Shown here one piece after another: positions 1-64,000 of a stretch of DNA of 64,000 nucleotides (its first letter is position 1; every line of letters begins with the position of its first letter). A program made the position numbers and the translations under genes. The stretch spans positions 15,826 to 79,825 of the forward strand of contig JAGOUD010000001.1 of NCBI GenBank assembly GCA_018061465.1, in the 5' to 3' direction. The DNA comes from Burkholderiales bacterium (GTDB lineage: Bacteria > Pseudomonadota > Gammaproteobacteria > Burkholderiales > UBA11063). The notes under the pieces are model-generated. The model searched no databases, was not told the DNA's origin, and saw only the letters and a list, made by a program, of their open reading frames with translations.

Positions 1-1145
1 TACCTCTTGCTGACGATGAGCCAATTCTGCTTAATGATGATACATTGCCTCAAATATTAAAAGAAAATTTGGGTTATGCGGCACATGTTCAACTTCCAAT
101 TGGGCTGCTCGTCAACAATAATTGCGAATTTTATTTACAAAATAGTAGTAAGATTACTCCGTATACTACACTTAAGCCCGGCAATGTTTTTGGAATAAGC
201 AACAATTCTACTAAAGATAATCTAGCCTCACACAGCCTATGGGATTTGACAGCTGGTGCGCGCTCTATCTTTATGCTCGCTAAAATCTCTAATACTCCTC
301 AACATAATATTCTGCGCAAAAGTTACGATTTATCTTCACGTCCCCCAAGAGATTATACAGATCACTGGGCAGTATTTAAAGAGCTGGCATTAAAAGCTAA
401 CAGCCAATGGCGGACAGAAATTTTATTTTTTGATAACCGTTGGGCAAAATTATTAGCAGATGAGAAATATCTACCGTTAAAGGCACAGCTTTTAGCTCTC
501 CAGGAATCTGAGGCTTGGCACCATCAACCCAATTGGAATTTAACCCTTGGTCAAATAGAGGTAGCACGGGCTTTAACTTCATATAGCTCTGAAATCTTAG
601 ATGCCGCCAAACACATATTTAGTATTGCGGCTGGCTTATTTCCAGGATTTGCCCCTGCTATGAATGAGACATCCGCTCCTATAGAATTAATTCAGAAAGC
701 ATATACTGAGGTGTATGAGTTGGAGCAGGCTCCTATAATTATGGAACCTGCAGCTTTACATGCTAATGATAAATTACCTGTATTTTATTCCCTCAATTAT
801 CCGTCTTCGCCTAAGAGCACGCCTACTGATACTAACAATAGAAAAAGCGTAATATCTAATTTATCCATTTTAATGGAGGTGCTTAAAAATTATCAGCTTC
901 ATCTTACCGAGGAACCTGAATTTAGAAATCAATTAAGAATCAGAGCACTATCTTTATTGAACGCCATGACTCATACAAAATTTTCTTTTTATGATAATGA
1001 ATACTCCAGTTATAAAGGTATAAACGATCCCGCTACTCTGCCTCTTGAAGATCCGCGCTTTGCTTGTAATAAGAAGAATCAACCTTTTCCTGTACATGGC
1101 GCTTTTTTAAAAGGCTTAGTTAGTATCTCCCTAGCAGAAAAATGA
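1..1145 (+). CDS. Conserved hypothetical protein, 5'-truncated by window edge; possible degenerate cNMP-binding-like segment
   Basis: Frame is open from nt 3 (PLADDEPILLNDDTL) into ORF 45..1145, so the TTG at 45 is probably not the start; LKPGNVFG resembles the cNMP-domain L.PG..FG motif; function unknown. Confidence 0.55.
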   Translation, partial: PLADDEPILLNDDTLPQILKENLGYAAHVQLPIGLLVNNNCEFYLQNSSKITPYTTLKPGNVFGISNNSTKDNLASHSLWDLTAGARSIFMLAKISNTPQHNILRKSYDLSSRPPRDYTDHWAVFKELALKANSQWRTEILFFDNRWAKLLADEKYLPLKAQLLALQESEAWHHQPNWNLTLGQIEVARALTSYSSEILDAAKHIFSIAAGLFPGFAPAMNETSAPIELIQKAYTEVYELEQAPIIMEPAALHANDKLPVFYSLNYPSSPKSTPTDTNNRKSVISNLSILMEVLKNYQLHLTEEPEFRNQLRIRALSLLNAMTHTKFSFYDNEYSSYKGINDPATLPLEDPRFACNKKNQPFPVHGAFLKGLVSISLAEK

Positions 1146-1173
1146 AAATTAAAGATTAGCAAAAGAGAAGAGC

Positions 1174-3516
1174 CTATGATATTTTATCCAGGCGTGCCAT
1201 AGTGTCTCTATCTGTTTTTAAGATAAAGGTTACATACTCTGGCACACTACAATTCTCCCATGAGTATAAGTACAATTTAGTGTAACCTTTAGCATGTAAT
1301 TGTTTTGCAATAACTGCACCATCTACTTCTACAATTTTTTTGCCATCATTATAAAAATTATTATCTATTATTATTTTAGTATCTTTAGGGTACTTATCCA
1401 CTTCTTTTAGAAACTCAAAGGGATTAGGATAAATATCAATCAGCAAATGACTATAATGATTCGCAATTAAGCGCTCAATAGTATCAATTTCATCATCTAC
1501 AAACACCATATGCACATTAACTGGTTGACCATGTTTAGGTGACGCATGCTCAACTTTTATCGGAATACTATAAACAATATCTTTTGGCAAAATCTTAGCA
1601 CCTAATTTATTAGCCTTGCTGCGTATTGCTGATTCAGCATAATGGCTAGTAACTAAAATGGAGCGATTAATCTCACTTTGTTCAATAATATCTAGACCAT
1701 TTACATCTTGACCAATTAATTCATAATCACTTAATAGTAATACGTTCTGTTTATTCTCAAGATTCATTAGAAATCGTAAGGCATCACGGCCATCTCGGTA
1801 ATGGTATACTTGTATGGTTGAGATACTTTCTATAATATTACATAACCTTTTATCCCAAGCCTCATGAATTGATTCATCATCATCTATTATTACAATAGAG
1901 TCATTATATTTAATTTTTATTTCAGTGGCAATCCAGTTTTGGGTTACTGCCTTGGGTAACCGTACCCTAACTACAGTTCCATTATTAGGAGCTTTATTGC
2001 TGGAGTAAATTTCAAATTCTCCCAAATTATGCTCTAGCGTATCAAATATTTGAGTAAGCCCCAGTCCGGAACCTTGCTTTTTATTACTCTTAACCGCTTT
2101 TCTTTGCCTTACTTTTTCAAAAGTAGCTGGAGTCATTCCTTTGCCATTGTCCTGAACCACTATTTCAACCCACTGTAAACTTGACATTAAAGTCACAATT
2201 ATTTTACCGCCAGTTTTAGGCAATGCTTCGCATGCATTATTAATTAGGTTAGAGACCATTCTATACAAGCTGCTTGGCTCAATTTGTACAAAAACAAAAT
2301 TATTTACCGGTGGATTAGTTACCACAAATTCAAATTGCACATTAGAGTTTGCATATTTATAACGCCGTTCACTAGCTATTTCTGATAAAGCTGCAGCTAC
2401 TAACACGTGCTGACGTATATTGTTTTCCGTCAAGGCATTATCACCTTTATAGCGATTTAGCACATGACTTGCAATATCCTCGATATTCATAGCTACACGT
2501 TTGAGGGTCAACCGATCCGTTTCCGGAATATTAGCTATATTTTGGGAAAAAGTTTTTAAAGTAGATAGTGGGGAACGAATATCATGGGCCATTTGACCAA
2601 CTATTTTTTTGAATTTTTCCTGTTCTTCAGTTGCAGTTTTATATGCCTGATTTTCAAGTTTTAAAAATTCAGCTTGCTTACGGTCATTGATATCAATATT
2701 AATGCCTATTATACCAATAATTTCTCCTGATTTACTACGCATAGGAATTTTATTAACCAATAAATATAGTTTTTTATTATCTTTTGTTGTAACGACTTCT
2801 TCTATACCTAATTTAGCTTGCCCAGACTCAATAATTTCTTTATCTATTTTCCTATATTGATCCACTACTAATTTATCCCATCCAAAATCATAATCCGTTT
2901 TTCCAACTACATCATTAATACTATCAAACCCTAAACTATTCGCTATATTTTCATTGCAAAATACGTATTTATAGTCTGTATTTTTGAAATAGATATAGCC
3001 CGGCATCTGGTGTATAATTGCCTCCATCCAATGCGTTATTTCGTCAAAATACCATAATAAATCCTGTTTCCCATGTACTATTTGTCCAGTCACTTTTTCA
3101 AGCTTGGTCGCAAGCGTATCGTGTATATCTTCAGGAAAAGGAGCAGTTTTATCAGTTAAAAAGAAGTATTCCTGGTTATCTATTAGTACTGGATTTAACC
3201 TCCACATCTTAACGGTGCTTATCATATGTACAGGCTGCGAAATAACATGCAATGTTATCGGGTCTACTAAATTAGGTAATTTGAGAAGTTTACATATTTC
3301 CTCAAGTGATTTATCAATAAAATCCGCACTATCACATCCGAAAATATAAGTAGCGTGAGTATTGGCATATTTAACACATAAAGCAAGGTCTAAAACCAAT
3401 AAAGCAGTTTTTGTGATATTGTAAGAATCACCAATAAGAGATAGATCAGAAAATTTACATTTTATTATATACTGGTCTTTATTTCTTGTATTTTTGCTCA
3501 TTGTTGCGCTCCCCAT
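1174..3516 (-). CDS. PAS-domain hybrid sensor histidine kinase with two C-terminal receiver-like domains
   Basis: PAS (MPGYIYFKNTDYKYVFCN...VGKTDYDF), H-box MAHDIRSPL, N-box NLINNACEA, G boxes DNGKGM and GSGLGL, receiver-like IVIIDDD...LLSDYEL and VFVDDE...IIDNN. Confidence 0.9.
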   Translation of the reverse strand: MGSATMSKNTRNKDQYIIKCKFSDLSLIGDSYNITKTALLVLDLALCVKYANTHATYIFGCDSADFIDKSLEEICKLLKLPNLVDPITLHVISQPVHMISTVKMWRLNPVLIDNQEYFFLTDKTAPFPEDIHDTLATKLEKVTGQIVHGKQDLLWYFDEITHWMEAIIHQMPGYIYFKNTDYKYVFCNENIANSLGFDSINDVVGKTDYDFGWDKLVVDQYRKIDKEIIESGQAKLGIEEVVTTKDNKKLYLLVNKIPMRSKSGEIIGIIGINIDINDRKQAEFLKLENQAYKTATEEQEKFKKIVGQMAHDIRSPLSTLKTFSQNIANIPETDRLTLKRVAMNIEDIASHVLNRYKGDNALTENNIRQHVLVAAALSEIASERRYKYANSNVQFEFVVTNPPVNNFVFVQIEPSSLYRMVSNLINNACEALPKTGGKIIVTLMSSLQWVEIVVQDNGKGMTPATFEKVRQRKAVKSNKKQGSGLGLTQIFDTLEHNLGEFEIYSSNKAPNNGTVVRVRLPKAVTQNWIATEIKIKYNDSIVIIDDDESIHEAWDKRLCNIIESISTIQVYHYRDGRDALRFLMNLENKQNVLLLSDYELIGQDVNGLDIIEQSEINRSILVTSHYAESAIRSKANKLGAKILPKDIVYSIPIKVEHASPKHGQPVNVHMVFVDDEIDTIERLIANHYSHLLIDIYPNPFEFLKEVDKYPKDTKIIIDNNFYNDGKKIVEVDGAVIAKQLHAKGYTKLYLYSWENCSVPEYVTFILKTDRDTMARLDKIS

Positions 3517-3697
3517 ATAACCAACAATTATTGATTGCCACCATTATAAGTGTATAAAAAGCTAAATACACTCTACATTGTAATGGTGTTAACCCATAAA
3601 TCAAAGAATCCGAACTGATACACTAAAAAGGGTATTTTATACTATCCTATAAATTTATAATGACATAATTTCCCTCTATTCTCAACAAATCTCAGCT

Positions 3698-6600
3698 TTA
3701 CTTGCTTATTGTATTTTGCAGGCTATTATCAATTTTATTTTCGTTAATTAGTCTAATAGCCCTACCATTAATATTCTTTCCAATTAATACAGCATCAAAT
3801 TTATCCGACTTAACCTCTTCGGATACCTGCTGGGACTCTCTTATTTCGGGTTTTATAATATCTAGGGTAATCGGCGTGGTCATAAAATTATTTTTCTTAT
3901 CATGCTTAACATTAGTATGTTCCCCAACCTTAGCAAAGTATACATACTCATTCTTAACAATTAATTTGTTATCAATTAATTCCTTAAATTGGGAGTTCCA
4001 ATAGCGACAATATAGCGGTGCAATATAATCATTAGCATTGGCCATTTGAGCTTCAGATAATTTCATGCATTCATATTTATACATAACCTTTGAGCTGCCT
4101 ACATATGCTGACTTATTATGCCCAATCTTAGCCATGTATATGTTATCATTTTTACTGATATTGTTGTCAGTTAGCATTCTTTCTATATCTTTGCCCCATA
4201 TTTTCCGCACCCCATAACTAGTCATTAACTCTAAATAAAAAGATTTAGAATTTTTAATCTCATTTCCCTGAAAGGCGCTTACTCCAAAATCAATAACTTT
4301 CCCTACTACTTCTTTTTCTAAATTATATATGGCCACTTTGTGCTTACGGCAAAATTCTTCTTTCTGTACTAAAACTTTATTGTTAACTCGTAAATTAGCA
4401 TTTTCCATAACTATAAAGCTAGATTGCGTCCCTTTATATTGCCCAGTCCCAAAATCAATAACCCTTCCAGAAACTTCTTTACTAAGCTCCTCTTGCTTTA
4501 TATTATTCCTCGCACTCAGCAACTCTCTAGCTTTATTAATATCTTCTCTCCAAAGATCTTTTTTAGCTTGTGCTTTATCTTTTCCATCTGCAATTATAGA
4601 AAACTTATAACTAATCTCTTTATTTTCTACATCAATAACTGGGTTAATTGAAACTAAATCTCCCTTAAAATATCCTATATTTTCTAATTGTTGTGATAAT
4701 CCAGGCTGCTCAATAGTGAAGTATTTTTCTTCATATTGAGCTTGCTTCCATTTAGGAAGTTCAATAACTACCTTGTTATCATTAATAAAACTGGATATTA
4801 ACGCCCCTTGATATAAATCCGCCGTATATTTATTCCAAAAATATGCGTTAACTGTAATACGATTCTGCATTGCGCCATCTATTTTTAGCATATCGCCTTT
4901 ATTCAATTTACTATAACAGCCGAAACTACTTAACTGTTTACTATCTACTTGATATTCTTGCTTAGTATTAATATCCAAGAGAATAATTTTTGTTAACTCT
5001 ACGTATTTACCGTTATAATCTAGGGCATCAATTTTAACAATATCTGTTACCAGTAAATCAGGTAAGTTTTTAAAGCCCTCCTTAGAAAAGCTCATATTGC
5101 CCTGCTCAAGCAAATTATAGCTATTTCTCATATCGCTGATTAATTCTCTACGATAATTCTCACTAAAACTATCTTTAAAAGTAATTTCATAGTTATTTTG
5201 TATGGCCAAAGATACTAATTGTTTTCTAAATTCAGCACTACCAAATAGTTCAATATGCTTTCCATATTTCGTTATTGCCAAATCAAGAGCCAATTTTATT
5301 GAATCTACATTATTATCTAAAATATCAATTCGTTTACCTATGTCCTTTATAATATCCATATGAATGTAACTGTGCATATTTTCCGAGTAGCGCTTAAGTG
5401 TATAAGTGATTATGCCCTGATTATCAATTTTATGAGACACATCTAATCTATATTCCATATATCTATCTACATGGCGGATAGAACCAGTTTTCTGATATTC
5501 TTCAAAGTCTACTCTGAGCCGCCTAAGTTCTTGCACAGCCATTTCATCGCCTACTTCAGCCTTATAAATAAGAAATTTACGATAAGACTCCTGCATATCC
5601 AGATTATATTTAGACCTAATTTGTTGCAATTCTTTAGCTTTAGCTTCTTGTAAAGCCCTACTCTCTAATAATTTCTCCATTTTAAGAACTCGACGTTTTT
5701 CTTCTCTTTTATGGTAACCATCTCCCGATTTAGCTACTTCATCGTTTTTACCTTTATACTTCTTCTTGATTTCCTCATATTTGGCTTTAATTTTAAACTG
5801 CAAGGCATTTAATTCAGTATCTTTTAATTTTTTAAAATCTACCAACCATATTTTATATTCGTCTGCTAAATACTTATTCTCATATACGCTCCAGCCTTGT
5901 TCCCTATCAATCTCACGCTGCATTAATTCAGCTGTTTTTAATAATTTTAGTGTCTCATTCCACGGTAAATATAACTCTTTAATACAAAAATCCACTACTG
6001 AATAGTTATAAGTACCGCACCTTATTCTGTCTTTGCCATCCTTATTGATAGATATTGCATATTTTTCAGGAATTACTCCATGAGTTTTCTCTAATAATTC
6101 AAGTAATACATCTGCTTTAAGAATATCTTTAAAGTATTTTAACTCATCCTTAATCTCGCTATTGCTTATCTTATCATTAATATAATCTAAAGTTATAGTA
6201 TCTATAAAGGTATATCTTCTATCTTTTGTTGTATATTCGCCACGCCCAAGCGTATCGTAGAAGTATCGTTTTTCACCGCCTCCAATAAGCCTAGCGTATT
6301 CATCTCTTCGCTGCCGTCTCCATTCTCTGCTAACATTGCGGATTTCATTGCTAGCACTTCTTTCGATAGTTCCGCTAATTTCTCTAAAATTATTTGCTGC
6401 TGATTGCAAATTGTTAACAGCAACTTCTCTGTATCTATTGATAAGCTGCTCAAGTTCTGATTGACTAATTCCATAATCATTTACTCCATAAGTACTATAA
6501 AATTGTTCCTGTTTTTGCTTTAAAAACTCCATTTTTTCTAAATAATCAAGCCCCTTAAATTTATTACGTTCTCCTTTCCCTGACCTATCGATGTACTTAC

Positions 6601-7585
6601 GTTGATAAGCTACCATATCATTCCATTCTTTTAGCTTATCCATATACCCAGACTGAACTACTTTACCCATACCTGCTTGTATATATAAACTATTTAGCTG
6701 CATGTTGGATTCAATTAACGATAATTTTTTATCTCGTGGTAAATTTCTATACTCATTTCTAAAATTTATATAGCTATGCTTTTCTTCAAGCGGCAACTGC
6801 AAAAATTCTTCACTAAATACAAATTCTTTTAAATTTATTCCCTTATTTTCATGCTCAGGAATTATATTAAGATATGCTTTATTAGGGATAGCGGCATTTC
6901 TAGTCCTTATCTTATAACCTTGATGTAATAGTACTCGGTGCAAATCTTGAAAAGAAGACGAATTATGTTCCATAATTAATTGAAATATTTTTTCTTTATG
7001 CTCTTTCCCAATACCATTAAAAATATCTCCTTTGTATCGACTAATTACTTCACTTCTACTATTAAATTTAGTTCTACGATTATCCGTAGGCGACTCTAAA
7101 CCATATTTACAGTTGATGTATTCCTGAAATGCTTCCATGTACTGGATATTATACCTCTCCTGAAATGAAACTGATTGCCCAGTTAATAAATTCACTTTAG
7201 GAACTATTACATGAATATGCGGCTTTCGCTCCACTAATTCACCGGTAGATTTATCTTGATAAGATTTTAATTTGGGTAAGTGTGCTTCAGCATAAAAACA
7301 TACTTCATCATTTGTATACGCTCTAAAGTAAAACTCTCTAAACTCCTGAGTAATTTTGTGTAAATCTTCCTTAGAAACATAATCTTCTTTAAATGATAAA
7401 GTAAAATGAAAATATTTCTCCCCTTCATTATCATAATTATTAATAATTTCATCAATTACTGTTAAATCACCAGTTAGGATTTCTCTATGGTCTAACTGAT
7501 CACGGTCAAAAAACCGATCTTTCATCTGACCTTTCTCTAAATATTCTCGAATGCCTGCTCGTGCACCATTTGCTCTAATAAGCAT
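3698..7585 (-). CDS. Large conjugative relaxase (HUH family, MOBP-like) with LPD7 domain and C-terminal repeated beta-domains
   Basis: N-terminal EYLEKG, YFHFTLSFKED, EAHLP...KPHIHVIVPKVNLLTG His triad; LPD7-like segment DIGKRIDI...SIKLALDLAITKYG...ELFGSAEFRKQLV; directly downstream of mobC. Confidence 0.85.
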   Translation of the reverse strand: MLIRANGARAGIREYLEKGQMKDRFFDRDQLDHREILTGDLTVIDEIINNYDNEGEKYFHFTLSFKEDYVSKEDLHKITQEFREFYFRAYTNDEVCFYAEAHLPKLKSYQDKSTGELVERKPHIHVIVPKVNLLTGQSVSFQERYNIQYMEAFQEYINCKYGLESPTDNRRTKFNSRSEVISRYKGDIFNGIGKEHKEKIFQLIMEHNSSSFQDLHRVLLHQGYKIRTRNAAIPNKAYLNIIPEHENKGINLKEFVFSEEFLQLPLEEKHSYINFRNEYRNLPRDKKLSLIESNMQLNSLYIQAGMGKVVQSGYMDKLKEWNDMVAYQRKYIDRSGKGERNKFKGLDYLEKMEFLKQKQEQFYSTYGVNDYGISQSELEQLINRYREVAVNNLQSAANNFREISGTIERSASNEIRNVSREWRRQRRDEYARLIGGGEKRYFYDTLGRGEYTTKDRRYTFIDTITLDYINDKISNSEIKDELKYFKDILKADVLLELLEKTHGVIPEKYAISINKDGKDRIRCGTYNYSVVDFCIKELYLPWNETLKLLKTAELMQREIDREQGWSVYENKYLADEYKIWLVDFKKLKDTELNALQFKIKAKYEEIKKKYKGKNDEVAKSGDGYHKREEKRRVLKMEKLLESRALQEAKAKELQQIRSKYNLDMQESYRKFLIYKAEVGDEMAVQELRRLRVDFEEYQKTGSIRHVDRYMEYRLDVSHKIDNQGIITYTLKRYSENMHSYIHMDIIKDIGKRIDILDNNVDSIKLALDLAITKYGKHIELFGSAEFRKQLVSLAIQNNYEITFKDSFSENYRRELISDMRNSYNLLEQGNMSFSKEGFKNLPDLLVTDIVKIDALDYNGKYVELTKIILLDINTKQEYQVDSKQLSSFGCYSKLNKGDMLKIDGAMQNRITVNAYFWNKYTADLYQGALISSFINDNKVVIELPKWKQAQYEEKYFTIEQPGLSQQLENIGYFKGDLVSINPVIDVENKEISYKFSIIADGKDKAQAKKDLWREDINKARELLSARNNIKQEELSKEVSGRVIDFGTGQYKGTQSSFIVMENANLRVNNKVLVQKEEFCRKHKVAIYNLEKEVVGKVIDFGVSAFQGNEIKNSKSFYLELMTSYGVRKIWGKDIERMLTDNNISKNDNIYMAKIGHNKSAYVGSSKVMYKYECMKLSEAQMANANDYIAPLYCRYWNSQFKELIDNKLIVKNEYVYFAKVGEHTNVKHDKKNNFMTTPITLDIIKPEIRESQQVSEEVKSDKFDAVLIGKNINGRAIRLINENKIDNSLQNTISK

Positions 7586-7590
7586 TATAT

Positions 7591-7974
7591 TTAGCCCTCT
7601 TTTGTATGCAATAAAAGATCAATTAGATTTTGCTGTTCATATAAAATTTTATTTAAAACTTTCAAATTACCTTCAAATACTTCTGCAGGAATTTTATTTT
7701 CAGCAAATGACTTATTTAAATTATGCGTTTGTTGGTTTAAGCTATTACACATCTTATTTAAATGATAAAGCACTTGCATTGAATCTTGTTTATTAATAAT
7801 TTTTGTTTTGTTTTTTAGTATAATGTTCCTAAAAAACTCGCTTTTTTGGTACCCAGATTTTTCGACCTTCTCCAAATAATCTTTATATTCATCTTCTTCC
7901 AAGCGAAATGATAAAATGCATGACTTTTTCTTCTTTTCCATATCTGCTTCCAAATTGTTACAATATCCCACCAT
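7591..7974 (-). CDS. mobC: MobC-type relaxosome accessory protein (ribbon-helix-helix)
   Basis: ILSFRLEEDEY...KSEFFRNII and QVLYHLNKMCNSLNQ motifs; 5 bp upstream of the relaxase. Confidence 0.8.
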   Translation of the reverse strand: MVGYCNNLEADMEKKKKSCILSFRLEEDEYKDYLEKVEKSGYQKSEFFRNIILKNKTKIINKQDSMQVLYHLNKMCNSLNQQTHNLNKSFAENKIPAEVFEGNLKVLNKILYEQQNLIDLLLHTKEG

Positions 7975-8101
7975 AATTATATTTATTGTGACTTCCTAGC
8001 GTATATTTAGCATCGTCCTATTTGTTACCCTAAAAATATATTTAAAGATTAGGTACGCAGTGCATACCCAATCTTTCTCATCTTCCTTAATTATCTCTAC
8101 C

Positions 8102-8189
8102 TATACATTCCGGGTTTCTAAGGGTTTACCCTTAGGCACTTGCGGTTTGTAGCCATTCGTAGAATGTATACTACCGCTGACGTGCCTAA
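8102..8189. other. Putative oriT region: nested inverted repeats
   Basis: CTAAGGGT-TT-ACCCTTAG hairpin (8118-8135); CTTAGGCAC (8131-8139) / GTGCCTAAG arms enclosing GCGGT/ACCGC and CATTC-GTA-GAATG; lies between divergent mobC and 8336 ORF; no canonical nic sequence recognised. Confidence 0.5.
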
Positions 8190-8335
8190 GGCATTATCTT
8201 AGCATACAATTACATTACAAAGGCAAAGAATTGCTATATACAAGCGCGTTCCAAAGCTATTACAATTCAATAACAATGCTCCGGCAAATTTATTCATGAT
8301 AAAATCTGCCTAATTTTATTTTGATAAGATAGTAA

Positions 8336-8905
8336 ATGTCTGATAATCAAATTCAAAAAATAATAACTTTTATACCCCTAATTCGTGAGTCACTTAAACG
8401 TGGTAAATCATACGATGAAATAAACAATTATTTGGTAGAAAAATATAATTTTAGAATTAAATCCACGAATCCAGCAAAATATATTAGCTCAATAATAAGT
8501 CAAGATAATCGTAATTTATTATATAAAAAATTCAATAATTTTAAAATTATTAAGGTGCCATACAAAGACAAAAATAAATTTAAAGAATTTTGTGTAGAAC
8601 ATGAATTTGGATTTTTTATGACCTACCAAGATGTACCCACACTAGACGCCACTCTAATTACTCAAAATAATATACATGAAATAATTGATATAAAAGGCTG
8701 TCTATTAGCTAAAAGAATATTACGCTTACATTCCCTACCCGATGCTAAAATAATTTCTGATTACAAAAATAAATATAATATTCATGAATTTGGCAAATAT
8801 GATTTAGAATATATAGAAGCAATACATGATAAAATAATTGATGAATTTGAAAATATAATAACACAGTTAAAAACTAAATCATTTTTTTATGAGGGACTAA
8901 TATGA
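8336..8905 (+). CDS. Hypothetical protein, possible N-terminal DNA-binding helices
   Basis: 189-aa ORF with ATG, 4-bp overlap with the next ORF; no recognised family. Confidence 0.55.
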   Translation: MSDNQIQKIITFIPLIRESLKRGKSYDEINNYLVEKYNFRIKSTNPAKYISSIISQDNRNLLYKKFNNFKIIKVPYKDKNKFKEFCVEHEFGFFMTYQDVPTLDATLITQNNIHEIIDIKGCLLAKRILRLHSLPDAKIISDYKNKYNIHEFGKYDLEYIEAIHDKIIDEFENIITQLKTKSFFYEGLI

Positions 8906-9168
8906 GTATAAATACCACTAATACACTAGTTGAAGAATTAAAAAAAGAACTAGCTTCCCTACCTAAAAAGAAGCTTAATTTAGAACACATAGTCTCAGAA
9001 TTAGAACCCCTAATCATAAATGCTATAAATACTAAAAACTATACGCATGAGGAAATTTGTGAATTGGTTTTTAAGAAAAAGAATATTACTATTAAGCCAA
9101 ACACATTAAAGACCTACCTTCAAAAAACAAAATCTGGAAAACAAATAACTGCTAAGGGTGAGGACTGA
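8902..9168 (+). CDS. Small oriT-proximal DNA-binding protein (TraK/StbA-like)
   Basis: LEPLIINAI...YTHEEICELV...ITIKPNTLKTYL pattern resembles small plasmid mobilisation/stability HTH proteins; position beside oriT. Confidence 0.4.
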   Translation: MSINTTNTLVEELKKELASLPKKKLNLEHIVSELEPLIINAINTKNYTHEEICELVFKKKNITIKPNTLKTYLQKTKSGKQITAKGED

Positions 9169-9176
9169 AATTCAAA

Positions 9177-10745
9177 ATGTTATCTAAATTATCCTCATTA
9201 ATTACTCATTATGAAGAGCAAATTGAACTAGCAGAAGAAAAACTGTCTTCTAATCAAATTTCCCAAGATAAATATGATTTCATCCATTTTACTTATCCTA
9301 AAATAGTTGAACAATATAAAAATATTTTACAGCATTTACAGGAAAAGAATTGCGCTAAAGCTTTGGAAATTTTAGAATCACTAACCATACCACCAACAGA
9401 AAAAAATCATATCTTAGAAATTATAAATTTTTCACAGGAAAATACGAAAAAAACCTTTTTAGAGGTACCACATGAAATAAATATAATAGCTAGTTTAGAA
9501 AATTTTATAAAAATAAATGAAATAACTTATCATATGGAGTGGGATGAAATTGCCCGGTATGCGATTGATTTTTATGAATCAAGATTAGCATATGAACTTA
9601 ACCCAAATCACCAAGAGCAGGCATTTAAAAGTATCCCCCCTGATAATATAACTGCTCTTATAAATAATAATATTTCTCTTCTATATAATATCTCTAATAC
9701 AATGAACTCATCAAGTATTACTCAAAATAATATAAATGACCTTACTCGAGATATTAATCACTTATCGCACTATGTGCTACGTAAAATATTTATAGATAAA
9801 TATAAAATTTGTAATTATACAAGCACAGGATATCACCACCTGTTAGAAAATGAACCAACAATAAACTCACAACCAGAAACTATAAATTGGCCAGATAATA
9901 GTCTCCCAGAAGATGCCGCTCTAATAAAAAAATTAAAGGATAGTTACACATCGATTATACAGCCACCAAATATCCCTAATTCAGCATCCTATGAAATGGA
10001 TGTATCTGCTCATAATAAACAAATTCAAGAAATATTTGTATCCGAACTACAAAAATCTTCAGACTCTAATAAAAAAAACATTCAGTCATATATTGATAAC
10101 ATTGTTGATGAAATCTCCTCACAACTGACAAATAACTATAAAAATAGCCAAGAAATAATTAATCAAATTCAGTTGCACGTAAATAGTGCTCTAAGTGATT
10201 TAGCTCAAGACATTGCAAAATTAGGTTCGTTACTATATAAAAATAGTTTAACACCAGAGAATAACCCGTACCAAAATTCTGAAGATATAAACAAGTTAAG
10301 CACTGCTCTTGATTCTTTCCAAAAAACCATCCCGAGTTTATTTACGCAATATTTAGATGAAACAATTATAAAGCAAGGTAATAATACGTATGAAGCAGCA
10401 CAAGTTTTGGAATACAATATCCGAGCACTATCAGAAGATATTATCAAAATTGAAGACCAAATGCGATCTACCAATTCGCTAATGGAGGAAACAAAAAAAT
10501 TCCTTAGTTTTAAATCCTTCAAATATCACTTAAATACAATACTATGGTCATCAACACTTATGGTAGCTCTTATAGGATGGATATTTATCTGGGTAGGAAT
10601 GCAAATTAACTCAGGAGAACTCAGTCAGCTAAGATACCTAAAATATAAATTTGCCAACACTTGTAAAATTATTAATTCCCAAGAACCTAAGTTAAAACAA
10701 AACTTAATAGAAAAATTAAATATAGATTGTTCTACAGCGCAATAA
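9177..10745 (+). CDS. Hypothetical helical/coiled-coil protein with C-terminal transmembrane helix
   Basis: 522-aa ORF; hydrophobic ILWSSTLMVALIGWIFIWVGM near C-terminus. Confidence 0.6.
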   Translation: MLSKLSSLITHYEEQIELAEEKLSSNQISQDKYDFIHFTYPKIVEQYKNILQHLQEKNCAKALEILESLTIPPTEKNHILEIINFSQENTKKTFLEVPHEINIIASLENFIKINEITYHMEWDEIARYAIDFYESRLAYELNPNHQEQAFKSIPPDNITALINNNISLLYNISNTMNSSSITQNNINDLTRDINHLSHYVLRKIFIDKYKICNYTSTGYHHLLENEPTINSQPETINWPDNSLPEDAALIKKLKDSYTSIIQPPNIPNSASYEMDVSAHNKQIQEIFVSELQKSSDSNKKNIQSYIDNIVDEISSQLTNNYKNSQEIINQIQLHVNSALSDLAQDIAKLGSLLYKNSLTPENNPYQNSEDINKLSTALDSFQKTIPSLFTQYLDETIIKQGNNTYEAAQVLEYNIRALSEDIIKIEDQMRSTNSLMEETKKFLSFKSFKYHLNTILWSSTLMVALIGWIFIWVGMQINSGELSQLRYLKYKFANTCKIINSQEPKLKQNLIEKLNIDCSTAQ

Positions 10746-10812
10746 TATAAACGATTACTATAACCGTATACAGCTGGCATAGAAATTTGTTCCCCAAGCA
10801 AGTGAGGGTATA

Positions 10813-11004
10813 ATGAAAGTATTCAAATGGGAAAACCAAAAGGTACGATTCAGAAAAATAAGTTTGACCAAGATGTTTCTTAGAATCAAAGAATTGCTTG
10901 CTCTGGGTTTATCTGTAAGGAAAATAGCTAATTACTTAGGTTATAGTAATCGTATGGGGCTTAGTAACTATATTAATAAATGTAATATAAGGGAATCTAA
11001 ATGA
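10813..11004 (+). pseudogene. C-terminal remnant of a serine resolvase/invertase (frameshifted, catalytic domain absent)
   Basis: One frame gives MGKPKGTIQKNKFDQDV (10827-10877), the next gives LRIKELLALGLSVRKIANYLGY; joined this is the typical resolvase GKPKG..KFD..IKELL..G.S.RKIA HTH tail. Confidence 0.6.
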
Positions 11005-11642
11005 AAAAAGTTTTTTGGGATAATCCATACCAAACAACTCTAACCACTAAAGTTATCTCAGTTATTAATAATATTATTTTGTTAGAAGAAACCATTGCAT
11101 TTTCATTTTCAGGTGGTCAGGAAAGCGGTAGTGGAACTATTAATGGTTTCAAAATATTAGATTCAAAAATTGAAAATAAACTTATTTACTATACCATAGA
11201 TAGAAATCATAATTTAAACCCTAGTGATACAGTAATTATGAATATAGACTGGGAACGTAGATACAAATTGATGCGACTCCATTTTGCAGCAGAACTAATT
11301 CTTGAATTGGTAACCAAAAAGTTGCAAATTGAAAAAATTGGAGCACACATTGCCGCAGATAAGGCCAGGATTGATTTTATTTACGATAAAAATATTTCTA
11401 TAGTGTTTGCTGAAATATTAGCAGAATATAATGAAATTATTGCCAGGGATGCAGTTATTAAAACAGGATTTACTGATATTGATGCTCAAAGGAGATATTG
11501 GGAAATCGATGGTTTATCCAAAGTAGCATGTGGTGGCACACATGTTAGGTCTACTGCGGAGGTAGGATATATTACACTTAAGCGAGTAAACGTTGGTAAA
11601 TCAAAAGAGCGAATTGAGTTGCGTTTAATGAGTAACAATTAA
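11001..11642 (+). CDS. alaX: AlaX-family trans-editing aminoacyl-tRNA deacylase
   Basis: MKKVFWDNPY, TIAFSFSGGQES, MRLHFAAEL (HxxxE variant of the zinc motif), ACGGTHV. Confidence 0.85.
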   Translation: MKKVFWDNPYQTTLTTKVISVINNIILLEETIAFSFSGGQESGSGTINGFKILDSKIENKLIYYTIDRNHNLNPSDTVIMNIDWERRYKLMRLHFAAELILELVTKKLQIEKIGAHIAADKARIDFIYDKNISIVFAEILAEYNEIIARDAVIKTGFTDIDAQRRYWEIDGLSKVACGGTHVRSTAEVGYITLKRVNVGKSKERIELRLMSNN

Positions 11643-11665
11643 CTGGACATTAAGAGGAAGATTAT

Positions 11666-12214
11666 ATGTATGAAACTAAGCGCTTAATTTTGGGCGATTG
11701 GCAAGACAATGATATTGAACCATTTATACAGTTAAATAAAGATCCTAAAGTTATGGAATTTTTCCCGCATATATATAGTAAAGAAGACTCCACAGAAAGC
11801 GTTAAAATATTTAGAAAATCAATACAGCAATATGGCTATGGAATGTTTACTTGTAGGCTTAAAGCAAATGATGAATTTATTGGTTTTGTAGGCCTAATGC
11901 GTCGAGATATAGGATTTCAGTTTTCACCATGTGTTGAAATTGGTTGGAGAATTGCTTATCAATATTGGGGGCAAGGATTAGCTGTAGAAGCTGCTTATAA
12001 ATGCTTGGATATTGGATTTAATAAATTTAATTTAGATGAGATTGTCAGTTTTACGGCATCAATTAATAAAAGATCTGAACGCGTAATGCAAAAGCTTGGA
12101 ATGCAGCGAGATTATGCTCATGATTTTTATCATCCAAAATTAGACTCCAATCATCCATTAGCACGGCACATATTATATAGATTGGGTAAAAATAATTTTA
12201 TTAAGAAAACTTAA
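11666..12214 (+). CDS. GNAT N-acetyltransferase, RimJ/RimL family
   Basis: ETKRLIL..W, DPKVMEFF, FIGFVGL, VEIGWR...YWGQGLAVEAA, NKRSERVMQKLGM. Confidence 0.9.
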   Translation: MYETKRLILGDWQDNDIEPFIQLNKDPKVMEFFPHIYSKEDSTESVKIFRKSIQQYGYGMFTCRLKANDEFIGFVGLMRRDIGFQFSPCVEIGWRIAYQYWGQGLAVEAAYKCLDIGFNKFNLDEIVSFTASINKRSERVMQKLGMQRDYAHDFYHPKLDSNHPLARHILYRLGKNNFIKKT

Positions 12215-12635
12215 AGAAAATTATTTATTCAGACAACTCAGCGTTTCGACGGTTCCAGATTCTAACCTCTTTATCCCAGCTCATATAATCTAAATCTCTA
12301 TAATTAGTAATATCAAATAGTATTATAAAATAAAAATTATTTATTTTATATATAATATAAAAGCATGCTAAAATAAAAATATTGGGACCTCGATGGTATG
12401 CTTTTAAATACCCGTGATTTATAAATTTAATTTATAAGACATGTAATAGTTAACTCAATCTCTTTATCCGGCCTACTATCATCTTTAATGTAGCTTATCT
12501 ACGGTGCACTAAGGAATGTAAGCTTTATTCCGATTTTTTAGATTTATACCCCTAGTCTCAAGATTGGTTTACCAAATTAGAACAATTCGCAGCAAGCTAC
12601 GTGGAATTTACCACAAGAAATTAAAATTATAGCTA

Positions 12636-14261
12636 CTACAATATATGCCAACTACCACTTTTAGTTGATCCAATTCTCTTTAACTTCCCAGCTTCTTTTA
12701 ACAAAGCGATATTTTTTTCAACTGCCCTAATAGTAATGCCTAGTTCGGTAGCAATTAGTTTAGCTGTAATCCTAGGGTTATTTTTCATTAATTCTAAAAT
12801 TTGTACCGAACTTTGTACCGAACTTTGTACCGAACTTTGTACCGAACTTTGTACCGAACCCTCCTCCAATATGCTTTCTGTACTATGTACCTTACTTGAA
12901 ATATATGCGCTTAAACTACCTACGCTGGGAAACCTAGATATATCGGAAGTATTAACAAAGCTAAACTGAGATTGTAATTGAACTGCTAACTTTTCTATTG
13001 ATACTCCACTGCCTCCTAATTTCAAAAATTGGCTTTCTTTATTAATCTTATCTATCGGCACACTTAACACTTCAGAGTATTTTTTAATCACATATTGCTC
13101 CACTTTTGGTAATATTGCTCGATAGAAATATAATCTAAACATGCCATTTTCTGAGGTAAATTGTGGAAGCGGATGATTATAGTGAAGCAGCTCTTCTGTT
13201 ATTCGATTAGTGCCGCTCCCCCATTTTTCAATTAAACCAGCATAAAAGAATGCTTGAGCTATAATCTTATTTCGTGGTACAGAATTGTGTGAAACAAATA
13301 GCATTTCTGTAGTTAATCCAATTGGTAACCCACCATCATTCCAAAATTCTAATCTATCATCATATAATCTAACCTGGCTATGCGCTAATCCTTTATAATC
13401 TCTGTGACAAAGCAGATTTACTACAGCTTCACGTATTGCATCTAATGGATATTCCCATATAACATCCCGCTGTGGTTTACCTGTAATAACAAACTCCGTT
13501 TGTAATCGTTCTCTAAACCATCCAATAGTACCATCTAATTGTTCTAAAAGCGTTCCGTGTATCTCTCTATCATCTACAATCAATGTAGGTGTACGAAATC
13601 TCCCAAGTTTTAGGTATGCAGAACCAAAATATTTCTCCGGATTATTGCCAAATAATAATAAACTCGCTCTTGTAGGTTTATACTCAATAATTAAATTAAT
13701 TTTTTGCAAAAAATCTAAATCAGAAACATTTTTAGGGATAGGGTGCCTACCTGTATTCTTTACCATATTAACAAATTCACTAATTTTATTTGTGTTCAAA
13801 TCATTTAAAGTCGAAGTTAACTCAATACATGAATCCCAGCTGAACCCATTACTTAAACTCAACCGGTGCATAATTTCATCATTACTCATCCGCTGGTTAG
13901 TTTTGCCAACACGCCTGAAATACCTGCCCCTAAAATTAACCAGGCTCAATGTTACTGGCTCAACAATTATAACCACAACTGATGTATGTTTATATTGCAT
14001 TGGTAAAATTGATATTTGAGGGCGAGGGTCAGTTGTATTTTTTATCTTTTCTGATATATCTTCAACCGTTTTCTTCCCTAAGTCGATCCCCACACATTTA
14101 CCTTGGTCATTAAATCCCAAGAGAACTACTCCCCCATTGGTATTTGCAAATGCTACAATAGTTTCCGCAGCTTCATCGTTAAAAGATGACTTAAATTCTA
14201 TTTTTTCTAACTCACCTAAGCTTAGTAATTTATCAATATCTACTGATGTAACTAGTTCCAT
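12636..14261 (-). CDS. AlbA_2 (Schlafen-like) + HATPase_c_4 (RecG C-terminal-like) + HTH protein with an inserted acyl-carrier-like domain
   Basis: GELEKIEFKSSF...ETIVAFANTNGGVVLLG (AlbA_2); YPLDAIREAVVNLLCHRDY, RNKIIAQAF...IEKWGSG (HATPase_c_4); C-terminal HTH ITAKLIATELG...GSTKSGSW. Confidence 0.85.
   Translation of the reverse strand: MELVTSVDIDKLLSLGELEKIEFKSSFNDEAAETIVAFANTNGGVVLLGFNDQGKCVGIDLGKKTVEDISEKIKNTTDPRPQISILPMQYKHTSVVVIIVEPVTLSLVNFRGRYFRRVGKTNQRMSNDEIMHRLSLSNGFSWDSCIELTSTLNDLNTNKISEFVNMVKNTGRHPIPKNVSDLDFLQKINLIIEYKPTRASLLLFGNNPEKYFGSAYLKLGRFRTPTLIVDDREIHGTLLEQLDGTIGWFRERLQTEFVITGKPQRDVIWEYPLDAIREAVVNLLCHRDYKGLAHSQVRLYDDRLEFWNDGGLPIGLTTEMLFVSHNSVPRNKIIAQAFFYAGLIEKWGSGTNRITEELLHYNHPLPQFTSENGMFRLYFYRAILPKVEQYVIKKYSEVLSVPIDKINKESQFLKLGGSGVSIEKLAVQLQSQFSFVNTSDISRFPSVGSLSAYISSKVHSTESILEEGSVQSSVQSSVQSSVQSSVQILELMKNNPRITAKLIATELGITIRAVEKNIALLKEAGKLKRIGSTKSGSWHIL
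12800..12859. repeat. 12-bp tandem repeat (TTTGTACCGAAC x5) encoding an SVQS linker
   Basis: Five consecutive units read directly; translates on the minus strand as SVQSSVQSSVQSSVQSSVQ. Confidence 0.95.
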
Positions 14262-14328
14262 TAATATGCCTTTATTCTTTTGCCGTGATATTTTATTGTG
14301 CTAACAACACCCATTTTAATTTACATTA

Positions 14329-14542
14329 TACTCATTTGAGTTAATTACGTAGTTAATATATAATGCTCAAATGTTTAAACTAACTATTTTTTAATTATTA
14401 GCGCTGTGCTAATGATCTTAATAATCATATTATTATAGTCTGCCTCAATATATCCCTTAGCCATTATAGGTTTTTACTATCGTCTTCAGTACATTACTTA
14501 AATGAGTTGCGTACTCAATTAGATAATTCACACAAATGAGTA
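14329..14542. repeat. Cluster of TACTCA-NN-TGAGTA-like palindromes downstream of the par operon (candidate centromere)
   Basis: TACTCA-TT-TGAGTT 14329-14342, TACTTA-AA-TGAGTT 14495-14508, CACACA-AA-TGAGTA 14529-14542 plus weaker copies. Confidence 0.45.
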
Positions 14543-14585
14543 AAGTACGCTATTAACTCTACTGTATATAATGCGCACAATTCAT

Positions 14586-14903
14586 TTATTTAATTAAAAA
14601 GAATTCTTTAGCTTTTTCTATTTCATCTTGCCTTGACTCAACATCCTTCCTAATTAATCGATTAATATACCTGGTAATATTTGTCCGGTCTTTATCCATC
14701 AAAATATTCATCGGCTCAAAAATATCCGCATCAATAAATAAGTTAATTCTCTGCTTCTTCAAGGGGGTAATTAAGTGCTCAGCGTTATCAAGTTGTTTAG
14801 ATTTAGCATTATCATTTGTATGGGCTGGTTCTATTTCATCTGGCTTTGTAATAAAATTCATTACAGCATCACTGCTTTGTTGTTTAAATGATTTTTTTGT
14901 CAT
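14586..14903 (-). CDS. Small partition partner (ParG/CopG-like RHH centromere-binding protein)
   Basis: 2 bp downstream of parA; disordered N-terminus then KKQRINLFIDADIFEPM...TNITRYINRLI RHH pattern. Confidence 0.7.
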   Translation of the reverse strand: MTKKSFKQQSSDAVMNFITKPDEIEPAHTNDNAKSKQLDNAEHLITPLKKQRINLFIDADIFEPMNILMDKDRTNITRYINRLIRKDVESRQDEIEKAKEFFLIK

Positions 14904-14905
14904 GT

Positions 14906-15661
14906 TTATTCAGCTCCTAGAAATTCTTCAACAAAATTAATATAATCAATTTGAGCATTTGCGTTTGGCTGGGATTTAAGAATATCTTCTTTATTTGCTT
15001 GCGCTTCACGAATACTTACGCTTTCCCGAATTCTAGTTTTATATACTTTTGAATTTAGCTGTTTAGCTGATTCATCAATCGTATCGCTGAAATCTTGAGC
15101 TAACCTTGTTCTCTGTTTATGTTTTGTTAATAAAATTCCATCAATTTTTAGTTTAGGGTTGCAATGCTTAATAACCAGATTAACAGTATTAATTAACTGA
15201 CCTAGACCTTGAGTACTTAACATATCTGCTTCCATAGGAATCAGTATTTTATCGGACGCAGTAAATGCATTAACCGTCAAAATCCCTAACGCTGGTGGAG
15301 TGTCTATTAAAATATAATCATATTTTTCTTTTATTTCAGAAATGGCAGACTTTAATAATGATTCTCTACCTGTTTGACTAAACTCTAAATCTGCTGCTGC
15401 TAAAAATAAAGTAGCTGGAATTATGTTAATATTTAAACACGTTTTTTGTATGGCATTATTAACATTTTCTTTGCCCTTAAGTACATCGTAAATAGATAAT
15501 TCACCTAATTTAGCTCCGCTTACCAAAGATAAACTATATTGAGGATCTAAGTCAATTAGAAGAACTTTAAAGCCCTTTTGCATTAAACCAGAAGCCATTG
15601 CTTGAGTAGTGGTAGTTTTACCTATGCCACCCTTTTGATTGCTAATAGAAATTATCTGCAC
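14906..15661 (-). CDS. parA: ParA/Soj-family partition ATPase (type Ib, no N-terminal HTH)
   Basis: Deviant Walker A NQKGGIGKTTT, VLLIDLDPQ, YDYILIDTPPALG, IRESVSIREAQ; GTG start. Confidence 0.95.
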   Translation of the reverse strand: MQIISISNQKGGIGKTTTTQAMASGLMQKGFKVLLIDLDPQYSLSLVSGAKLGELSIYDVLKGKENVNNAIQKTCLNINIIPATLFLAAADLEFSQTGRESLLKSAISEIKEKYDYILIDTPPALGILTVNAFTASDKILIPMEADMLSTQGLGQLINTVNLVIKHCNPKLKIDGILLTKHKQRTRLAQDFSDTIDESAKQLNSKVYKTRIRESVSIREAQANKEDILKSQPNANAQIDYINFVEEFLGAE

Positions 15662-15696
15662 TTGTTTTCTCCAAGAAATTAATTTTATACATTACC

Positions 15697-15900
15697 GACT
15701 CACCTGAGTAAGTTGCACACTCTACACATAACGCTCAAAAGAGCAAGTTACTTATTATACACGAATACATAAAGGAGTACAGTGATAATTTACCAATTTG
15801 CGTAGTTTATGTTTTTTATGTGTAATGCTCAACAATGTATTAGATGGTTTTAGCGTATCATACTCATATGAGCAGATAACTTGTATTGCTCATATATGTA
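15697..15900. promoter_or_regulatory. Second cluster of TACTCA-NN-TGAGYA palindromes upstream of parA (operator/centromere)
   Basis: GACTCA-CC-TGAGTA 15697-15710, CGCTCA-AA-AGAGCA 15732-15745, TACTCA-TA-TGAGCA 15861-15874, TGCTCA-TA-TATGTA 15887-15900. Confidence 0.5.
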
Positions 15901-16324
15901 ATATATGTATCCTTTTATAATAGTACTATAGCCATAACCATTCAAAAAATCATAATAAATCAGCAAAATTAACAATTCTGGTAAAGTACATCTACTTCTA
16001 TATCTCTGAATTACTTTTTTATAATTTTAATAGAATATTGTTGTTGCTTAAATTCCATAATAAGCTAATTTGTTAATAATTTTATTTAAATTATTGTTTA
16101 ACCATCACTTACCTTATATCTATCCAGTATAAACTTATCATTGTATTTCAAGCTTATACCGAGTAATTGTGGAGTAACGGAAATAAGTTGTTAATAAAAT
16201 GGTGGGGAGGTAGCATAGCGTTAGCTGTACATATTTTATTAATGGCTTATTCTGTGATTTTAGTTTTAACTAAAAAATACATAGTTAACGAACCTGATTA
16301 TTTCAAAAATCCCATTAAAAAATC

Positions 16325-16377
16325 CAAAATCCCTTAAATGACATAATAGCACCTCTATTAGTTCATACTAAAATTCG
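16325..16377 (+). promoter_or_regulatory. Conserved promoter/activator element upstream of the pil operon
   Basis: CAAAATCCCTTAAATGACATAATA (16325-16348) and ATACTAAAATTCG (16365-16377) recur identically with the same spacing at 51771-51823. Confidence 0.75.
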
Positions 16378-16466
16378 TCTGCAAGCTTAAAAATTAACTA
16401 ATATATATAACCATAAAACTTAACGCAACATATAAAGATTATTTAAAAGATATAAAAGGGAATTAA

Positions 16467-17117
16467 ATGAGTCTATATTTACATCCTTATGCAGATTCAA
16501 TGTTCATATGTATGACAAATTATTCACAATTCTGTCCAGAATTAGCTATAACGGATCCTGTAGCAACAACTGAACAACTAATGAATGCACTAATACTCAA
16601 TAATATAGATAACATAACTAATGGGATAAGCGGAGTAGTTAAAGCAAAGCATCTCTATAATCAATATAAAGACAGGATGGACATATTAGAATTAGCTGAA
16701 TTGATATGCTTAAAAATTTCAAAAGGTGGGGTGTACCTAAAACCATATGCATATGCAGCAAAAATTAATAGAGCATACATACCACAGAGAACTTTTGAAA
16801 GCTATGCCCAAAAACAACATTTTATAAATTTAGAATTCTCAACTAATTATATGCTGAAATTTGATGGGCATATAATTACTTATCAACCCACATTTCTGGT
16901 AGCAATTGAAGAATTAATGTTTAAACGAGAAAATAACTATTGTCATAATCCATCTGACTCATTAATATATGAAATCATACAGCCCCGCTGTGACGAACTT
17001 CGTGCAGATTCGCGAGAAATTATATTTAAAGAATTAAATAAATTTAGTAGTGAGTATGAAAAAATCTTAAATAAAAATAATACAGTAAATCAACAAATTC
17101 TAGATACTCACCATTAA
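16467..17117 (+). CDS. Hypothetical protein, first gene of the pil operon
   Basis: 216-aa ATG ORF preceded by AAAAGGGAA; no family recognised. Confidence 0.6.
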   Translation: MSLYLHPYADSMFICMTNYSQFCPELAITDPVATTEQLMNALILNNIDNITNGISGVVKAKHLYNQYKDRMDILELAELICLKISKGGVYLKPYAYAAKINRAYIPQRTFESYAQKQHFINLEFSTNYMLKFDGHIITYQPTFLVAIEELMFKRENNYCHNPSDSLIYEIIQPRCDELRADSREIIFKELNKFSSEYEKILNKNNTVNQQILDTHH

Positions 17118-17130
17118 TTAAAGGCTAATT

Positions 17131-17658
17131 ATGTTTAATAAATTTAAATCGCTAAAGAATAGAGATGAACCTACCATATTTCCTAATCTTAAGGATAAGG
17201 ATATTCTTAATTTAAATGGAGGAAATGACAATGTGGTTATCCAAATGCAACCCGATAAATCGCATAAATCATCTGCTAACCAGCTGCATAATGATGAAGC
17301 ATTACTTAAAGCATTATCAAATGAAATAATACTCCAAAAAATTGCTAATGTAATAATAAATGACCACCGTTTTATTCAGTGGCTGACAATTTCGGTAGAG
17401 GAATCAATTTTAAAAACCCTAGAGATGAAATATGATCTTACACCTACAGATAAACTTAAAAAATACATTGAAGATAACAGCAACGAATTAATACGCATAA
17501 ATGCAGCATTAGAAGATAAAACCACTAAACTGACTATTGTAGAAAATAAAATTACTGAGGCATTACAAAATATCGCACCACAAGTTAATAAAATGTTAAC
17601 TGATGTTGCGCAATCAATCTTGCATAACATTGGCACCAATATAAATAGTGAAAAATAG
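17131..17658 (+). CDS. Hypothetical protein (coiled-coil) in the pil operon
   Basis: 175-aa ORF tightly packed between 16467 ORF and pilL. Confidence 0.6.
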   Translation: MFNKFKSLKNRDEPTIFPNLKDKDILNLNGGNDNVVIQMQPDKSHKSSANQLHNDEALLKALSNEIILQKIANVIINDHRFIQWLTISVEESILKTLEMKYDLTPTDKLKKYIEDNSNELIRINAALEDKTTKLTIVENKITEALQNIAPQVNKMLTDVAQSILHNIGTNINSEK

Positions 17659-17666
17659 AGAAATTT

Positions 17667-18380
17667 ATGAAAAAAATAAAATATCTAATTATTAATATTC
17701 TTTTATGCATTATTATAGGCTATAGTTTTGCAGATAGCTTATATAATAATTTAGACTTTTCATCAATTAATGCTGATTCTTCAATAATGAGCAATAACTA
17801 TTCAGTAAATAAAATTTTTTCAAATTTTAGCCAAGTTATAGCTACCTTAAATAAACTAGGAGCAACAACTAAAATTATTAATCAACCGGAAAATGAGCCT
17901 ACCAACATAACTATAATGTCTAATAGAACCGTCAAAGATTTTATAGATATTGCATCAATAAAATTTGGATACAAGTGGATTTTAACAAATAATACGGTTA
18001 TTTTTACTCCGGCTAACCCTCAATCAAAAGTCCATAAACCATTATCTGTAACATCATGTAATCCCACTAATCCTTTAACCCAAACGGCGGTATCAAGCCC
18101 ATATTACGCCACTCCAATGGTACCACTATGGGTTATTAGTACAGAAGATAAAACCTTACGCAATGCACTTACCAAATGGTGCAAACAGTCTGGCTGGCAA
18201 TTAGTATGGAATGCTAAAGCTAATTATCCTATTGATAGCACCTGGAGAGTAGAAGGCGGCTTTGAAAGTGCAGTTAATCAAGTACTAAAGGCAACACAAT
18301 ATGCAGAAGTACCTTTAATAGCAACCATGTATGATAGCAATCATGTACTTGAAATTCGTTCTCAAGAAGTTAGCAGGTAA
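17667..18380 (+). CDS. pilL: PilL-like type IVb pilus protein with C-terminal TcpQ domain
   Basis: Signal peptide; WVISTEDKTLRNALTKWCKQSGWQLVWNAKANYPID...GGFESAVNQVL TcpQ pattern; precedes the secretin. Confidence 0.75.
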   Translation: MKKIKYLIINILLCIIIGYSFADSLYNNLDFSSINADSSIMSNNYSVNKIFSNFSQVIATLNKLGATTKIINQPENEPTNITIMSNRTVKDFIDIASIKFGYKWILTNNTVIFTPANPQSKVHKPLSVTSCNPTNPLTQTAVSSPYYATPMVPLWVISTEDKTLRNALTKWCKQSGWQLVWNAKANYPIDSTWRVEGGFESAVNQVLKATQYAEVPLIATMYDSNHVLEIRSQEVSR

Positions 18381-18382
18381 CA

Positions 18383-19993
18383 ATGAAAAAATCAAAATTC
18401 ACCAGATTAATATTAGCTATTCTCATATGTGAGAACATGGCTTCTTGTGGAATTACTTCATTGCCTAAAGATGTCCGCCAATCAATTGATCAAAATGAAT
18501 CCTCGATTGCTACAATAAATAATAAGTTGGTGAATTCAAAATCAATTAATCAGGAGAACTTTATTCACCATGCAGCTACTGGATATTTAAGTAGCCAGGC
18601 TATTATTCAAAATAATACTGATTATCTACCTCCGGTATTTAATAACATGATTCAAATTGATAAACAATTTTTTGGTTTAAGAAGTATTGCCAGCACTATT
18701 ACAGACTTAACTAGATTACCTACTGTAATAGATGTTAATTCATTCGATATGAATAGTACATGTAACGATATACGGATTACGCAACAAAGTGGTAGCTTAA
18801 TAGATTTATTAAATTTAATTGGTGCTAGATGCGATTTAGGTTGGAGCTATAGGGACGGAAAATTAATTTTGGCGGACACTGAAACCAAAACCTGGATAGT
18901 TAAAAATATTCCGGGGGATATACAGGTACAAAATCAGGTTAATAGTAATTCTGGAATGCAATCTCAATCTGGAGGGGGTAGTGGATCAACCGGAGGTGGT
19001 GGCCAGTCACAAGCGCAGTCTCAACAAAACTCTATTCAGAATGTAGCATTCAATTTACAAAATAGTTTATGGAATAACTTAAAGGAAGGAATTGATAATA
19101 TTAAATCTAAAAATGGTAAATTTAATATTAGCCCATCTACCTCATCAGTAACTGTGACTGATAAACCATCTGTATTATTACGAATAGACCGCTATATGAA
19201 AAACCAGAATGAGATTATGAGTCGTCAGGTGCAGATTGATATTCAAATTTTAAATGTGGATGTTGATGCTACGGATAATTACGGAATAAATTGGGGTTTG
19301 GTATTTCAAGGCTCTGATGTAGGCTTTAGCATAAATGGACAGGCAGTTAGTCAGGGAGCAACTGGAACCGCAAGTGGTTTTACGCCCTCTCCAGTATTTG
19401 TACCCACAGCTACTACTCAGGCATTTACAGTAACAGCTAATTCAGGAAACTTAAGTGGCAGTCAGTTAATAATTAATGCTCTAAGTACTATTGCTAAAAC
19501 TTCCTTGGTTACTAGTACGGCAGTAACTACGTTATCTAATCAGCCGGTACCTGTACAATTCGTTGACCAGCAAGGTTATTTAGCCTCAGTAACAACTACC
19601 CAAACAAGCAATGTAGGCAGTCAAACTGCTTTAACACCTGGGCAAATTACTACTGGCTTTACACTAAATGTATTGCCTGTAATTCAAGGTAATGGCTCAG
19701 TGTATATGCAGTTATCAATTAACTTATCGGCGCTTAAGCAGATAAGCCAATATTCTTCCAATGGTTCAAGCATTCAGCTACCTGAAACCTTGCAGCGCAA
19801 TTTAATGGAGAAGGCGGTAGTACATTCTGGTGATTGTTTTGTTTTAGTTGGTTATGATTCAGATGCTCAGGCAATTACTAATAGTGGGGTAGGTAGTGCT
19901 TATAACTGGTTATTGGGAGGGGGAGTAAGTGCTCAAAAAGCTAGAACTCGTATGGTAATTTTAGTAACACCTAGGGTAATAAATAATGCATGA
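18383..19993 (+). CDS. pilN: PilN-family type IVb secretin (lipoprotein)
   Basis: Lipobox-like MASC; Ser/Gly-rich N3 loop; TVTDKPSVL, SRQVQIDIQIL, TTLSNQPVPVQ, QITTGFTLNVLP. Confidence 0.9.
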   Translation: MKKSKFTRLILAILICENMASCGITSLPKDVRQSIDQNESSIATINNKLVNSKSINQENFIHHAATGYLSSQAIIQNNTDYLPPVFNNMIQIDKQFFGLRSIASTITDLTRLPTVIDVNSFDMNSTCNDIRITQQSGSLIDLLNLIGARCDLGWSYRDGKLILADTETKTWIVKNIPGDIQVQNQVNSNSGMQSQSGGGSGSTGGGGQSQAQSQQNSIQNVAFNLQNSLWNNLKEGIDNIKSKNGKFNISPSTSSVTVTDKPSVLLRIDRYMKNQNEIMSRQVQIDIQILNVDVDATDNYGINWGLVFQGSDVGFSINGQAVSQGATGTASGFTPSPVFVPTATTQAFTVTANSGNLSGSQLIINALSTIAKTSLVTSTAVTTLSNQPVPVQFVDQQGYLASVTTTQTSNVGSQTALTPGQITTGFTLNVLPVIQGNGSVYMQLSINLSALKQISQYSSNGSSIQLPETLQRNLMEKAVVHSGDCFVLVGYDSDAQAITNSGVGSAYNWLLGGGVSAQKARTRMVILVTPRVINNA

Positions 19994-21481
19994 TTGGAAC
20001 TTCCTATGAAGTTAATTACTAAAGATAAATTTACCTTTGCTACAGGAATGTTTTGGCAGATACCTGATGAGGGAAAGCATAGCCTTAACTTACGTAAATT
20101 AGGCCGTGATACACGGCAGAATATGTTTTGTTATATTAAAGAAATTAATACCTGGGGGTTTTGCCAGAAAAGTGAATTAAATGGACAACGCCGCGTAGCT
20201 TCATTTGGGCAATTTATTATAGCAGCTTCTAAATTATCGCCTAAGCATGCTAATTCAATAATTTGTTTTAAATTTAAAAGCAGTGGGGAAATTGATGAAG
20301 GAGAAATTTTAGAACATGACTTATATGCTTATATAGTTCTGCTCAACGGCACTATTTGCCCAGATGATGGCGAATATGTAGCATCCATTGAAATGGTATT
20401 GCAATCAATATATGAAAAGGCAGCTTGGCATGATATTGAAACTTTATATTTACCAGTTGAAGTTAGTGGACAATTCTTTACTATTTTTGAATTATTGGCT
20501 GATGCATATAATAATGAAGAATTACTACAGAGGCTAATTCTTAATTTAACTCATGCACAATCATTACAATTATTTGAATTTGTTGAACATAATTTTGAGC
20601 ATAACTTACTTTATAGTGATTTGATTAAAAATAATTTATTACCTCTTGAGATTCTACAGCAATTAATTAAAGAACCGCTATTTGAACACGAAGTAAAAAC
20701 TAGACGGAATAAACAACTAAACTATTTAATACCTAGTATTATTGTATTACCTTATACTTCAGATGAAATTTACTGGAATAATGAAAATTTCAAGAAAATT
20801 TATCTAAAATCGCTTATAAAATCAATCAAAAGTAAAACTTTGGTTCCATATAAATTAGCTATAGGTATAGTTATGCTAAGTATATTAAGTTATATGATTT
20901 ATCTTAACTTTAATCCAGTAATGCAACCAACTCAAGTAAAACGTAAGCCAAGACCGGTGGCAGTAAAGCCAGCTGCAGTAGAGCCACTTCAACTAATTAC
21001 CGCATGCCTTACTGACAATGATAAATATTTCCAAGATTTGGGGCAGTGGACATTAATTTCAATTAAATGTAACTCTCTAGGTGGGACACTTAGCTTTAAT
21101 TCTAGTGTTGATACCACTTTAGCAAACTTTAATCATTTAATTGGTAAGGGTAATAATAACCTCCACTATGCTAACCGACTTGGGACTTATATACAACCTT
21201 ATAAGATTCCTTCTAAGAACGCTTTTATGCCTAAAGTAGCGCACGAAGGAATTATTAATAATCTACAGCAAGCTATGTTGGATTATGGATTAAAAATAAA
21301 ATTAAGTGAAGACAAGGTAAATAGTAAAAAGCAAAAAACTAAATTCAACATTGCCTCTTTGCAATCCCCACTTTTTTTATATAACCATAAAGTATTGGAT
21401 AACGTACGCTTAACTAATATTAGCATGAATTTTGACCATAATAGCGGATTATATAATTGGTCAATTCAAGGAGAGTTTTAA
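19994..21481 (+). CDS. pilO: PilO-like pilin accessory protein
   Basis: FATGMFWQ N-terminal motif, central transmembrane helix, position between pilN and pilP; start may be ATG at 20006. Confidence 0.65.
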   Translation: MELPMKLITKDKFTFATGMFWQIPDEGKHSLNLRKLGRDTRQNMFCYIKEINTWGFCQKSELNGQRRVASFGQFIIAASKLSPKHANSIICFKFKSSGEIDEGEILEHDLYAYIVLLNGTICPDDGEYVASIEMVLQSIYEKAAWHDIETLYLPVEVSGQFFTIFELLADAYNNEELLQRLILNLTHAQSLQLFEFVEHNFEHNLLYSDLIKNNLLPLEILQQLIKEPLFEHEVKTRRNKQLNYLIPSIIVLPYTSDEIYWNNENFKKIYLKSLIKSIKSKTLVPYKLAIGIVMLSILSYMIYLNFNPVMQPTQVKRKPRPVAVKPAAVEPLQLITACLTDNDKYFQDLGQWTLISIKCNSLGGTLSFNSSVDTTLANFNHLIGKGNNNLHYANRLGTYIQPYKIPSKNAFMPKVAHEGIINNLQQAMLDYGLKIKLSEDKVNSKKQKTKFNIASLQSPLFLYNHKVLDNVRLTNISMNFDHNSGLYNWSIQGEF

Positions 21482-22098
21482 CTATGGTTAAATTGTTATG
21501 TTTGGGCTTTATCTTAATGTTAGCTTATGCATTTGCCAACCCCATTAGTTCAAATTCAAAGAGCACTACCAATAGTAGTACTTTAAATGATGGGATAGGG
21601 AAAACGGCTAATTTGGACGGTGCAGATAATGATGCTAATGATTTAATAAAGCTCAAGCGCCAATTAGATATAGAGAAAGCCCAAGCTGATATTAAAAAGC
21701 TGCATAATTCTACAACTTCAAATAAAGGACCATCCTCAGCTGTTGATTCCACCAATGCTCAAACTACTGTTACTGGAGTAGCGATTGATCAGGATGGAAA
21801 AAAAATTGCCTGGTTACAGTTTGCTGATGGTGGATCGTTGACGGTAAATATTGGTTCTCAGGTTGGCAAATATATAGTTAGAGAAATTAATATGTCTGGA
21901 GTTGAGCTTAGTTATTATTCTGGCACACAGCATAGAGAGTTACACAGTTTATGGCTTAAGCGAGCCTACGAAGGTACCGAAGGGGTAAAAATTAGGCAAA
22001 ATACCAAAAATATGCCAGTGTTTAGCCCTTCCCCTATTGTTACTAATGCTAATGGTGGAGATAATGATATGGTTCCACCAATTATTAGAGAGAAATAA
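21457..22098 (+). CDS. pilP: PilP-like type IVb pilus biogenesis protein
   Basis: Signal peptide, LIKLKRQLDIEKAQADI coiled coil, VTGVAID...AWLQFADGGSLTVNIGSQV..YIVREI; start probably 21484. Confidence 0.7.
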   Translation: MVNSRRVLTMVKLLCLGFILMLAYAFANPISSNSKSTTNSSTLNDGIGKTANLDGADNDANDLIKLKRQLDIEKAQADIKKLHNSTTSNKGPSSAVDSTNAQTTVTGVAIDQDGKKIAWLQFADGGSLTVNIGSQVGKYIVREINMSGVELSYYSGTQHRELHSLWLKRAYEGTEGVKIRQNTKNMPVFSPSPIVTNANGGDNDMVPPIIREK

Positions 22099-22100
22099 TT

Positions 22101-23699
22101 ATGCTGAATGAGAAAGTAAAAATTTTAACTGCTAAAGGTGGTCCGCAACAAATTTCACCTAATTTATATGATTACATATGCCTAACTTCGGAACGTAAAT
22201 TATATTATAACGCTGCTTATAGTAATCATCCACAGGTGCTCAATAAAATCGCTTATTTTAGAACGGCTAATTTATTTGATGGTAAACCTATAGCTCTTAC
22301 TTCAACTGAAATTAGGGCATTTTATGATGAAAATAGTAAAAATAATCAGGATGCATCCCAATTTCAACGAGATATTAGCGACTTATTTAAGTTAGCTGCC
22401 AGCCAGGAGGCGTCAGATGTACATATTAACGTGCGTAAAGATGAGTGTATTATTAAAATTAGACGCATTGGGGATTTAGATATTGAGTATGAATATACTG
22501 CTAGTCATGGACATAAGTTATGTAAGACTATTTTTATGACTATGTGTGATCAAGCTGGTAAAACTTTTCAGCCTAAGGCCAGGCAAGATGCCCGTATGAA
22601 AGCGGTTTTCTTACCCGAAGGAATAACTGGGGTGAGGATTGGCACTAGCCCAACTGATGCTGGTTACATTATGGTATGCCGATTACTTAAAAAATCTGAC
22701 CCTAAGAAATTAAATCTACCAGCATTAGGTTATGAATCATTTCAGATTGACCAAATTAATCAAGCTAAAAGTAAGAAAGGTGGAATTAATTTTTTTGCCG
22801 GGCCTACTGGGTCGGGCAAATCCACTACCATGTCTATCATAGTTAGCACAATAATTGAAGAAAGTAATGGCACCAAACATGTAATTACAGCTGAAAACCC
22901 GGTGGAGTATGAAATTGGGGGTGAGATTATAATGCATAAAGAAATCAATGGGCAGATTATTAGCAAAAAAGTTATGACTTATGCTACTCAAACTCCAATT
23001 ATGGCTAATAATACCAAGCGTAAAAAAGAAATTTTTAGTGAGGCCATTACAGCAATGATGCGTCTGGACCCTGATGTCATTATGATAGGGGAAATTCGTG
23101 ATGGGGGTTCGTTAAAAGCAGCGGTTGATGCTTCAATGACTGGACATCAGGTATGGACATCTGTGCACGCAACTTCTGCAATGGGAATTATAAAACGCTT
23201 AATTACAGTAAGCAGTGAAGCTGATAATTCCATAGCTAAAGATTTAATTTGTGATTCTAATATTGTTTCAAGCTTAATGGCACAACGGTTGGTTAAAAAG
23301 GTTTGCGCTCATTGTTCCTATAATTTAGAGCAAAAAGCCCTTGATCACAAATTAATTAAACGCTTAGTAGACGTACTAGGTGATGATTTAAGCGGGATTC
23401 AGCTTAGAAACGATGATGGATGCAGTCACTGCCATAGGGGAAATAGCGGTAGAACAGTTATTGCTGAAATTATTAATACTGATCCGGAATTTATGGCATT
23501 AATTACCAGGTCAAATTTTGAAGCAGAAAATTATTGGTTGGAGAGTTTAAAAGGCATACCAATGATGGCACATGGGCTATTAAAAGTTAAACACGGGATT
23601 ATTGACCCGCATGATTTGGAGGATGAATTAGAATTTATCCAATTACCTCGCGCATTTAATCGAGAATATTTTAAAGAATTATTAAAGGTTCGCAGATGA
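22101..23699 (+). CDS. pilQ: PilQ pilus assembly ATPase (GspE/PulE family)
   Basis: ASDVHI, Walker A GPTGSGKST, TAENPVEY, MRLDPDVIMIGEIRD, TGHQVWTSVHA, CAHC/CSHC zinc motif. Confidence 0.95.
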   Translation: MLNEKVKILTAKGGPQQISPNLYDYICLTSERKLYYNAAYSNHPQVLNKIAYFRTANLFDGKPIALTSTEIRAFYDENSKNNQDASQFQRDISDLFKLAASQEASDVHINVRKDECIIKIRRIGDLDIEYEYTASHGHKLCKTIFMTMCDQAGKTFQPKARQDARMKAVFLPEGITGVRIGTSPTDAGYIMVCRLLKKSDPKKLNLPALGYESFQIDQINQAKSKKGGINFFAGPTGSGKSTTMSIIVSTIIEESNGTKHVITAENPVEYEIGGEIIMHKEINGQIISKKVMTYATQTPIMANNTKRKKEIFSEAITAMMRLDPDVIMIGEIRDGGSLKAAVDASMTGHQVWTSVHATSAMGIIKRLITVSSEADNSIAKDLICDSNIVSSLMAQRLVKKVCAHCSYNLEQKALDHKLIKRLVDVLGDDLSGIQLRNDDGCSHCHRGNSGRTVIAEIINTDPEFMALITRSNFEAENYWLESLKGIPMMAHGLLKVKHGIIDPHDLEDELEFIQLPRAFNREYFKELLKVRR

Positions 23700-24787
23700 A
23701 ACTAAGTAATTACTTTATTATTTGGCATAATTATTTTGGTAGGTTGGCTAAAAAAACTGCCATGACCTATAAACAACGTCAAAAGATATATCGAATGCTA
23801 GAGAAAATGACAGCAGAGCCAGCTGTATTACAAATTAACGAAGCACTTGCTGAATTAAAAATGCTAGAAGCCCGGGGGGAATTGAAGAGCAGGCTATGGT
23901 ACGTATATGACGATATTATGGAACAGATGCGAAGCAGTGAGGCAGATTTTGCACATGCTTTGGCTAAATATGTACCACAGCAGGATACTATGATTATAGC
24001 TGCCAGTGAGCAAGATGATATTACGCTCGGGTTCACTACTGTCATTGAAAATAATCGGAAGACTAATGAGATGAAACAAGCATTTACTCAAGCATTAGCT
24101 TATCCTATCTTAATGGTATGTGTATTAGTAACATTATTATTTTATTTCAGTATAAAAGTGATTCCAGCATTTATGGAAAGCATGCAATCTGGGGTGGTTT
24201 TATCCTCTTCATCAGTATTTCTAGTGGAAATGGCACAAAGTTTCAATTGGTGGTTTTCTCTTTTAGTAATAGGGATAGTTGGAGTAGGGCTATTTATTGT
24301 TTGGGCATTGCCTAATTTAACTCATAAATATAGGAAATTCTTAGAAGATTTACCTCCATTTAATATGTACCGGATTATGATTGGATGTGGATTTTTATTT
24401 GCACTTAATAGTTTAAGTAAAAGTGGTTATCTACAGTATGAAGCATTAGAGCAGATGTTAAAACTGGCTAAGCCGTATTTGCGTTATCGTATTGAATTAT
24501 TAATGGACAAGATGGCTGACGGGTTAGATATTGGCGAAGCACTGATTTATAGCAAATTAAACTTTCCAGATAAGCAGATGGTGCGTGAATTAGCTATTCA
24601 GATTAAATATAGTGATGAAGATACCTTGGAAGTACTATCAAGTAACTTAGCCGAAGATGGTTTAGAGATAATCAAAATTCAAGCACAAATAATGCGGTTT
24701 CTAATCACTTTTATAGTATTTGGGGTAATTGCCTTTTTATATTTTGCAGTATATCAATTCGGTAGCGATCTAGCTAATGTTAAATAA
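23696..24787 (+). CDS. pilR: PilR inner-membrane platform protein (GspF family)
   Basis: QALAYPILM, VIPAF, LPPFNMYR...GFLFAL..L..SG, three hydrophobic segments; follows the ATPase. Confidence 0.85.
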   Translation: MKLSNYFIIWHNYFGRLAKKTAMTYKQRQKIYRMLEKMTAEPAVLQINEALAELKMLEARGELKSRLWYVYDDIMEQMRSSEADFAHALAKYVPQQDTMIIAASEQDDITLGFTTVIENNRKTNEMKQAFTQALAYPILMVCVLVTLLFYFSIKVIPAFMESMQSGVVLSSSSVFLVEMAQSFNWWFSLLVIGIVGVGLFIVWALPNLTHKYRKFLEDLPPFNMYRIMIGCGFLFALNSLSKSGYLQYEALEQMLKLAKPYLRYRIELLMDKMADGLDIGEALIYSKLNFPDKQMVRELAIQIKYSDEDTLEVLSSNLAEDGLEIIKIQAQIMRFLITFIVFGVIAFLYFAVYQFGSDLANVK

Positions 24788-25403
24788 TTTTTTTAAATTT
24801 TATAGGAGTGTTATTATGAAAAGAAAAAATATGGTTAACCATTTAGGTAATTATAAGCAACCACCACTGGGCATATTAATCCGTCAGGCAGGGTTTAATG
24901 CTTTAGAATTAATGTTAGTGCTTGCCATAATAGCAATAGCAATTGCAGTTGCTATCCATGTTATGGCGGGTAATTCAGATAAGCAAAATTCTAATCAGAT
25001 GATAAGTGATGTGTCAGGATTAATGAGTAATATCCATGATGCTTTTGCCAGTTCTTCCGGTGGATATACTAGCTTGACTACCGAAATGGCTATTGAAGCT
25101 AAATTGATACCCACTGATTTACGGTTAACTAGTGACGGCAAGGGCGTATTAAATCAGTTTCAGGGAGGAAAAGTAGATGTTGCTCCTGGTGAAGATGGAG
25201 ATAATTTTACTATCACCTATACTAATGTACCCTCTAGTGTATGTAATATGGGAATTGCAGCCCTAGCTGGCTCTGGGTTTAATAGTATAGCAGTTAATGA
25301 TACCGCAGTTTATGATGCAACCACTAGTGCTACTGTTGATGCTGCAGATATTAGCAGTGCATGTAAGGACACAGTTAATACTCTTGTTTTTACCGCTAGT
25401 TAA
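24777..25403 (+). CDS. pilS: PilS major type IVb prepilin
   Basis: Long leader then RQAG|FNALELMLVL (G-1/F+1/E+5); FTITYTNVPSSVC...C PilS C-terminal pattern; start likely 24816. Confidence 0.9.
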   Translation: MLNNFFKFYRSVIMKRKNMVNHLGNYKQPPLGILIRQAGFNALELMLVLAIIAIAIAVAIHVMAGNSDKQNSNQMISDVSGLMSNIHDAFASSSGGYTSLTTEMAIEAKLIPTDLRLTSDGKGVLNQFQGGKVDVAPGEDGDNFTITYTNVPSSVCNMGIAALAGSGFNSIAVNDTAVYDATTSATVDAADISSACKDTVNTLVFTAS

Positions 25404-25411
25404 TCAGTGCA

Positions 25412-26113
25412 ATGCAAAGTTCGATAATTTTGGCTTTAATGGTGCTAGCTTCATTATTTATGGCAGCAGAGTTTAAACGCAATGATAGTGGAGATGCAAA
25501 CAATATTGCTGTTTTTAAGTCTGATACTGTTGCAGCTAATATTATGCAATATAATGATTTAATGGTGCAATATATACTAGCTAACTACGAGGTTCTACAT
25601 TTGCCTATTGCAATAAACTCAGGCAGTGTAGAACAAATTGCTTTATTAAATTATGAGGCTAATCATGTTGATAGTTATTCTCAAAAAAATTTATTATTGT
25701 TTCTAAATTATACTAGCACAACATTCAATTATGCTAACTCATTAGATGGGGAAAGCGAGATAATTCCTACAGTATATCTAGCCACAAGTTGGGATAATTA
25801 TACTAAAGACATAATGCATAATTATTCTGCAACCTCAATGCTAGCTATTATGGGGAAGTTAGGTCAAGATTTATCAAAGCATTTGTATCAGGGAAATAGT
25901 ACCTATTGGGTGGTGCCGTGGGTATTTAGCCAGAATAATTGTGAAGTTGAAGAAATATTTTCTCAATTACCTACTAATAGTTCTGGTGTAGCTGACATTG
26001 CTCAATTAAAACACCTATTTAATACATTTTGTAGCAAAGTGCAGTCAAATAGTGAGTATAAATTTTTAAAATATGTATATCTGCAACCAGTAATTAAAGC
26101 ATCAGATATATAG
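25412..26113 (+). CDS. pilM: PilM-like protein
   Basis: Short N-terminal hydrophobic helix, VAANIMQYNDLM..YI pattern, position between pilS and pilV. Confidence 0.55.
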   Translation: MQSSIILALMVLASLFMAAEFKRNDSGDANNIAVFKSDTVAANIMQYNDLMVQYILANYEVLHLPIAINSGSVEQIALLNYEANHVDSYSQKNLLLFLNYTSTTFNYANSLDGESEIIPTVYLATSWDNYTKDIMHNYSATSMLAIMGKLGQDLSKHLYQGNSTYWVVPWVFSQNNCEVEEIFSQLPTNSSGVADIAQLKHLFNTFCSKVQSNSEYKFLKYVYLQPVIKASDI

Positions 26114-26131
26114 GCAGATGGCTGAAATAAA

Positions 26132-27664
26132 TTGCTAGGAAGAATAAAGTATAAGCAAAGTGGATACTCAGCACTTGAACTAATAGGGGTGTTAGTGACG
26201 CTATGTTTTGTAATATTAGTAACGGATAAATTCATTATGGCGCAGCGTGAAACTCGTGAAATTAATCAATTGGCAGATCAAGCTAATAGCTATAGCCAAA
26301 GTGCAATTAAATATCTTGAAGATAATTATAGAAGTTTAGTACAACAAACTAATGAGTATACTGAGGTAATTCTCCCATTTACAATATTTAGTGGATATGC
26401 ACCCGATGAAGTAACCGCACTTACCCGGAGCTATCAAACACCTTGTTTATATGTAATGAAAAGCACTAATAATACTCTTATTGCCTATTTAATTTTTGGT
26501 AAGGTTAACCCTAAAGCAAAAGATTTAGAACAATTAACCGTAGCTAAAATAGCCCAGACTTTAGGTGAAAATGCTGGCACACTAGTTCAGCAAAATGGAA
26601 GTTATATTTTAAGAGGGGGAGTAGAGAATGATTTTAATTTTAGCTCAGCAAGTATTAATAAAATTGTTGGTGGCTGTGGCTTTAGAACTCTATTTCCTCC
26701 ATATTCCTTAGTAATCGATTTAACCAAAAATGTGGCATTATTTACCTCAATAAAAGGTAATCTGGATCAACAGTCAACTGCGAAAGAGCCAGACCCAAGT
26801 TTAAAAAAAGATGGGACTATTTCAGAGAAGAACATTTTATCCACCATGGAAACTAACTTATACTTGGATAATATAGTTAAAGAATCAAGCTCAAAGACTA
26901 CCTATTATTGCGATGCTACTAAATTGCCGGTTAATGACGCTAATAGCATATGTTTGAATTATGCTAGCAATAATAAAGTTAGTATGTATTCAGGTACGGC
27001 TAAATGGATAAGTAGTTTATTAGATAGTAGTAGTAAAAATTGTATTGCAACTGCTAGTGCGCATTTTTATACGGCAACTACTAGTTATACCTGTAGTGGG
27101 GTTAGCTTTCCGGATGCTAATTCATTTTGTCCCGCAAACAAAAATGGACAAAGTTTGGTCAAGGGAAGTGGTTATTGGTCGCCTAATCCAGGAACATTAA
27201 ATGGCACTCAATGTACTTCTAATGCATATGCTTCATATGCCAGCTGTCCTACTATAACGTGTGTTATTACTAATCCTTCTAAGGGAATAGGGACTTGGGT
27301 ATATACTTGTAATGGAGTGATGCAAGCAGATTGGAGAGGTCCAGTTAGTGGAGGTACAATTTACGCAGCTATGCAAAATGCTTGTAAAAATGCTGGTTAT
27401 CAAGGTAACTTTAATAGCTCTAATCCATGGGATAAAACATATACTCCTAGTTATAATCCCAATAGCAATCTTTGTGCTTATAATCCACAGATATATTGTG
27501 GCTATGATAAAAATGGGCATTATATCCAAAATGGAATTTGGGTGAATTTTAATGGAACCCCGTCCACTTTTGGCGGTAGTTCTAGTAAACAGTCTTGTGG
27601 GCAAAAGTCAGTATCGGCCAAAACTACGCAGAGTACTAATGATATGGGATATAAAAATTGTTAA
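26132..27664 (+). CDS. pilV: PilV-like minor pilin/adhesin 1, N-terminal part (prepilin motif, Shufflon_N-like region, Cys-rich domain)
   Basis: KQSG|YSALELIGVL; ANSYSQSAIKYL...YQTPCLYV...IAYL pattern shared with the other PilV paralogues. Confidence 0.75.
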   Translation: MLGRIKYKQSGYSALELIGVLVTLCFVILVTDKFIMAQRETREINQLADQANSYSQSAIKYLEDNYRSLVQQTNEYTEVILPFTIFSGYAPDEVTALTRSYQTPCLYVMKSTNNTLIAYLIFGKVNPKAKDLEQLTVAKIAQTLGENAGTLVQQNGSYILRGGVENDFNFSSASINKIVGGCGFRTLFPPYSLVIDLTKNVALFTSIKGNLDQQSTAKEPDPSLKKDGTISEKNILSTMETNLYLDNIVKESSSKTTYYCDATKLPVNDANSICLNYASNNKVSMYSGTAKWISSLLDSSSKNCIATASAHFYTATTSYTCSGVSFPDANSFCPANKNGQSLVKGSGYWSPNPGTLNGTQCTSNAYASYASCPTITCVITNPSKGIGTWVYTCNGVMQADWRGPVSGGTIYAAMQNACKNAGYQGNFNSSNPWDKTYTPSYNPNSNLCAYNPQIYCGYDKNGHYIQNGIWVNFNGTPSTFGGSSSKQSCGQKSVSAKTTQSTNDMGYKNC

Positions 27665-28443
27665 TTATATTAGGGTATACATTACTCAAGCATAAGTTTA
27701 AAGATACCAGACTCATGACTTTAATGATTATGTGCAACCTCGCATCAGCTGCTTCACAATACCCAGCGTTAGAGTCTATAAGTGGCACTCCTGAAGAACA
27801 TGTATATAAAAGTATTGATTTTGGGCGAAATAGCATTAATGGGCAAAGGATCCAGATTAAAAGTGCAGCACCTCAGGGTGCTCCAGTCTATACCAGTCAA
27901 TTGGAAATAGATAATGCTGGGATACAGGCGGGATATATTGCGCCTAACTCTCATGAAATTAAAGAAGGGGATAGCTGCAGCTCTGACGATTTAGGTAAAA
28001 TCGTACAACATTTAGCAGGGGGCAATTTAATTATTAGCCAGCTACAATGCATGTATAACCCCACTTTTTGTTCTGGCGCGGGTTATTGCTTTTTACCGGT
28101 TAAAACTACCACGTTTACTTATCAGTTTGCCCCTCTTAAAGCTAGTGCAGTATGCCCAGCTGGCACTATAGTAGATAGCGTACATGCCAATAATAATATT
28201 GCGACTGGCATTAGTTGCCCTATCTACTCAGGTTTAACTTTAATTCAGGGAGTGCACGGAGAAACTGCTAATTGTTACCAGAATGCGGTTAACTTGTCTT
28301 TTTGTATGGGGTATCAAAGTGTATGTAGCTATAAAGATAAAAATGGGGTTATACAAAAAGTACTAGTAGCCGCTTTAGCTCAATTAACCTGTACTAATTC
28401 TACAGCAACGTATACGATAGATAATTATACTCAAGCAGATTGA
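27658..28443 (+). CDS. PilV-like adhesin 1, C-terminal part (separate ORF or frameshifted tail)
   Basis: IQAGYIAP...EGDSCSSDDLGK...SQLQC...C...GYCFLP aligns by eye with the internal Cys module of the intact PilV paralogues at 28468 and 31858. Confidence 0.65.
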   Translation: MLIILGYTLLKHKFKDTRLMTLMIMCNLASAASQYPALESISGTPEEHVYKSIDFGRNSINGQRIQIKSAAPQGAPVYTSQLEIDNAGIQAGYIAPNSHEIKEGDSCSSDDLGKIVQHLAGGNLIISQLQCMYNPTFCSGAGYCFLPVKTTTFTYQFAPLKASAVCPAGTIVDSVHANNNIATGISCPIYSGLTLIQGVHGETANCYQNAVNLSFCMGYQSVCSYKDKNGVIQKVLVAALAQLTCTNSTATYTIDNYTQAD

Positions 28444-28467
28444 AGTTTTAGGATATAAGGAAAAATA

Positions 28468-30168
28468 ATGAAGTGGTTAATAGCTAGAGAAAAGCTAAAA
28501 CTTACATCCATAAAAGGTTATTCCGTAATTGAGCTATTATTTGCTCTTTGCGTAATATCTTCAGTAATCTATTTAGTAAGTGCTTCAGTTAGTTCTATGC
28601 TACAGCTTTATAAGGCACAGAATGCCGCAGCAAATGCATATAAGTATGCAGAAGCTGTAGTCCGTTATATAACTACGCATCAGAATTTACTCCGCTTACA
28701 ATTAGAAATAAATGGTGTATCTAATGAAAAAATTGCGACCATTACGCCACAGACATTAAAAGAAGAGGGGTTTATACCCAATATTAAATACGCAAATAAT
28801 AATTTAAACCAAACACCGTGTACTATAATTTTTTATGATAATCATCAATTACAATCGTATGTTTACTATAGAGATAATAATGATTCAAAAACCTTGAATC
28901 AACGCCAACTAAAAGATGGACTCAATCATATGGGTGCTATGCTTGGGCTATATCAAAATGGCAAAATTGAAGGGGCAGCAAAAGATTGGGCATTAGACAA
29001 TAATTTTATAAGTAGAATGTTTGTTTCTCAAGGAAATGTTGACTTATCTCAAGGAGCAGATTCTACCTCATATAGATGTAATGGTTCACAAATTGCAAAT
29101 AATAGCTATGTGGTAAATGTAACCAGTATGCTAAAGCTGGATAATGACTTACCGCTTGATGATACTATTCACCAATATTCTGATGTATTGCATGATGTGG
29201 ATGAATCACAAAGTAATAATCGTATGAATAGCGATTTGGTTATGGATTATATATCGGATGATGGCACCCAAAGAAACCAAAGTAATGTAATATTTCAAAA
29301 TAATCCAGATTGTGTCATGAATTATAGTGTGCCTGGGGCTACTGATGATTATGGCACAAGCAATTTAAATGGATGTAAAAACCGCCAATTAGCCATATCA
29401 GTTAAATCTAATAATAGCAAGAATCAAGCGGTAATTATAACGGGATTTAAGCGTGGAGGTATTAATGATGACGATAAAGAAGACAAGAGACCATATGTGG
29501 GAGAAATATCTGCTGCTTCTATTCAGCCGACTATTCAAGTAAGTGTAGGAACCCAGTGTTTAAAAACCGAACTAAGTAAAATGGCACAACAAGAACGTTC
29601 TTCTAGAGCTGATGATATAAATAATTTATATGTTAGCCAGGTGGTATGTATGAAAAGCCCAACTTGTCCATCTGAAACTGGCGGTTATTGTTATTTACCG
29701 CTACACTCAGTTACCATAAATTATACTCCCAATCAACCAAGCGCCCAATGTCCAGTAGGAATGTTTATTAGTAGTTTAACTACTAATGTGCAAGAATTTC
29801 CTGATTGGGGTTCGCATTGTTGTGCTACAGATTTAGTTAGTTGCATTGGTAATGCCTCAGCTCATAATCATTACTGGGAAGGATATCAGTTATATAAAGA
29901 TCAAACTCTAGTGGGGTCATATATTAATGGTGGCAATATTGATGGTGCAGGTGCAGTTCCCCAACCACTCTATTTACCTCCGACCAAATCGCCTGATTAT
30001 TTATTAGCTAATACGGCAGTTATGGGGTTAGTAGATTATGGCTATACCTGTGATGCTATTTGTGGATGTCCCAGTTATCCCACCTGGGCAACCAGGTGGC
30101 AGCCTAACATAACATCTATGACATGTACTAATGATCCATCACAAGCCCAAATTTTAGTACCCGGGTAA
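28468..30168 (+). CDS. pilV: PilV-like minor pilin/adhesin 2
   Basis: SIKG|YSVIELLFAL; AYKYAEAVVRYI, QTPCTII; ISAASIQP..VGTQC...SQVVC...GYCYLP; Cys-rich unique tail. Confidence 0.8.
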   Translation: MKWLIAREKLKLTSIKGYSVIELLFALCVISSVIYLVSASVSSMLQLYKAQNAAANAYKYAEAVVRYITTHQNLLRLQLEINGVSNEKIATITPQTLKEEGFIPNIKYANNNLNQTPCTIIFYDNHQLQSYVYYRDNNDSKTLNQRQLKDGLNHMGAMLGLYQNGKIEGAAKDWALDNNFISRMFVSQGNVDLSQGADSTSYRCNGSQIANNSYVVNVTSMLKLDNDLPLDDTIHQYSDVLHDVDESQSNNRMNSDLVMDYISDDGTQRNQSNVIFQNNPDCVMNYSVPGATDDYGTSNLNGCKNRQLAISVKSNNSKNQAVIITGFKRGGINDDDKEDKRPYVGEISAASIQPTIQVSVGTQCLKTELSKMAQQERSSRADDINNLYVSQVVCMKSPTCPSETGGYCYLPLHSVTINYTPNQPSAQCPVGMFISSLTTNVQEFPDWGSHCCATDLVSCIGNASAHNHYWEGYQLYKDQTLVGSYINGGNIDGAGAVPQPLYLPPTKSPDYLLANTAVMGLVDYGYTCDAICGCPSYPTWATRWQPNITSMTCTNDPSQAQILVPG

Positions 30169-30279
30169 TAATATGGTTCAAATATATAGAATTATGAAAA
30201 AGTTTATTGCGATAGGCTAGGTAAATTGGTTTAGGTAAAAGTGTAAAGTAAATAATTATATAATAAAGGAAGCAACAAT

Positions 30280-31857
30280 ATGGCTAATAAGTTAGTACCA
30301 AATTTGGGTTATCAAATTAAACAGTTTTTGAGAATTATACCAGCAATATGTATAGTGGCAGCTTGTGGAGGAGGTGGCGGTGGTGGTTCTAGCAGTGGAG
30401 GGGATAGTACTAATGATTCTACTTCAAAGACGGATTTAGTGCCTCTGCATATTGATATGTTAGATTTGAATAATAATAAGTTATCTTATGTAGATATTTC
30501 TACAATTGGTAGCCATACCCTATATAAACTAAAATTCACTAATCCCAATAATGTTGCAGTTACTATTCCTAGTTATAATTTACCAGCTATGTCAACGGCA
30601 TATGTTAATGTAGGGTTTGTTGACCAAAATTGGCGATATGCACAAAAAGCAGTCTACGGAAATGAGTATGAATATAACTATAATCCAGGAATCGGGTTAA
30701 TTAGCTCACTTTTTACTAAAAATAGTAATCCAGATAATTGTTTTAATATGAGTTCTATTCCGGCAAACGGCAGTTGTTCTTTTTATACTTATGCATTTAA
30801 CCCTGGAGGCAATTATACAAATAACACAACTTTCAGTTATCCGCTAGCTTACTTTATTCAAAGTGTAGATCATAACTCCTACTTAACTGTGCAACAATGC
30901 ACCTATTTGGTTGCAACTGACTCTAAGGGGTATGATTGTAGTAATGAATCAGCTCCAGGTTATGCTAAGCAGTTCATAACTTATAAAGTGAATACCATTA
31001 ATGGAAATAGCAATCTCTCAGTAACGCACCCAAATTTTGGTTATGCAATAAGTACAGATGGTAAGTGGGTATATAACTGCAGTAGTGCTATCTTATGCAA
31101 TAAATATGCTCTCACCTATGATAATAGCAGTAATTCCCTGAATCAGGAAACTACTGTCACTGAAACTTTTACTTTAGCTTCTCTAGGGAGCACCTATGTA
31201 GATGTGGTATATCCATCATTAGATGGTAGCCAAGCTTGGATTAGCACTTATAATATGCATGACGGATATACTTTGATTAATACTGAATCACCAGATATAG
31301 TACTAACAGATTATTGTGCTGGGGGGAATCCGTGTGTGCCCCATATAAATGGATATGCGCTTACTGATATCGTACCTGGCAAGCGAGGTTTAGATAATAG
31401 CATGTGGTGGAATACCAATGGTTCAGGGGCGGATATATATGTTCCTGCCTTACATACTTTTGTAGCTACCAATATTCCTTATGTATGGGCTGTTAATAGT
31501 GATGGTACGGTAATTGCAGGTAATAAATGCTATCGTCCTGGTTCTTCTAGTTATACTTCCTACGCTAGCCAGCCGTTATTAAACTATGTAGGGTCGTCTA
31601 TTGATTATGATTACATAACTTCTAATTCATATAATTATGTGGCTATGGATGTACCAGAACTATTTAATGCAGATGGCAGTAGTGCTATTTTAAAGGCTTA
31701 TTACAAAGTTCATACGGAAAACGGTTTGTGTGAAGTAGAAAGCGATGATTATGTAACCAATTTTACCACCAATAAAATTGAATATGGGCTTGATTGGAAT
31801 AATGGTGGAGCATATGCCAAGGTAGCCCCAATTTCAAGTTTTTATTTAGGTAAATAA
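30280..31857 (+). CDS. Cys-rich surface lipoprotein inserted in the pilV array
   Basis: Lipobox VAAC followed by GGGGGGGSSSGG tether; no prepilin motif; abuts the next gene with no gap. Confidence 0.7.
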   Translation: MANKLVPNLGYQIKQFLRIIPAICIVAACGGGGGGGSSSGGDSTNDSTSKTDLVPLHIDMLDLNNNKLSYVDISTIGSHTLYKLKFTNPNNVAVTIPSYNLPAMSTAYVNVGFVDQNWRYAQKAVYGNEYEYNYNPGIGLISSLFTKNSNPDNCFNMSSIPANGSCSFYTYAFNPGGNYTNNTTFSYPLAYFIQSVDHNSYLTVQQCTYLVATDSKGYDCSNESAPGYAKQFITYKVNTINGNSNLSVTHPNFGYAISTDGKWVYNCSSAILCNKYALTYDNSSNSLNQETTVTETFTLASLGSTYVDVVYPSLDGSQAWISTYNMHDGYTLINTESPDIVLTDYCAGGNPCVPHINGYALTDIVPGKRGLDNSMWWNTNGSGADIYVPALHTFVATNIPYVWAVNSDGTVIAGNKCYRPGSSSYTSYASQPLLNYVGSSIDYDYITSNSYNYVAMDVPELFNADGSSAILKAYYKVHTENGLCEVESDDYVTNFTTNKIEYGLDWNNGGAYAKVAPISSFYLGK

Positions 31858-33603
31858 ATGAAGTATAGCCAAGCTACTGCCAGTACTCGACAATTGTTGA
31901 AGCCAAGCTCATTAGCTAAACAGTATGGGTTTAATCTGGTGGAAGCTACGCTAACTCTAGCCTTACTGGCTGCTTTTATCGCGTCATTAGCAATGTTCAA
32001 TGCAAGCAATATGCGTAAAAAAGATGCTAGAGTTTTAGCATCCCAAACCGAAGCATTTGCACTTGAATTTACCAAATATATGTATACCCAAAGAGACCAG
32101 ATTACAAGTGAAGCTAGTTCTAAGCCAGTTACCTTATCGCCTGCCATACTTAAAGCTAATTGGCCAGCAAATTTAGCCGCTACTAATTTTCTTGGACAAA
32201 CTCCATGCGTAACTATTGCAAGTAATCCAGTTACCCATAATGTAGAAGCTATTTTATATTATGTTGGCGGAAAAACTAATTTTACTGATAATCAGCTTGA
32301 GATTATACGTAAGAGTGCAGTATTTTTAGGCAGCAAAGGAGGTGTTTTAATTAATGGAGCAATTTCAGGTAATTCTGGATGGTCAGTAAATGCCACTTCA
32401 CCGCTTTTAAGTAGCACAAATGAATGTGGAGCTAAATTAAGTAATAGTAGTCTAGTAATTAATCTTGATCTATTACCACAATGGAATCTAAACCTTTATT
32501 CCCCAACTTCGATATTACGTGCTCCTGATAAGTATTCTGGACTATTATCCTTGCCAGGACATATTAAAAACTCTAATACTTCCAAATCTAATATATATAT
32601 GAGTAATGATAAAGGTATAGTTTTAGATAACTCAGATTCTAATAATCTTACTAAATTATCGGTTTTATATAAAGGGCAAGGAACTAAAACTCCAACGTTA
32701 GGCTTTGGGGATAAAATTCCTACCACATTAATTGGAGATACTTTTAAAACTAACATTCAATTTAAGTCCGGAGAATTATGTAATGTGGATGAAGCCGGAA
32801 AAGTTGTAGCAGACCAGGGGCTAGATACTAAAACCAATTCTTATCTGGTTAGGAGTACTTTAGTGTGTACTCAAAATGATATGTTATGCGGGCGGGGAAA
32901 TTATTGTTATCTATCTACAGTTACCAATAATATAGTATTTCAAAATAATTTACAGGGAATTCAGGATGTAAATGGTAGGTTTATTTGCCCAGCTGAAATA
33001 CCTTATGCGACCAATGTGGTAGTAGGAACTCCCGGAGGTAATGTATATGTGATGTTAAATCAAGGTGGAAGTAAAATTACCAGCACCATTAATACCCTAC
33101 AAGAGTACCCATCAGGTGGTACTACTGTGCAGCAATTTCCATGCGTTAATTGTAACCCAACATTGCTAACTGATTTTACTAATTCACGTGATAAAAATAA
33201 GTTATTGGGGGTGGATTTAGCTACTATTTCAGGTGCAGCTATAAGTACACTTAGCTTAGCCCCGCCTAGTGCAGAACCAGTTGTCAGTTCTCTTGGTTCA
33301 TATTCTACGGTTGTAGGTTATAGTATACCTGTTGTAGAATCTTCGGTTATATGCAGTAATGCATGCAGTGCATTACATAATAGCTTAGGGCATATCTGGC
33401 AGAATTTAGGGATACAACGGTTTCTCCGTACACATGAATCAATGAATATAGTAAATGCTGCAAATGGATGTATTTGTGAAAGAACTGATTTTAGTGGTCA
33501 TGAAGATAATCATACTGGAATAGCAGCAGTCATTGGTAACTTAACCCCAATTATAACTACTGTTACTTGTTCTAATGCTCCTATATATAAAAGTTCAAAT
33601 TAA
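31858..33603 (+). CDS. pilV: PilV-like minor pilin/adhesin 3
   Basis: KQYG|FNLVEATLTL; TEAFALEFTKYM, GQTPCVTI..VEAILYY; FKSGELCNVDEAGK...STLVC...NYCYL; unique tail. Confidence 0.8.
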   Translation: MKYSQATASTRQLLKPSSLAKQYGFNLVEATLTLALLAAFIASLAMFNASNMRKKDARVLASQTEAFALEFTKYMYTQRDQITSEASSKPVTLSPAILKANWPANLAATNFLGQTPCVTIASNPVTHNVEAILYYVGGKTNFTDNQLEIIRKSAVFLGSKGGVLINGAISGNSGWSVNATSPLLSSTNECGAKLSNSSLVINLDLLPQWNLNLYSPTSILRAPDKYSGLLSLPGHIKNSNTSKSNIYMSNDKGIVLDNSDSNNLTKLSVLYKGQGTKTPTLGFGDKIPTTLIGDTFKTNIQFKSGELCNVDEAGKVVADQGLDTKTNSYLVRSTLVCTQNDMLCGRGNYCYLSTVTNNIVFQNNLQGIQDVNGRFICPAEIPYATNVVVGTPGGNVYVMLNQGGSKITSTINTLQEYPSGGTTVQQFPCVNCNPTLLTDFTNSRDKNKLLGVDLATISGAAISTLSLAPPSAEPVVSSLGSYSTVVGYSIPVVESSVICSNACSALHNSLGHIWQNLGIQRFLRTHESMNIVNAANGCICERTDFSGHEDNHTGIAAVIGNLTPIITTVTCSNAPIYKSSN

Positions 33604-34165
33604 GGAACAGTACAGGTCTAGTATAATATAAAACTAGTACATAAGCTATAATTTAAAGGGTAAGATACTAGTTTGACGAGTAAATTATGTGAGATAAAAA
33701 TCTGAAAACTTATGAGCATAAAATTACTACGACAGGTTCCAAGCAGGGTAACCGCATATTAAATGTGTCCCCATATATTGATAATTATTATGGGGATTAA
33801 CACAATAACAATGTACCTAATACATCTGGGTTACTGCGCGAGTTTGGACTGCCATACTCCAATTCACAATCATATACCGAACTATCAAATACGCCTCCTA
33901 GTTTTAAAAATTCAATAAAAATTTTATTAGTAGTAATAAAAAAGTTAAATCTAGAAATATTATTAAAAATAATTTTCTTATTATATCAATAACTTAGGTT
34001 GCAGACCCGGATTTTTGATTGCATTCCAGTAATCAGTCAATAGGGGGCGTATAATGCTAGAGTATTACGTACAGTTGTACTAGAATCTAACAGGGTAGTT
34101 CCGCTGGTCTACTCACCTGCAGATCTGCTCAACTCAATAGGTTAGCTCTATATGTTTATTAATTT

Positions 34166-35236
34166 TTATAATGTTTGTTTTGGCGGGCGATGTCCATAGC
34201 CACCTAATTGTGGAAATAAAAATAAAATTGCAATCCCCATAGTAATTAAGCCTATAGTTCCTGTCATTAAACTTGCCACATGTACTGAAAATAAACGACC
34301 GCACAAAACACAAATTCCACCGCCAACTCCAATAAAAAGTTCTTTAATAAATAAACTGTTCATTTTAACTCCAGCTACATCTAAATAGCTTACAGCGCAT
34401 TCAACCAAAGATAACAGAATGACCCACACGCATAAAATAATGATATTGGTAAATATTGGTAAATAAAGTGCAGTTATTAATAGCATACCAGAACCCATAA
34501 TAGTAAAGGTAATTTTTAATGGCCCATTATTTGTGGCAGACCTAGTAATTAATTGCATAATAGGTAACTGTAAAAATATAATTACTAACCCATTTATGGT
34601 GATTAAAAAACCATACCATGTGGGGAGTATTTTTAATTGAGAAAGTAAGTATTGTGGTAGCAGAGAATATAAACTGTACATTTTAATTCCAATTGAAATA
34701 CCTAAAAATATCCAGCCTAAAATAATCCTTGGGTCTCTTGAAAATTTATTATTCTGGATAGTATGTATACTATGTTTTGTTCTATTAATTGTTAATAGGA
34801 TGATAAATACAAATATAATTATACTAATAAGAAGAAATGCTGTTTGATTTTTTATTGAAAAATATAAAAAGAGTCCAGATAATACTGAGCCTATATTTAC
34901 TGCAATTTTATTGTAGGCAGCTCCTGATGGAGTTTCTGCTGCCTCAAAGCGAATCAAATACCCAGAAATACTAATACCAATACTAATAAAAATTATTGCT
35001 AATAACCTGATATCCGTATTAGAAAAAAATAGTAAGCACAGTCCTATTGTTGCTATAGAAATTGATATACTCAAAGATTGTTTTTTTGCTGTTAGAATAA
35101 GTAATGGAGTTGCAACCATAAAAAATCTACTACCAAATACTAGTAATGTGTTGTCTATTGGTGTTAACCATATGTTTGCTTGAGCAATTAATGTATATAG
35201 GCAAAAGGAAATAAAAAATCTAGTAATGAATATCAT
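34166..35236 (-). CDS. MFS-type transporter (probable exporter, last gene of the biosynthetic operon)
   Basis: About 11-12 hydrophobic helices; AYNKIAVNIGSVLSG and LITINGLVIIFLQLPI MFS patterns. Confidence 0.8.
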   Translation of the reverse strand: MIFITRFFISFCLYTLIAQANIWLTPIDNTLLVFGSRFFMVATPLLILTAKKQSLSISISIATIGLCLLFFSNTDIRLLAIIFISIGISISGYLIRFEAAETPSGAAYNKIAVNIGSVLSGLFLYFSIKNQTAFLLISIIIFVFIILLTINRTKHSIHTIQNNKFSRDPRIILGWIFLGISIGIKMYSLYSLLPQYLLSQLKILPTWYGFLITINGLVIIFLQLPIMQLITRSATNNGPLKITFTIMGSGMLLITALYLPIFTNIIILCVWVILLSLVECAVSYLDVAGVKMNSLFIKELFIGVGGGICVLCGRLFSVHVASLMTGTIGLITMGIAILFLFPQLGGYGHRPPKQTL

Positions 35237-35259
35237 AAGTATATCTTTTCATAGGAATT

Positions 35260-36408
35260 TTAATTATAATTAATAACATTAGTTTGTTCAGATATTTTGA
35301 CTCCAAATATTTGCATATATTCAAATAGAACTTTGATATTATCTTGAGTAAAAAGATGTTCTGGATAAATAATACCGTGTAACATATGATTATTTTTTAA
35401 TAAAAGAAATAATATGGGTAAGCAGGTAGCTAATGCCATAGAGTTAATACATGGCGTCAGATCAAAAAATTTAATTTTTAATTTTATATTTATCTTATCT
35501 CTATCTTTTAATCCCGTTAATTCAAAGTTAAGAATTGTAATACTTTTTTCATATGCCGGCTTGAAGGTGAATGATTCATATGAAAGTGATTCAAGCAATT
35601 TTTTTGCTGAATAGTTTTTATCTATATTAAGGGGTAATTCATCTAGCATTCCTGCTTTTTGTAATAGATTGACAATATTTGCATAACCAGACCAGCGTAT
35701 TGTACGTTGGTCTACATTAACATTACTTTTTATTAATTTTGGGTTAGTGCTAAGTCTTATTTGCATTCCATCGTGCCAAGTTTCAACTATACCAATGTCG
35801 GGTTCTTCATGTACTTTAATTTCAGAGAATCTGGGGACTGTTATTAATTTACCATTACGTATACAAAAACAACTTTTTTGAGCAAATGGAAGATAAGAGC
35901 TGCCAAATAACCTTTTATAGCCTAAAAGATTATTTGGTTTTGGCAATACTAACCCGCCGCACTCTATATTTAAGGTATGTACCGAATCAACTTTATTCAA
36001 TAAATAATAACTTAATATCTCTGTTAATCCGGGTTCTAAACCATATGCAAATATAAATTCTATTTGATTATCTGCAATAATTTTAGTTAAATCTTCAAGG
36101 TCATCATTGTTTGGTCTACAAATGCTGATGAAAGTTTTACAATTTTCTATATTGTTATCTTGTAGACAAATACATTTAACAATATTTTTAGTAGCTTCCC
36201 ATGATGCACAACAAATTACAGTATTGTTAAATGTGAGGGAACTATAGTTATTATTATATACTATTTCAACATTTGAAAAATAGGATAATTCACTTAAATT
36301 AGCAATGTTTATATCAAATACCCTAATTTGTGTATTTGATAAGTAAGTAGCTATTAACCTAACTAGAGCACAACCAATAGAACCACAACCAATAATATCA
36401 ATATTCAT
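35260..36408 (-). CDS. Saccharopine/lysine dehydrogenase-like NAD-dependent oxidoreductase (ForL/PyrL-like)
   Basis: Rossmann IIGCGSIG; YGLEPGLTE, IECGGL..PKP, IRNGKLITVPRFSE, RTIRWSGY. Confidence 0.8.
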   Translation of the reverse strand: MNIDIIGCGSIGCALVRLIATYLSNTQIRVFDINIANLSELSYFSNVEIVYNNNYSSLTFNNTVICCASWEATKNIVKCICLQDNNIENCKTFISICRPNNDDLEDLTKIIADNQIEFIFAYGLEPGLTEILSYYLLNKVDSVHTLNIECGGLVLPKPNNLLGYKRLFGSSYLPFAQKSCFCIRNGKLITVPRFSEIKVHEEPDIGIVETWHDGMQIRLSTNPKLIKSNVNVDQRTIRWSGYANIVNLLQKAGMLDELPLNIDKNYSAKKLLESLSYESFTFKPAYEKSITILNFELTGLKDRDKINIKLKIKFFDLTPCINSMALATCLPILFLLLKNNHMLHGIIYPEHLFTQDNIKVLFEYMQIFGVKISEQTNVINYN

Positions 36409-36466
36409 AGTAAAGTAATCTTTTAACCTAGAAAATCACTAAATATACTAACTGCTTTTTCTAGAT

Positions 36467-37702
36467 TTAATTAAAAACAGGTGTTAATGTTTGAGATATC
36501 CATTCTAAATGTTTAATAAGCTGATCATGGGAGGGCGCTGTGCTAATTACTCCAAGTAATCTTTGTTTCCTAAAATCTTTCGGGGGTAATTCAATATGAG
36601 TGCCTATTGGAGTTTCTGTAATTACATGTGAAACCCATGGATGATTGAGAATGTTGTCCATATTATTATATCCCTTTAATAACCCTTCTTGATTAGCAAG
36701 TATAAAAACTTCGCCAGCAACTTTATTAGGTGTTAGGACTGGGTCTGGTTCTTGACCAAGAGTGATTTTTATTAGATTTTTATAAAGGTTATATCCTGTT
36801 GCGAGCGGTACTAAATGAGAATTAATATGACAACCTCCTGGACGGGCAGCAATTTCTATCAAAGAAAATTCTTGTTTTTTATATTTTCCTTCTAAATGAA
36901 AAGAAGTATTATTTAATCCTAACGCTAAAATATATGCAGTAGTTTTTTCTTCGATCATATTTTTTGTTTCTGTATCTAAATTTGCTGGGAAAATATGACA
37001 AGTTTCTAGTTTAAACGGATGTGAGGTAACTTTATGGGTGATTCCAATAATAGTAACTTTATGATCATATACAAGCCCCTCAACACTTACTTCTTGTCCC
37101 TCAATATACTTCTCAATTACAAATGTTAATTGCTTTTGAGAGATAGTTGGGTCATAAATAGGGTTTGCAATTGAAGCTCGACTTTTATAATAAGTTTCTA
37201 AATCTTTTTCATCATTAATCATATAAATTCCAGTACTACCAGAAGTGTTAATTGGTTTTATAATTACCGGTAATCCAAATTCTTGTATAAATGAATCAAT
37301 ATCTGTATCCTTTTGAATAATTCTAGTTGGTAATTTATCAATATGAAATGTACGCTTCCTTAATTCATCCTTGTTTCGAACAAATTTAATGGATTCAATG
37401 GGTAGTCCTGGTAAATTTAATTTATGTGCTATAATAGCACTAGACTCTACAGCAGTTTCAGTAAAACATACTACACTTGTTATCACTATATCTGATTTTA
37501 TATTATTAATAGTGAGTAGTAGGTCATCTAAATTATTAGTTTTACATAGCATAAATCTATCAACATGTGCAGATAACGTTTCAGGAAGTTGAGTATCTCC
37601 AATTACTAAAACTTTATATCCTAGATAGTGAGTGGCCTCAAAGGTACAAATACTCTCCCTGATTAAACGGCGAAAATTAATAAATAGTATATATTTATCC
37701 AT
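36467..37702 (-). CDS. ATP-grasp amino-acid ligase (ForM-like position)
   Basis: RNKDELR, PVIIKPINTSGSTGI, EKYIEGQEVSVEG, FHLEGK, LIEIAARPGG. Confidence 0.9.
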   Translation of the reverse strand: MDKYILFINFRRLIRESICTFEATHYLGYKVLVIGDTQLPETLSAHVDRFMLCKTNNLDDLLLTINNIKSDIVITSVVCFTETAVESSAIIAHKLNLPGLPIESIKFVRNKDELRKRTFHIDKLPTRIIQKDTDIDSFIQEFGLPVIIKPINTSGSTGIYMINDEKDLETYYKSRASIANPIYDPTISQKQLTFVIEKYIEGQEVSVEGLVYDHKVTIIGITHKVTSHPFKLETCHIFPANLDTETKNMIEEKTTAYILALGLNNTSFHLEGKYKKQEFSLIEIAARPGGCHINSHLVPLATGYNLYKNLIKITLGQEPDPVLTPNKVAGEVFILANQEGLLKGYNNMDNILNHPWVSHVITETPIGTHIELPPKDFRKQRLLGVISTAPSHDQLIKHLEWISQTLTPVFN

Positions 37703-37723
37703 ATTATTATCCTTAAAAAAATA

Positions 37724-38320
37724 TCAAATGATCTTACATGCATTGTAGTTTAGAGAAACTTGGGGTTTCACCCATTCTAACATATTTTTTAATCGTGGTA
37801 TGCTGGTTTGAGAATTATCATTCAGCATACATAAAATTTGCTGTGTGAGATTGGGCATTATTGGCCATAAAGCCACTGCAAGAGCTTTTAGTCCAAGTAG
37901 ACTGATAGATATTGTCGTGCGATCTACATTATAGTTATTAGAGTTTTGTGTTAGCATATCGGAAAACACGTATACTTCTTCTAATAAATAACTATTTAAT
38001 CTTACAATGTTACTTGAGTCAAAATTTTCGATGTTAAATGCATGTGTAGATTTTTCATAAAAGTTTTGGAGCTGCTGGTAAAAACTCTGGTGTTCTTTTT
38101 GCCAAATTCCAGACTCTGGAACTATACCAGAAAAATTTATATCCAAAAAATTTTTAATCCTTTTGAGTATTACCACTAATTTATCATGCCTATTATTTAT
38201 CCATTGATACATTTCTGATAATACGAAATTACGGTTTAAAATGGTGGATTTTTGACTAACCAAATATAATCTTAGCCAGTCTGAATCCAAGGTCTTTATG
38301 ATATCTTTAGCGTAAAGCAC
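37724..38320 (-). CDS. C-terminal part of cupin/MetRS-like hydrazine synthetase (anticodon-binding-like domain)
   Basis: Upstream in the same frame to 38380: FFGNEFYLLDGSKFSTSRRHVLYAKD (KMSKS-equivalent KFSTSR); DWLRLYL; LAVALWPIMPNL. Confidence 0.8.
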   Translation of the reverse strand: MLYAKDIIKTLDSDWLRLYLVSQKSTILNRNFVLSEMYQWINNRHDKLVVILKRIKNFLDINFSGIVPESGIWQKEHQSFYQQLQNFYEKSTHAFNIENFDSSNIVRLNSYLLEEVYVFSDMLTQNSNNYNVDRTTISISLLGLKALAVALWPIMPNLTQQILCMLNDNSQTSIPRLKNMLEWVKPQVSLNYNACKII

Positions 38321-38352
38321 GTGCCTACGGGATGTAGAAAATTTACTTCCAT

Positions 38353-39609
38353 CTAAGAGATAAAATTCATTGCCAAAAAAGCGTTACATTCCACATGCTT
38401 AATATTTGATAATTTCAGCAAAATGGGAAAAATTATGCATCTCAAATAACTGTTATCATAACCAAAAAATAGATTTAACGAAAATTTCGATTTTTTATCA
38501 AATTTGTGCTTTTCTTGTAAATCGTTAAATGCTGTTAAAAACCTAGGTATAAGCTCAACTGCAGAATATATTTTTTGATCTTGAAATCCATTAATATTTA
38601 CCGAGATACCAATATCAGAATATATACTTATAGGAATTTCTGGTAATGGCTTTAATAAGATTCTATTTATAAAATTAGCAGTATTTCCTCTATAACAGCC
38701 TTGCATCAATAAGTGTTGAATAGTATGACGATATTTATCTAGAGGAATAAATAGTCTAGATAGAGGCTTCATTATTGTTGGGTGATTGCACAGTGTACAT
38801 ATGGGGTTAATTAATAAATGATCTGGAATAAACTCAGCACAATTTTCACACTCAGAACTAACTTTATTATTGCAATATGGGCAAACCCCTGTTACATTTG
38901 CCTCAAATACATATCCATGTCCATATTCACAGTATGGAACCATAGTTGTACGTTCTATAAGACAATTTTGTTGATATAAATTAGTTATAAATTGAGCTGC
39001 TGATGTTTTAAAATAATTAGCTTTTGATAAAGTAGTGAATGTGTCATATTCTACTGATAATAAGTCATAGTTTTCTAAAAAATCTTCGGAATATTTAAAT
39101 GCTGTATCCGTATAATTAAGTCCAATAGCTTTGGCAGCGTGAGCAACATGAGTTTGATAACCGATAGTTCCACACAGATGATATGTTTTAGAATTTCCTA
39201 ATGATTTTTGTGCTCGTGCTAATACATCTGCATTCAAAACAGGTCCAGCCAAATGACCTAGGTGCATTTTGCCATTGGGAGTAGTAAAGCTTGGTAATAT
39301 AATGTTTATTGCCAACTTATCAATAGTAAATGATTCTTGTTCAGCATGTATATTATCTTGCCACCATATATTACCAATTTTTAATGGCTCACTTCCAATA
39401 TTTTTGATCATATGTGATTTAAAGGGAGGTAAGTTAACTATATCATATTGTTTAATGGTTTGATCATCTCCATCAGAATACAAGCAGCCTGTACCATGGA
39501 AAACAATTAAAATTTCATGATCTATATGGTTTTGCCATTTTGTAGATTGATTAGGCATTATATTAAAGTGAGATATATTGATTTTATTATAAGTAGTATT
39601 TTTACTCAT
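38353..39609 (-). CDS. N-terminal part of cupin/MetRS-like hydrazine synthetase (N-N bond-forming enzyme)
   Basis: Cupin H28-x3-E32...H66 (QNHIDHE...LPPFKSHMIKN..EPL..IWW) fused to class I aaRS PNGKMHLGHLAGP (HIGH) and CPYC/CENC/CTLC zinc knuckle; stops early at a T6 run. Confidence 0.85.
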   Translation of the reverse strand: MSKNTTYNKINISHFNIMPNQSTKWQNHIDHEILIVFHGTGCLYSDGDDQTIKQYDIVNLPPFKSHMIKNIGSEPLKIGNIWWQDNIHAEQESFTIDKLAINIILPSFTTPNGKMHLGHLAGPVLNADVLARAQKSLGNSKTYHLCGTIGYQTHVAHAAKAIGLNYTDTAFKYSEDFLENYDLLSVEYDTFTTLSKANYFKTSAAQFITNLYQQNCLIERTTMVPYCEYGHGYVFEANVTGVCPYCNNKVSSECENCAEFIPDHLLINPICTLCNHPTIMKPLSRLFIPLDKYRHTIQHLLMQGCYRGNTANFINRILLKPLPEIPISIYSDIGISVNINGFQDQKIYSAVELIPRFLTAFNDLQEKHKFDKKSKFSLNLFFGYDNSYLRCIIFPILLKLSNIKHVECNAFLAMNFIS

Positions 39610-39625
39610 TTACCATCCTGTATTA

Positions 39626-40408
39626 TTATAGTTTGCTGTATCTATCCACATGGCTATTCATTTCATATAAAGATCTGCGATTTTTGGGGTTAGGCTCTGA
39701 TAGCCATATCTGATAATTTTTTTCGAGAAAACGCCATTTTGTATCAATTATCCCATACCAAGCAGTATCTCGATTTTTACCTTTTACGATCATATGCTTA
39801 TAAAATAATCCTTCAAATTCAAAACCTAAACGTATGGCAGCTTTCTTAGATTCCAAATTATTGTTATTGCAGCGCCACACAATTTTACGAAAATCTAATT
39901 GATTAATACAATATGTTATTAATAGGTAAACAGCCTCAGTATTTGCTTCAGATTTTTGATATTTAATAGGATAGGTTACACTAGCTATTTCTATGTTGCC
40001 CATTTCAGGTTTACATTCTGAAAGGCATACAATACCGATAGGTGCATTAGTTTTCCTATCTTTGACACAAAATACTAATTTGTCTTTTGTATTGATGTAT
40101 TTCTGATAATGTACTTGCATTGATTCAATATTTTCAAATGGTCCGTATGGTAAATATTCCCAAACTTTTTCTAATTCCAATGAACCATGTGTTAATTGAT
40201 ACAGTGGGGCAATATCAGACATTTTTAGTTTGTCAAGGATAATATAATTGCCCCTAAGTAACTGGTAAGTTGGTGCTCTGGCTGGTTGTATTTCTAAAGT
40301 TACTACAGGATCATTACTTGTTTTTGCCTCATGATACTTCAGATTATTGTGTTGGGAAAAAACTTTGTTAAAAGTGCTTATCATAATATCTTCTATAAAA
40401 CTTTTCAT
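39626..40408 (-). CDS. GNAT N-acetyltransferase (RimJ/RimL/YdaF-like), in the biosynthetic operon
   Basis: WEYLPYGPF, GNIEIASV, EANTEAVYLL, FRKIVWRCNNNNLESKKAAIRLGFEFEGLF, GKNRDTAWYGII. Confidence 0.9.
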   Translation of the reverse strand: MKSFIEDIMISTFNKVFSQHNNLKYHEAKTSNDPVVTLEIQPARAPTYQLLRGNYIILDKLKMSDIAPLYQLTHGSLELEKVWEYLPYGPFENIESMQVHYQKYINTKDKLVFCVKDRKTNAPIGIVCLSECKPEMGNIEIASVTYPIKYQKSEANTEAVYLLITYCINQLDFRKIVWRCNNNNLESKKAAIRLGFEFEGLFYKHMIVKGKNRDTAWYGIIDTKWRFLEKNYQIWLSEPNPKNRRSLYEMNSHVDRYSKL

Positions 40409-40989
40409 ATTACATAAAAGAAAACAACATATCCTGTTTTATTGCATAACTAGCTGCAGTATCAAAGACCAACACCACAATTTCATAAAACTTCTCTAAA
40501 CTAACATTTATTATTCTCGTCATAATTTTAAGCCCCTTTTAAATATATTTAGCTGTTTATACCTATATTTTTTAATTGAAATAGGTTTGTGCTTGTCATT
40601 AGAGCTGCATACAATATAACATATAATCAAACTCAATGCCACCCAATGAATGCAAATTTGTAGCCTATCTAATTTATTGAATTTAGTTTCTTCAAATTTA
40701 AAACATCTGCTTTTCATAGAAAGAAATAATCTTTCACTTTGTCACCTGAGCCGATACAATTTTAAGATAACCTCTAACTCTAAATTATTGCTAGCTACAA
40801 TAACAAATTATTTTTCTTCACTTAAGGTTGCTTCTAATATTAAATAAACACTCCGCAAGCACAGCAGGGTTTAAATCTAATATTAATCGTGGTAAGACGC
40901 GAAGAATTAACCTAATATTGGATTAAAGTTACTTTTTATTTTTACTAATCTATAAGCTAGATAATTGGTACCCTATTAGAATGAAAATC

Positions 40990-42285
40990 CTAAGAAACAT
41001 AATTATTATTAAACATCAGATTATCTAAATCTACATTGTATATATTTTTTTTAAGTATACTATTAATGATTACAGCATTTCTCCAAGCAGCTAAACTTAA
41101 ATTAGGATCAGAAATTCCAAATTGATGTTTAAGTCCATTCTGGATAAATATTTTGTTTTTAGAATTATTCCAATTAATAGAATAGTCTGGATTAATTTCT
41201 AAATCTTCTATGCTGGTAATACCAGGGAATAAATTATTCATAAAATAAGGAACTTCATACTTATATCCTGTCGCTAGTATAGTTATATCAAAATGTTTTG
41301 TTAGTACCTTTTGGTTATCTAGATTAGTTATATGTAAACAATGTGGATCATTTTGGGTTATAGCGGTTACTAAGTGGTGTGGTAATAAAGAAAAAATTAT
41401 AGGCATTTTCTTAACATGCCGTAATTCATATATCTTATTATATAATGAGTCAGATAAATCTTCAGAAATTCCATCACTACATAATATCAAATCGTTAAGC
41501 TTTTTTAGCCTAGCATCATACGGTAGTTTATAAAAATATTTTATATGCCAAGGACTATATAATTCATTGCTAAAACAACTATTTTCTAATGGCTGAAAAT
41601 TAGGTCTGTCAGAAATCCATACAATTTCTGCTGGTAATTCCGAAGAAGATATTATATCATCTATAACTTCAGCCCCACTTTGCCCACCGCCTATAATTGC
41701 AATTTTTTTTTCAGAAAAGTTTAGCTTAGCCTTAGCTGTTTTATATGTTGAATTATGAAATATCGAGTTACATATAGACTTTTTAAAGTTATTGGGAATA
41801 TTTGGTACCAAACCTGTTCCAATAATGATATTATTTGTTGAATAAGTATAAGTTTCAGTTTGTACTATAAATTTTTTATTTTCGAAATGAATTGATTGCA
41901 CACAGCTATTATAGCAAACATTTTTTATTTTACTGGCTGCCCATTGGAAATATTCATTAAATTCAGCTCTAGATACTGTTTGTTGTTTCCTGTGCATAAA
42001 CTGAAAGATCCTTCCAGTTTCCACCAAATATGCTAAAAAAGATAATTTATTAGTTGGATCAACCAGTGTAACTAGATCTTTTAGATAATGTACTTGTAAT
42101 TTAGAGTTATGTAATATCATATCTTCGTGCCATGAGAAAGAGGGTTTTTTATCCACAAATAAACACTTAATTCCTTTTATCTCATTTATTAAGGCAGCTA
42201 ATCCAAGATTAAATGCCCCAAACCCAACACCAAGTAAATTGAAGGGGTTACTGTTTTTTGCTTTATATTCAGTTAATTTAGCCAT
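40990..42285 (-). CDS. Lysine/ornithine N-hydroxylase (IucD/SidA family, FAD/NADPH)
   Basis: GVGFGAFNLGLA, FSWHEDM, LKDLVTLVDPTNKLSFLAYL, SRAEFNEY, IIGGGQSGAEV, ILATGY, PNLSLAAWR. Confidence 0.92.
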   Translation of the reverse strand: MAKLTEYKAKNSNPFNLLGVGFGAFNLGLAALINEIKGIKCLFVDKKPSFSWHEDMILHNSKLQVHYLKDLVTLVDPTNKLSFLAYLVETGRIFQFMHRKQQTVSRAEFNEYFQWAASKIKNVCYNSCVQSIHFENKKFIVQTETYTYSTNNIIIGTGLVPNIPNNFKKSICNSIFHNSTYKTAKAKLNFSEKKIAIIGGGQSGAEVIDDIISSSELPAEIVWISDRPNFQPLENSCFSNELYSPWHIKYFYKLPYDARLKKLNDLILCSDGISEDLSDSLYNKIYELRHVKKMPIIFSLLPHHLVTAITQNDPHCLHITNLDNQKVLTKHFDITILATGYKYEVPYFMNNLFPGITSIEDLEINPDYSINWNNSKNKIFIQNGLKHQFGISDPNLSLAAWRNAVIINSILKKNIYNVDLDNLMFNNNYVS

Positions 42286-42588
42286 AGAAATAAAAATATC
42301 AACTCAAAAAATCATTTATTAATTAACCCACCTTTAATCTCTATCAAATATGGGAGGATTATTCAATAAGCGTATATTACCACAATTTAATTGATTAATG
42401 GCAAAAATTTTTATAAAAATATCATGACCCCGCAGTCAGTATATAATAAAAAAATTCCTATATGCATATATATAATGTACAATCAGTACATCGTTGTCTT
42501 ACCTTCTGTTACAAGTAGTAACGATAATAAGTAGTTATTATTGATGTCGGTGGACTAAATTAACCGATTAGTGTTTTAAAATACTTTC

Positions 42589-43755
42589 TTGAAAATATTT
42601 ACCATTGAAATTAGAAAAATGAAAACTATTTATGAGAATTGTTCTCCGCGTAATAATGGATTAGATTCTTTAAGAGCATTAGCTATAATTACTGTTTTTC
42701 TACATAATTTCTATTATGCTAATCCTAGTCTTAACTTTGGGATAATTACTTCCATCGGATGGGTGGGGGTAGACTTATTTTTTACTCTTAGCGGTTATTT
42801 AATAGGAAACCAACTATTTAAATATCTTCTTATAAAAAAAAGTATTCCTATAGCCATTTTCCTAATAAGGAGGATATTACGCACAGTTCCTAACTACTTA
42901 ATAATTGTTTTAGGATACATATTTTTTACCTCCTTAAGAGATAATCCTACTCTACCGCCTTTATGGCAACTATTAACGTTTACTACTAATTTAAATCTCA
43001 AAAGTGGCACTAGTTTATCATACACTTGGTCTTTATGTGTTGAAGAACAATTCTATTTAAGTTTACCTTTTATAGTTTTAATTTTATTTCGCTTAAAATC
43101 ATCCTTAGCAATGTTAGGTGGTCTACTATGTATAATAGGTGGAGGAATTTATCTTCGTGAGTATTTATGGAACATATATATTGGATATAACTTAGCTTCA
43201 AAAGCTTTAACTTCCCAGCAAATACTAAGTTATAAAACTCATATATATTTTTTTACATTATGCCGTTTAGACGAATTAATAATAGGAGTAATTATAGCTT
43301 TTATTAAAAATTTTCATAACAATATATGGGCAGTTTTAACTAAATATGGGAATTTTATGGCTTATTTAGGTATACTAAGTACAGGTGCTACCTTGTATAT
43401 TATTCTCAACTACCCCTATTTTCTATATACGATCATGTTTGAATATTTATTATTAGGGATAAGTTTTGGATTATTAATAATCTCATGCTTAAGCCCTAAC
43501 TCTATTTTATATAGCATGAAAATACCTTTTGTACATTCTATAGCATTAATTTCATATGCAATATATTTAATTGAAAAGCCCTGCAATAAAATTATCATGG
43601 GATTTATAAGGCAATATGATATAACTACCAATAATTGGGTATCTTTTATAATCTGTACCTGTAGCTCTTTATTTGTTGCTTACTTACTCTATATGACTAT
43701 TGAAGTAAATTTTTTAAAATTACGCGATAAAAAAATTTTATTCGAAAAACCTTAA
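42589..43755 (+). CDS. Acyltransferase-3 (OafA-like) integral membrane acyltransferase
   Basis: GLDSLRALAI, GWVGVDLFFTLSGYLI, RRILRTVPNY, WSLCVEEQFYL, ISYAIYL; start probably ATG at 42619. Confidence 0.9.
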   Translation: MKIFTIEIRKMKTIYENCSPRNNGLDSLRALAIITVFLHNFYYANPSLNFGIITSIGWVGVDLFFTLSGYLIGNQLFKYLLIKKSIPIAIFLIRRILRTVPNYLIIVLGYIFFTSLRDNPTLPPLWQLLTFTTNLNLKSGTSLSYTWSLCVEEQFYLSLPFIVLILFRLKSSLAMLGGLLCIIGGGIYLREYLWNIYIGYNLASKALTSQQILSYKTHIYFFTLCRLDELIIGVIIAFIKNFHNNIWAVLTKYGNFMAYLGILSTGATLYIILNYPYFLYTIMFEYLLLGISFGLLIISCLSPNSILYSMKIPFVHSIALISYAIYLIEKPCNKIIMGFIRQYDITTNNWVSFIICTCSSLFVAYLLYMTIEVNFLKLRDKKILFEKP

Positions 43756-43776
43756 ATACTATAAAAAGGAGATCAA

Positions 43777-44763
43777 ATGGGATATAATGCATTCACTAAA
43801 CTTGGACATTTACAACTAAATTCACCTATAATAATTGGGGCTAATGATCAACTAATTGATTTTAACAGTTTCGCCCTAATAGCCAAACATAGTAAACAAT
43901 TAGGAGCTTTTGTTACAAAATCCTGTACCTTAAAATCAAGAATAGGTAATCCTGAGCCAATAATTGCTTGTGTAGAAAATAATGTACTGGTATCTTCCGG
44001 GTTAAGAAATCCGGGAATAAACAAGATGCTTCCCGAAATCATCCAATATCAAGCTAAATATCCTTCATCTTTATTTCCACACTTAATTGTAAGCATTGCA
44101 TCAGATCCAGATAATCATTCTCTAACGCCTATGGATGAATACACTCAATTAGCTTGCCAATTATATGAAAATGGTATTACTAGTATCGAATTAAATCTAT
44201 CCTGTCCTAACTTAAATAAACATGAAATAATTGCCAATAACTCACAGAGTGTCTATGAGATTATTCATAGTATTAAACAGGCTTTTGCACGTAAAGGTTA
44301 TAATTTATATACTTTAATTGCCAAACTTGCTGGAAGTGAAGAAACTATATCCCAATCAGCACTAGCTGCAGTAGAAGCTGGAATTGATGCAATAACTATT
44401 TTGCCCCTCCTTCGAGCTACTGCTTTTTATACAGGGTTAACCTCCACTAATATAAATCATAAGAAAATAGGGACCCCATTATTAGGTAATATACATGGAA
44501 CTACTTACGGCAGCGGGCTGGGTCCCATTACTCGGCAATTAACCGTTAATTTAAGCAAGATCATTAAGGTACCTATTATTGCCTCAGGTGGTTGCTTATG
44601 CGGTATGAATAATACTATTATAGAAAAAACTGATGGTTTGATTCAAACTTTGCTAAGTGGAGCACAGTTTACTGCTGCAGTTAGCGCCTTTTTTCCCTTT
44701 ACTCCAGATAAATTGGAGGAAATCGACCTAATTATAGATAATTACCGCAAATTTACTTCGTAA
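43777..44763 (+). CDS. Dihydroorotate-dehydrogenase-like FMN oxidoreductase with divergent substrate site
   Basis: VTKSCT, GLRNPG, IELNLSCPN (class 1 catalytic Cys), AKL, IIASGG. Confidence 0.8.
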   Translation: MGYNAFTKLGHLQLNSPIIIGANDQLIDFNSFALIAKHSKQLGAFVTKSCTLKSRIGNPEPIIACVENNVLVSSGLRNPGINKMLPEIIQYQAKYPSSLFPHLIVSIASDPDNHSLTPMDEYTQLACQLYENGITSIELNLSCPNLNKHEIIANNSQSVYEIIHSIKQAFARKGYNLYTLIAKLAGSEETISQSALAAVEAGIDAITILPLLRATAFYTGLTSTNINHKKIGTPLLGNIHGTTYGSGLGPITRQLTVNLSKIIKVPIIASGGCLCGMNNTIIEKTDGLIQTLLSGAQFTAAVSAFFPFTPDKLEEIDLIIDNYRKFTS

Positions 44764-44852
44764 TTTTATAGCGATACTAACTTGTAAAGTTTATGTGATA
44801 GAGCAGCACCTACAAAAATATGCCGCTTTGGTATTCTAAACTAACTATTTTT

Positions 44853-45650
44853 TTACTGAAAACTATATGTTTCTTTAATTATAATATTGGCAAGCTCTTG
44901 TGGTTGCTCTAGTTGTACCATGTGCCCTGCATTACTAATACAATTAAAAGTAGAATTTATTATAGCAGAATGTAAGTATGTTGAGTGCCGTGGATTGACT
45001 AGTACATCATCATCTCCGGTAATAATTGAGGTATAACATTTTATTCTTACAAGTTCATTTTTTGCATCATGCTTCAAACAAGCATTTAACTGCCCAAACA
45101 TTCCTGCTAATGTTTGCGGGTTATTAATCATCCGTTGCATAGCAAGTTTTTGATTATCTTCTTGGCAAAGGAATCTATTGCTGAAAATAGTTGGGATTGT
45201 TGATAATGCTACAGCATGCTTATCTGCTCCAGATTTTAGTAATTCATATCTCCCAATTAAAAATAATCTGGCTACCGCATCAAGCTCTGCAAAAGAGGAA
45301 ATTAAAAATAAATGTTGTACTAAATCAGGGTGAGTAAGTACAATTTGTTGGGCAATAGCTCCACCCATAGAATGCCCAAGTAACCAAATCTTATTTATAT
45401 TTAATTTATTAATAATATGCATAACATGGGCGGCCATTTCTTCTGTAGTGTATGTCCCTATGGGCTGTAAACTTTTCCCTGCACCCAGATTATCTATTAA
45501 TAAGATTGAATAATCTTCCTGTGTTAATAAAGCTGAGCATAAGCTATTCCAGGTTTCACAACTGCCTGTATATCCTGCCAAAAAAACCAACCATGGTTGG
45601 TTATGGTTTTTAGAGGTATTATAAATTGTATAATACAAGTTATCGTTCAT
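44853..45650 (-). CDS. Alpha/beta hydrolase
   Basis: DNLGAGKS, nucleophile GHSMGG, ITGDDDVLV, AGHMVQLEQP; 4-bp overlap with upstream ORF. Confidence 0.92.
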   Translation of the reverse strand: MNDNLYYTIYNTSKNHNQPWLVFLAGYTGSCETWNSLCSALLTQEDYSILLIDNLGAGKSLQPIGTYTTEEMAAHVMHIINKLNINKIWLLGHSMGGAIAQQIVLTHPDLVQHLFLISSFAELDAVARLFLIGRYELLKSGADKHAVALSTIPTIFSNRFLCQEDNQKLAMQRMINNPQTLAGMFGQLNACLKHDAKNELVRIKCYTSIITGDDDVLVNPRHSTYLHSAIINSTFNCISNAGHMVQLEQPQELANIIIKETYSFQ

Positions 45651-46174
45651 TTAACCAGCCTTAAAGTAGTATTTCGTAAAGGTGTATCAGAAGTATTAGC
45701 ATGATGACTACCGGGAATAGTGGGTTTTATTTTGCTTGTATTACTAAAAAACTCTGTTGCTATGCGTAAGCTCTTTTTATCTAAAAACATATAATCAATA
45801 TCAAATTTATCTTTATCCCATTCTTCAATAAGAAATGTTTTATTATTTTTTACTTTAATCACATTATTAAATGGCATAATCTCAGTTAAACAATAAATGT
45901 CATTATTTTCACTGGCTCTTAGCACTCCATAAGCGTGAAATACATAGCATACAGAGGGGAAATCTAATTTTTTTAGTAATTTGTCCTGATCAAGTAAATC
46001 CTCTAGAAAAATTTTATGTGGCTGATATTTACCAATTGGTGATACGAATACATAAGGGCGTTCTGATTTTTCGTCTTTAAATACTTCCATAGATTGTAGT
46101 CTAAGTTTTGGGCATGTTGTTGTGCTTAACCTTTTTAAAAAAGTAAAAAAGCGCAGAAATGTTTTTGTATTCAT
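45647..46174 (-). CDS. Hypothetical protein coupled to the VUT gene
   Basis: 175-aa ORF with 4-bp overlaps on both sides. Confidence 0.6.
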   Translation of the reverse strand: MNTKTFLRFFTFLKRLSTTTCPKLRLQSMEVFKDEKSERPYVFVSPIGKYQPHKIFLEDLLDQDKLLKKLDFPSVCYVFHAYGVLRASENNDIYCLTEIMPFNNVIKVKNNKTFLIEEWDKDKFDIDYMFLDKKSLRIATEFFSNTSKIKPTIPGSHHANTSDTPLRNTTLRLVK

Positions 46175-46896
46175 CTGTACACCCCTTTTAATTTTAGCCT
46201 ACTATTCTTTATAGCAAATGCTAATGTTTTATAATCTTGGTGAAAGTCAAACCCTTCAATTTGTTCATACTTCTTAATTTGATAAATTGCTATTTTTGCA
46301 ACTGGCCATAATAACAATGCCATAATTGATTTTATTAAAACTGTGTGCATAATTAATTGTAGCGTTTGATAAAAAGAATAATTATTGGTTAAGAAACTTA
46401 GAAGATAGCTTGAGGTAACAATTAATTCCGACACAAATTGAGCAAAAAATATCCGCAAAAAGGTGTATTTGCCATTTAAAATAACTTTGGTTTGTGGTAC
46501 AACACGGGCACTAAATAGATCACCAAGAAAAGTACCTAATAATGACCCTAGCGCTACTACCCAAGATATATCAATTAAATGTTGGTAAGAAAACTTTAAA
46601 TCTTGGTGCATAAAATCAGAATATGGGATTAATGATATTAATACTACAGTTACTAAATAAAATATATGTATAATGGTATTTATCCATACGGATTGTCTGG
46701 AATATTCATATCCATAGCACTCGCCAATAATTTCAACCAAATATAGGTCTATCGGGAACATAATTCCAGAAGCATTGACCGGCATATGTATAATGTCTAT
46801 TTGGCGTCTAGCATAAATAAAACACATTACTTGGCTTGCTATTAGGAATGCTATTAATAATGGATACAATTTAAAAGTATTGTTAGTATTATTCAT
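46171..46896 (-). CDS. VUT-family (YhhQ-like, queuosine precursor) transporter
   Basis: ASGIMFPIDLYLVEIIGECYGYEYSRQSVW, ALGSLLGTFLGD, RIFFAQFVSEL. Confidence 0.8.
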   Translation of the reverse strand: MNNTNNTFKLYPLLIAFLIASQVMCFIYARRQIDIIHMPVNASGIMFPIDLYLVEIIGECYGYEYSRQSVWINTIIHIFYLVTVVLISLIPYSDFMHQDLKFSYQHLIDISWVVALGSLLGTFLGDLFSARVVPQTKVILNGKYTFLRIFFAQFVSELIVTSSYLLSFLTNNYSFYQTLQLIMHTVLIKSIMALLLWPVAKIAIYQIKKYEQIEGFDFHQDYKTLAFAIKNSRLKLKGVYR

Positions 46897-46914
46897 TTAG
46901 CCTGCCTATTATTA

Positions 46915-47553
46915 TCAAATTAGGCTCTGGTTTAATATAAATTTAACAACCACCGCTATCGGTTTGACATATTCGAGCTGTTCGTGCATTGTGTTTTGAG
47001 TGTCCCCGTCGTTAAAATATACGATATTATCTTTAATGGTGTGAACTTGAATAAATTTATTTTGATTACAAATAGTTACTATAAATATGCCATCTTTATA
47101 AAATTTATTCGTAGGGTAACATATATGATTTACTAGAGCTTGTATGTTAAAATTTAATAATGGTTTTTCTATAGCAAAAGCATGCTCATGTATATAATGT
47201 TCACAAAAAACTTTATTTTGTAATTCAAATTCAGGTATTTTATCGTTTAAAAAATCTTCGATTTGCTCTAACTTAATTGTAGAGATATATTGGGGTAACC
47301 TGTTATAACTAATTAGGTCACCAGTGGTAATATTAAAAAAAGAAGCCAGCTTAATTAAAATACGTAGATTGGGCATATAGTTATTTTCTCGATTAACTAT
47401 CTTGCGCAAGCTAAAATAATCTACCTCAGCCATTTCTGCTAACTTCGGCAGCTTTATATCTAATAGCTTTATTTTTTGCTCAATATTAGTTGCAATATTA
47501 TCGAGCTCTTGATAATTAGTTTGTGTTGAATCTTCTGATTGTAATGCTGACAT
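46915..47553 (-). CDS. XRE-family HTH regulator with degenerate S24-like C-terminal domain
   Basis: IATNIEQKI...LPKLAEMAEVDYFSLRKIV...PNLRILIKLASFFNITTGDL. Confidence 0.8.
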   Translation of the reverse strand: MSALQSEDSTQTNYQELDNIATNIEQKIKLLDIKLPKLAEMAEVDYFSLRKIVNRENNYMPNLRILIKLASFFNITTGDLISYNRLPQYISTIKLEQIEDFLNDKIPEFELQNKVFCEHYIHEHAFAIEKPLLNFNIQALVNHICYPTNKFYKDGIFIVTICNQNKFIQVHTIKDNIVYFNDGDTQNTMHEQLEYVKPIAVVVKFILNQSLI

Positions 47554-47912
47554 AATTTACTTTTACTAAAAAATTTGATAATTATCAAAAATGTGTGTTA
47601 ATATCTATACCGCCCTGATTTTATCATATCTAAGTTTAAAAGCTGTTAATAATATAATTTTTATTTACAAATTAATATATGAACCAGAGCATTACAAAAT
47701 CATTAGTTAGACTGCTTCCTATAATAACAAACTTATAACAGGAAATTCATATATACAGAGTTAGTTAACAAATAAGTTTAATTGATATTATGTTTAAATG
47801 GTATTGATGAATTATATGAAATTAAATACATTATTTAGTTTTATCTATCGATTGATTAAATTTATGTTTATAAATATTTTTAAGATTGTGCAATAAATAA
47901 TATGGATAATTT

Positions 47913-48701
47913 ATGACTATAAATTTTTTAGAAGTTTTAAATTCTCAACAAAATAAATTTATTGATGATCAACAATACCTTTATGAATATGTACAATCAT
48001 TTTATAAGATTTACCGCACTGAAATTGCTTATGTAAAAAATTATAATCTTCAATACATTGCAGCAACCACAGGTTTCGCTAAATTAATGGGAGTTAATTT
48101 ACAAGAAATAATTTTATTGCAAGATAGCAATATGCCTTACCCCATTGATAATATTTCCAAGTCATATAATAAATATGATAAAGATATTTTGAAAATAAAA
48201 GCTGAGATGAGCTTTTTAGATATTAATGAGTATTCAACAGGTTTAAGCATATTTACTTTTTATAGGAAACCAATAATAAACATTTTTACCGGTAATACAC
48301 TTGGGATTTTATGTTATGGTGAAAAATATAAAGCTAATACTTTAACAAAATCTTTTTTAGATATGCATAGAAATAGCTGTGATAATAGATATGTTTTTAA
48401 CCATAAAAGCTTAACTTTGGGATTAAAACAAGTAGAAGTATTATTTTGTATCCTACTAGGTTTAAGAGAAGATAAAGCAATAGCTACTTTTATAAATAAT
48501 ATTAAAGGTTCAAATTACACAAAAGCTACTGTTAATAATGCAATACAAGAGCTTTTTAGAAAATTTAATGCTAATTCAAGAGACTGTTTATTACAAATAA
48601 TTGTTTTAGAAGATTATCCTATTATTATCCCTAAAACTTTAATTAAATGTGGGGTTTATCCTATTAATTGGGGAATTTGTTTCCAAAATTATAACCAATG
48701 A
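47913..48701 (+). CDS. PAS-like + LuxR-type HTH transcriptional regulator
   Basis: YVKNYNLQYIA...FAKLMG PAS-like start; LGLKQVEVLFCILLG...KAIA...TKATVNNAIQELFRKFNANSRDCL LuxR-like HTH. Confidence 0.75.
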   Translation: MTINFLEVLNSQQNKFIDDQQYLYEYVQSFYKIYRTEIAYVKNYNLQYIAATTGFAKLMGVNLQEIILLQDSNMPYPIDNISKSYNKYDKDILKIKAEMSFLDINEYSTGLSIFTFYRKPIINIFTGNTLGILCYGEKYKANTLTKSFLDMHRNSCDNRYVFNHKSLTLGLKQVEVLFCILLGLREDKAIATFINNIKGSNYTKATVNNAIQELFRKFNANSRDCLLQIIVLEDYPIIIPKTLIKCGVYPINWGICFQNYNQ

Positions 48702-49080
48702 AAGTCTTTGTTTTATATAAGAAAAGTTTTGGAAAGAATACTTATGATTAAAGATACGGGGTACCCATTATTTGTAAAATTAATATTTTGGCTAATTGGA
48801 ATTGGTCTGTTAAGTAAATTAGGATTTACGCCATTTATAAATTATATCTCCTACTTTATAGGTAAAATCATTGGAAATATTTTGTTTATCTTTAAAAATA
48901 TGTTTAATAAATTTTATAAAAAGTGTAGTCACCCTGATTAAGTTTATTAATTTTATTTAGAAATAACCAATTAAACTACATTTTTTACTTTTACTGTTAA
49001 TGTTGTTATTATTGTTATTATTGTTATATATGTTACAGTGCAATAAAAAATATATATAACAGATATTTAATAGGCATTTT

Positions 49081-49212
49081 TTATAGCAGAGTACTGTATG
49101 GCTTATAGCACAGTGTTGTAGCTATTATAGCAGAGTACTGTATGACTTATAGCACAGTGTTGTAGCTGTTATAGCAGAGTACTGTATGACTTATAGCATA
49201 GTACTGTAGATG
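49081..49212 (+). repeat. Iteron array: six tandem 22-bp units, alternating A/B
   Basis: A = TTATAGCAGAGTACTGTATGRC at 49081, 49125, 49169; B = TTATAGCACAGTGTTGTAGCTR at 49103, 49147; A-like TTATAGCATAGTACTGTA at 49191; preceded by AT-rich TGTTATTAT repeats near 49000. Confidence 0.9.
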
Positions 49213-49286
49213 CAATAATTATTGAAAATATGCATTAATTATTTTTTAATGATGAATAAATGAATAATTTCAATAAGTTATATTTT

Positions 49287-49482
49287 TTATAGCACAGTAC
49301 TGTATCTAAAATGAAATGTATAGTCCATTAAACATATTACATTAAATTATACCAGAGTACTGTATTTTTCATATATTTGAAGGTTTTTATGCTATAATCT
49401 TGACATTATTATAGCGCAGTACTGTATTCTTAGTTTTGTTATATTGTAAATGTATTTTTTAATTTTATAGCACAATACTGTA
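49287..49482 (+). repeat. Four dispersed 18-bp iterons in the rep promoter region
   Basis: TTATAGCACAGTACTGTA 49287, TTATACCAGAGTACTGTA 49347, TTATAGCGCAGTACTGTA 49409, TTATAGCACAATACTGTA 49465; TTGACA at 49400-49405 sits beside one copy. Confidence 0.85.
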
Positions 49483-49533
49483 TCAGTAACTTGGTATAAA
49501 TTTAGGAAATTATATAAGGATAGGCCTATTTTT

Positions 49534-51603
49534 ATGAATGATTTAAGTAAATATGATCCGAATAAGTACTTGCCAGTAACTTCTGAATACCAAAAGCATT
49601 TACCAGTAGATAATCGCGTAATTGATTTGCCGTTATTTATGGTATCAGGTGATTCTTTGCAGCAACGTAAGTATGTAATAGATGAATCTACGCATAAGGT
49701 TGTTGAGGTAAGTAATCCGCGTGGAGTAATACCTAGAAATTTTGATCAAAAAGTTTATTTTGCTTTAGTTCAAGTTTCAATTGATTTTAAAAATAAAATT
49801 TATAACACTCTTTTTAAAAAAATTCATGAATTAATGTTTAATAAGGTGGGCGATTATTTAAAATATTTTAACGAAGCTGAAAATATTGCATTAGTTCATA
49901 AACGTGGAGGTGTTAAAACTTTATTTGAAAAAATAGAGTTCATTAAGTTTACCCTTGAAAATTTGGATAATAATATTACTATAGCGTATCATTTATCCAA
50001 TTATAACTTAGATGTATTAAGACAATTTTCATTGTTGAAGGAAAATGTGGAATATGTGGAAATAATAAATAAGATCATTTCCAATAAATTAATTAAAGGA
50101 GATCTTGAGGCATTAACAAAATTGTTTAATTGCTCAAGTTTTGTTATAGTTGCTAAAGTTAATAGAATAGGTGAGCTAGTAAATCAGTTAATCAGTGGAA
50201 AAATTGAAAAACGTGAAATAAATGAACTACTAAATGATTATGACTTTTTACACTCAGCTGAAATTATCCCTACTGAGATTTATTTTACATATTATGAAAT
50301 TACTAAATATTTGGGGCAGCGAGGATCTGCTCATTTGAATAATTTAATTTATGAATCATTGTTAAGAATGCGTGACACCAAATATCTTTTATGGAATTGT
50401 GCATATAACGCTACACAAGGCAAGTTAGTAGATATGTTAGATTGTTCCTTTATAAATTCTATTGAAGTTACCCAAAAAGAAAATTTAGAAGAATTCAAAA
50501 AATATATGGAGTTTACAGGGTTAACTAAATCCAATGCAATTGTAAAAGTTAGATTAGAACCTTTTTTTATTAACAATTTAGTTGAGCAGAAAGGTCATAT
50601 ATTATTTCAGCTAAATACATTAATGCGTATAGATAATCCCACAGCTAGGAAGTTATATATGTACGCAGATAAAAATCGATGGTGGATGGGTAATAGAGAT
50701 TTTAAAACTGATAAGAAAATTAGGTTAAAGTTAGAAGAATTGGCAGCTAGAGGGATTGTTAATATAAATAATAATTCTGCAATTCCAACTACAATTAAAG
50801 TCATATTACGGGCTTTAGATTACTTAAAAGACAATAATTTAATTTTGGAATACGAATTTTTTAAAGAAAAACCTCAAATTCGTAGCTATTTTGATATAGT
50901 TTTTGCAGAGAGCCGAGATATTAATCCAATAAATTATCAAGATAACTTTGGCTCTCCTATAATAAAACAAAAAACTTTCAAAAAAACTAGTCCACTTAAA
51001 AACCTTCCAGATTTATTTAATGATGATTCAGTGAAATTAAAAGAAGAATTAAAAATAATACTGCAAGATTTTGATATTACTTTAACTTCAGATACTATTA
51101 AATTATTAAATGAGACATTTGAAAATAAAGGTATAGATTATATAAAATATGCCAGCGAATATACTAAAAATATGAAACCAGAAGATAATGTAGGATATTT
51201 TATAGCCACATTAAAGAAAAATCATCATGAAAAATTTATGTTTAAATCACAGCAGAAAAACAAAATTATTGAAAAAGAAAATAGAAAAAAGGAAGAAGAA
51301 AAATTCAAAAAAAAATTATTAGAACAACAAGAAACCGCTAAACGTAGCTACATAGAAAGTGAATATTATAAATTGAGAGACTCAGAGAAAAACAAATATT
51401 TAGAGTATTCACAACTAATTATAAAAAAATATTCTTCTAAACTGTTAAATATGAGTGGACAGCCGGATATTAAAAACCTTGAAGAACAGCTTCTTTTAAG
51501 TATATATGCTAAATCAACTGGAGCTTCATATAACTATGCATTGGAAATTTATATTGAAAAATCTTTGGGTATTAAGTTGAACATATACCATTCCAGCAAA
51601 TAA
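49534..51603 (+). CDS. Plasmid replication initiator protein
   Basis: VIDLPLFMV...GVIPRNFDQKVYFAL, IYFTYYEITKYLG, IDNPTARKLYMYAD patterns of winged-helix Rep initiators; directly downstream of iterons. Confidence 0.75.
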   Translation: MNDLSKYDPNKYLPVTSEYQKHLPVDNRVIDLPLFMVSGDSLQQRKYVIDESTHKVVEVSNPRGVIPRNFDQKVYFALVQVSIDFKNKIYNTLFKKIHELMFNKVGDYLKYFNEAENIALVHKRGGVKTLFEKIEFIKFTLENLDNNITIAYHLSNYNLDVLRQFSLLKENVEYVEIINKIISNKLIKGDLEALTKLFNCSSFVIVAKVNRIGELVNQLISGKIEKREINELLNDYDFLHSAEIIPTEIYFTYYEITKYLGQRGSAHLNNLIYESLLRMRDTKYLLWNCAYNATQGKLVDMLDCSFINSIEVTQKENLEEFKKYMEFTGLTKSNAIVKVRLEPFFINNLVEQKGHILFQLNTLMRIDNPTARKLYMYADKNRWWMGNRDFKTDKKIRLKLEELAARGIVNINNNSAIPTTIKVILRALDYLKDNNLILEYEFFKEKPQIRSYFDIVFAESRDINPINYQDNFGSPIIKQKTFKKTSPLKNLPDLFNDDSVKLKEELKIILQDFDITLTSDTIKLLNETFENKGIDYIKYASEYTKNMKPEDNVGYFIATLKKNHHEKFMFKSQQKNKIIEKENRKKEEEKFKKKLLEQQETAKRSYIESEYYKLRDSEKNKYLEYSQLIIKKYSSKLLNMSGQPDIKNLEEQLLLSIYAKSTGASYNYALEIYIEKSLGIKLNIYHSSK

Positions 51604-51770
51604 ATCCTAGAATTAATTATTAATCTTGATCTAAAAATAATATGGAAGTTAGGCATTTTAATCGGCCCTGCTTGTTATTATTTTAAATTATCTAAAATTT
51701 TCATCATTGCTATTTCTTATTTATTAAATTTTAAAGACTATTTTTTAAAAAAATAATCTCTACATAAGTG

Positions 51771-51823
51771 CAAAATCCCTTAAATGACATAATAAATACC
51801 ATGTTATTTTATACTAAAATTCG
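51771..51823 (+). promoter_or_regulatory. Conserved promoter/activator element upstream of the trb operon
   Basis: Identical 24-bp and 13-bp blocks with the same 40-bp offset as 16325-16377; TATACT -10-like hexamer at 51810-51815. Confidence 0.75.
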
Positions 51824-51896
51824 CCTTAAGCAAATAAACAACCATATATGTTAATTTAAAGTACCATCTCATCAACTTTATTAAAAAGGCGTCAGA

Positions 51897-52190
51897 ATGT
51901 TTAAAAGAATAAAACGTTTCCTATTCATTATACCAAAATATGCCATAGCTGGTTCTGCTTCAGGAGGAGGGATTGCACAAGTAGCTAGTGTAGCAACTCT
52001 GCTACAAGATACTATAACAGGCCCTATTGGAATGACTTGTTCAATTGTAGCTATTGTGGGTGCTGGGATTGCTTGGGCAATGGCTGATCATGGTACGGGT
52101 GCTAGAAAATTTTCAGCTGTAGCCATGGGGGTGGTCATTGTTGTTAATGCGGTTGGATGGTTTACTACTATATTTGGTGCAAATGTTTAA
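51897..52190 (+). CDS. trbC: TrbC/VirB2 pilin
   Basis: YAIA|GSASGGG, LLQDTITGPIG...SIVAIVGAGI, two hydrophobic helices. Confidence 0.85.
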   Translation: MFKRIKRFLFIIPKYAIAGSASGGGIAQVASVATLLQDTITGPIGMTCSIVAIVGAGIAWAMADHGTGARKFSAVAMGVVIVVNAVGWFTTIFGANV

Positions 52191-52205
52191 TAAGGTAGTT
52201 GAAGT

Positions 52206-52622
52206 ATGTCTTTAATAACGCATCCCATAAACCCTGCATTGTGGAAACCGCACAATTTAATTCAAGGCGCAGATAGGCTCTTATTTATAGTAGTTGTTAT
52301 TGTTACGTTAACTATCGTATTTGTGCTTAGAAATTGGATGGCATATATATTAGGGCCTATCATGTTTTATACTATTTTAAAGATATTGCAAAAGCTTGCT
52401 GTTAAAGATCCATTATATTTAAAAACAGCATTTAGGCATATGATGCAAAATAAATATTATTCATCTGGAGGTTTTTATCCCGGATGTGCAACAGTTGTAC
52501 AGTATTACTTTGATCCTAAACTGGGCGCACGTACTGCTGGATTTTCTCTATTTTGGTCAATTTTTTATCTAATATTTCGTAATTCTGATAAATCACCAAC
52601 TTCAAAGGAATTTTCCAAATAA
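52206..52622 (+). CDS. trbD: TrbD/VirB3
   Basis: NLIQGADR, two transmembrane helices, LQKLAVKDPLY..TAFRH. Confidence 0.85.
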   Translation: MSLITHPINPALWKPHNLIQGADRLLFIVVVIVTLTIVFVLRNWMAYILGPIMFYTILKILQKLAVKDPLYLKTAFRHMMQNKYYSSGGFYPGCATVVQYYFDPKLGARTAGFSLFWSIFYLIFRNSDKSPTSKEFSK

Positions 52623-55141
52623 TGCTTAGATTAACTCCATTTCGCAAACAACTTAAAAGCTTAGGGGATTTATTACCTTATGCGTTTGTGGTGGATGAGG
52701 GCATTATAGTTAATAAAAGTGGATCATTAACTGCATCATTTGAATACCGTGGGCAAGATTTAGATTTAGCAGATTCGGAAGAATTGAATCAAGTGCAGCT
52801 AATATTAGCTAATACTCTGGTGAAGTATGGCTCTGGTTGGGAATTCAGGGTAGATTGTATTAGTTATGAAACTGATGGTTATATTGATGCATTAGATAGC
52901 TTTTTCCCAGACGCAACTTCTTTCATGATTGATGAAGAGCGCCGCTTACGATATAACCAGCAAAATTTGCATTATGAGAAAGCTTACTTTATAACTTTAA
53001 CGTTTATGCCACCGACTGATGCTGACATAAAACTTGGAGCATTTTTTACAGATAAGAAAGGTAATTCATCTATTTATAGTGCGCATTTGAAACGATTTAA
53101 AAAAGATATAAATGATTTTGTAGATAATTTAGAAACAATATTACGAATTAGACAACTGAGTTCTCAAGAACAAATATCTTTTATTATTAGTTGCATGCTA
53201 GGTACGCATGATTATGTAGAATTTCCTGATACAAAAGTATATTTAGATTATATATTAGGTCGAATGGCAGATTTAGTAACCGGTAAGTTACCTAAAATTG
53301 GAGACAGATATTTCAAAGTGGTTTCTATTGTTGAATATCCAGGCTATAGCTATCCTGGAATTTTAGATTGTTTAAACAAATTACGGATTGCTTATAGATG
53401 GAATACCAGATTTATTAGACTAGACACAAGAGATGCAGATTATCTTCTTAAAAAAATTCGGAAGGTTTGGGCCCAGAAAAGAAGGTCTTTATTAGGGTTT
53501 CTACGCGAAGCTTCTGGTAAAGAAGAAGGGGTCGGCTGGCAAAATGATGATGTAATGGTGTTAGCTAGTATGGCTAATGAAGCTGTGATGGTTAATAATT
53601 TAAATACAGAAAGCTATGGATTTTATACATCCACTGTAGTACTATTTAATGAAGATATAAACCAACTTAATAATGATGTCCGATTAGTTAGAAAAGCTAT
53701 TGAGAATATAGGTTTTAAAACTATGCTGGAAGATATAAATGCGGTTGAAGCTTATTTGGGATCCTTACCTGCTATAGATTATGCAAATGTAAGATTGCCA
53801 ATTTTAAGTGTAAATAATATAGCTGATTTAATTCCCACGACCTCAATATGGTCTGGATTAGAACGTAATCCTAGTCAACTTTTTGTAGATTTAAAAATTA
53901 ATAATCCCCCCTTAATGTATACAGTTACAGATGGAGCTACTCCATTTAGAGTATCGCTCCATATTAATGATGTGGGACACACGATTGTGCTTGGGCCATC
54001 AGGAGCCGGTAAGTCAACTTTATTGAATTTAATTGCAGCACAACACTTACGCTATAAGAATGCCAAAGTTTTCTACTTTGATATGGATTATAGCTCTCAA
54101 GCATTATGTTATGGCGTAGGTGGCAACCATTATGACATTGGCAACTTTGAAGCAAAAATTTCATTCCAACCGTTGCGAAATGTGGATACCACTGAAGAAC
54201 GGGATATAGCATATGCTTTTATTAAAGTTCTGTGCGAATTAAAATTACCTAGACTTGATGAAAAACGAGAAAGTAAATTAACTCCAGAGCAAACGAGCAT
54301 ATTAATTGATACGATTAAATTATTTTCTAAATATGGTAAAGAGGAACGCACATTATGGGAATTTTATAATCAGATAAATGCAAAAGATCAATATCTTGCT
54401 GAGGCTATAAAATATTTTACACATGAAGGGCCATTTCAAAATTTATTCGAAAGCAATAATGAAGAATATGATATGGTAAACGTTCCTATCTGTACTTATG
54501 AATTAAAAGCGTTGTACTTAAAATACGGTAATGAGGCGCTTATCCCTTTACTCGTATACTTGTTTACTAACCTTAAATTCAAACTATTCCCGTTGCGTTA
54601 TCCATTACTATTCATTTTTGATGAAGCTTGGGCAGCGTTAAATAATGGGGTGTTTAAAGGTTATTTGAATGACTTAATTCGTACAGAACGTAAAAATAAC
54701 GTAATTGTAGTATTAGCATCTCATCAAATTAATGATATTCCGAAGGATATCTATGGCCAATGTCCAACAAGAATATTTTTACCTAATCCTGCTGCCTGTG
54801 AGCTTGAAAGTGATTATAGATCATTAGGGTTAAATTTAAGGCAAATTCAAGTTTTATCCTCTGCTAAACCACGTAAGCAATATTATTATACAAGCCCTTA
54901 TGGGAGGAGAGTGTTTGAACTAGATATATGTGAATTAACTAAGTGTTTTGTAGGAGTTAACGACCCAGTAAATGCTCGTAAACTTTACCATAAACATAAC
55001 AAAGAATTTAGTTATTATTGGATTAGAGAACTTGCTCAGAAATATAATAGTTCAACTTTATTGGAATGGGCTGACTATTGGCTAAAGATAAATAAAAAAA
55101 TGAACAGTAGCCTTAAGGAATTTAATAATGGCGAATATTAA
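52622..55141 (+). CDS. trbE: TrbE/VirB4 ATPase
   Basis: LGDLLPYA..VDEGIIVNKSGSL, Walker A GPSGAGKS, Walker B FIFDEAW, RKNNVIVVLASH, RIFLPNP. Confidence 0.95.
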   Translation: MLRLTPFRKQLKSLGDLLPYAFVVDEGIIVNKSGSLTASFEYRGQDLDLADSEELNQVQLILANTLVKYGSGWEFRVDCISYETDGYIDALDSFFPDATSFMIDEERRLRYNQQNLHYEKAYFITLTFMPPTDADIKLGAFFTDKKGNSSIYSAHLKRFKKDINDFVDNLETILRIRQLSSQEQISFIISCMLGTHDYVEFPDTKVYLDYILGRMADLVTGKLPKIGDRYFKVVSIVEYPGYSYPGILDCLNKLRIAYRWNTRFIRLDTRDADYLLKKIRKVWAQKRRSLLGFLREASGKEEGVGWQNDDVMVLASMANEAVMVNNLNTESYGFYTSTVVLFNEDINQLNNDVRLVRKAIENIGFKTMLEDINAVEAYLGSLPAIDYANVRLPILSVNNIADLIPTTSIWSGLERNPSQLFVDLKINNPPLMYTVTDGATPFRVSLHINDVGHTIVLGPSGAGKSTLLNLIAAQHLRYKNAKVFYFDMDYSSQALCYGVGGNHYDIGNFEAKISFQPLRNVDTTEERDIAYAFIKVLCELKLPRLDEKRESKLTPEQTSILIDTIKLFSKYGKEERTLWEFYNQINAKDQYLAEAIKYFTHEGPFQNLFESNNEEYDMVNVPICTYELKALYLKYGNEALIPLLVYLFTNLKFKLFPLRYPLLFIFDEAWAALNNGVFKGYLNDLIRTERKNNVIVVLASHQINDIPKDIYGQCPTRIFLPNPAACELESDYRSLGLNLRQIQVLSSAKPRKQYYYTSPYGRRVFELDICELTKCFVGVNDPVNARKLYHKHNKEFSYYWIRELAQKYNSSTLLEWADYWLKINKKMNSSLKEFNNGEY

Positions 55142-55934
55142 AAAGAAAAACTTAACTAAAATTAGCCACTCTGCTTTGTATGACAAATTAATTATTGAGG
55201 GCATAGTCGAGAAAAATGGAGATGAATTATTTCTGACTTCACAAGGGAATATTATATTAGGAAGTGAATCAGCTAATAAAGATGGGAAAGGTGTAAAAAA
55301 TCCTTACTTAAGTGCAACCAGGGAATGGGATTTACGCTATGGCAGTACAATTGATCAAAATCATCGTTTGTGGATTGGTATTTTTTTCTCATGGGCTATA
55401 ACATTATTATCATTATGCGGAATGTATAGTATAGCCCATCAAAAACAGGTAGATGCTATATTTTTTGCAGTAGATAAGATTGGGCGCATTATTGCTACTG
55501 GTAACCCGAGTAATAAATTAAAGATAAGCCAAGATATGATGCAGCAACAGATGCAAGACTATATTATAGCTTTGCGTTCATTTTCATCTGACCCGGAGGT
55601 TAATAAGAGAAGTTACGATAAGCTTAAAGCTATGACAGCTCAAAATATGGCAACTGAGGTGGACAATATTGTTAGGGAAAACGCTGCAAATCCTAACCTT
55701 GCAACAATAGTGGTAGACATTACCTCCTTTAATCCGTTACCTAATAGTAGCTCTTATCAAATTGAATGGACAGAAAATAGGAAAGCCATTGATGGAACAG
55801 TTAATAGCATGTACTATCGCGCTACACTTACACTATCCACATTCATTCCTAGTGATCCTAATATATATTATGTGAATCCATTAGGTATCTTAATAACACA
55901 ATTTGACATATTTAAATTAAAAGCTGGGGCATAA
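55128..55934 (+). CDS. trbF: TrbF (VirB8-like)
   Basis: KNPYLSATREWDLRYGS, single transmembrane helix, SYQIEWTE, NPLGILITQF. Confidence 0.9.
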   Translation: MANIKKKNLTKISHSALYDKLIIEGIVEKNGDELFLTSQGNIILGSESANKDGKGVKNPYLSATREWDLRYGSTIDQNHRLWIGIFFSWAITLLSLCGMYSIAHQKQVDAIFFAVDKIGRIIATGNPSNKLKISQDMMQQQMQDYIIALRSFSSDPEVNKRSYDKLKAMTAQNMATEVDNIVRENAANPNLATIVVDITSFNPLPNSSSYQIEWTENRKAIDGTVNSMYYRATLTLSTFIPSDPNIYYVNPLGILITQFDIFKLKAGA

Positions 55935-55935
55935 T

Positions 55936-57330
55936 ATGTTAAAAAGGTTGGTGTTATTATTCCTTACAATAAAATTGAGCATTTGTATAGCAAGTTCAAA
56001 TTCAGCATCTGCCCCTAATATGTCTATTACTAGTTCGAATGATGTATCACATGACCAAGCATTACAGAAAGCACTTATCAATATGCAAGATTCATCGTTA
56101 TTCCCAAATTCATCACAATCTAAGAGCATAACTTCTCAAACTAATCTTTCTAAAAGAAAAAAAAGTATCCCCAAAAAGATAAAAATAACGGCTAAAATGA
56201 ACGAGTTTTCTTCAATGCGTTTTGATTTTTTTTATAATGGCGATGTAAATTACTTAATAGATGAATTAAAAAAATATAACCCATCAATGCATGAACTATC
56301 TTCTTTAGGTAAGAAAGAACATCTAAAATTCAATATTGATGTATCCAATACTAATATATCTGAAATCGCTTCTTCTCTAAATACTCAAACTGATGGAAAG
56401 GTTAATTTAATATATGAGCCAATAGCCAATAATGCAAGGTTAATCTTTGCAAACAAACTTACTAAAAATGATTTTGCAACAGATGTAATCGAAGAAGCTA
56501 AAAAACTCAATAATATTACTAAATTAAAGTTAGTTCCTGGATTAGACGGGGTTATAACAATGCCCTTTGGAGGTCCATATCCTTTAATTTGTAAGCCTCT
56601 TAGAATGTGTGATATACGTTTAGAGCAAGGTGAAATTATAAGAGGCTGGACTCTTTCTGATAAAGAAAATTGGATAGTTCCCGGTACTACTTCCCCGCAG
56701 TTTCTTTATTCGGGTACAGATGGTAATACAACGCCTCATGTAATTCTAAAGCCGGTTGATGCTGGTTTAGATTCTAACCTTATTATTACTACTAATAAGA
56801 GAACTTATAATATTCCTTTGCAGTCATCTAAAGACAACTATGTGACTGCAATTGCGTTTTATTATCCTGAGGAGCTAAATCAAGCTAGGATAGATCAACA
56901 AAATGAGGCTCTTAAACGTGAGCAAAATCGTATCTCAATACCATTAAGTCAAGAGGCACTTGTAGCTTCAGAAGAAAACGCTACACCTCAGCCTATGGTG
57001 GCTGTCAATTCATTAAATTTTAATTATCAAATATCGGGTGATGATGTGGATTGGAAGCCTGTACAAGCTTTCGACGATGGCATACACGTTTGGTTAAAAT
57101 TTGCTCAAACTCGTCAAATTTACCCTCCCTTATTTGAAATTGATGCTGATGGCGTAGAGAAATCATTGCTTATATACCAGCCAATGCCAGGAGGGTACTA
57201 TAGAGTAGATTCATTATTTAATAAGGCAGCATTAATCATTGGGGATGGGACTGATTATGAAAAAAAAGTACTTATAGCTAAAGTTTCGCCAGAAAAGCCT
57301 TGGTATAAGCGTCTATTTGGAGGTGATTGA
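55936..57330 (+). CDS. trbG: TrbG/VirB9 core-complex protein with N-terminal DotD/TraH-like (N0) domain
   Basis: CKPLRMCDIRLEQGE, HVILKP, SNLIITTNKRTYNI, WKPVQAFDDG, YYRVDSLF; extra ~80-aa domain at 56215-56448. Confidence 0.9.
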   Translation: MLKRLVLLFLTIKLSICIASSNSASAPNMSITSSNDVSHDQALQKALINMQDSSLFPNSSQSKSITSQTNLSKRKKSIPKKIKITAKMNEFSSMRFDFFYNGDVNYLIDELKKYNPSMHELSSLGKKEHLKFNIDVSNTNISEIASSLNTQTDGKVNLIYEPIANNARLIFANKLTKNDFATDVIEEAKKLNNITKLKLVPGLDGVITMPFGGPYPLICKPLRMCDIRLEQGEIIRGWTLSDKENWIVPGTTSPQFLYSGTDGNTTPHVILKPVDAGLDSNLIITTNKRTYNIPLQSSKDNYVTAIAFYYPEELNQARIDQQNEALKREQNRISIPLSQEALVASEENATPQPMVAVNSLNFNYQISGDDVDWKPVQAFDDGIHVWLKFAQTRQIYPPLFEIDADGVEKSLLIYQPMPGGYYRVDSLFNKAALIIGDGTDYEKKVLIAKVSPEKPWYKRLFGGD

Positions 57331-58763
57331 TGAGTATTAAGGAAAAAGCCTTAGATTTAGTAAGAGTTCCTGAAACTAATCAGCTATCTAAATTTAAGAT
57401 TGGGTTAGCTGTTAGTATAGTTGTAGTTATTCCGGCAATATTATTTACTATTGTAATGCAATCTAACAAAAACCAATACTTTGAAGAACAACAAATTAAA
57501 TTGCAGCAAAAAAGGTCTCAAGCTAGCGATATTCCGATGGCTGTGAGTGGTAAGGGTGAAGATACTAGACAATTTTTAGAGCAGCAAACGAAGCTCAAAA
57601 ATCAAATAGTGCATGATAGTGTATCTGCTAATAATCAAATAGGTGATCCATTGCCCGAAAGAGGAACAAATATTCCACCAATTGTAAATACAAATAAGAT
57701 ACCAGTTAACACTAGTCCAACCAGTGCTAAATCACAAGAAATCTCTCTACAACCACAGGCTCAAGATGCAATTACACAAGAATATCAGAATGAAAGATTA
57801 GATAAGATTAAACGTAAATATGCTTCTTATAAGGCGGATACATTATTAGGTCCACAACCCCATAATGCCAATGCTTCCCAGCCTGCTCATGAAAATATTT
57901 CTAGTGATAATAATACTGTAACTCAACCTACTATAGCTACGCGTGATTCACAACCAAGCGATGGCTATGTATCGCCTGCTAACTCTCAACCTAACTCTAC
58001 GCCGACTAATGTAGATAACGTTAACAATGTTACCCATAATATGCAAACTGAAAAGAATAATTTTATGCTTGCTAAAGGAAAAGAGATGTTTAGCGAAGAT
58101 TATATAAATTCATCAGTAAAAGATCCTATTTCAAAATATGAGATTAAAGCAGGCACTCCTATACCTGGGTTTATGATTACCCCGATTAATTCTGATTTAC
58201 CAGGAGTAGTTACTGCTCAAGTTGCACGTAATATTTATGATACTAAAACGGGCAACTATTTATTAATTCCTGGTGGTTCTAGGCTAATTGGGGTTTATGA
58301 CAGTAACATTGCTTATGGGCAAAGTAGAGTAATGGTGGCGTGGAACCGAGTAATATTTCCAAGTGGTGCATCATATCGTTTATATGGGATGCCCGGTACT
58401 GATGCAATGGGAATTAGTGGGTTAACTGGGGAAGTTAATAACCATTACGGACGAATTTATGGGTCAGCTATGGTTATGGGAGTTATTACAGCAGGCATGC
58501 AATATTCTCAAAATAATTCTAACTCAAATGTTCAAACAGGTACTACTTATCCTAATCCGACGGTTGGGCAGTCTTTAGCCGCTGGTCTAGGCCAGCAGTT
58601 GGGGCAAGCTGGGTTACAGGTTACTCAAAAAAATTTAAACGTTCAACCAACAATTGAGATTCCGGCAAGCCAACAAATTAATATCATGTTGACTTCCGAT
58701 GTGGTATTAAGACCGATAGATAAAAAGGCATATATGGGCAATAGTATAAATAGTTATGGGTAA
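57327..58763 (+). CDS. trbI: TrbI/VirB10
   Basis: YEIKAGTPIPG..ITPINSDLPG, LLIPGGSRLIG.YD, GMPGTDAMGISG, NVQPTIEI. Confidence 0.95.
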   Translation: MMSIKEKALDLVRVPETNQLSKFKIGLAVSIVVVIPAILFTIVMQSNKNQYFEEQQIKLQQKRSQASDIPMAVSGKGEDTRQFLEQQTKLKNQIVHDSVSANNQIGDPLPERGTNIPPIVNTNKIPVNTSPTSAKSQEISLQPQAQDAITQEYQNERLDKIKRKYASYKADTLLGPQPHNANASQPAHENISSDNNTVTQPTIATRDSQPSDGYVSPANSQPNSTPTNVDNVNNVTHNMQTEKNNFMLAKGKEMFSEDYINSSVKDPISKYEIKAGTPIPGFMITPINSDLPGVVTAQVARNIYDTKTGNYLLIPGGSRLIGVYDSNIAYGQSRVMVAWNRVIFPSGASYRLYGMPGTDAMGISGLTGEVNNHYGRIYGSAMVMGVITAGMQYSQNNSNSNVQTGTTYPNPTVGQSLAAGLGQQLGQAGLQVTQKNLNVQPTIEIPASQQINIMLTSDVVLRPIDKKAYMGNSINSYG

Positions 58764-58848
58764 ATCTTTTAAATTAAGATTAACCTAACTTATGATAAGA
58801 ATTTTAAATTGGAAATATTAAAAAGTACTTTTTTAAGGAGAGCAAATT

Positions 58849-59256
58849 ATGTTACAAAACTTTGAACCAAGCACTGCGGCATTGAATTGTAAGAGATTAA
58901 CTGACTATATTAATCATATGAAAGAGGCTCAACTATATATCCGACAATGCCTAAATGAACGAATTGGGATAGCACAAATACCGCAGTTTATGGATGCGGA
59001 TAAAGTTCGTCTAACGCCACGGGAATATGAAATATTATTTTTATTGTTTATAGGTAAAACAGATTATGAGGTAGCACAGTATTTGAGCAAAATCCATGAA
59101 GAAAGAGCAGGGCGTACTATGATAGGATTTAAGATGTCGCTATTTAATAAACTAAAAGTATATTCTAATGAGGAGCTAATTAATAAGGTGTTATCACTAG
59201 ATTTAATTAAAGATATACCAGAGAGTTTTATAAGAACTGAAAAAGTGATAAGTTAA
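58849..59256 (+). CDS. LuxR-type HTH regulator embedded in the trb operon
   Basis: LTPREYEILFLLFIGKTDYEVAQYL...SLFNKLKVYSNEELI. Confidence 0.85.
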   Translation: MLQNFEPSTAALNCKRLTDYINHMKEAQLYIRQCLNERIGIAQIPQFMDADKVRLTPREYEILFLLFIGKTDYEVAQYLSKIHEERAGRTMIGFKMSLFNKLKVYSNEELINKVLSLDLIKDIPESFIRTEKVIS

Positions 59257-59282
59257 GTGGGATAAAGGCAGTAGAGGTAAGA

Positions 59283-59933
59283 ATGAAATTAGTCAAGCTA
59301 TATAGCGTTGTGATAGGGGTGCTATGGGTAAACTTTGTACATGCTCAGGCTGTGGTTGTAACCAGTATTACTGACCCAAGTTACATTAATATGAGTGTGC
59401 AAGCAATGAAAACTGATGCACAACTTTTAGCGCAATTAAGTTCTAGTGTGCAAAATATACAATATAACTACCAAATGGCTAATGCTAATAATAATCTTAC
59501 TTCTAATTTTGCCGCATTTGCAGGCATTTTTAGCACTATTTCAAATTTTATGAAAAGCTATGTTTGTGAAGGTTGCTCACCTGGTTCATGGAATAGTCAA
59601 CAATATGATGAATTTGAGGGGGACTTTTGCCAGAATATTGCTCATATTTTAGGGACTGGCGCAGATGTTTTTAGTAATGTTGGGCAGCTAGCTCAAGATA
59701 TTAATCAAATTATGAACCTGAAGTTTTCTACTATGAATCCGGCGCAAATGGCCACCACTCAAGCGCAGCTATTAGGTTCGTTGGGTACTGGAGTACAACA
59801 AACTAATACAATATTAAATGCTTCGTTGCAAATGCAAACACAAGCTCTAGCTGATAATCAAATGAAGCGTCAGTCTAATAATATGCAAATGAAAAATAGT
59901 TTACAAAATATGTCACAACAAATTAAACCCTGA
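59283..59933 (+). CDS. trbJ: TrbJ (VirB5-like)
   Basis: AHA-like signal cleavage VHA|QAVVV..DP, Gln-rich helices, position before trbL. Confidence 0.6.
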   Translation: MKLVKLYSVVIGVLWVNFVHAQAVVVTSITDPSYINMSVQAMKTDAQLLAQLSSSVQNIQYNYQMANANNNLTSNFAAFAGIFSTISNFMKSYVCEGCSPGSWNSQQYDEFEGDFCQNIAHILGTGADVFSNVGQLAQDINQIMNLKFSTMNPAQMATTQAQLLGSLGTGVQQTNTILNASLQMQTQALADNQMKRQSNNMQMKNSLQNMSQQIKP

Positions 59934-59946
59934 GGAAAGTATAGAT

Positions 59947-61311
59947 ATGGCTATCTTAAGAAAAATTATTAAGCATTTATTTCTCATATTTTTATTTAAT
60001 ATGCCAATACTTTGCCTAGCATATACTCAAACCACATTTAACCCCCAAGGGTTTATGAATAAGATGCTCAATGATTTGATGGGTAGCACCTCGACTTGGC
60101 ATACTGTGTTTGTGCCAGCCGCAACTAGTCTATTTTTATTCCTTTCAGCCACTGAATTTTCGTTTGATACTGGCGTGCGGTTACTTCACGGAGGTGAGCC
60201 AGGAAAAATGTTGGGTTTTGCCGTGTTGAGGTTATTGATGGTTGCTTTATTTCTCTATTTCGTAAAAAACGTGGATTGGGTATACCAAATTATTGCTCAG
60301 TATAAAGAGTGGGCATACCAAGCGGGTGGATTAACAGCTGGTTATGGTCCATCTGAAATCGCTGGAATTGGAGTAGAGATTGCAAGTGATTTTTTTAGTG
60401 CAGTTACGCTGAGCTACACGGATGTATTAAAAGAACCAGGGTTAATTTTATTAGGAATTGTGAGCGTATTTGCTGGATTTTGTATTATGGCTGCGTTTGG
60501 CTGGGCGGCTTTACAATTATTTTGCATATATGTGGAGTTTTATTTAGTTATTAATGCTGGCATTATAAATTTGGGATTTTTAGGCAGCTCTTGGACAAGA
60601 GATATGGGCAAAAAATATTTTACTTATATTATTGCCGTTGGGACCAAATTACTTGTCGGATTATTAGTGGTTGCTGCAGTTAAGGACGAGACAGGAATGT
60701 GGGCTAGCCAGGTGTTAGCGCATAAAAATGATTTTAATGCGATGCTAAATACTATGGCGATGCTCATGGTTGATTCCTTGATGGTTGCTGTAATGGTATC
60801 GAGTATTCCGGCATATGCTGCGGGTGTAATTACCGGTGTTTCTACTGCTAGCGCAAACCAGGCATTTTCTGCTGGTATGGCTATGACTGGAGCGATGGGC
60901 ATGACAGTAGGAGCTGCTGCAGGTGGGGCGTTTATGCTATATGGAGCGGGTAAAAGTGCTACTGGTGCAGCGATTGATGCTCTACGAAATAGAGGAACAG
61001 GTACTGGAGATATGAGTCCCGGAGGCAGTTCACCTACTCCTCCATCAGGTAGTGATTCACCAGATAGCGGAAATAGTAGCGCGCAGCCATCACCCGATGC
61101 TCAAGCTGGTATAGGTAGTGGTTCATCATTAACTGGCAGTTCTTCTATGACTAATAGCTCATCGAATAAGCCCAGTGCAGCACAGCGGGGTATGAGCACC
61201 TTGGGTAAAAGTAAAAATATGGCCGGTAGTGCAGTTAGGCATTGGCATAATACACAAACATCTGGGCATGTCTCGCCACCAGATTTAAGAGGTAAACATT
61301 TAGATTTTTAA
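59947..61311 (+). CDS. trbL: TrbL/VirB6
   Basis: Polytopic; YVEFYLVINAGII.LGFLGSSWTRDMGKKYF..IIAVGTKL; Gly/Ser-rich tail. Confidence 0.9.
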   Translation: MAILRKIIKHLFLIFLFNMPILCLAYTQTTFNPQGFMNKMLNDLMGSTSTWHTVFVPAATSLFLFLSATEFSFDTGVRLLHGGEPGKMLGFAVLRLLMVALFLYFVKNVDWVYQIIAQYKEWAYQAGGLTAGYGPSEIAGIGVEIASDFFSAVTLSYTDVLKEPGLILLGIVSVFAGFCIMAAFGWAALQLFCIYVEFYLVINAGIINLGFLGSSWTRDMGKKYFTYIIAVGTKLLVGLLVVAAVKDETGMWASQVLAHKNDFNAMLNTMAMLMVDSLMVAVMVSSIPAYAAGVITGVSTASANQAFSAGMAMTGAMGMTVGAAAGGAFMLYGAGKSATGAAIDALRNRGTGTGDMSPGGSSPTPPSGSDSPDSGNSSAQPSPDAQAGIGSGSSLTGSSSMTNSSSNKPSAAQRGMSTLGKSKNMAGSAVRHWHNTQTSGHVSPPDLRGKHLDF

Positions 61312-61357
61312 GAAAAAGTTAATTAAAATTGATTGTATAAATTTAAGGGAATGAAGC

Positions 61358-62305
61358 ATGGCACGTGAGAATTATATATTTTATAAAAGGTCAATTGAAT
61401 CAAAAATTGGCCAACTAATTTTGCAAAAGCTTAAGGATCCAGATATTAAAGACATTTCTTTAAATCCTGATGGGTCTTTATGGGAGGACAGAATTGGAAA
61501 AGGTTGGATAAAGATCGGCAATATGGATAATGAATTAGCCAAAGGATTTTTAAACGCTGTTGCTTCGTTCATGGACGTCAGATTCAATTATGATGAACCA
61601 ATCCTTCAGGGTGAATTACCTAATATTGAACCGTTTAATGGGGAGCGGATTCAAGCTATGATGCCACCAAACACATCAAATTACCAATTTACTATCAGGA
61701 AACCATCAATAAAGATAATGACTTTATTAGATTATGTTCATGATGGTACTTTAAAAGAACAATTATCTCATGCTATAGAGTTAGGTATTTCTGAGCGAAA
61801 AAATATTTTAATAGCTGGTGGAACTGGAACCGGAAAAACCACATTGGCCAATGCGTTACTTGAAGCAATTGCAAGGATTACGCCTAATGATAGGCTATAC
61901 ATTATAGAAGATACTATTGAGCTACGGCCAACATCTTTAAATTATGTGGCTACCAGAACTTCTCCTACTGCAGACATGGATGATTTATTAGCTAGCGCGC
62001 TACGAAATGCCCCTAAGCGAATTATTTTGGGAGAAATAAGGCGTAGAGAAGCTTTTACTTTTATTGATGCCTTAAATACCGGTCACGAAGGGGGATTAGC
62101 TACTATTCACGCAAATTCGTGTATAGATGCCCTTTACAGATTAGAAAATATACTCAAAAAATGGGGATTTGTGCCAAATAGAGAGGAAATTGCGACTGCT
62201 ATAAATATGGTAATACATTTAAAGCGCGGAATTGGAACCCCTGTTGTTAATGAAGTTGCTTTAGTTAGCCACAAGAATGGAGAGTATCGAGTAGATGCTT
62301 TATAA
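61358..62305 (+). CDS. trbB: TrbB/VirB11 ATPase
   Basis: DISLNPDGSLW, Walker A GGTGTGKTT, IEDTIEL, LRNAPKRIILGEIR, NTGHEGG.ATIHANS. Confidence 0.95.
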   Translation: MARENYIFYKRSIESKIGQLILQKLKDPDIKDISLNPDGSLWEDRIGKGWIKIGNMDNELAKGFLNAVASFMDVRFNYDEPILQGELPNIEPFNGERIQAMMPPNTSNYQFTIRKPSIKIMTLLDYVHDGTLKEQLSHAIELGISERKNILIAGGTGTGKTTLANALLEAIARITPNDRLYIIEDTIELRPTSLNYVATRTSPTADMDDLLASALRNAPKRIILGEIRRREAFTFIDALNTGHEGGLATIHANSCIDALYRLENILKKWGFVPNREEIATAINMVIHLKRGIGTPVVNEVALVSHKNGEYRVDAL

Positions 62306-62915
62306 AAATCTTACTTTTTTATTATTACCGGGATTAGCTTTTAGTAGTGTGAGCAATGGTCCATACATAGGGGCAGAAGTAGGAGCTGCTAATCAAATTA
62401 TAAATTATACTTCTGGTACATTTGGACTAAATACTAATGGCTCTGATTTATATAATGCGAGTGTAGGGTTTCTAACTCGATTAAATATTGGATATAACTT
62501 AGATAGATATAATGGTTTTGAGCTTGGAACTACGTATAACTTTGAAGCTAGCCATAATTTACCTAATGGTGATGGAAGTTTGAACACTACTGCTACCACA
62601 TTAGATCTTTCATACCTATTATACTTACCAACTTTTGTGAGTAAATGGTCGGTATTTGGTAGAGTTGGAGTTGCTTATGACTGGATTAACACCAGTGTAA
62701 CTTGTTGTGATTTAGGTAATAGTAATCCAAGTGGTGCTAGTTTTAGTGATGTGTTAGGCGCAGGGCTTATGTATAGAATAACTCCACATACTTCATTTCG
62801 AATTGAGTGGATAGCTAATGGGTTAATTTATCCCCCAGGGATTAATGATGGCTCAATATCAGTGGGTACTTGGACTAATCAAACTTTTCAATTAGGGATT
62901 AATTATCATTTTTAA
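62295..62915 (+). CDS. Outer-membrane beta-barrel protein (OmpA-like transmembrane domain)
   Basis: Signal peptide, GPYIGAEVG, GFELG, alternating beta-strands, C-terminal LGINYHF. Confidence 0.8.
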   Translation: MLYKNLTFLLLPGLAFSSVSNGPYIGAEVGAANQIINYTSGTFGLNTNGSDLYNASVGFLTRLNIGYNLDRYNGFELGTTYNFEASHNLPNGDGSLNTTATTLDLSYLLYLPTFVSKWSVFGRVGVAYDWINTSVTCCDLGNSNPSGASFSDVLGAGLMYRITPHTSFRIEWIANGLIYPPGINDGSISVGTWTNQTFQLGINYHF

Positions 62916-62929
62916 TAAGGGCTATATAG

Positions 62930-63349
62930 ATGGTGGCATGTATTCCGGTGGATATAAACCATAACCAGGTATGCGTAGAAACGGCTAAAACTTTATTACA
63001 GCAAAGTCAAGGATTGGCGGGCAGGAAATCTATAAAAGATAACTATGCAATGTTGTTTGATATGCGTTCTTTAGGTACTACAAGCAGGGCTTTTTGGACA
63101 ATGCAGAGTATGAAATTTCCTCTGGATATGGTATTTATTAAAGATAATAAAATCATAACTATTATGTATGGCGTTAAACCGTGTAATTATGATGACATGA
63201 ATAAATGCCAAGTTTTTGGAGGATTTCCGGTTGAGTATGTAATTGAAACTAAAGCGGGCAATGCTAATAAATGGGGTTTACACATTAGCCAGCATATTAA
63301 CTTTGTTTTTCTGGCTCAAAAAAAGATGAATCTAAATAAGAAAAGCTAA
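62930..63349 (+). CDS. DUF192 (UPF0127) family protein
   Basis: VETAKT..QQSQGLAGR, MLF, FWTMQSMKFPLDMVFI, YVIETKAG. Confidence 0.8.
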   Translation: MVACIPVDINHNQVCVETAKTLLQQSQGLAGRKSIKDNYAMLFDMRSLGTTSRAFWTMQSMKFPLDMVFIKDNKIITIMYGVKPCNYDDMNKCQVFGGFPVEYVIETKAGNANKWGLHISQHINFVFLAQKKMNLNKKS

Positions 63350-63353
63350 AAAT

Positions 63354-63848
63354 ATGATATTAGATGTACCTTATTATATACATCAGTGTGTGCCATATGT
63401 AGCAGAAAATACAATGCTAGCTATTATTAAGACTGAAAGTAAATTTAATCCTCTAGCAATTGGATTAAATAAAGGATTTAGATTAATGTATCAGCCACAA
63501 AATTTAGCTCAAGCGAGAAGTTGGGCAACCTACTTAGAAAAGCATGGGTATAATTTTGATGTAGGCATTACTCAAGTAAACATTAAAAATATTCATAAAT
63601 ATGGATATAGCGCAATTGATGCATTAGACCCATGCTTAAATATGAAATTAGGCGGCAAAATCTTGCAAAGCGGTTATATTAAAGCACTACGTACATCTCG
63701 TAATAAGCAAGAAGCATTATATAAAGCTATTAGTGCCTATAACACGGGCAATTACCATAGCGGATTTCGCAATGGGTATGTTCAAAAAGTAGTGTACAAC
63801 GCTTCAGGAAATAGACCGTATATACCAACCGATAACGGAAAATCATGA
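63354..63848 (+). CDS. Lytic transglycosylase (VirB1/PilT/TrbN-like)
   Basis: AIIKTESKFNP (catalytic Glu), DVGITQVN, LDPCLN...G..IL, AISAYNTG, YVQKV. Confidence 0.9.
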   Translation: MILDVPYYIHQCVPYVAENTMLAIIKTESKFNPLAIGLNKGFRLMYQPQNLAQARSWATYLEKHGYNFDVGITQVNIKNIHKYGYSAIDALDPCLNMKLGGKILQSGYIKALRTSRNKQEALYKAISAYNTGNYHSGFRNGYVQKVVYNASGNRPYIPTDNGKS

Positions 63849-64000
63849 AAATCAAGATAATTATATTTTTCAAATTTGTTATACCTGCATTATTAGGGTT
63901 AGGGTTAATTTCTACTTATAAATTGGTTCCCTATAGACTCTCTTATAATTTTTCTAATTCAGAAGCTAAAGGCTTCTATTTATTAGATGTAAGAAAAAGA
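63845..64000 (+). CDS. traF: TraF-like S26 peptidase (pilin maturase), 3'-truncated by window edge
   Basis: Manual translation MKIKIIIFFKFVIPALLGLGLISTYKLVPYRLSYNFSNSEAKGFYLLDVRKR; N.S.S...G.Y matches the S26/TraF catalytic-Ser motif; ATGA overlap with the SLT gene. Confidence 0.6.
   Translation, partial: MKIKIIIFFKFVIPALLGLGLISTYKLVPYRLSYNFSNSEAKGFYLLDVRKR

Follow-up and report, generated by a model that had tools for sequence, protein, structure and literature searches.

A putative glutamate-type hydrazine gene cluster with a frameshifted synthetase on a conjugative element

Does a short row of genes on a mobile element of a Gram-negative bacterium encode a route to a nitrogen–nitrogen bond, and what might it make? 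Within the window, the 64,000-nucleotide stretch analysed here, genes for a Lys/Orn-type N-hydroxylase, a GNAT acetyltransferase, a cupin/MetRS-like hydrazine synthetase, an ATP-grasp ligase, a saccharopine/lysine-dehydrogenase-like enzyme and an MFS-like protein run along the minus strand from 42285 to 34166 (Pfam; Table 1). The initial annotation had proposed a plasmid-borne hydrazine cluster, and Pfam found every gene that it named in its place. We consider it rather probable that 34166–42285 belongs to an as yet uncharacterised family of small hydrazine clusters lacking carrier proteins, lies on a conjugative element and follows a glutamate-type pathway, and that this copy is inactivated.

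Table 1 Features of the cluster and of the adjacent module.
Feature	Position	Strand	Basis or remark
Polytopic membrane protein, MFS-like	34166–35236	-	Pfam MFS_1 23 bits, below cut-off; hydrophobic sequence
Saccharopine/lysine-6-dehydrogenase-like NAD(P) oxidoreductase (PyrL-like)	35260–36408	-	Pfam Sacchrp_dh_C 38.5 bits, above cut-off
ATP-grasp ligase, L-amino-acid-ligase type	36467–37702	-	Pfam ATP-grasp_4 E 1e-23 and ATPgrasp_N
Synthetase 3' part, shifted frame, 217 aa: KFSTSR (KMSKS-like) loop, helical C-terminal domain	37724–38377	-	Frame comparison
Frameshift site, run of six T	38375–38380	-	DNA and frame comparison with L006
Synthetase 5' ORF, 418 aa: cupin domain, MetRS-like Rossmann core, zinc knuckle	38353–39609	-	Pfam Cupin_2 and tRNA-synt_1g
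GNAT N-acetyltransferase (Acetyltransf_3)	39626–40408	-	Pfam E 6e-13
Spacer between hydroxylase and the GNAT-to-MFS row	40409–40989		581 bp, AT-rich
Flavin-dependent N-hydroxylating monooxygenase (Lys/Orn/diamine N-hydroxylase family)	40990–42285	-	Pfam Lys_Orn_oxgnase E 6e-96
Separate module, outside the cluster	42589–45650		Synteny in relatives
Acyltransferase-3 (Acyl_transf_3)	42589–43755	+	Pfam
DHODH-like flavoenzyme (DHO_dh)	43777–44763	+	Pfam
α/β-hydrolase	44853–45650	-	Part of the separate trio

The synthetase: family, pocket and reading frame

The best PDB match of the synthetase is PyrN-C with an E-value of 1.4e-83, whereas the best true MetRS reaches only 1.5e-36; this bears out the reading as a cupin/MetRS-type N–N cluster rather than a housekeeping MetRS. 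Its cupin domain matches the N–N-forming cupin RHS1 (PDB 5UQP). The motifs described earlier were recovered, namely H28-x3-E32 with H66 (38 residues apart), HLGH and KFSTSR, and in the alignment H28, E32, H66, HLGH and four cysteines are invariant.

Which amino acid would this enzyme activate? Using the pocket positions of Supp. Table 5 of 10.1101/2025.08.22.671884, we extracted the code SFTTIQALRNR, to be compared with SFPTVQALRNR in PyrN; as a control, the code obtained for PyrN by alignment equals the published one. Glutamate is the predicted substrate, because nine of the eleven PyrN residues are identical and both carboxylate-binding arginines are retained. In a phylogeny of the synthetases, the kind of check that the initial annotation had suggested, the protein clusters with the same-code proteins of L006, L002, Bradyrhizobium and Bacteroidota, and the glycine-type synthetases lie at a great distance from it.

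That the gene needs a frame repair had been noticed before, and the sequence does show the frameshift, but its location is the T run at 38375–38380 and not the stop codon. The intact orthologue (L006) has one base more in this run, and the correct frame downstream reads FGNEFYLLDGSKFSTSR, for a read-through length of 628 aa. The single-base loss ends the 5' ORF prematurely and leaves the KFSTSR loop and the C-terminal domain out of frame; the called ORF for the 3' part (37724–38320) begins downstream of KFSTSR. Because of this displacement, the copy has most probably been inactivated, recently so, and probably yields nothing.

The frameshift could nevertheless be an assembly or sequencing error in a homopolymer, or be partly bypassed. 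If the missing base were such an error, a minority or variable allele of a phase-variable tract, or were compensated by transcriptional or translational slippage, the cluster would work here and its hydrazine product would be made. The position of the break within a homopolymer fits this idea, as do the 217 codons beyond it, which are uninterrupted and match those of the intact orthologue in their conservation against outgroups, with no decay downstream; every other cluster gene is intact as well. Yet a Logan contig assembled independently from run SRR11088468 has the identical sequence, and six bases are short for frequent slippage or short-read homopolymer errors. Moreover, neither ORF contains the KFSTSR loop unless the frame changes, and the lysine of the equivalent loop served as an inactivating control in PyrN. 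We regard a working copy as rather unlikely.

Partner enzymes and a predicted route

The pathway considered here, for intact members of the family, would begin with the flavin enzyme. The hydroxylase carries FAD (GVGFGAFN) and NADPH (GGGQSG) motifs, has the synthetase as its neighbour in nearly every related locus and, by analogy, is predicted to form N6-hydroxylysine. The amine donor could instead be ornithine or a diamine, since the closest solved hydroxylases use diamines; however, the ForK-like enzyme from a formycin-type cluster, whose class acts on lysine, yields the same ranking of PDB matches. The synthetase would then adenylate glutamate and esterify it onto the N-hydroxy group, and the zinc cupin would rearrange the ester to a Lys-N-N-Glu hydrazine.

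How might the hydrazino acid be freed? The AlphaFold model of the dehydrogenase (pLDDT 86, pTM 0.87) has as top Foldseek matches L-lysine dehydrogenase (3ABI) and the glutamate-forming saccharopine dehydrogenases, human AASS and its yeast counterpart, at TM 0.74–0.81, and the enzyme accompanies every synthetase that keeps the equivalents of R390, N421 and R425. By oxidising the lysine C6–N bond it is predicted to split the adduct into 2-hydrazinoglutarate and aminoadipate semialdehyde, a release of the hydrazino acid like that proposed in the literature for PyrL.

The ATP-grasp protein has as relatives BacD, DdaF and PylC in NCBIfam and matches the L-amino-acid ligases BL00235, BacD and RizA in the PDB. 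It is 79% identical to its L006 counterpart, and its tree mirrors that of the synthetase, with a placement beside the ATP-grasps of formycin-type cassettes. Such homology of the ATP-grasp and dehydrogenase genes to the formycin/pyrazofurin cassette had been anticipated. From its sequence, the ligase is predicted to couple the hydrazino acid with an amino acid through an amide or, most likely, a hydrazide bond. It may have another function: it is homologous to the pyrazole-pathway ATP-grasp, for which no reaction was found in the literature searched, nor any confirmation of the N-acylating role that the initial annotation gave to ForM/PyfJ.

The GNAT is 72% identical to its homologue in L006, where GNAT and synthetase form a single in-frame fusion, and L002, L087 and L090, which are related clusters, have GNATs too; the enzyme is predicted to acetylate a free nitrogen, of hydrazine or amine type, on the product or on a pathway intermediate. 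The MFS-like protein, which shares 65% identity with the product of the correspondingly placed L006 gene, is the presumed exporter, with an MFS assignment that is weak and below the Pfam cut-off; most of the related clusters include MFS genes. The product is likely an acylated or acetylated hydrazide or dipeptide of 2-hydrazinoglutarate.

Could the locus instead be of the hydroxamate siderophore type? N-hydroxylase and GNAT would then make N-acetyl-N-hydroxylysine for coupling by the ATP-grasp, leaving the MetRS-like gene as a non-functional bystander. Hydroxamates are classically made by just such a pair of N-hydroxylase and acetyltransferase, as established for IucD/IucB of aerobactin, and the synthetase is indeed broken here. 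However, the orthologue and all related clusters keep an unbroken synthetase in conserved synteny, and L006 even has it fused to the GNAT; neither an NIS synthetase, an NRPS, a TonB-dependent receptor nor iron-uptake genes were found beside the cluster; and hydroxamate synthesis gives the dehydrogenase no role. We judge this explanation very improbable.

Genomic setting, neighbouring module and relatives

The host is an uncultured low-GC betaproteobacterium, in line with the Gram-negative host claimed at the outset. Conjugation genes flank the cluster: a MobP-type relaxase, ParA, type IVb pilus genes, VirB4/6/8/9/10/11 and a coupling protein make up the conjugative context. The claim of a plasmid spread by conjugation thus stands for the conjugation genes; the element is likely a plasmid, with no replication initiator identified on the 90-kb contig, which is not closed. 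The cluster appears mobile, because 2 of the 38 genomes of the genus carry it and conjugation genes surround it. The reported lack of NRPS and carrier proteins holds near the cluster but not for the contig, where a 2333-aa hybrid NRPS-PKS lies just beyond the window. The spacer upstream of the GNAT contains no ORF of at least 100 aa and no terminator was found in it; it may offer room for an internal promoter, although a promoter scan of it scored no better than shuffles.

The acyltransferase-3 and DHODH-like genes had been counted as part of the cluster, a view that we abandon: with the hydrolase they form an unrelated module that occurs in relatives without the cluster. The trio is kept at 51–58% amino acid identity in genome G022, and the DHODH-like gene and hydrolase in G033, both lacking the synthetase; G013, a hydrazine-cluster genome, has no DHODH-like match, and all three genes are absent from all related hydrazine loci examined. 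This removes the main hint of a heterocycle, that is, of a small N–N ring such as a pyrazole or oxo-pyridazine carboxylate, made by the early formycin/pyrazofurin cassette with the adjacent flavoenzyme as ring oxidase. The four-gene cassette of N-hydroxylase, synthetase, dehydrogenase and ATP-grasp is common to formycin-type clusters, the DHODH-like gene, which scores 109 bits where the cut-off is 269, is a diverged paralogue, and cyclised 2-hydrazinoglutarate would resemble dihydroorotate. But besides the distribution of the DHODH-like gene, the locus lacks the Rieske, FAD-oxidase, aminotransferase and C-glycoside synthase genes that flank the cassette of L013, an actinomycete locus judged formycin-like by its flanking genes; that C-glycoside synthase and other pyrazole-nucleoside tailoring genes are missing near the cluster had been stated before. 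A ring product is unlikely.

Returning to the putative hydrazine cluster family, an intact orthologous cluster with the same gene order is present in a sister MAG (62–79% amino acid identity), and relatives of the cluster were found in Bradyrhizobium, Bacteroidota, Coxiellaceae and metagenomes. The gene set that had seemed unfamiliar is present beyond this locus: it recurs in Gram-negative bacteria, while the cluster type itself is uncharacterised. The cluster is a good genome-mining lead, for which the intact relatives are better study material because the key enzyme is frameshifted here.

Comparison with known systems

The closest parallels are PyrN/PyrM/PyrL/PyrK of pyrazofurin and ForJ/ForK/ForL of formycin (Streptomyces, Nocardia), which share the didomain synthetase with a glutamate pocket adjoining an N-hydroxylase, a saccharopine-dehydrogenase-like enzyme and a homologous ATP-grasp. 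Actinomycete loci hold these four genes in the reported pyrKLMN operon order, and the proteins of formycin-type loci show 28–36% amino acid identity to those described here. In contrast to them, our synthetase and ATP-grasp fall into separate, mainly Gram-negative clades, the purine-like tailoring gene is missing along with the enzymes named above for L013, and a GNAT and an MFS-like exporter are found instead; the cluster also lies on a conjugative element, and its synthetase is frameshifted.

Fuscazine (fuz) from Microbispora fusca is likewise a hydrazine peptide cluster free of carrier proteins, in which N-hydroxylase and cupin/MetRS generate a hydrazino acid that the ATP-grasp FuzC is documented to acylate to a hydrazide (PMC13149037); ATP-grasp chemistry on a hydrazino acid is thus no new logic. 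Fuz differs in that its cupin and MetRS-like parts are split into a pair, an FAD oxidoreductase performs the cleavage, the substrate is arginine or hydroxyarginine, and a tRNA deacylase accompanies the two ATP-grasps (PMC13149037), whereas the present cluster has a fused synthetase with a glutamate-type pocket, an NAD(P)-dependent saccharopine-dehydrogenase-like cleavage enzyme, one ATP-grasp and a GNAT.

The hydrazinoacetic acid systems Spb38-40, Tri26-28 and Azs use the same synthetase family with a partner N-hydroxylase, and the azaserine and thrazarine clusters list N-acetyltransferase genes (AzsS/ThzS). [quoted passage not shown]

Finally, the characterised proteins nearest in sequence to the ATP-grasp are BacD (bacilysin), RizA, DdaF and BL00235, at a low similarity well under family cut-offs. 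Ligases of this type couple a warhead amino acid with another amino acid; here, in contrast, the nucleophile is probably a hydrazine nitrogen. The kinship suggests one kind of product: a dipeptide-like pro-drug bearing 2-hydrazinoglutarate.

The hydrazine synthetase and its gene row

The cluster proper is the minus-strand gene row at 34166-42285, and it contains a gene for a cupin fused to a MetRS-like domain. The motifs that the initial annotation had picked out in this hydrazine synthetase are all found in the sequence: the cupin residues H28-x3-E32 ... H66, all three invariant in an alignment of 17 sequences; HLGH, conserved in the same alignment together with the four cysteines of a Cys4 zinc knuckle; and KFSTSR. 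The cupin part matches the N-N-forming cupin RHS1 (PDB 5UQP, E 4e-5). A PDB search with the read-through protein ranks PyrN-C first among solved structures (E 1.4e-83); PyrN-C is the portion of the hydrazine synthetase of the pyrazofurin pathway that acts as aminoacyl-hydroxylamine synthetase. The best true MetRS reaches only 1.5e-36. NCBIfam MetRS models reach at most 132 bits, against cut-offs of 336-633. These PDB scores, the sub-cut-off models and the synthetase tree reject a housekeeping MetRS, the grouping that the initial annotation held would speak against its own proposal. For the family the literature describes a two-step mechanism of esterification and then rearrangement. Among 1.84 billion representative proteins only 130 are related at E 1e-30 or better, about 12 of them above 250 bits.

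Features of the cluster and of the surrounding element (positions in the window, or on the whole contig where marked C133)
Feature	Position	Strand	Source
N-hydroxylase (Lys_Orn_oxgnase)	40990-42285	minus	ORF listing + Pfam
Spacer between N-hydroxylase and GNAT	581 bp
GNAT	39626-40408	minus	ORF listing + Pfam
Cupin + MetRS-like hydrazine synthetase	38353-39609, then other frame to 37724	minus	ORF listing + Pfam
ATP-grasp	36467-37702	minus	ORF listing + Pfam
Sacchrp_dh_C protein	35260-36408	minus	ORF listing + Pfam
Hydrophobic MFS-like protein	34166-35236	minus	ORF listing + Pfam
Acyltransferase-3 and DHODH-like genes	42589-44763	plus, divergent from cluster	ORF listing + Pfam
Module of these two and α/β-hydrolase	42589-45650
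MobP-type relaxase	3698-7585
AlaX-type protein	11001-11642	plus	NCBIfam, Pfam
Schlafen/AlbA_2 + HATPase_c_4 + HTH protein	12636-14261	minus
ParA	14906-15661
Type IVb pilus genes	18-25 kb
Large ORFs	26132-33603 and 49534-51603	plus
VirB4/8/9/10/6/11 homologues	52-62 kb
HsdS- and HsdR-like subunits	C133:233-5399		by eye
Hybrid NRPS-PKS	C133:6472-13473	minus
FAD-monooxygenase-like ORF	C133:13483-14724
Coupling protein, just past window	C133:80262-82277

Which amino acid does the enzyme use? The pocket was read at eleven PyrN positions (S138, F139, P140, T141, V179, Q182, A384, L387, R390, N421 and R425; Supp. Table 5, 10.1101/2025.08.22.671884), and the alignment used here recovers PyrN's published code, SFPTVQALRNR. 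The window's synthetase has SFTTIQALRNR, identical to PyrN at nine of the eleven positions (proline becomes threonine and valine becomes isoleucine), and in the alignment it retains the arginine pair to which the glutamate γ-carboxylate is bound in PyrN crystal structures. Glycine-type enzymes, for comparison, have TPPTDQWMGNH. Judged by its code, the pocket is of the glutamate type.

The initial annotation also looked to phylogeny for the amino acid, and in a tree of 101 synthetases the enzyme falls within a glutamate-code clade. Its sister is the protein of L006, the orthologous locus in the sister genome Burkholderiales MAG04, followed by that of the metagenomic locus L002 and by proteins from Bradyrhizobium, Bacteroidota and other metagenome-assembled genomes (MAGs); all of these neighbours share its pocket code. 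PyrN and ForJ fall in a separate, actinomycete clade, and the glycine-type enzymes lie at a large distance. The Bradyrhizobium proteins, being the closest named homologues, were also considered as the published aspartate-using AspHS. This identity was rejected, since AspHS differs (679 aa, pocket AFPTLMYHRNR; 10.1101/2025.08.22.671884) and the Bradyrhizobium relatives show the glutamate code.

Compared with the intact orthologue L006, the window's synthetase gene has lost one base at a T6 run (38375-38380, minus strand). Frame 0 ends in ...ECNAF upstream of the break and continues past it with seven wrong residues and a stop, while the shifted frame reads FGNEFYLLDGSKFSTSR..., the family consensus. 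KFSTSR, the KMSKS-equivalent KFST(S/G) loop, is intact in L006; in the window it is encoded out of frame and lies in neither called ORF. The lysine of this loop is an ATP-binding residue and served for the inactive control in the PyrN work. The break recurs in a Logan contig assembled from run SRR11088468, which matches the window at 100% over 3601 bp. Past the break, the 217 codons have kept their similarity to outgroups at the level of the intact orthologue (40.2% versus 38.8% to L002, and 34.3% versus 35.8% to the related locus L003). This makes a recent lesion the likelier reading, ahead of an artefact. The window's copy of the cluster is probably inactive; because its synthetase is frameshifted, its own value lies mainly in pointing to intact orthologues. 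A promoter and terminator scan was uninformative in such AT-rich DNA.

Related clusters, partner enzymes and the proposed product

At L006, which belongs to the same genus as the window's genome, GNAT, synthetase, ATP-grasp, dehydrogenase and MFS genes follow in identical order with 62-79% amino acid identity, and the synthetase is intact. At L006:148-2430 an uninterrupted reading frame of 760 aa runs from the C-terminal half of the GNAT into the synthetase; at the beginning of the contig, the N-terminal half of the GNAT is either absent or broken up. The more distant clusters all contain a hydroxylase, a glutamate-code synthetase and a dehydrogenase. Further genes vary: one or two ATP-grasps, which the Coxiellaceae-like L010 and L089 lack, an MFS gene in most cases, a GNAT in many and a penicillin-amidase-like gene in one. 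Their hosts are Bradyrhizobium, Bacteroidota, a Coxiellaceae MAG, a gammaproteobacterial MAG and several metagenomes, and transposases or integrases often adjoin them. The clade counts roughly 15-20 representative clusters; among the intact ones, that of Bradyrhizobium zhanjiangense lies at about 1,148,600-1,156,600 of CP022221 and the gene row of Burkholderiales MAG04 on contig JAPJMP010000189. In the host's own family, which is a single genus, only two of 38 genomes carry the synthetase, which fits horizontal acquisition.

A flavin N-hydroxylase adjoins the synthetase in the window and in almost all related loci. The saccharopine-dehydrogenase-like gene and a homologous ATP-grasp also stand in the synthetase's gene row, as in pyrKLMN-like cassettes. 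In the actinomycete loci these four genes are arranged as reported for the pyrKLMN operon: ATP-grasp, dehydrogenase, hydroxylase, synthetase. One such locus, L013, is formycin-like by its neighbours, namely an aminotransferase, a 2-hydroxyacid dehydrogenase and an adenylosuccinate synthetase. Because this gene order is common to the actinomycete loci and the ATP-grasp tree mirrors the synthetase tree, the four genes are, on these sequence comparisons, an old, co-inherited cassette.

What might the partner enzymes do? The PDB profile of the N-hydroxylase is that of a ForK-like hydroxylase from a formycin-type locus. Its PDB ranking favours diamine hydroxylases, but this is not diagnostic of the substrate: the ForK-like enzyme ranks identically. 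The dehydrogenase-like protein starts with GxGxxG, and its structural model (pLDDT 86, pTM 0.87) best matches L-lysine dehydrogenase and glutamate-forming saccharopine dehydrogenases, with TM-scores of 0.74-0.81. These enzymes make or break the lysine C6-N bond, and a Lys-N-N-Glu adduct is an aza-analogue of saccharopine. Cleavage by the pyrazofurin dehydrogenase PyrL to 2-hydrazinoglutarate has been proposed in the literature. The ATP-grasp is of the L-amino-acid-ligase type, with BacD, DdaF, PylC, BL00235 and RizA as relatives in NCBIfam and the PDB. For fuscazine, an ATP-grasp is reported to form a hydrazide on a hydrazino acid (PMC13149037); a literature search on ForM, PyfJ and PyrK found no account of the role of the ATP-grasp in pyrazole pathways.

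By analogy with these systems, the exported end product would be 2-hydrazinoglutarate carrying an aminoacyl and/or acetyl group as a hydrazide. As with other products of L-amino-acid ligases, it may act as a Trojan-horse antimetabolite. A longer peptide would result where a relative has two ATP-grasps, and in the window and L006 the GNAT may cap the molecule instead. It is possible, with the balance tilted somewhat against it, that the Gram-negative clade makes an undescribed class of compounds: N-acetylated or aminoacylated 2-hydrazinoglutarate hydrazides, Trojan-horse glutamate antimetabolites that an L-amino-acid-ligase-type ATP-grasp would assemble, with the genes travelling horizontally on conjugative elements and on islands flanked by transposons. 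The GNAT-synthetase fusion in the sister genome would then suggest that acetylation and N-N bond formation are directly coupled.

Few natural products carry an N-N bond, and they are of pharmacological use. The four-gene cassette also occurs in Gram-negatives, without nucleoside-building genes, together with GNAT, extra ATP-grasp and exporter genes and often on mobile DNA. With six to seven genes, the cluster family is a compact target for a new hydrazide metabolite and a good genome-mining lead. It also offers a route to the function of the shared ATP-grasp, which would bear on the middle steps of pyrazole formation.

The conjugative element, its host and its other genes

The assembly comprises 2.1 Mb in 241 contigs at 34% GC; its longest contig, of 89,975 bp, contains the window. 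The initial annotation had placed the cluster in a conjugative setting in a low-GC Gram-negative host, and both points hold: relaxase, ParA, pilus genes, VirB homologues and a coupling protein are present, and the genome's RpoB is nearer to Burkholderiales MAG proteins than to those of cultured genera. By gene content the element is conjugative and, since no replication initiator was found and the contig ends do not overlap, it can be called only probably a plasmid. Among the ORFs tested on the contig, many of which have no family, neither a Rep nor an integrase nor a tRNA turned up. For VirB4, no plasmid protein in PLSDB exceeds about 35% identity, and megablast of the cluster against PLSDB plasmids gave no match, so no plasmid family can be named. 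RpoB shares 83% identity with proteins of 'Burkholderiales bacterium' MAGs and only 62-63% with those of cultured Chromobacterium, Eikenella or Methylophilaceae, which argues for an uncultured low-GC betaproteobacterial lineage.

The initial annotation had counted the acyltransferase-3 and DHODH-like genes into the cluster. They are indeed divergent, on the plus strand; their membership does not stand. With a RutD/PcaD-like α/β-hydrolase they form a three-gene module, the DHODH-like gene encoding a divergent class-1 DHODH-like flavoenzyme. The same trio recurs in another genome of the genus (G022, locus L092) with 51-58% identity, and the DHODH-like and hydrolase genes in a second (G033, locus L093). 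Because it recurs in these genomes, which have no hydrazine synthetase, and none of its genes occurs in any other hydrazine locus examined, the trio is on comparative grounds a neighbouring, unrelated module. Two contig ends of the source genome (C10:13034-13524 and C132:1-257) carry copies of parts of the DHODH-like gene, 96.5-97.3% identical to window 43750-44745. This suggests that the bin holds the region a second time, slightly diverged, either through a mixture of strains or on another replicon.

The element holds at least two biosynthetic loci, since a 2333-aa hybrid NRPS-PKS lies about 2.3 kb before the window start. Its order, read by eye, is adenylation, carrier, ketosynthase, acyltransferase, ketoreductase, carrier and thioesterase, and a FAD-monooxygenase-like ORF adjoins it. 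At 23 kb from the hydrazine cluster, the element also encodes an AlaX-type alanyl-tRNA editing protein that stands alone (Pfam tRNA_SAD; NCBIfam AlaXM at E 4.5e-40, which is under the cut-off). Free tRNA deacylases have lately been proposed as markers of non-canonical amino acid clusters (PMC13149037). Defence-type genes are represented by the Schlafen/AlbA_2 protein and, read by eye, by type I restriction-modification subunits. Several large ORFs of 510-689 aa between the pilus and VirB genes match no family in Pfam or NCBIfam.

Comparison with known systems

The closest known systems are the early cassette of formycin and pyrazofurin and the fuscazine cluster. In the literature found, characterised glutamate-using hydrazine synthetases are so far actinomycete only (PyrN, ForJ, FocJ and a Rhodococcus homologue), and none of them belongs to the Gram-negative clade of the window's enzyme. 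The formycin and pyrazofurin pathways also have a ForT/PrfE-type C-glycoside synthase and pyrazole-tailoring genes, which the window's cluster lacks: neither the synthase, whose absence the initial annotation had reported, nor the tailoring Pfam families occur among the ORFs tested at 16-62 kb of the window. The fuscazine cluster, in turn, has split cupin and MetRS-like proteins, a FAD oxidoreductase for cleavage and two ATP-grasp ligases with an adjacent tRNA deacylase, whereas the window's cluster has a fused synthetase, an NAD(P) dehydrogenase and one ATP-grasp, with the AlaX-type protein 23 kb away, and the predicted substrate of its synthetase differs from that of fuscazine.
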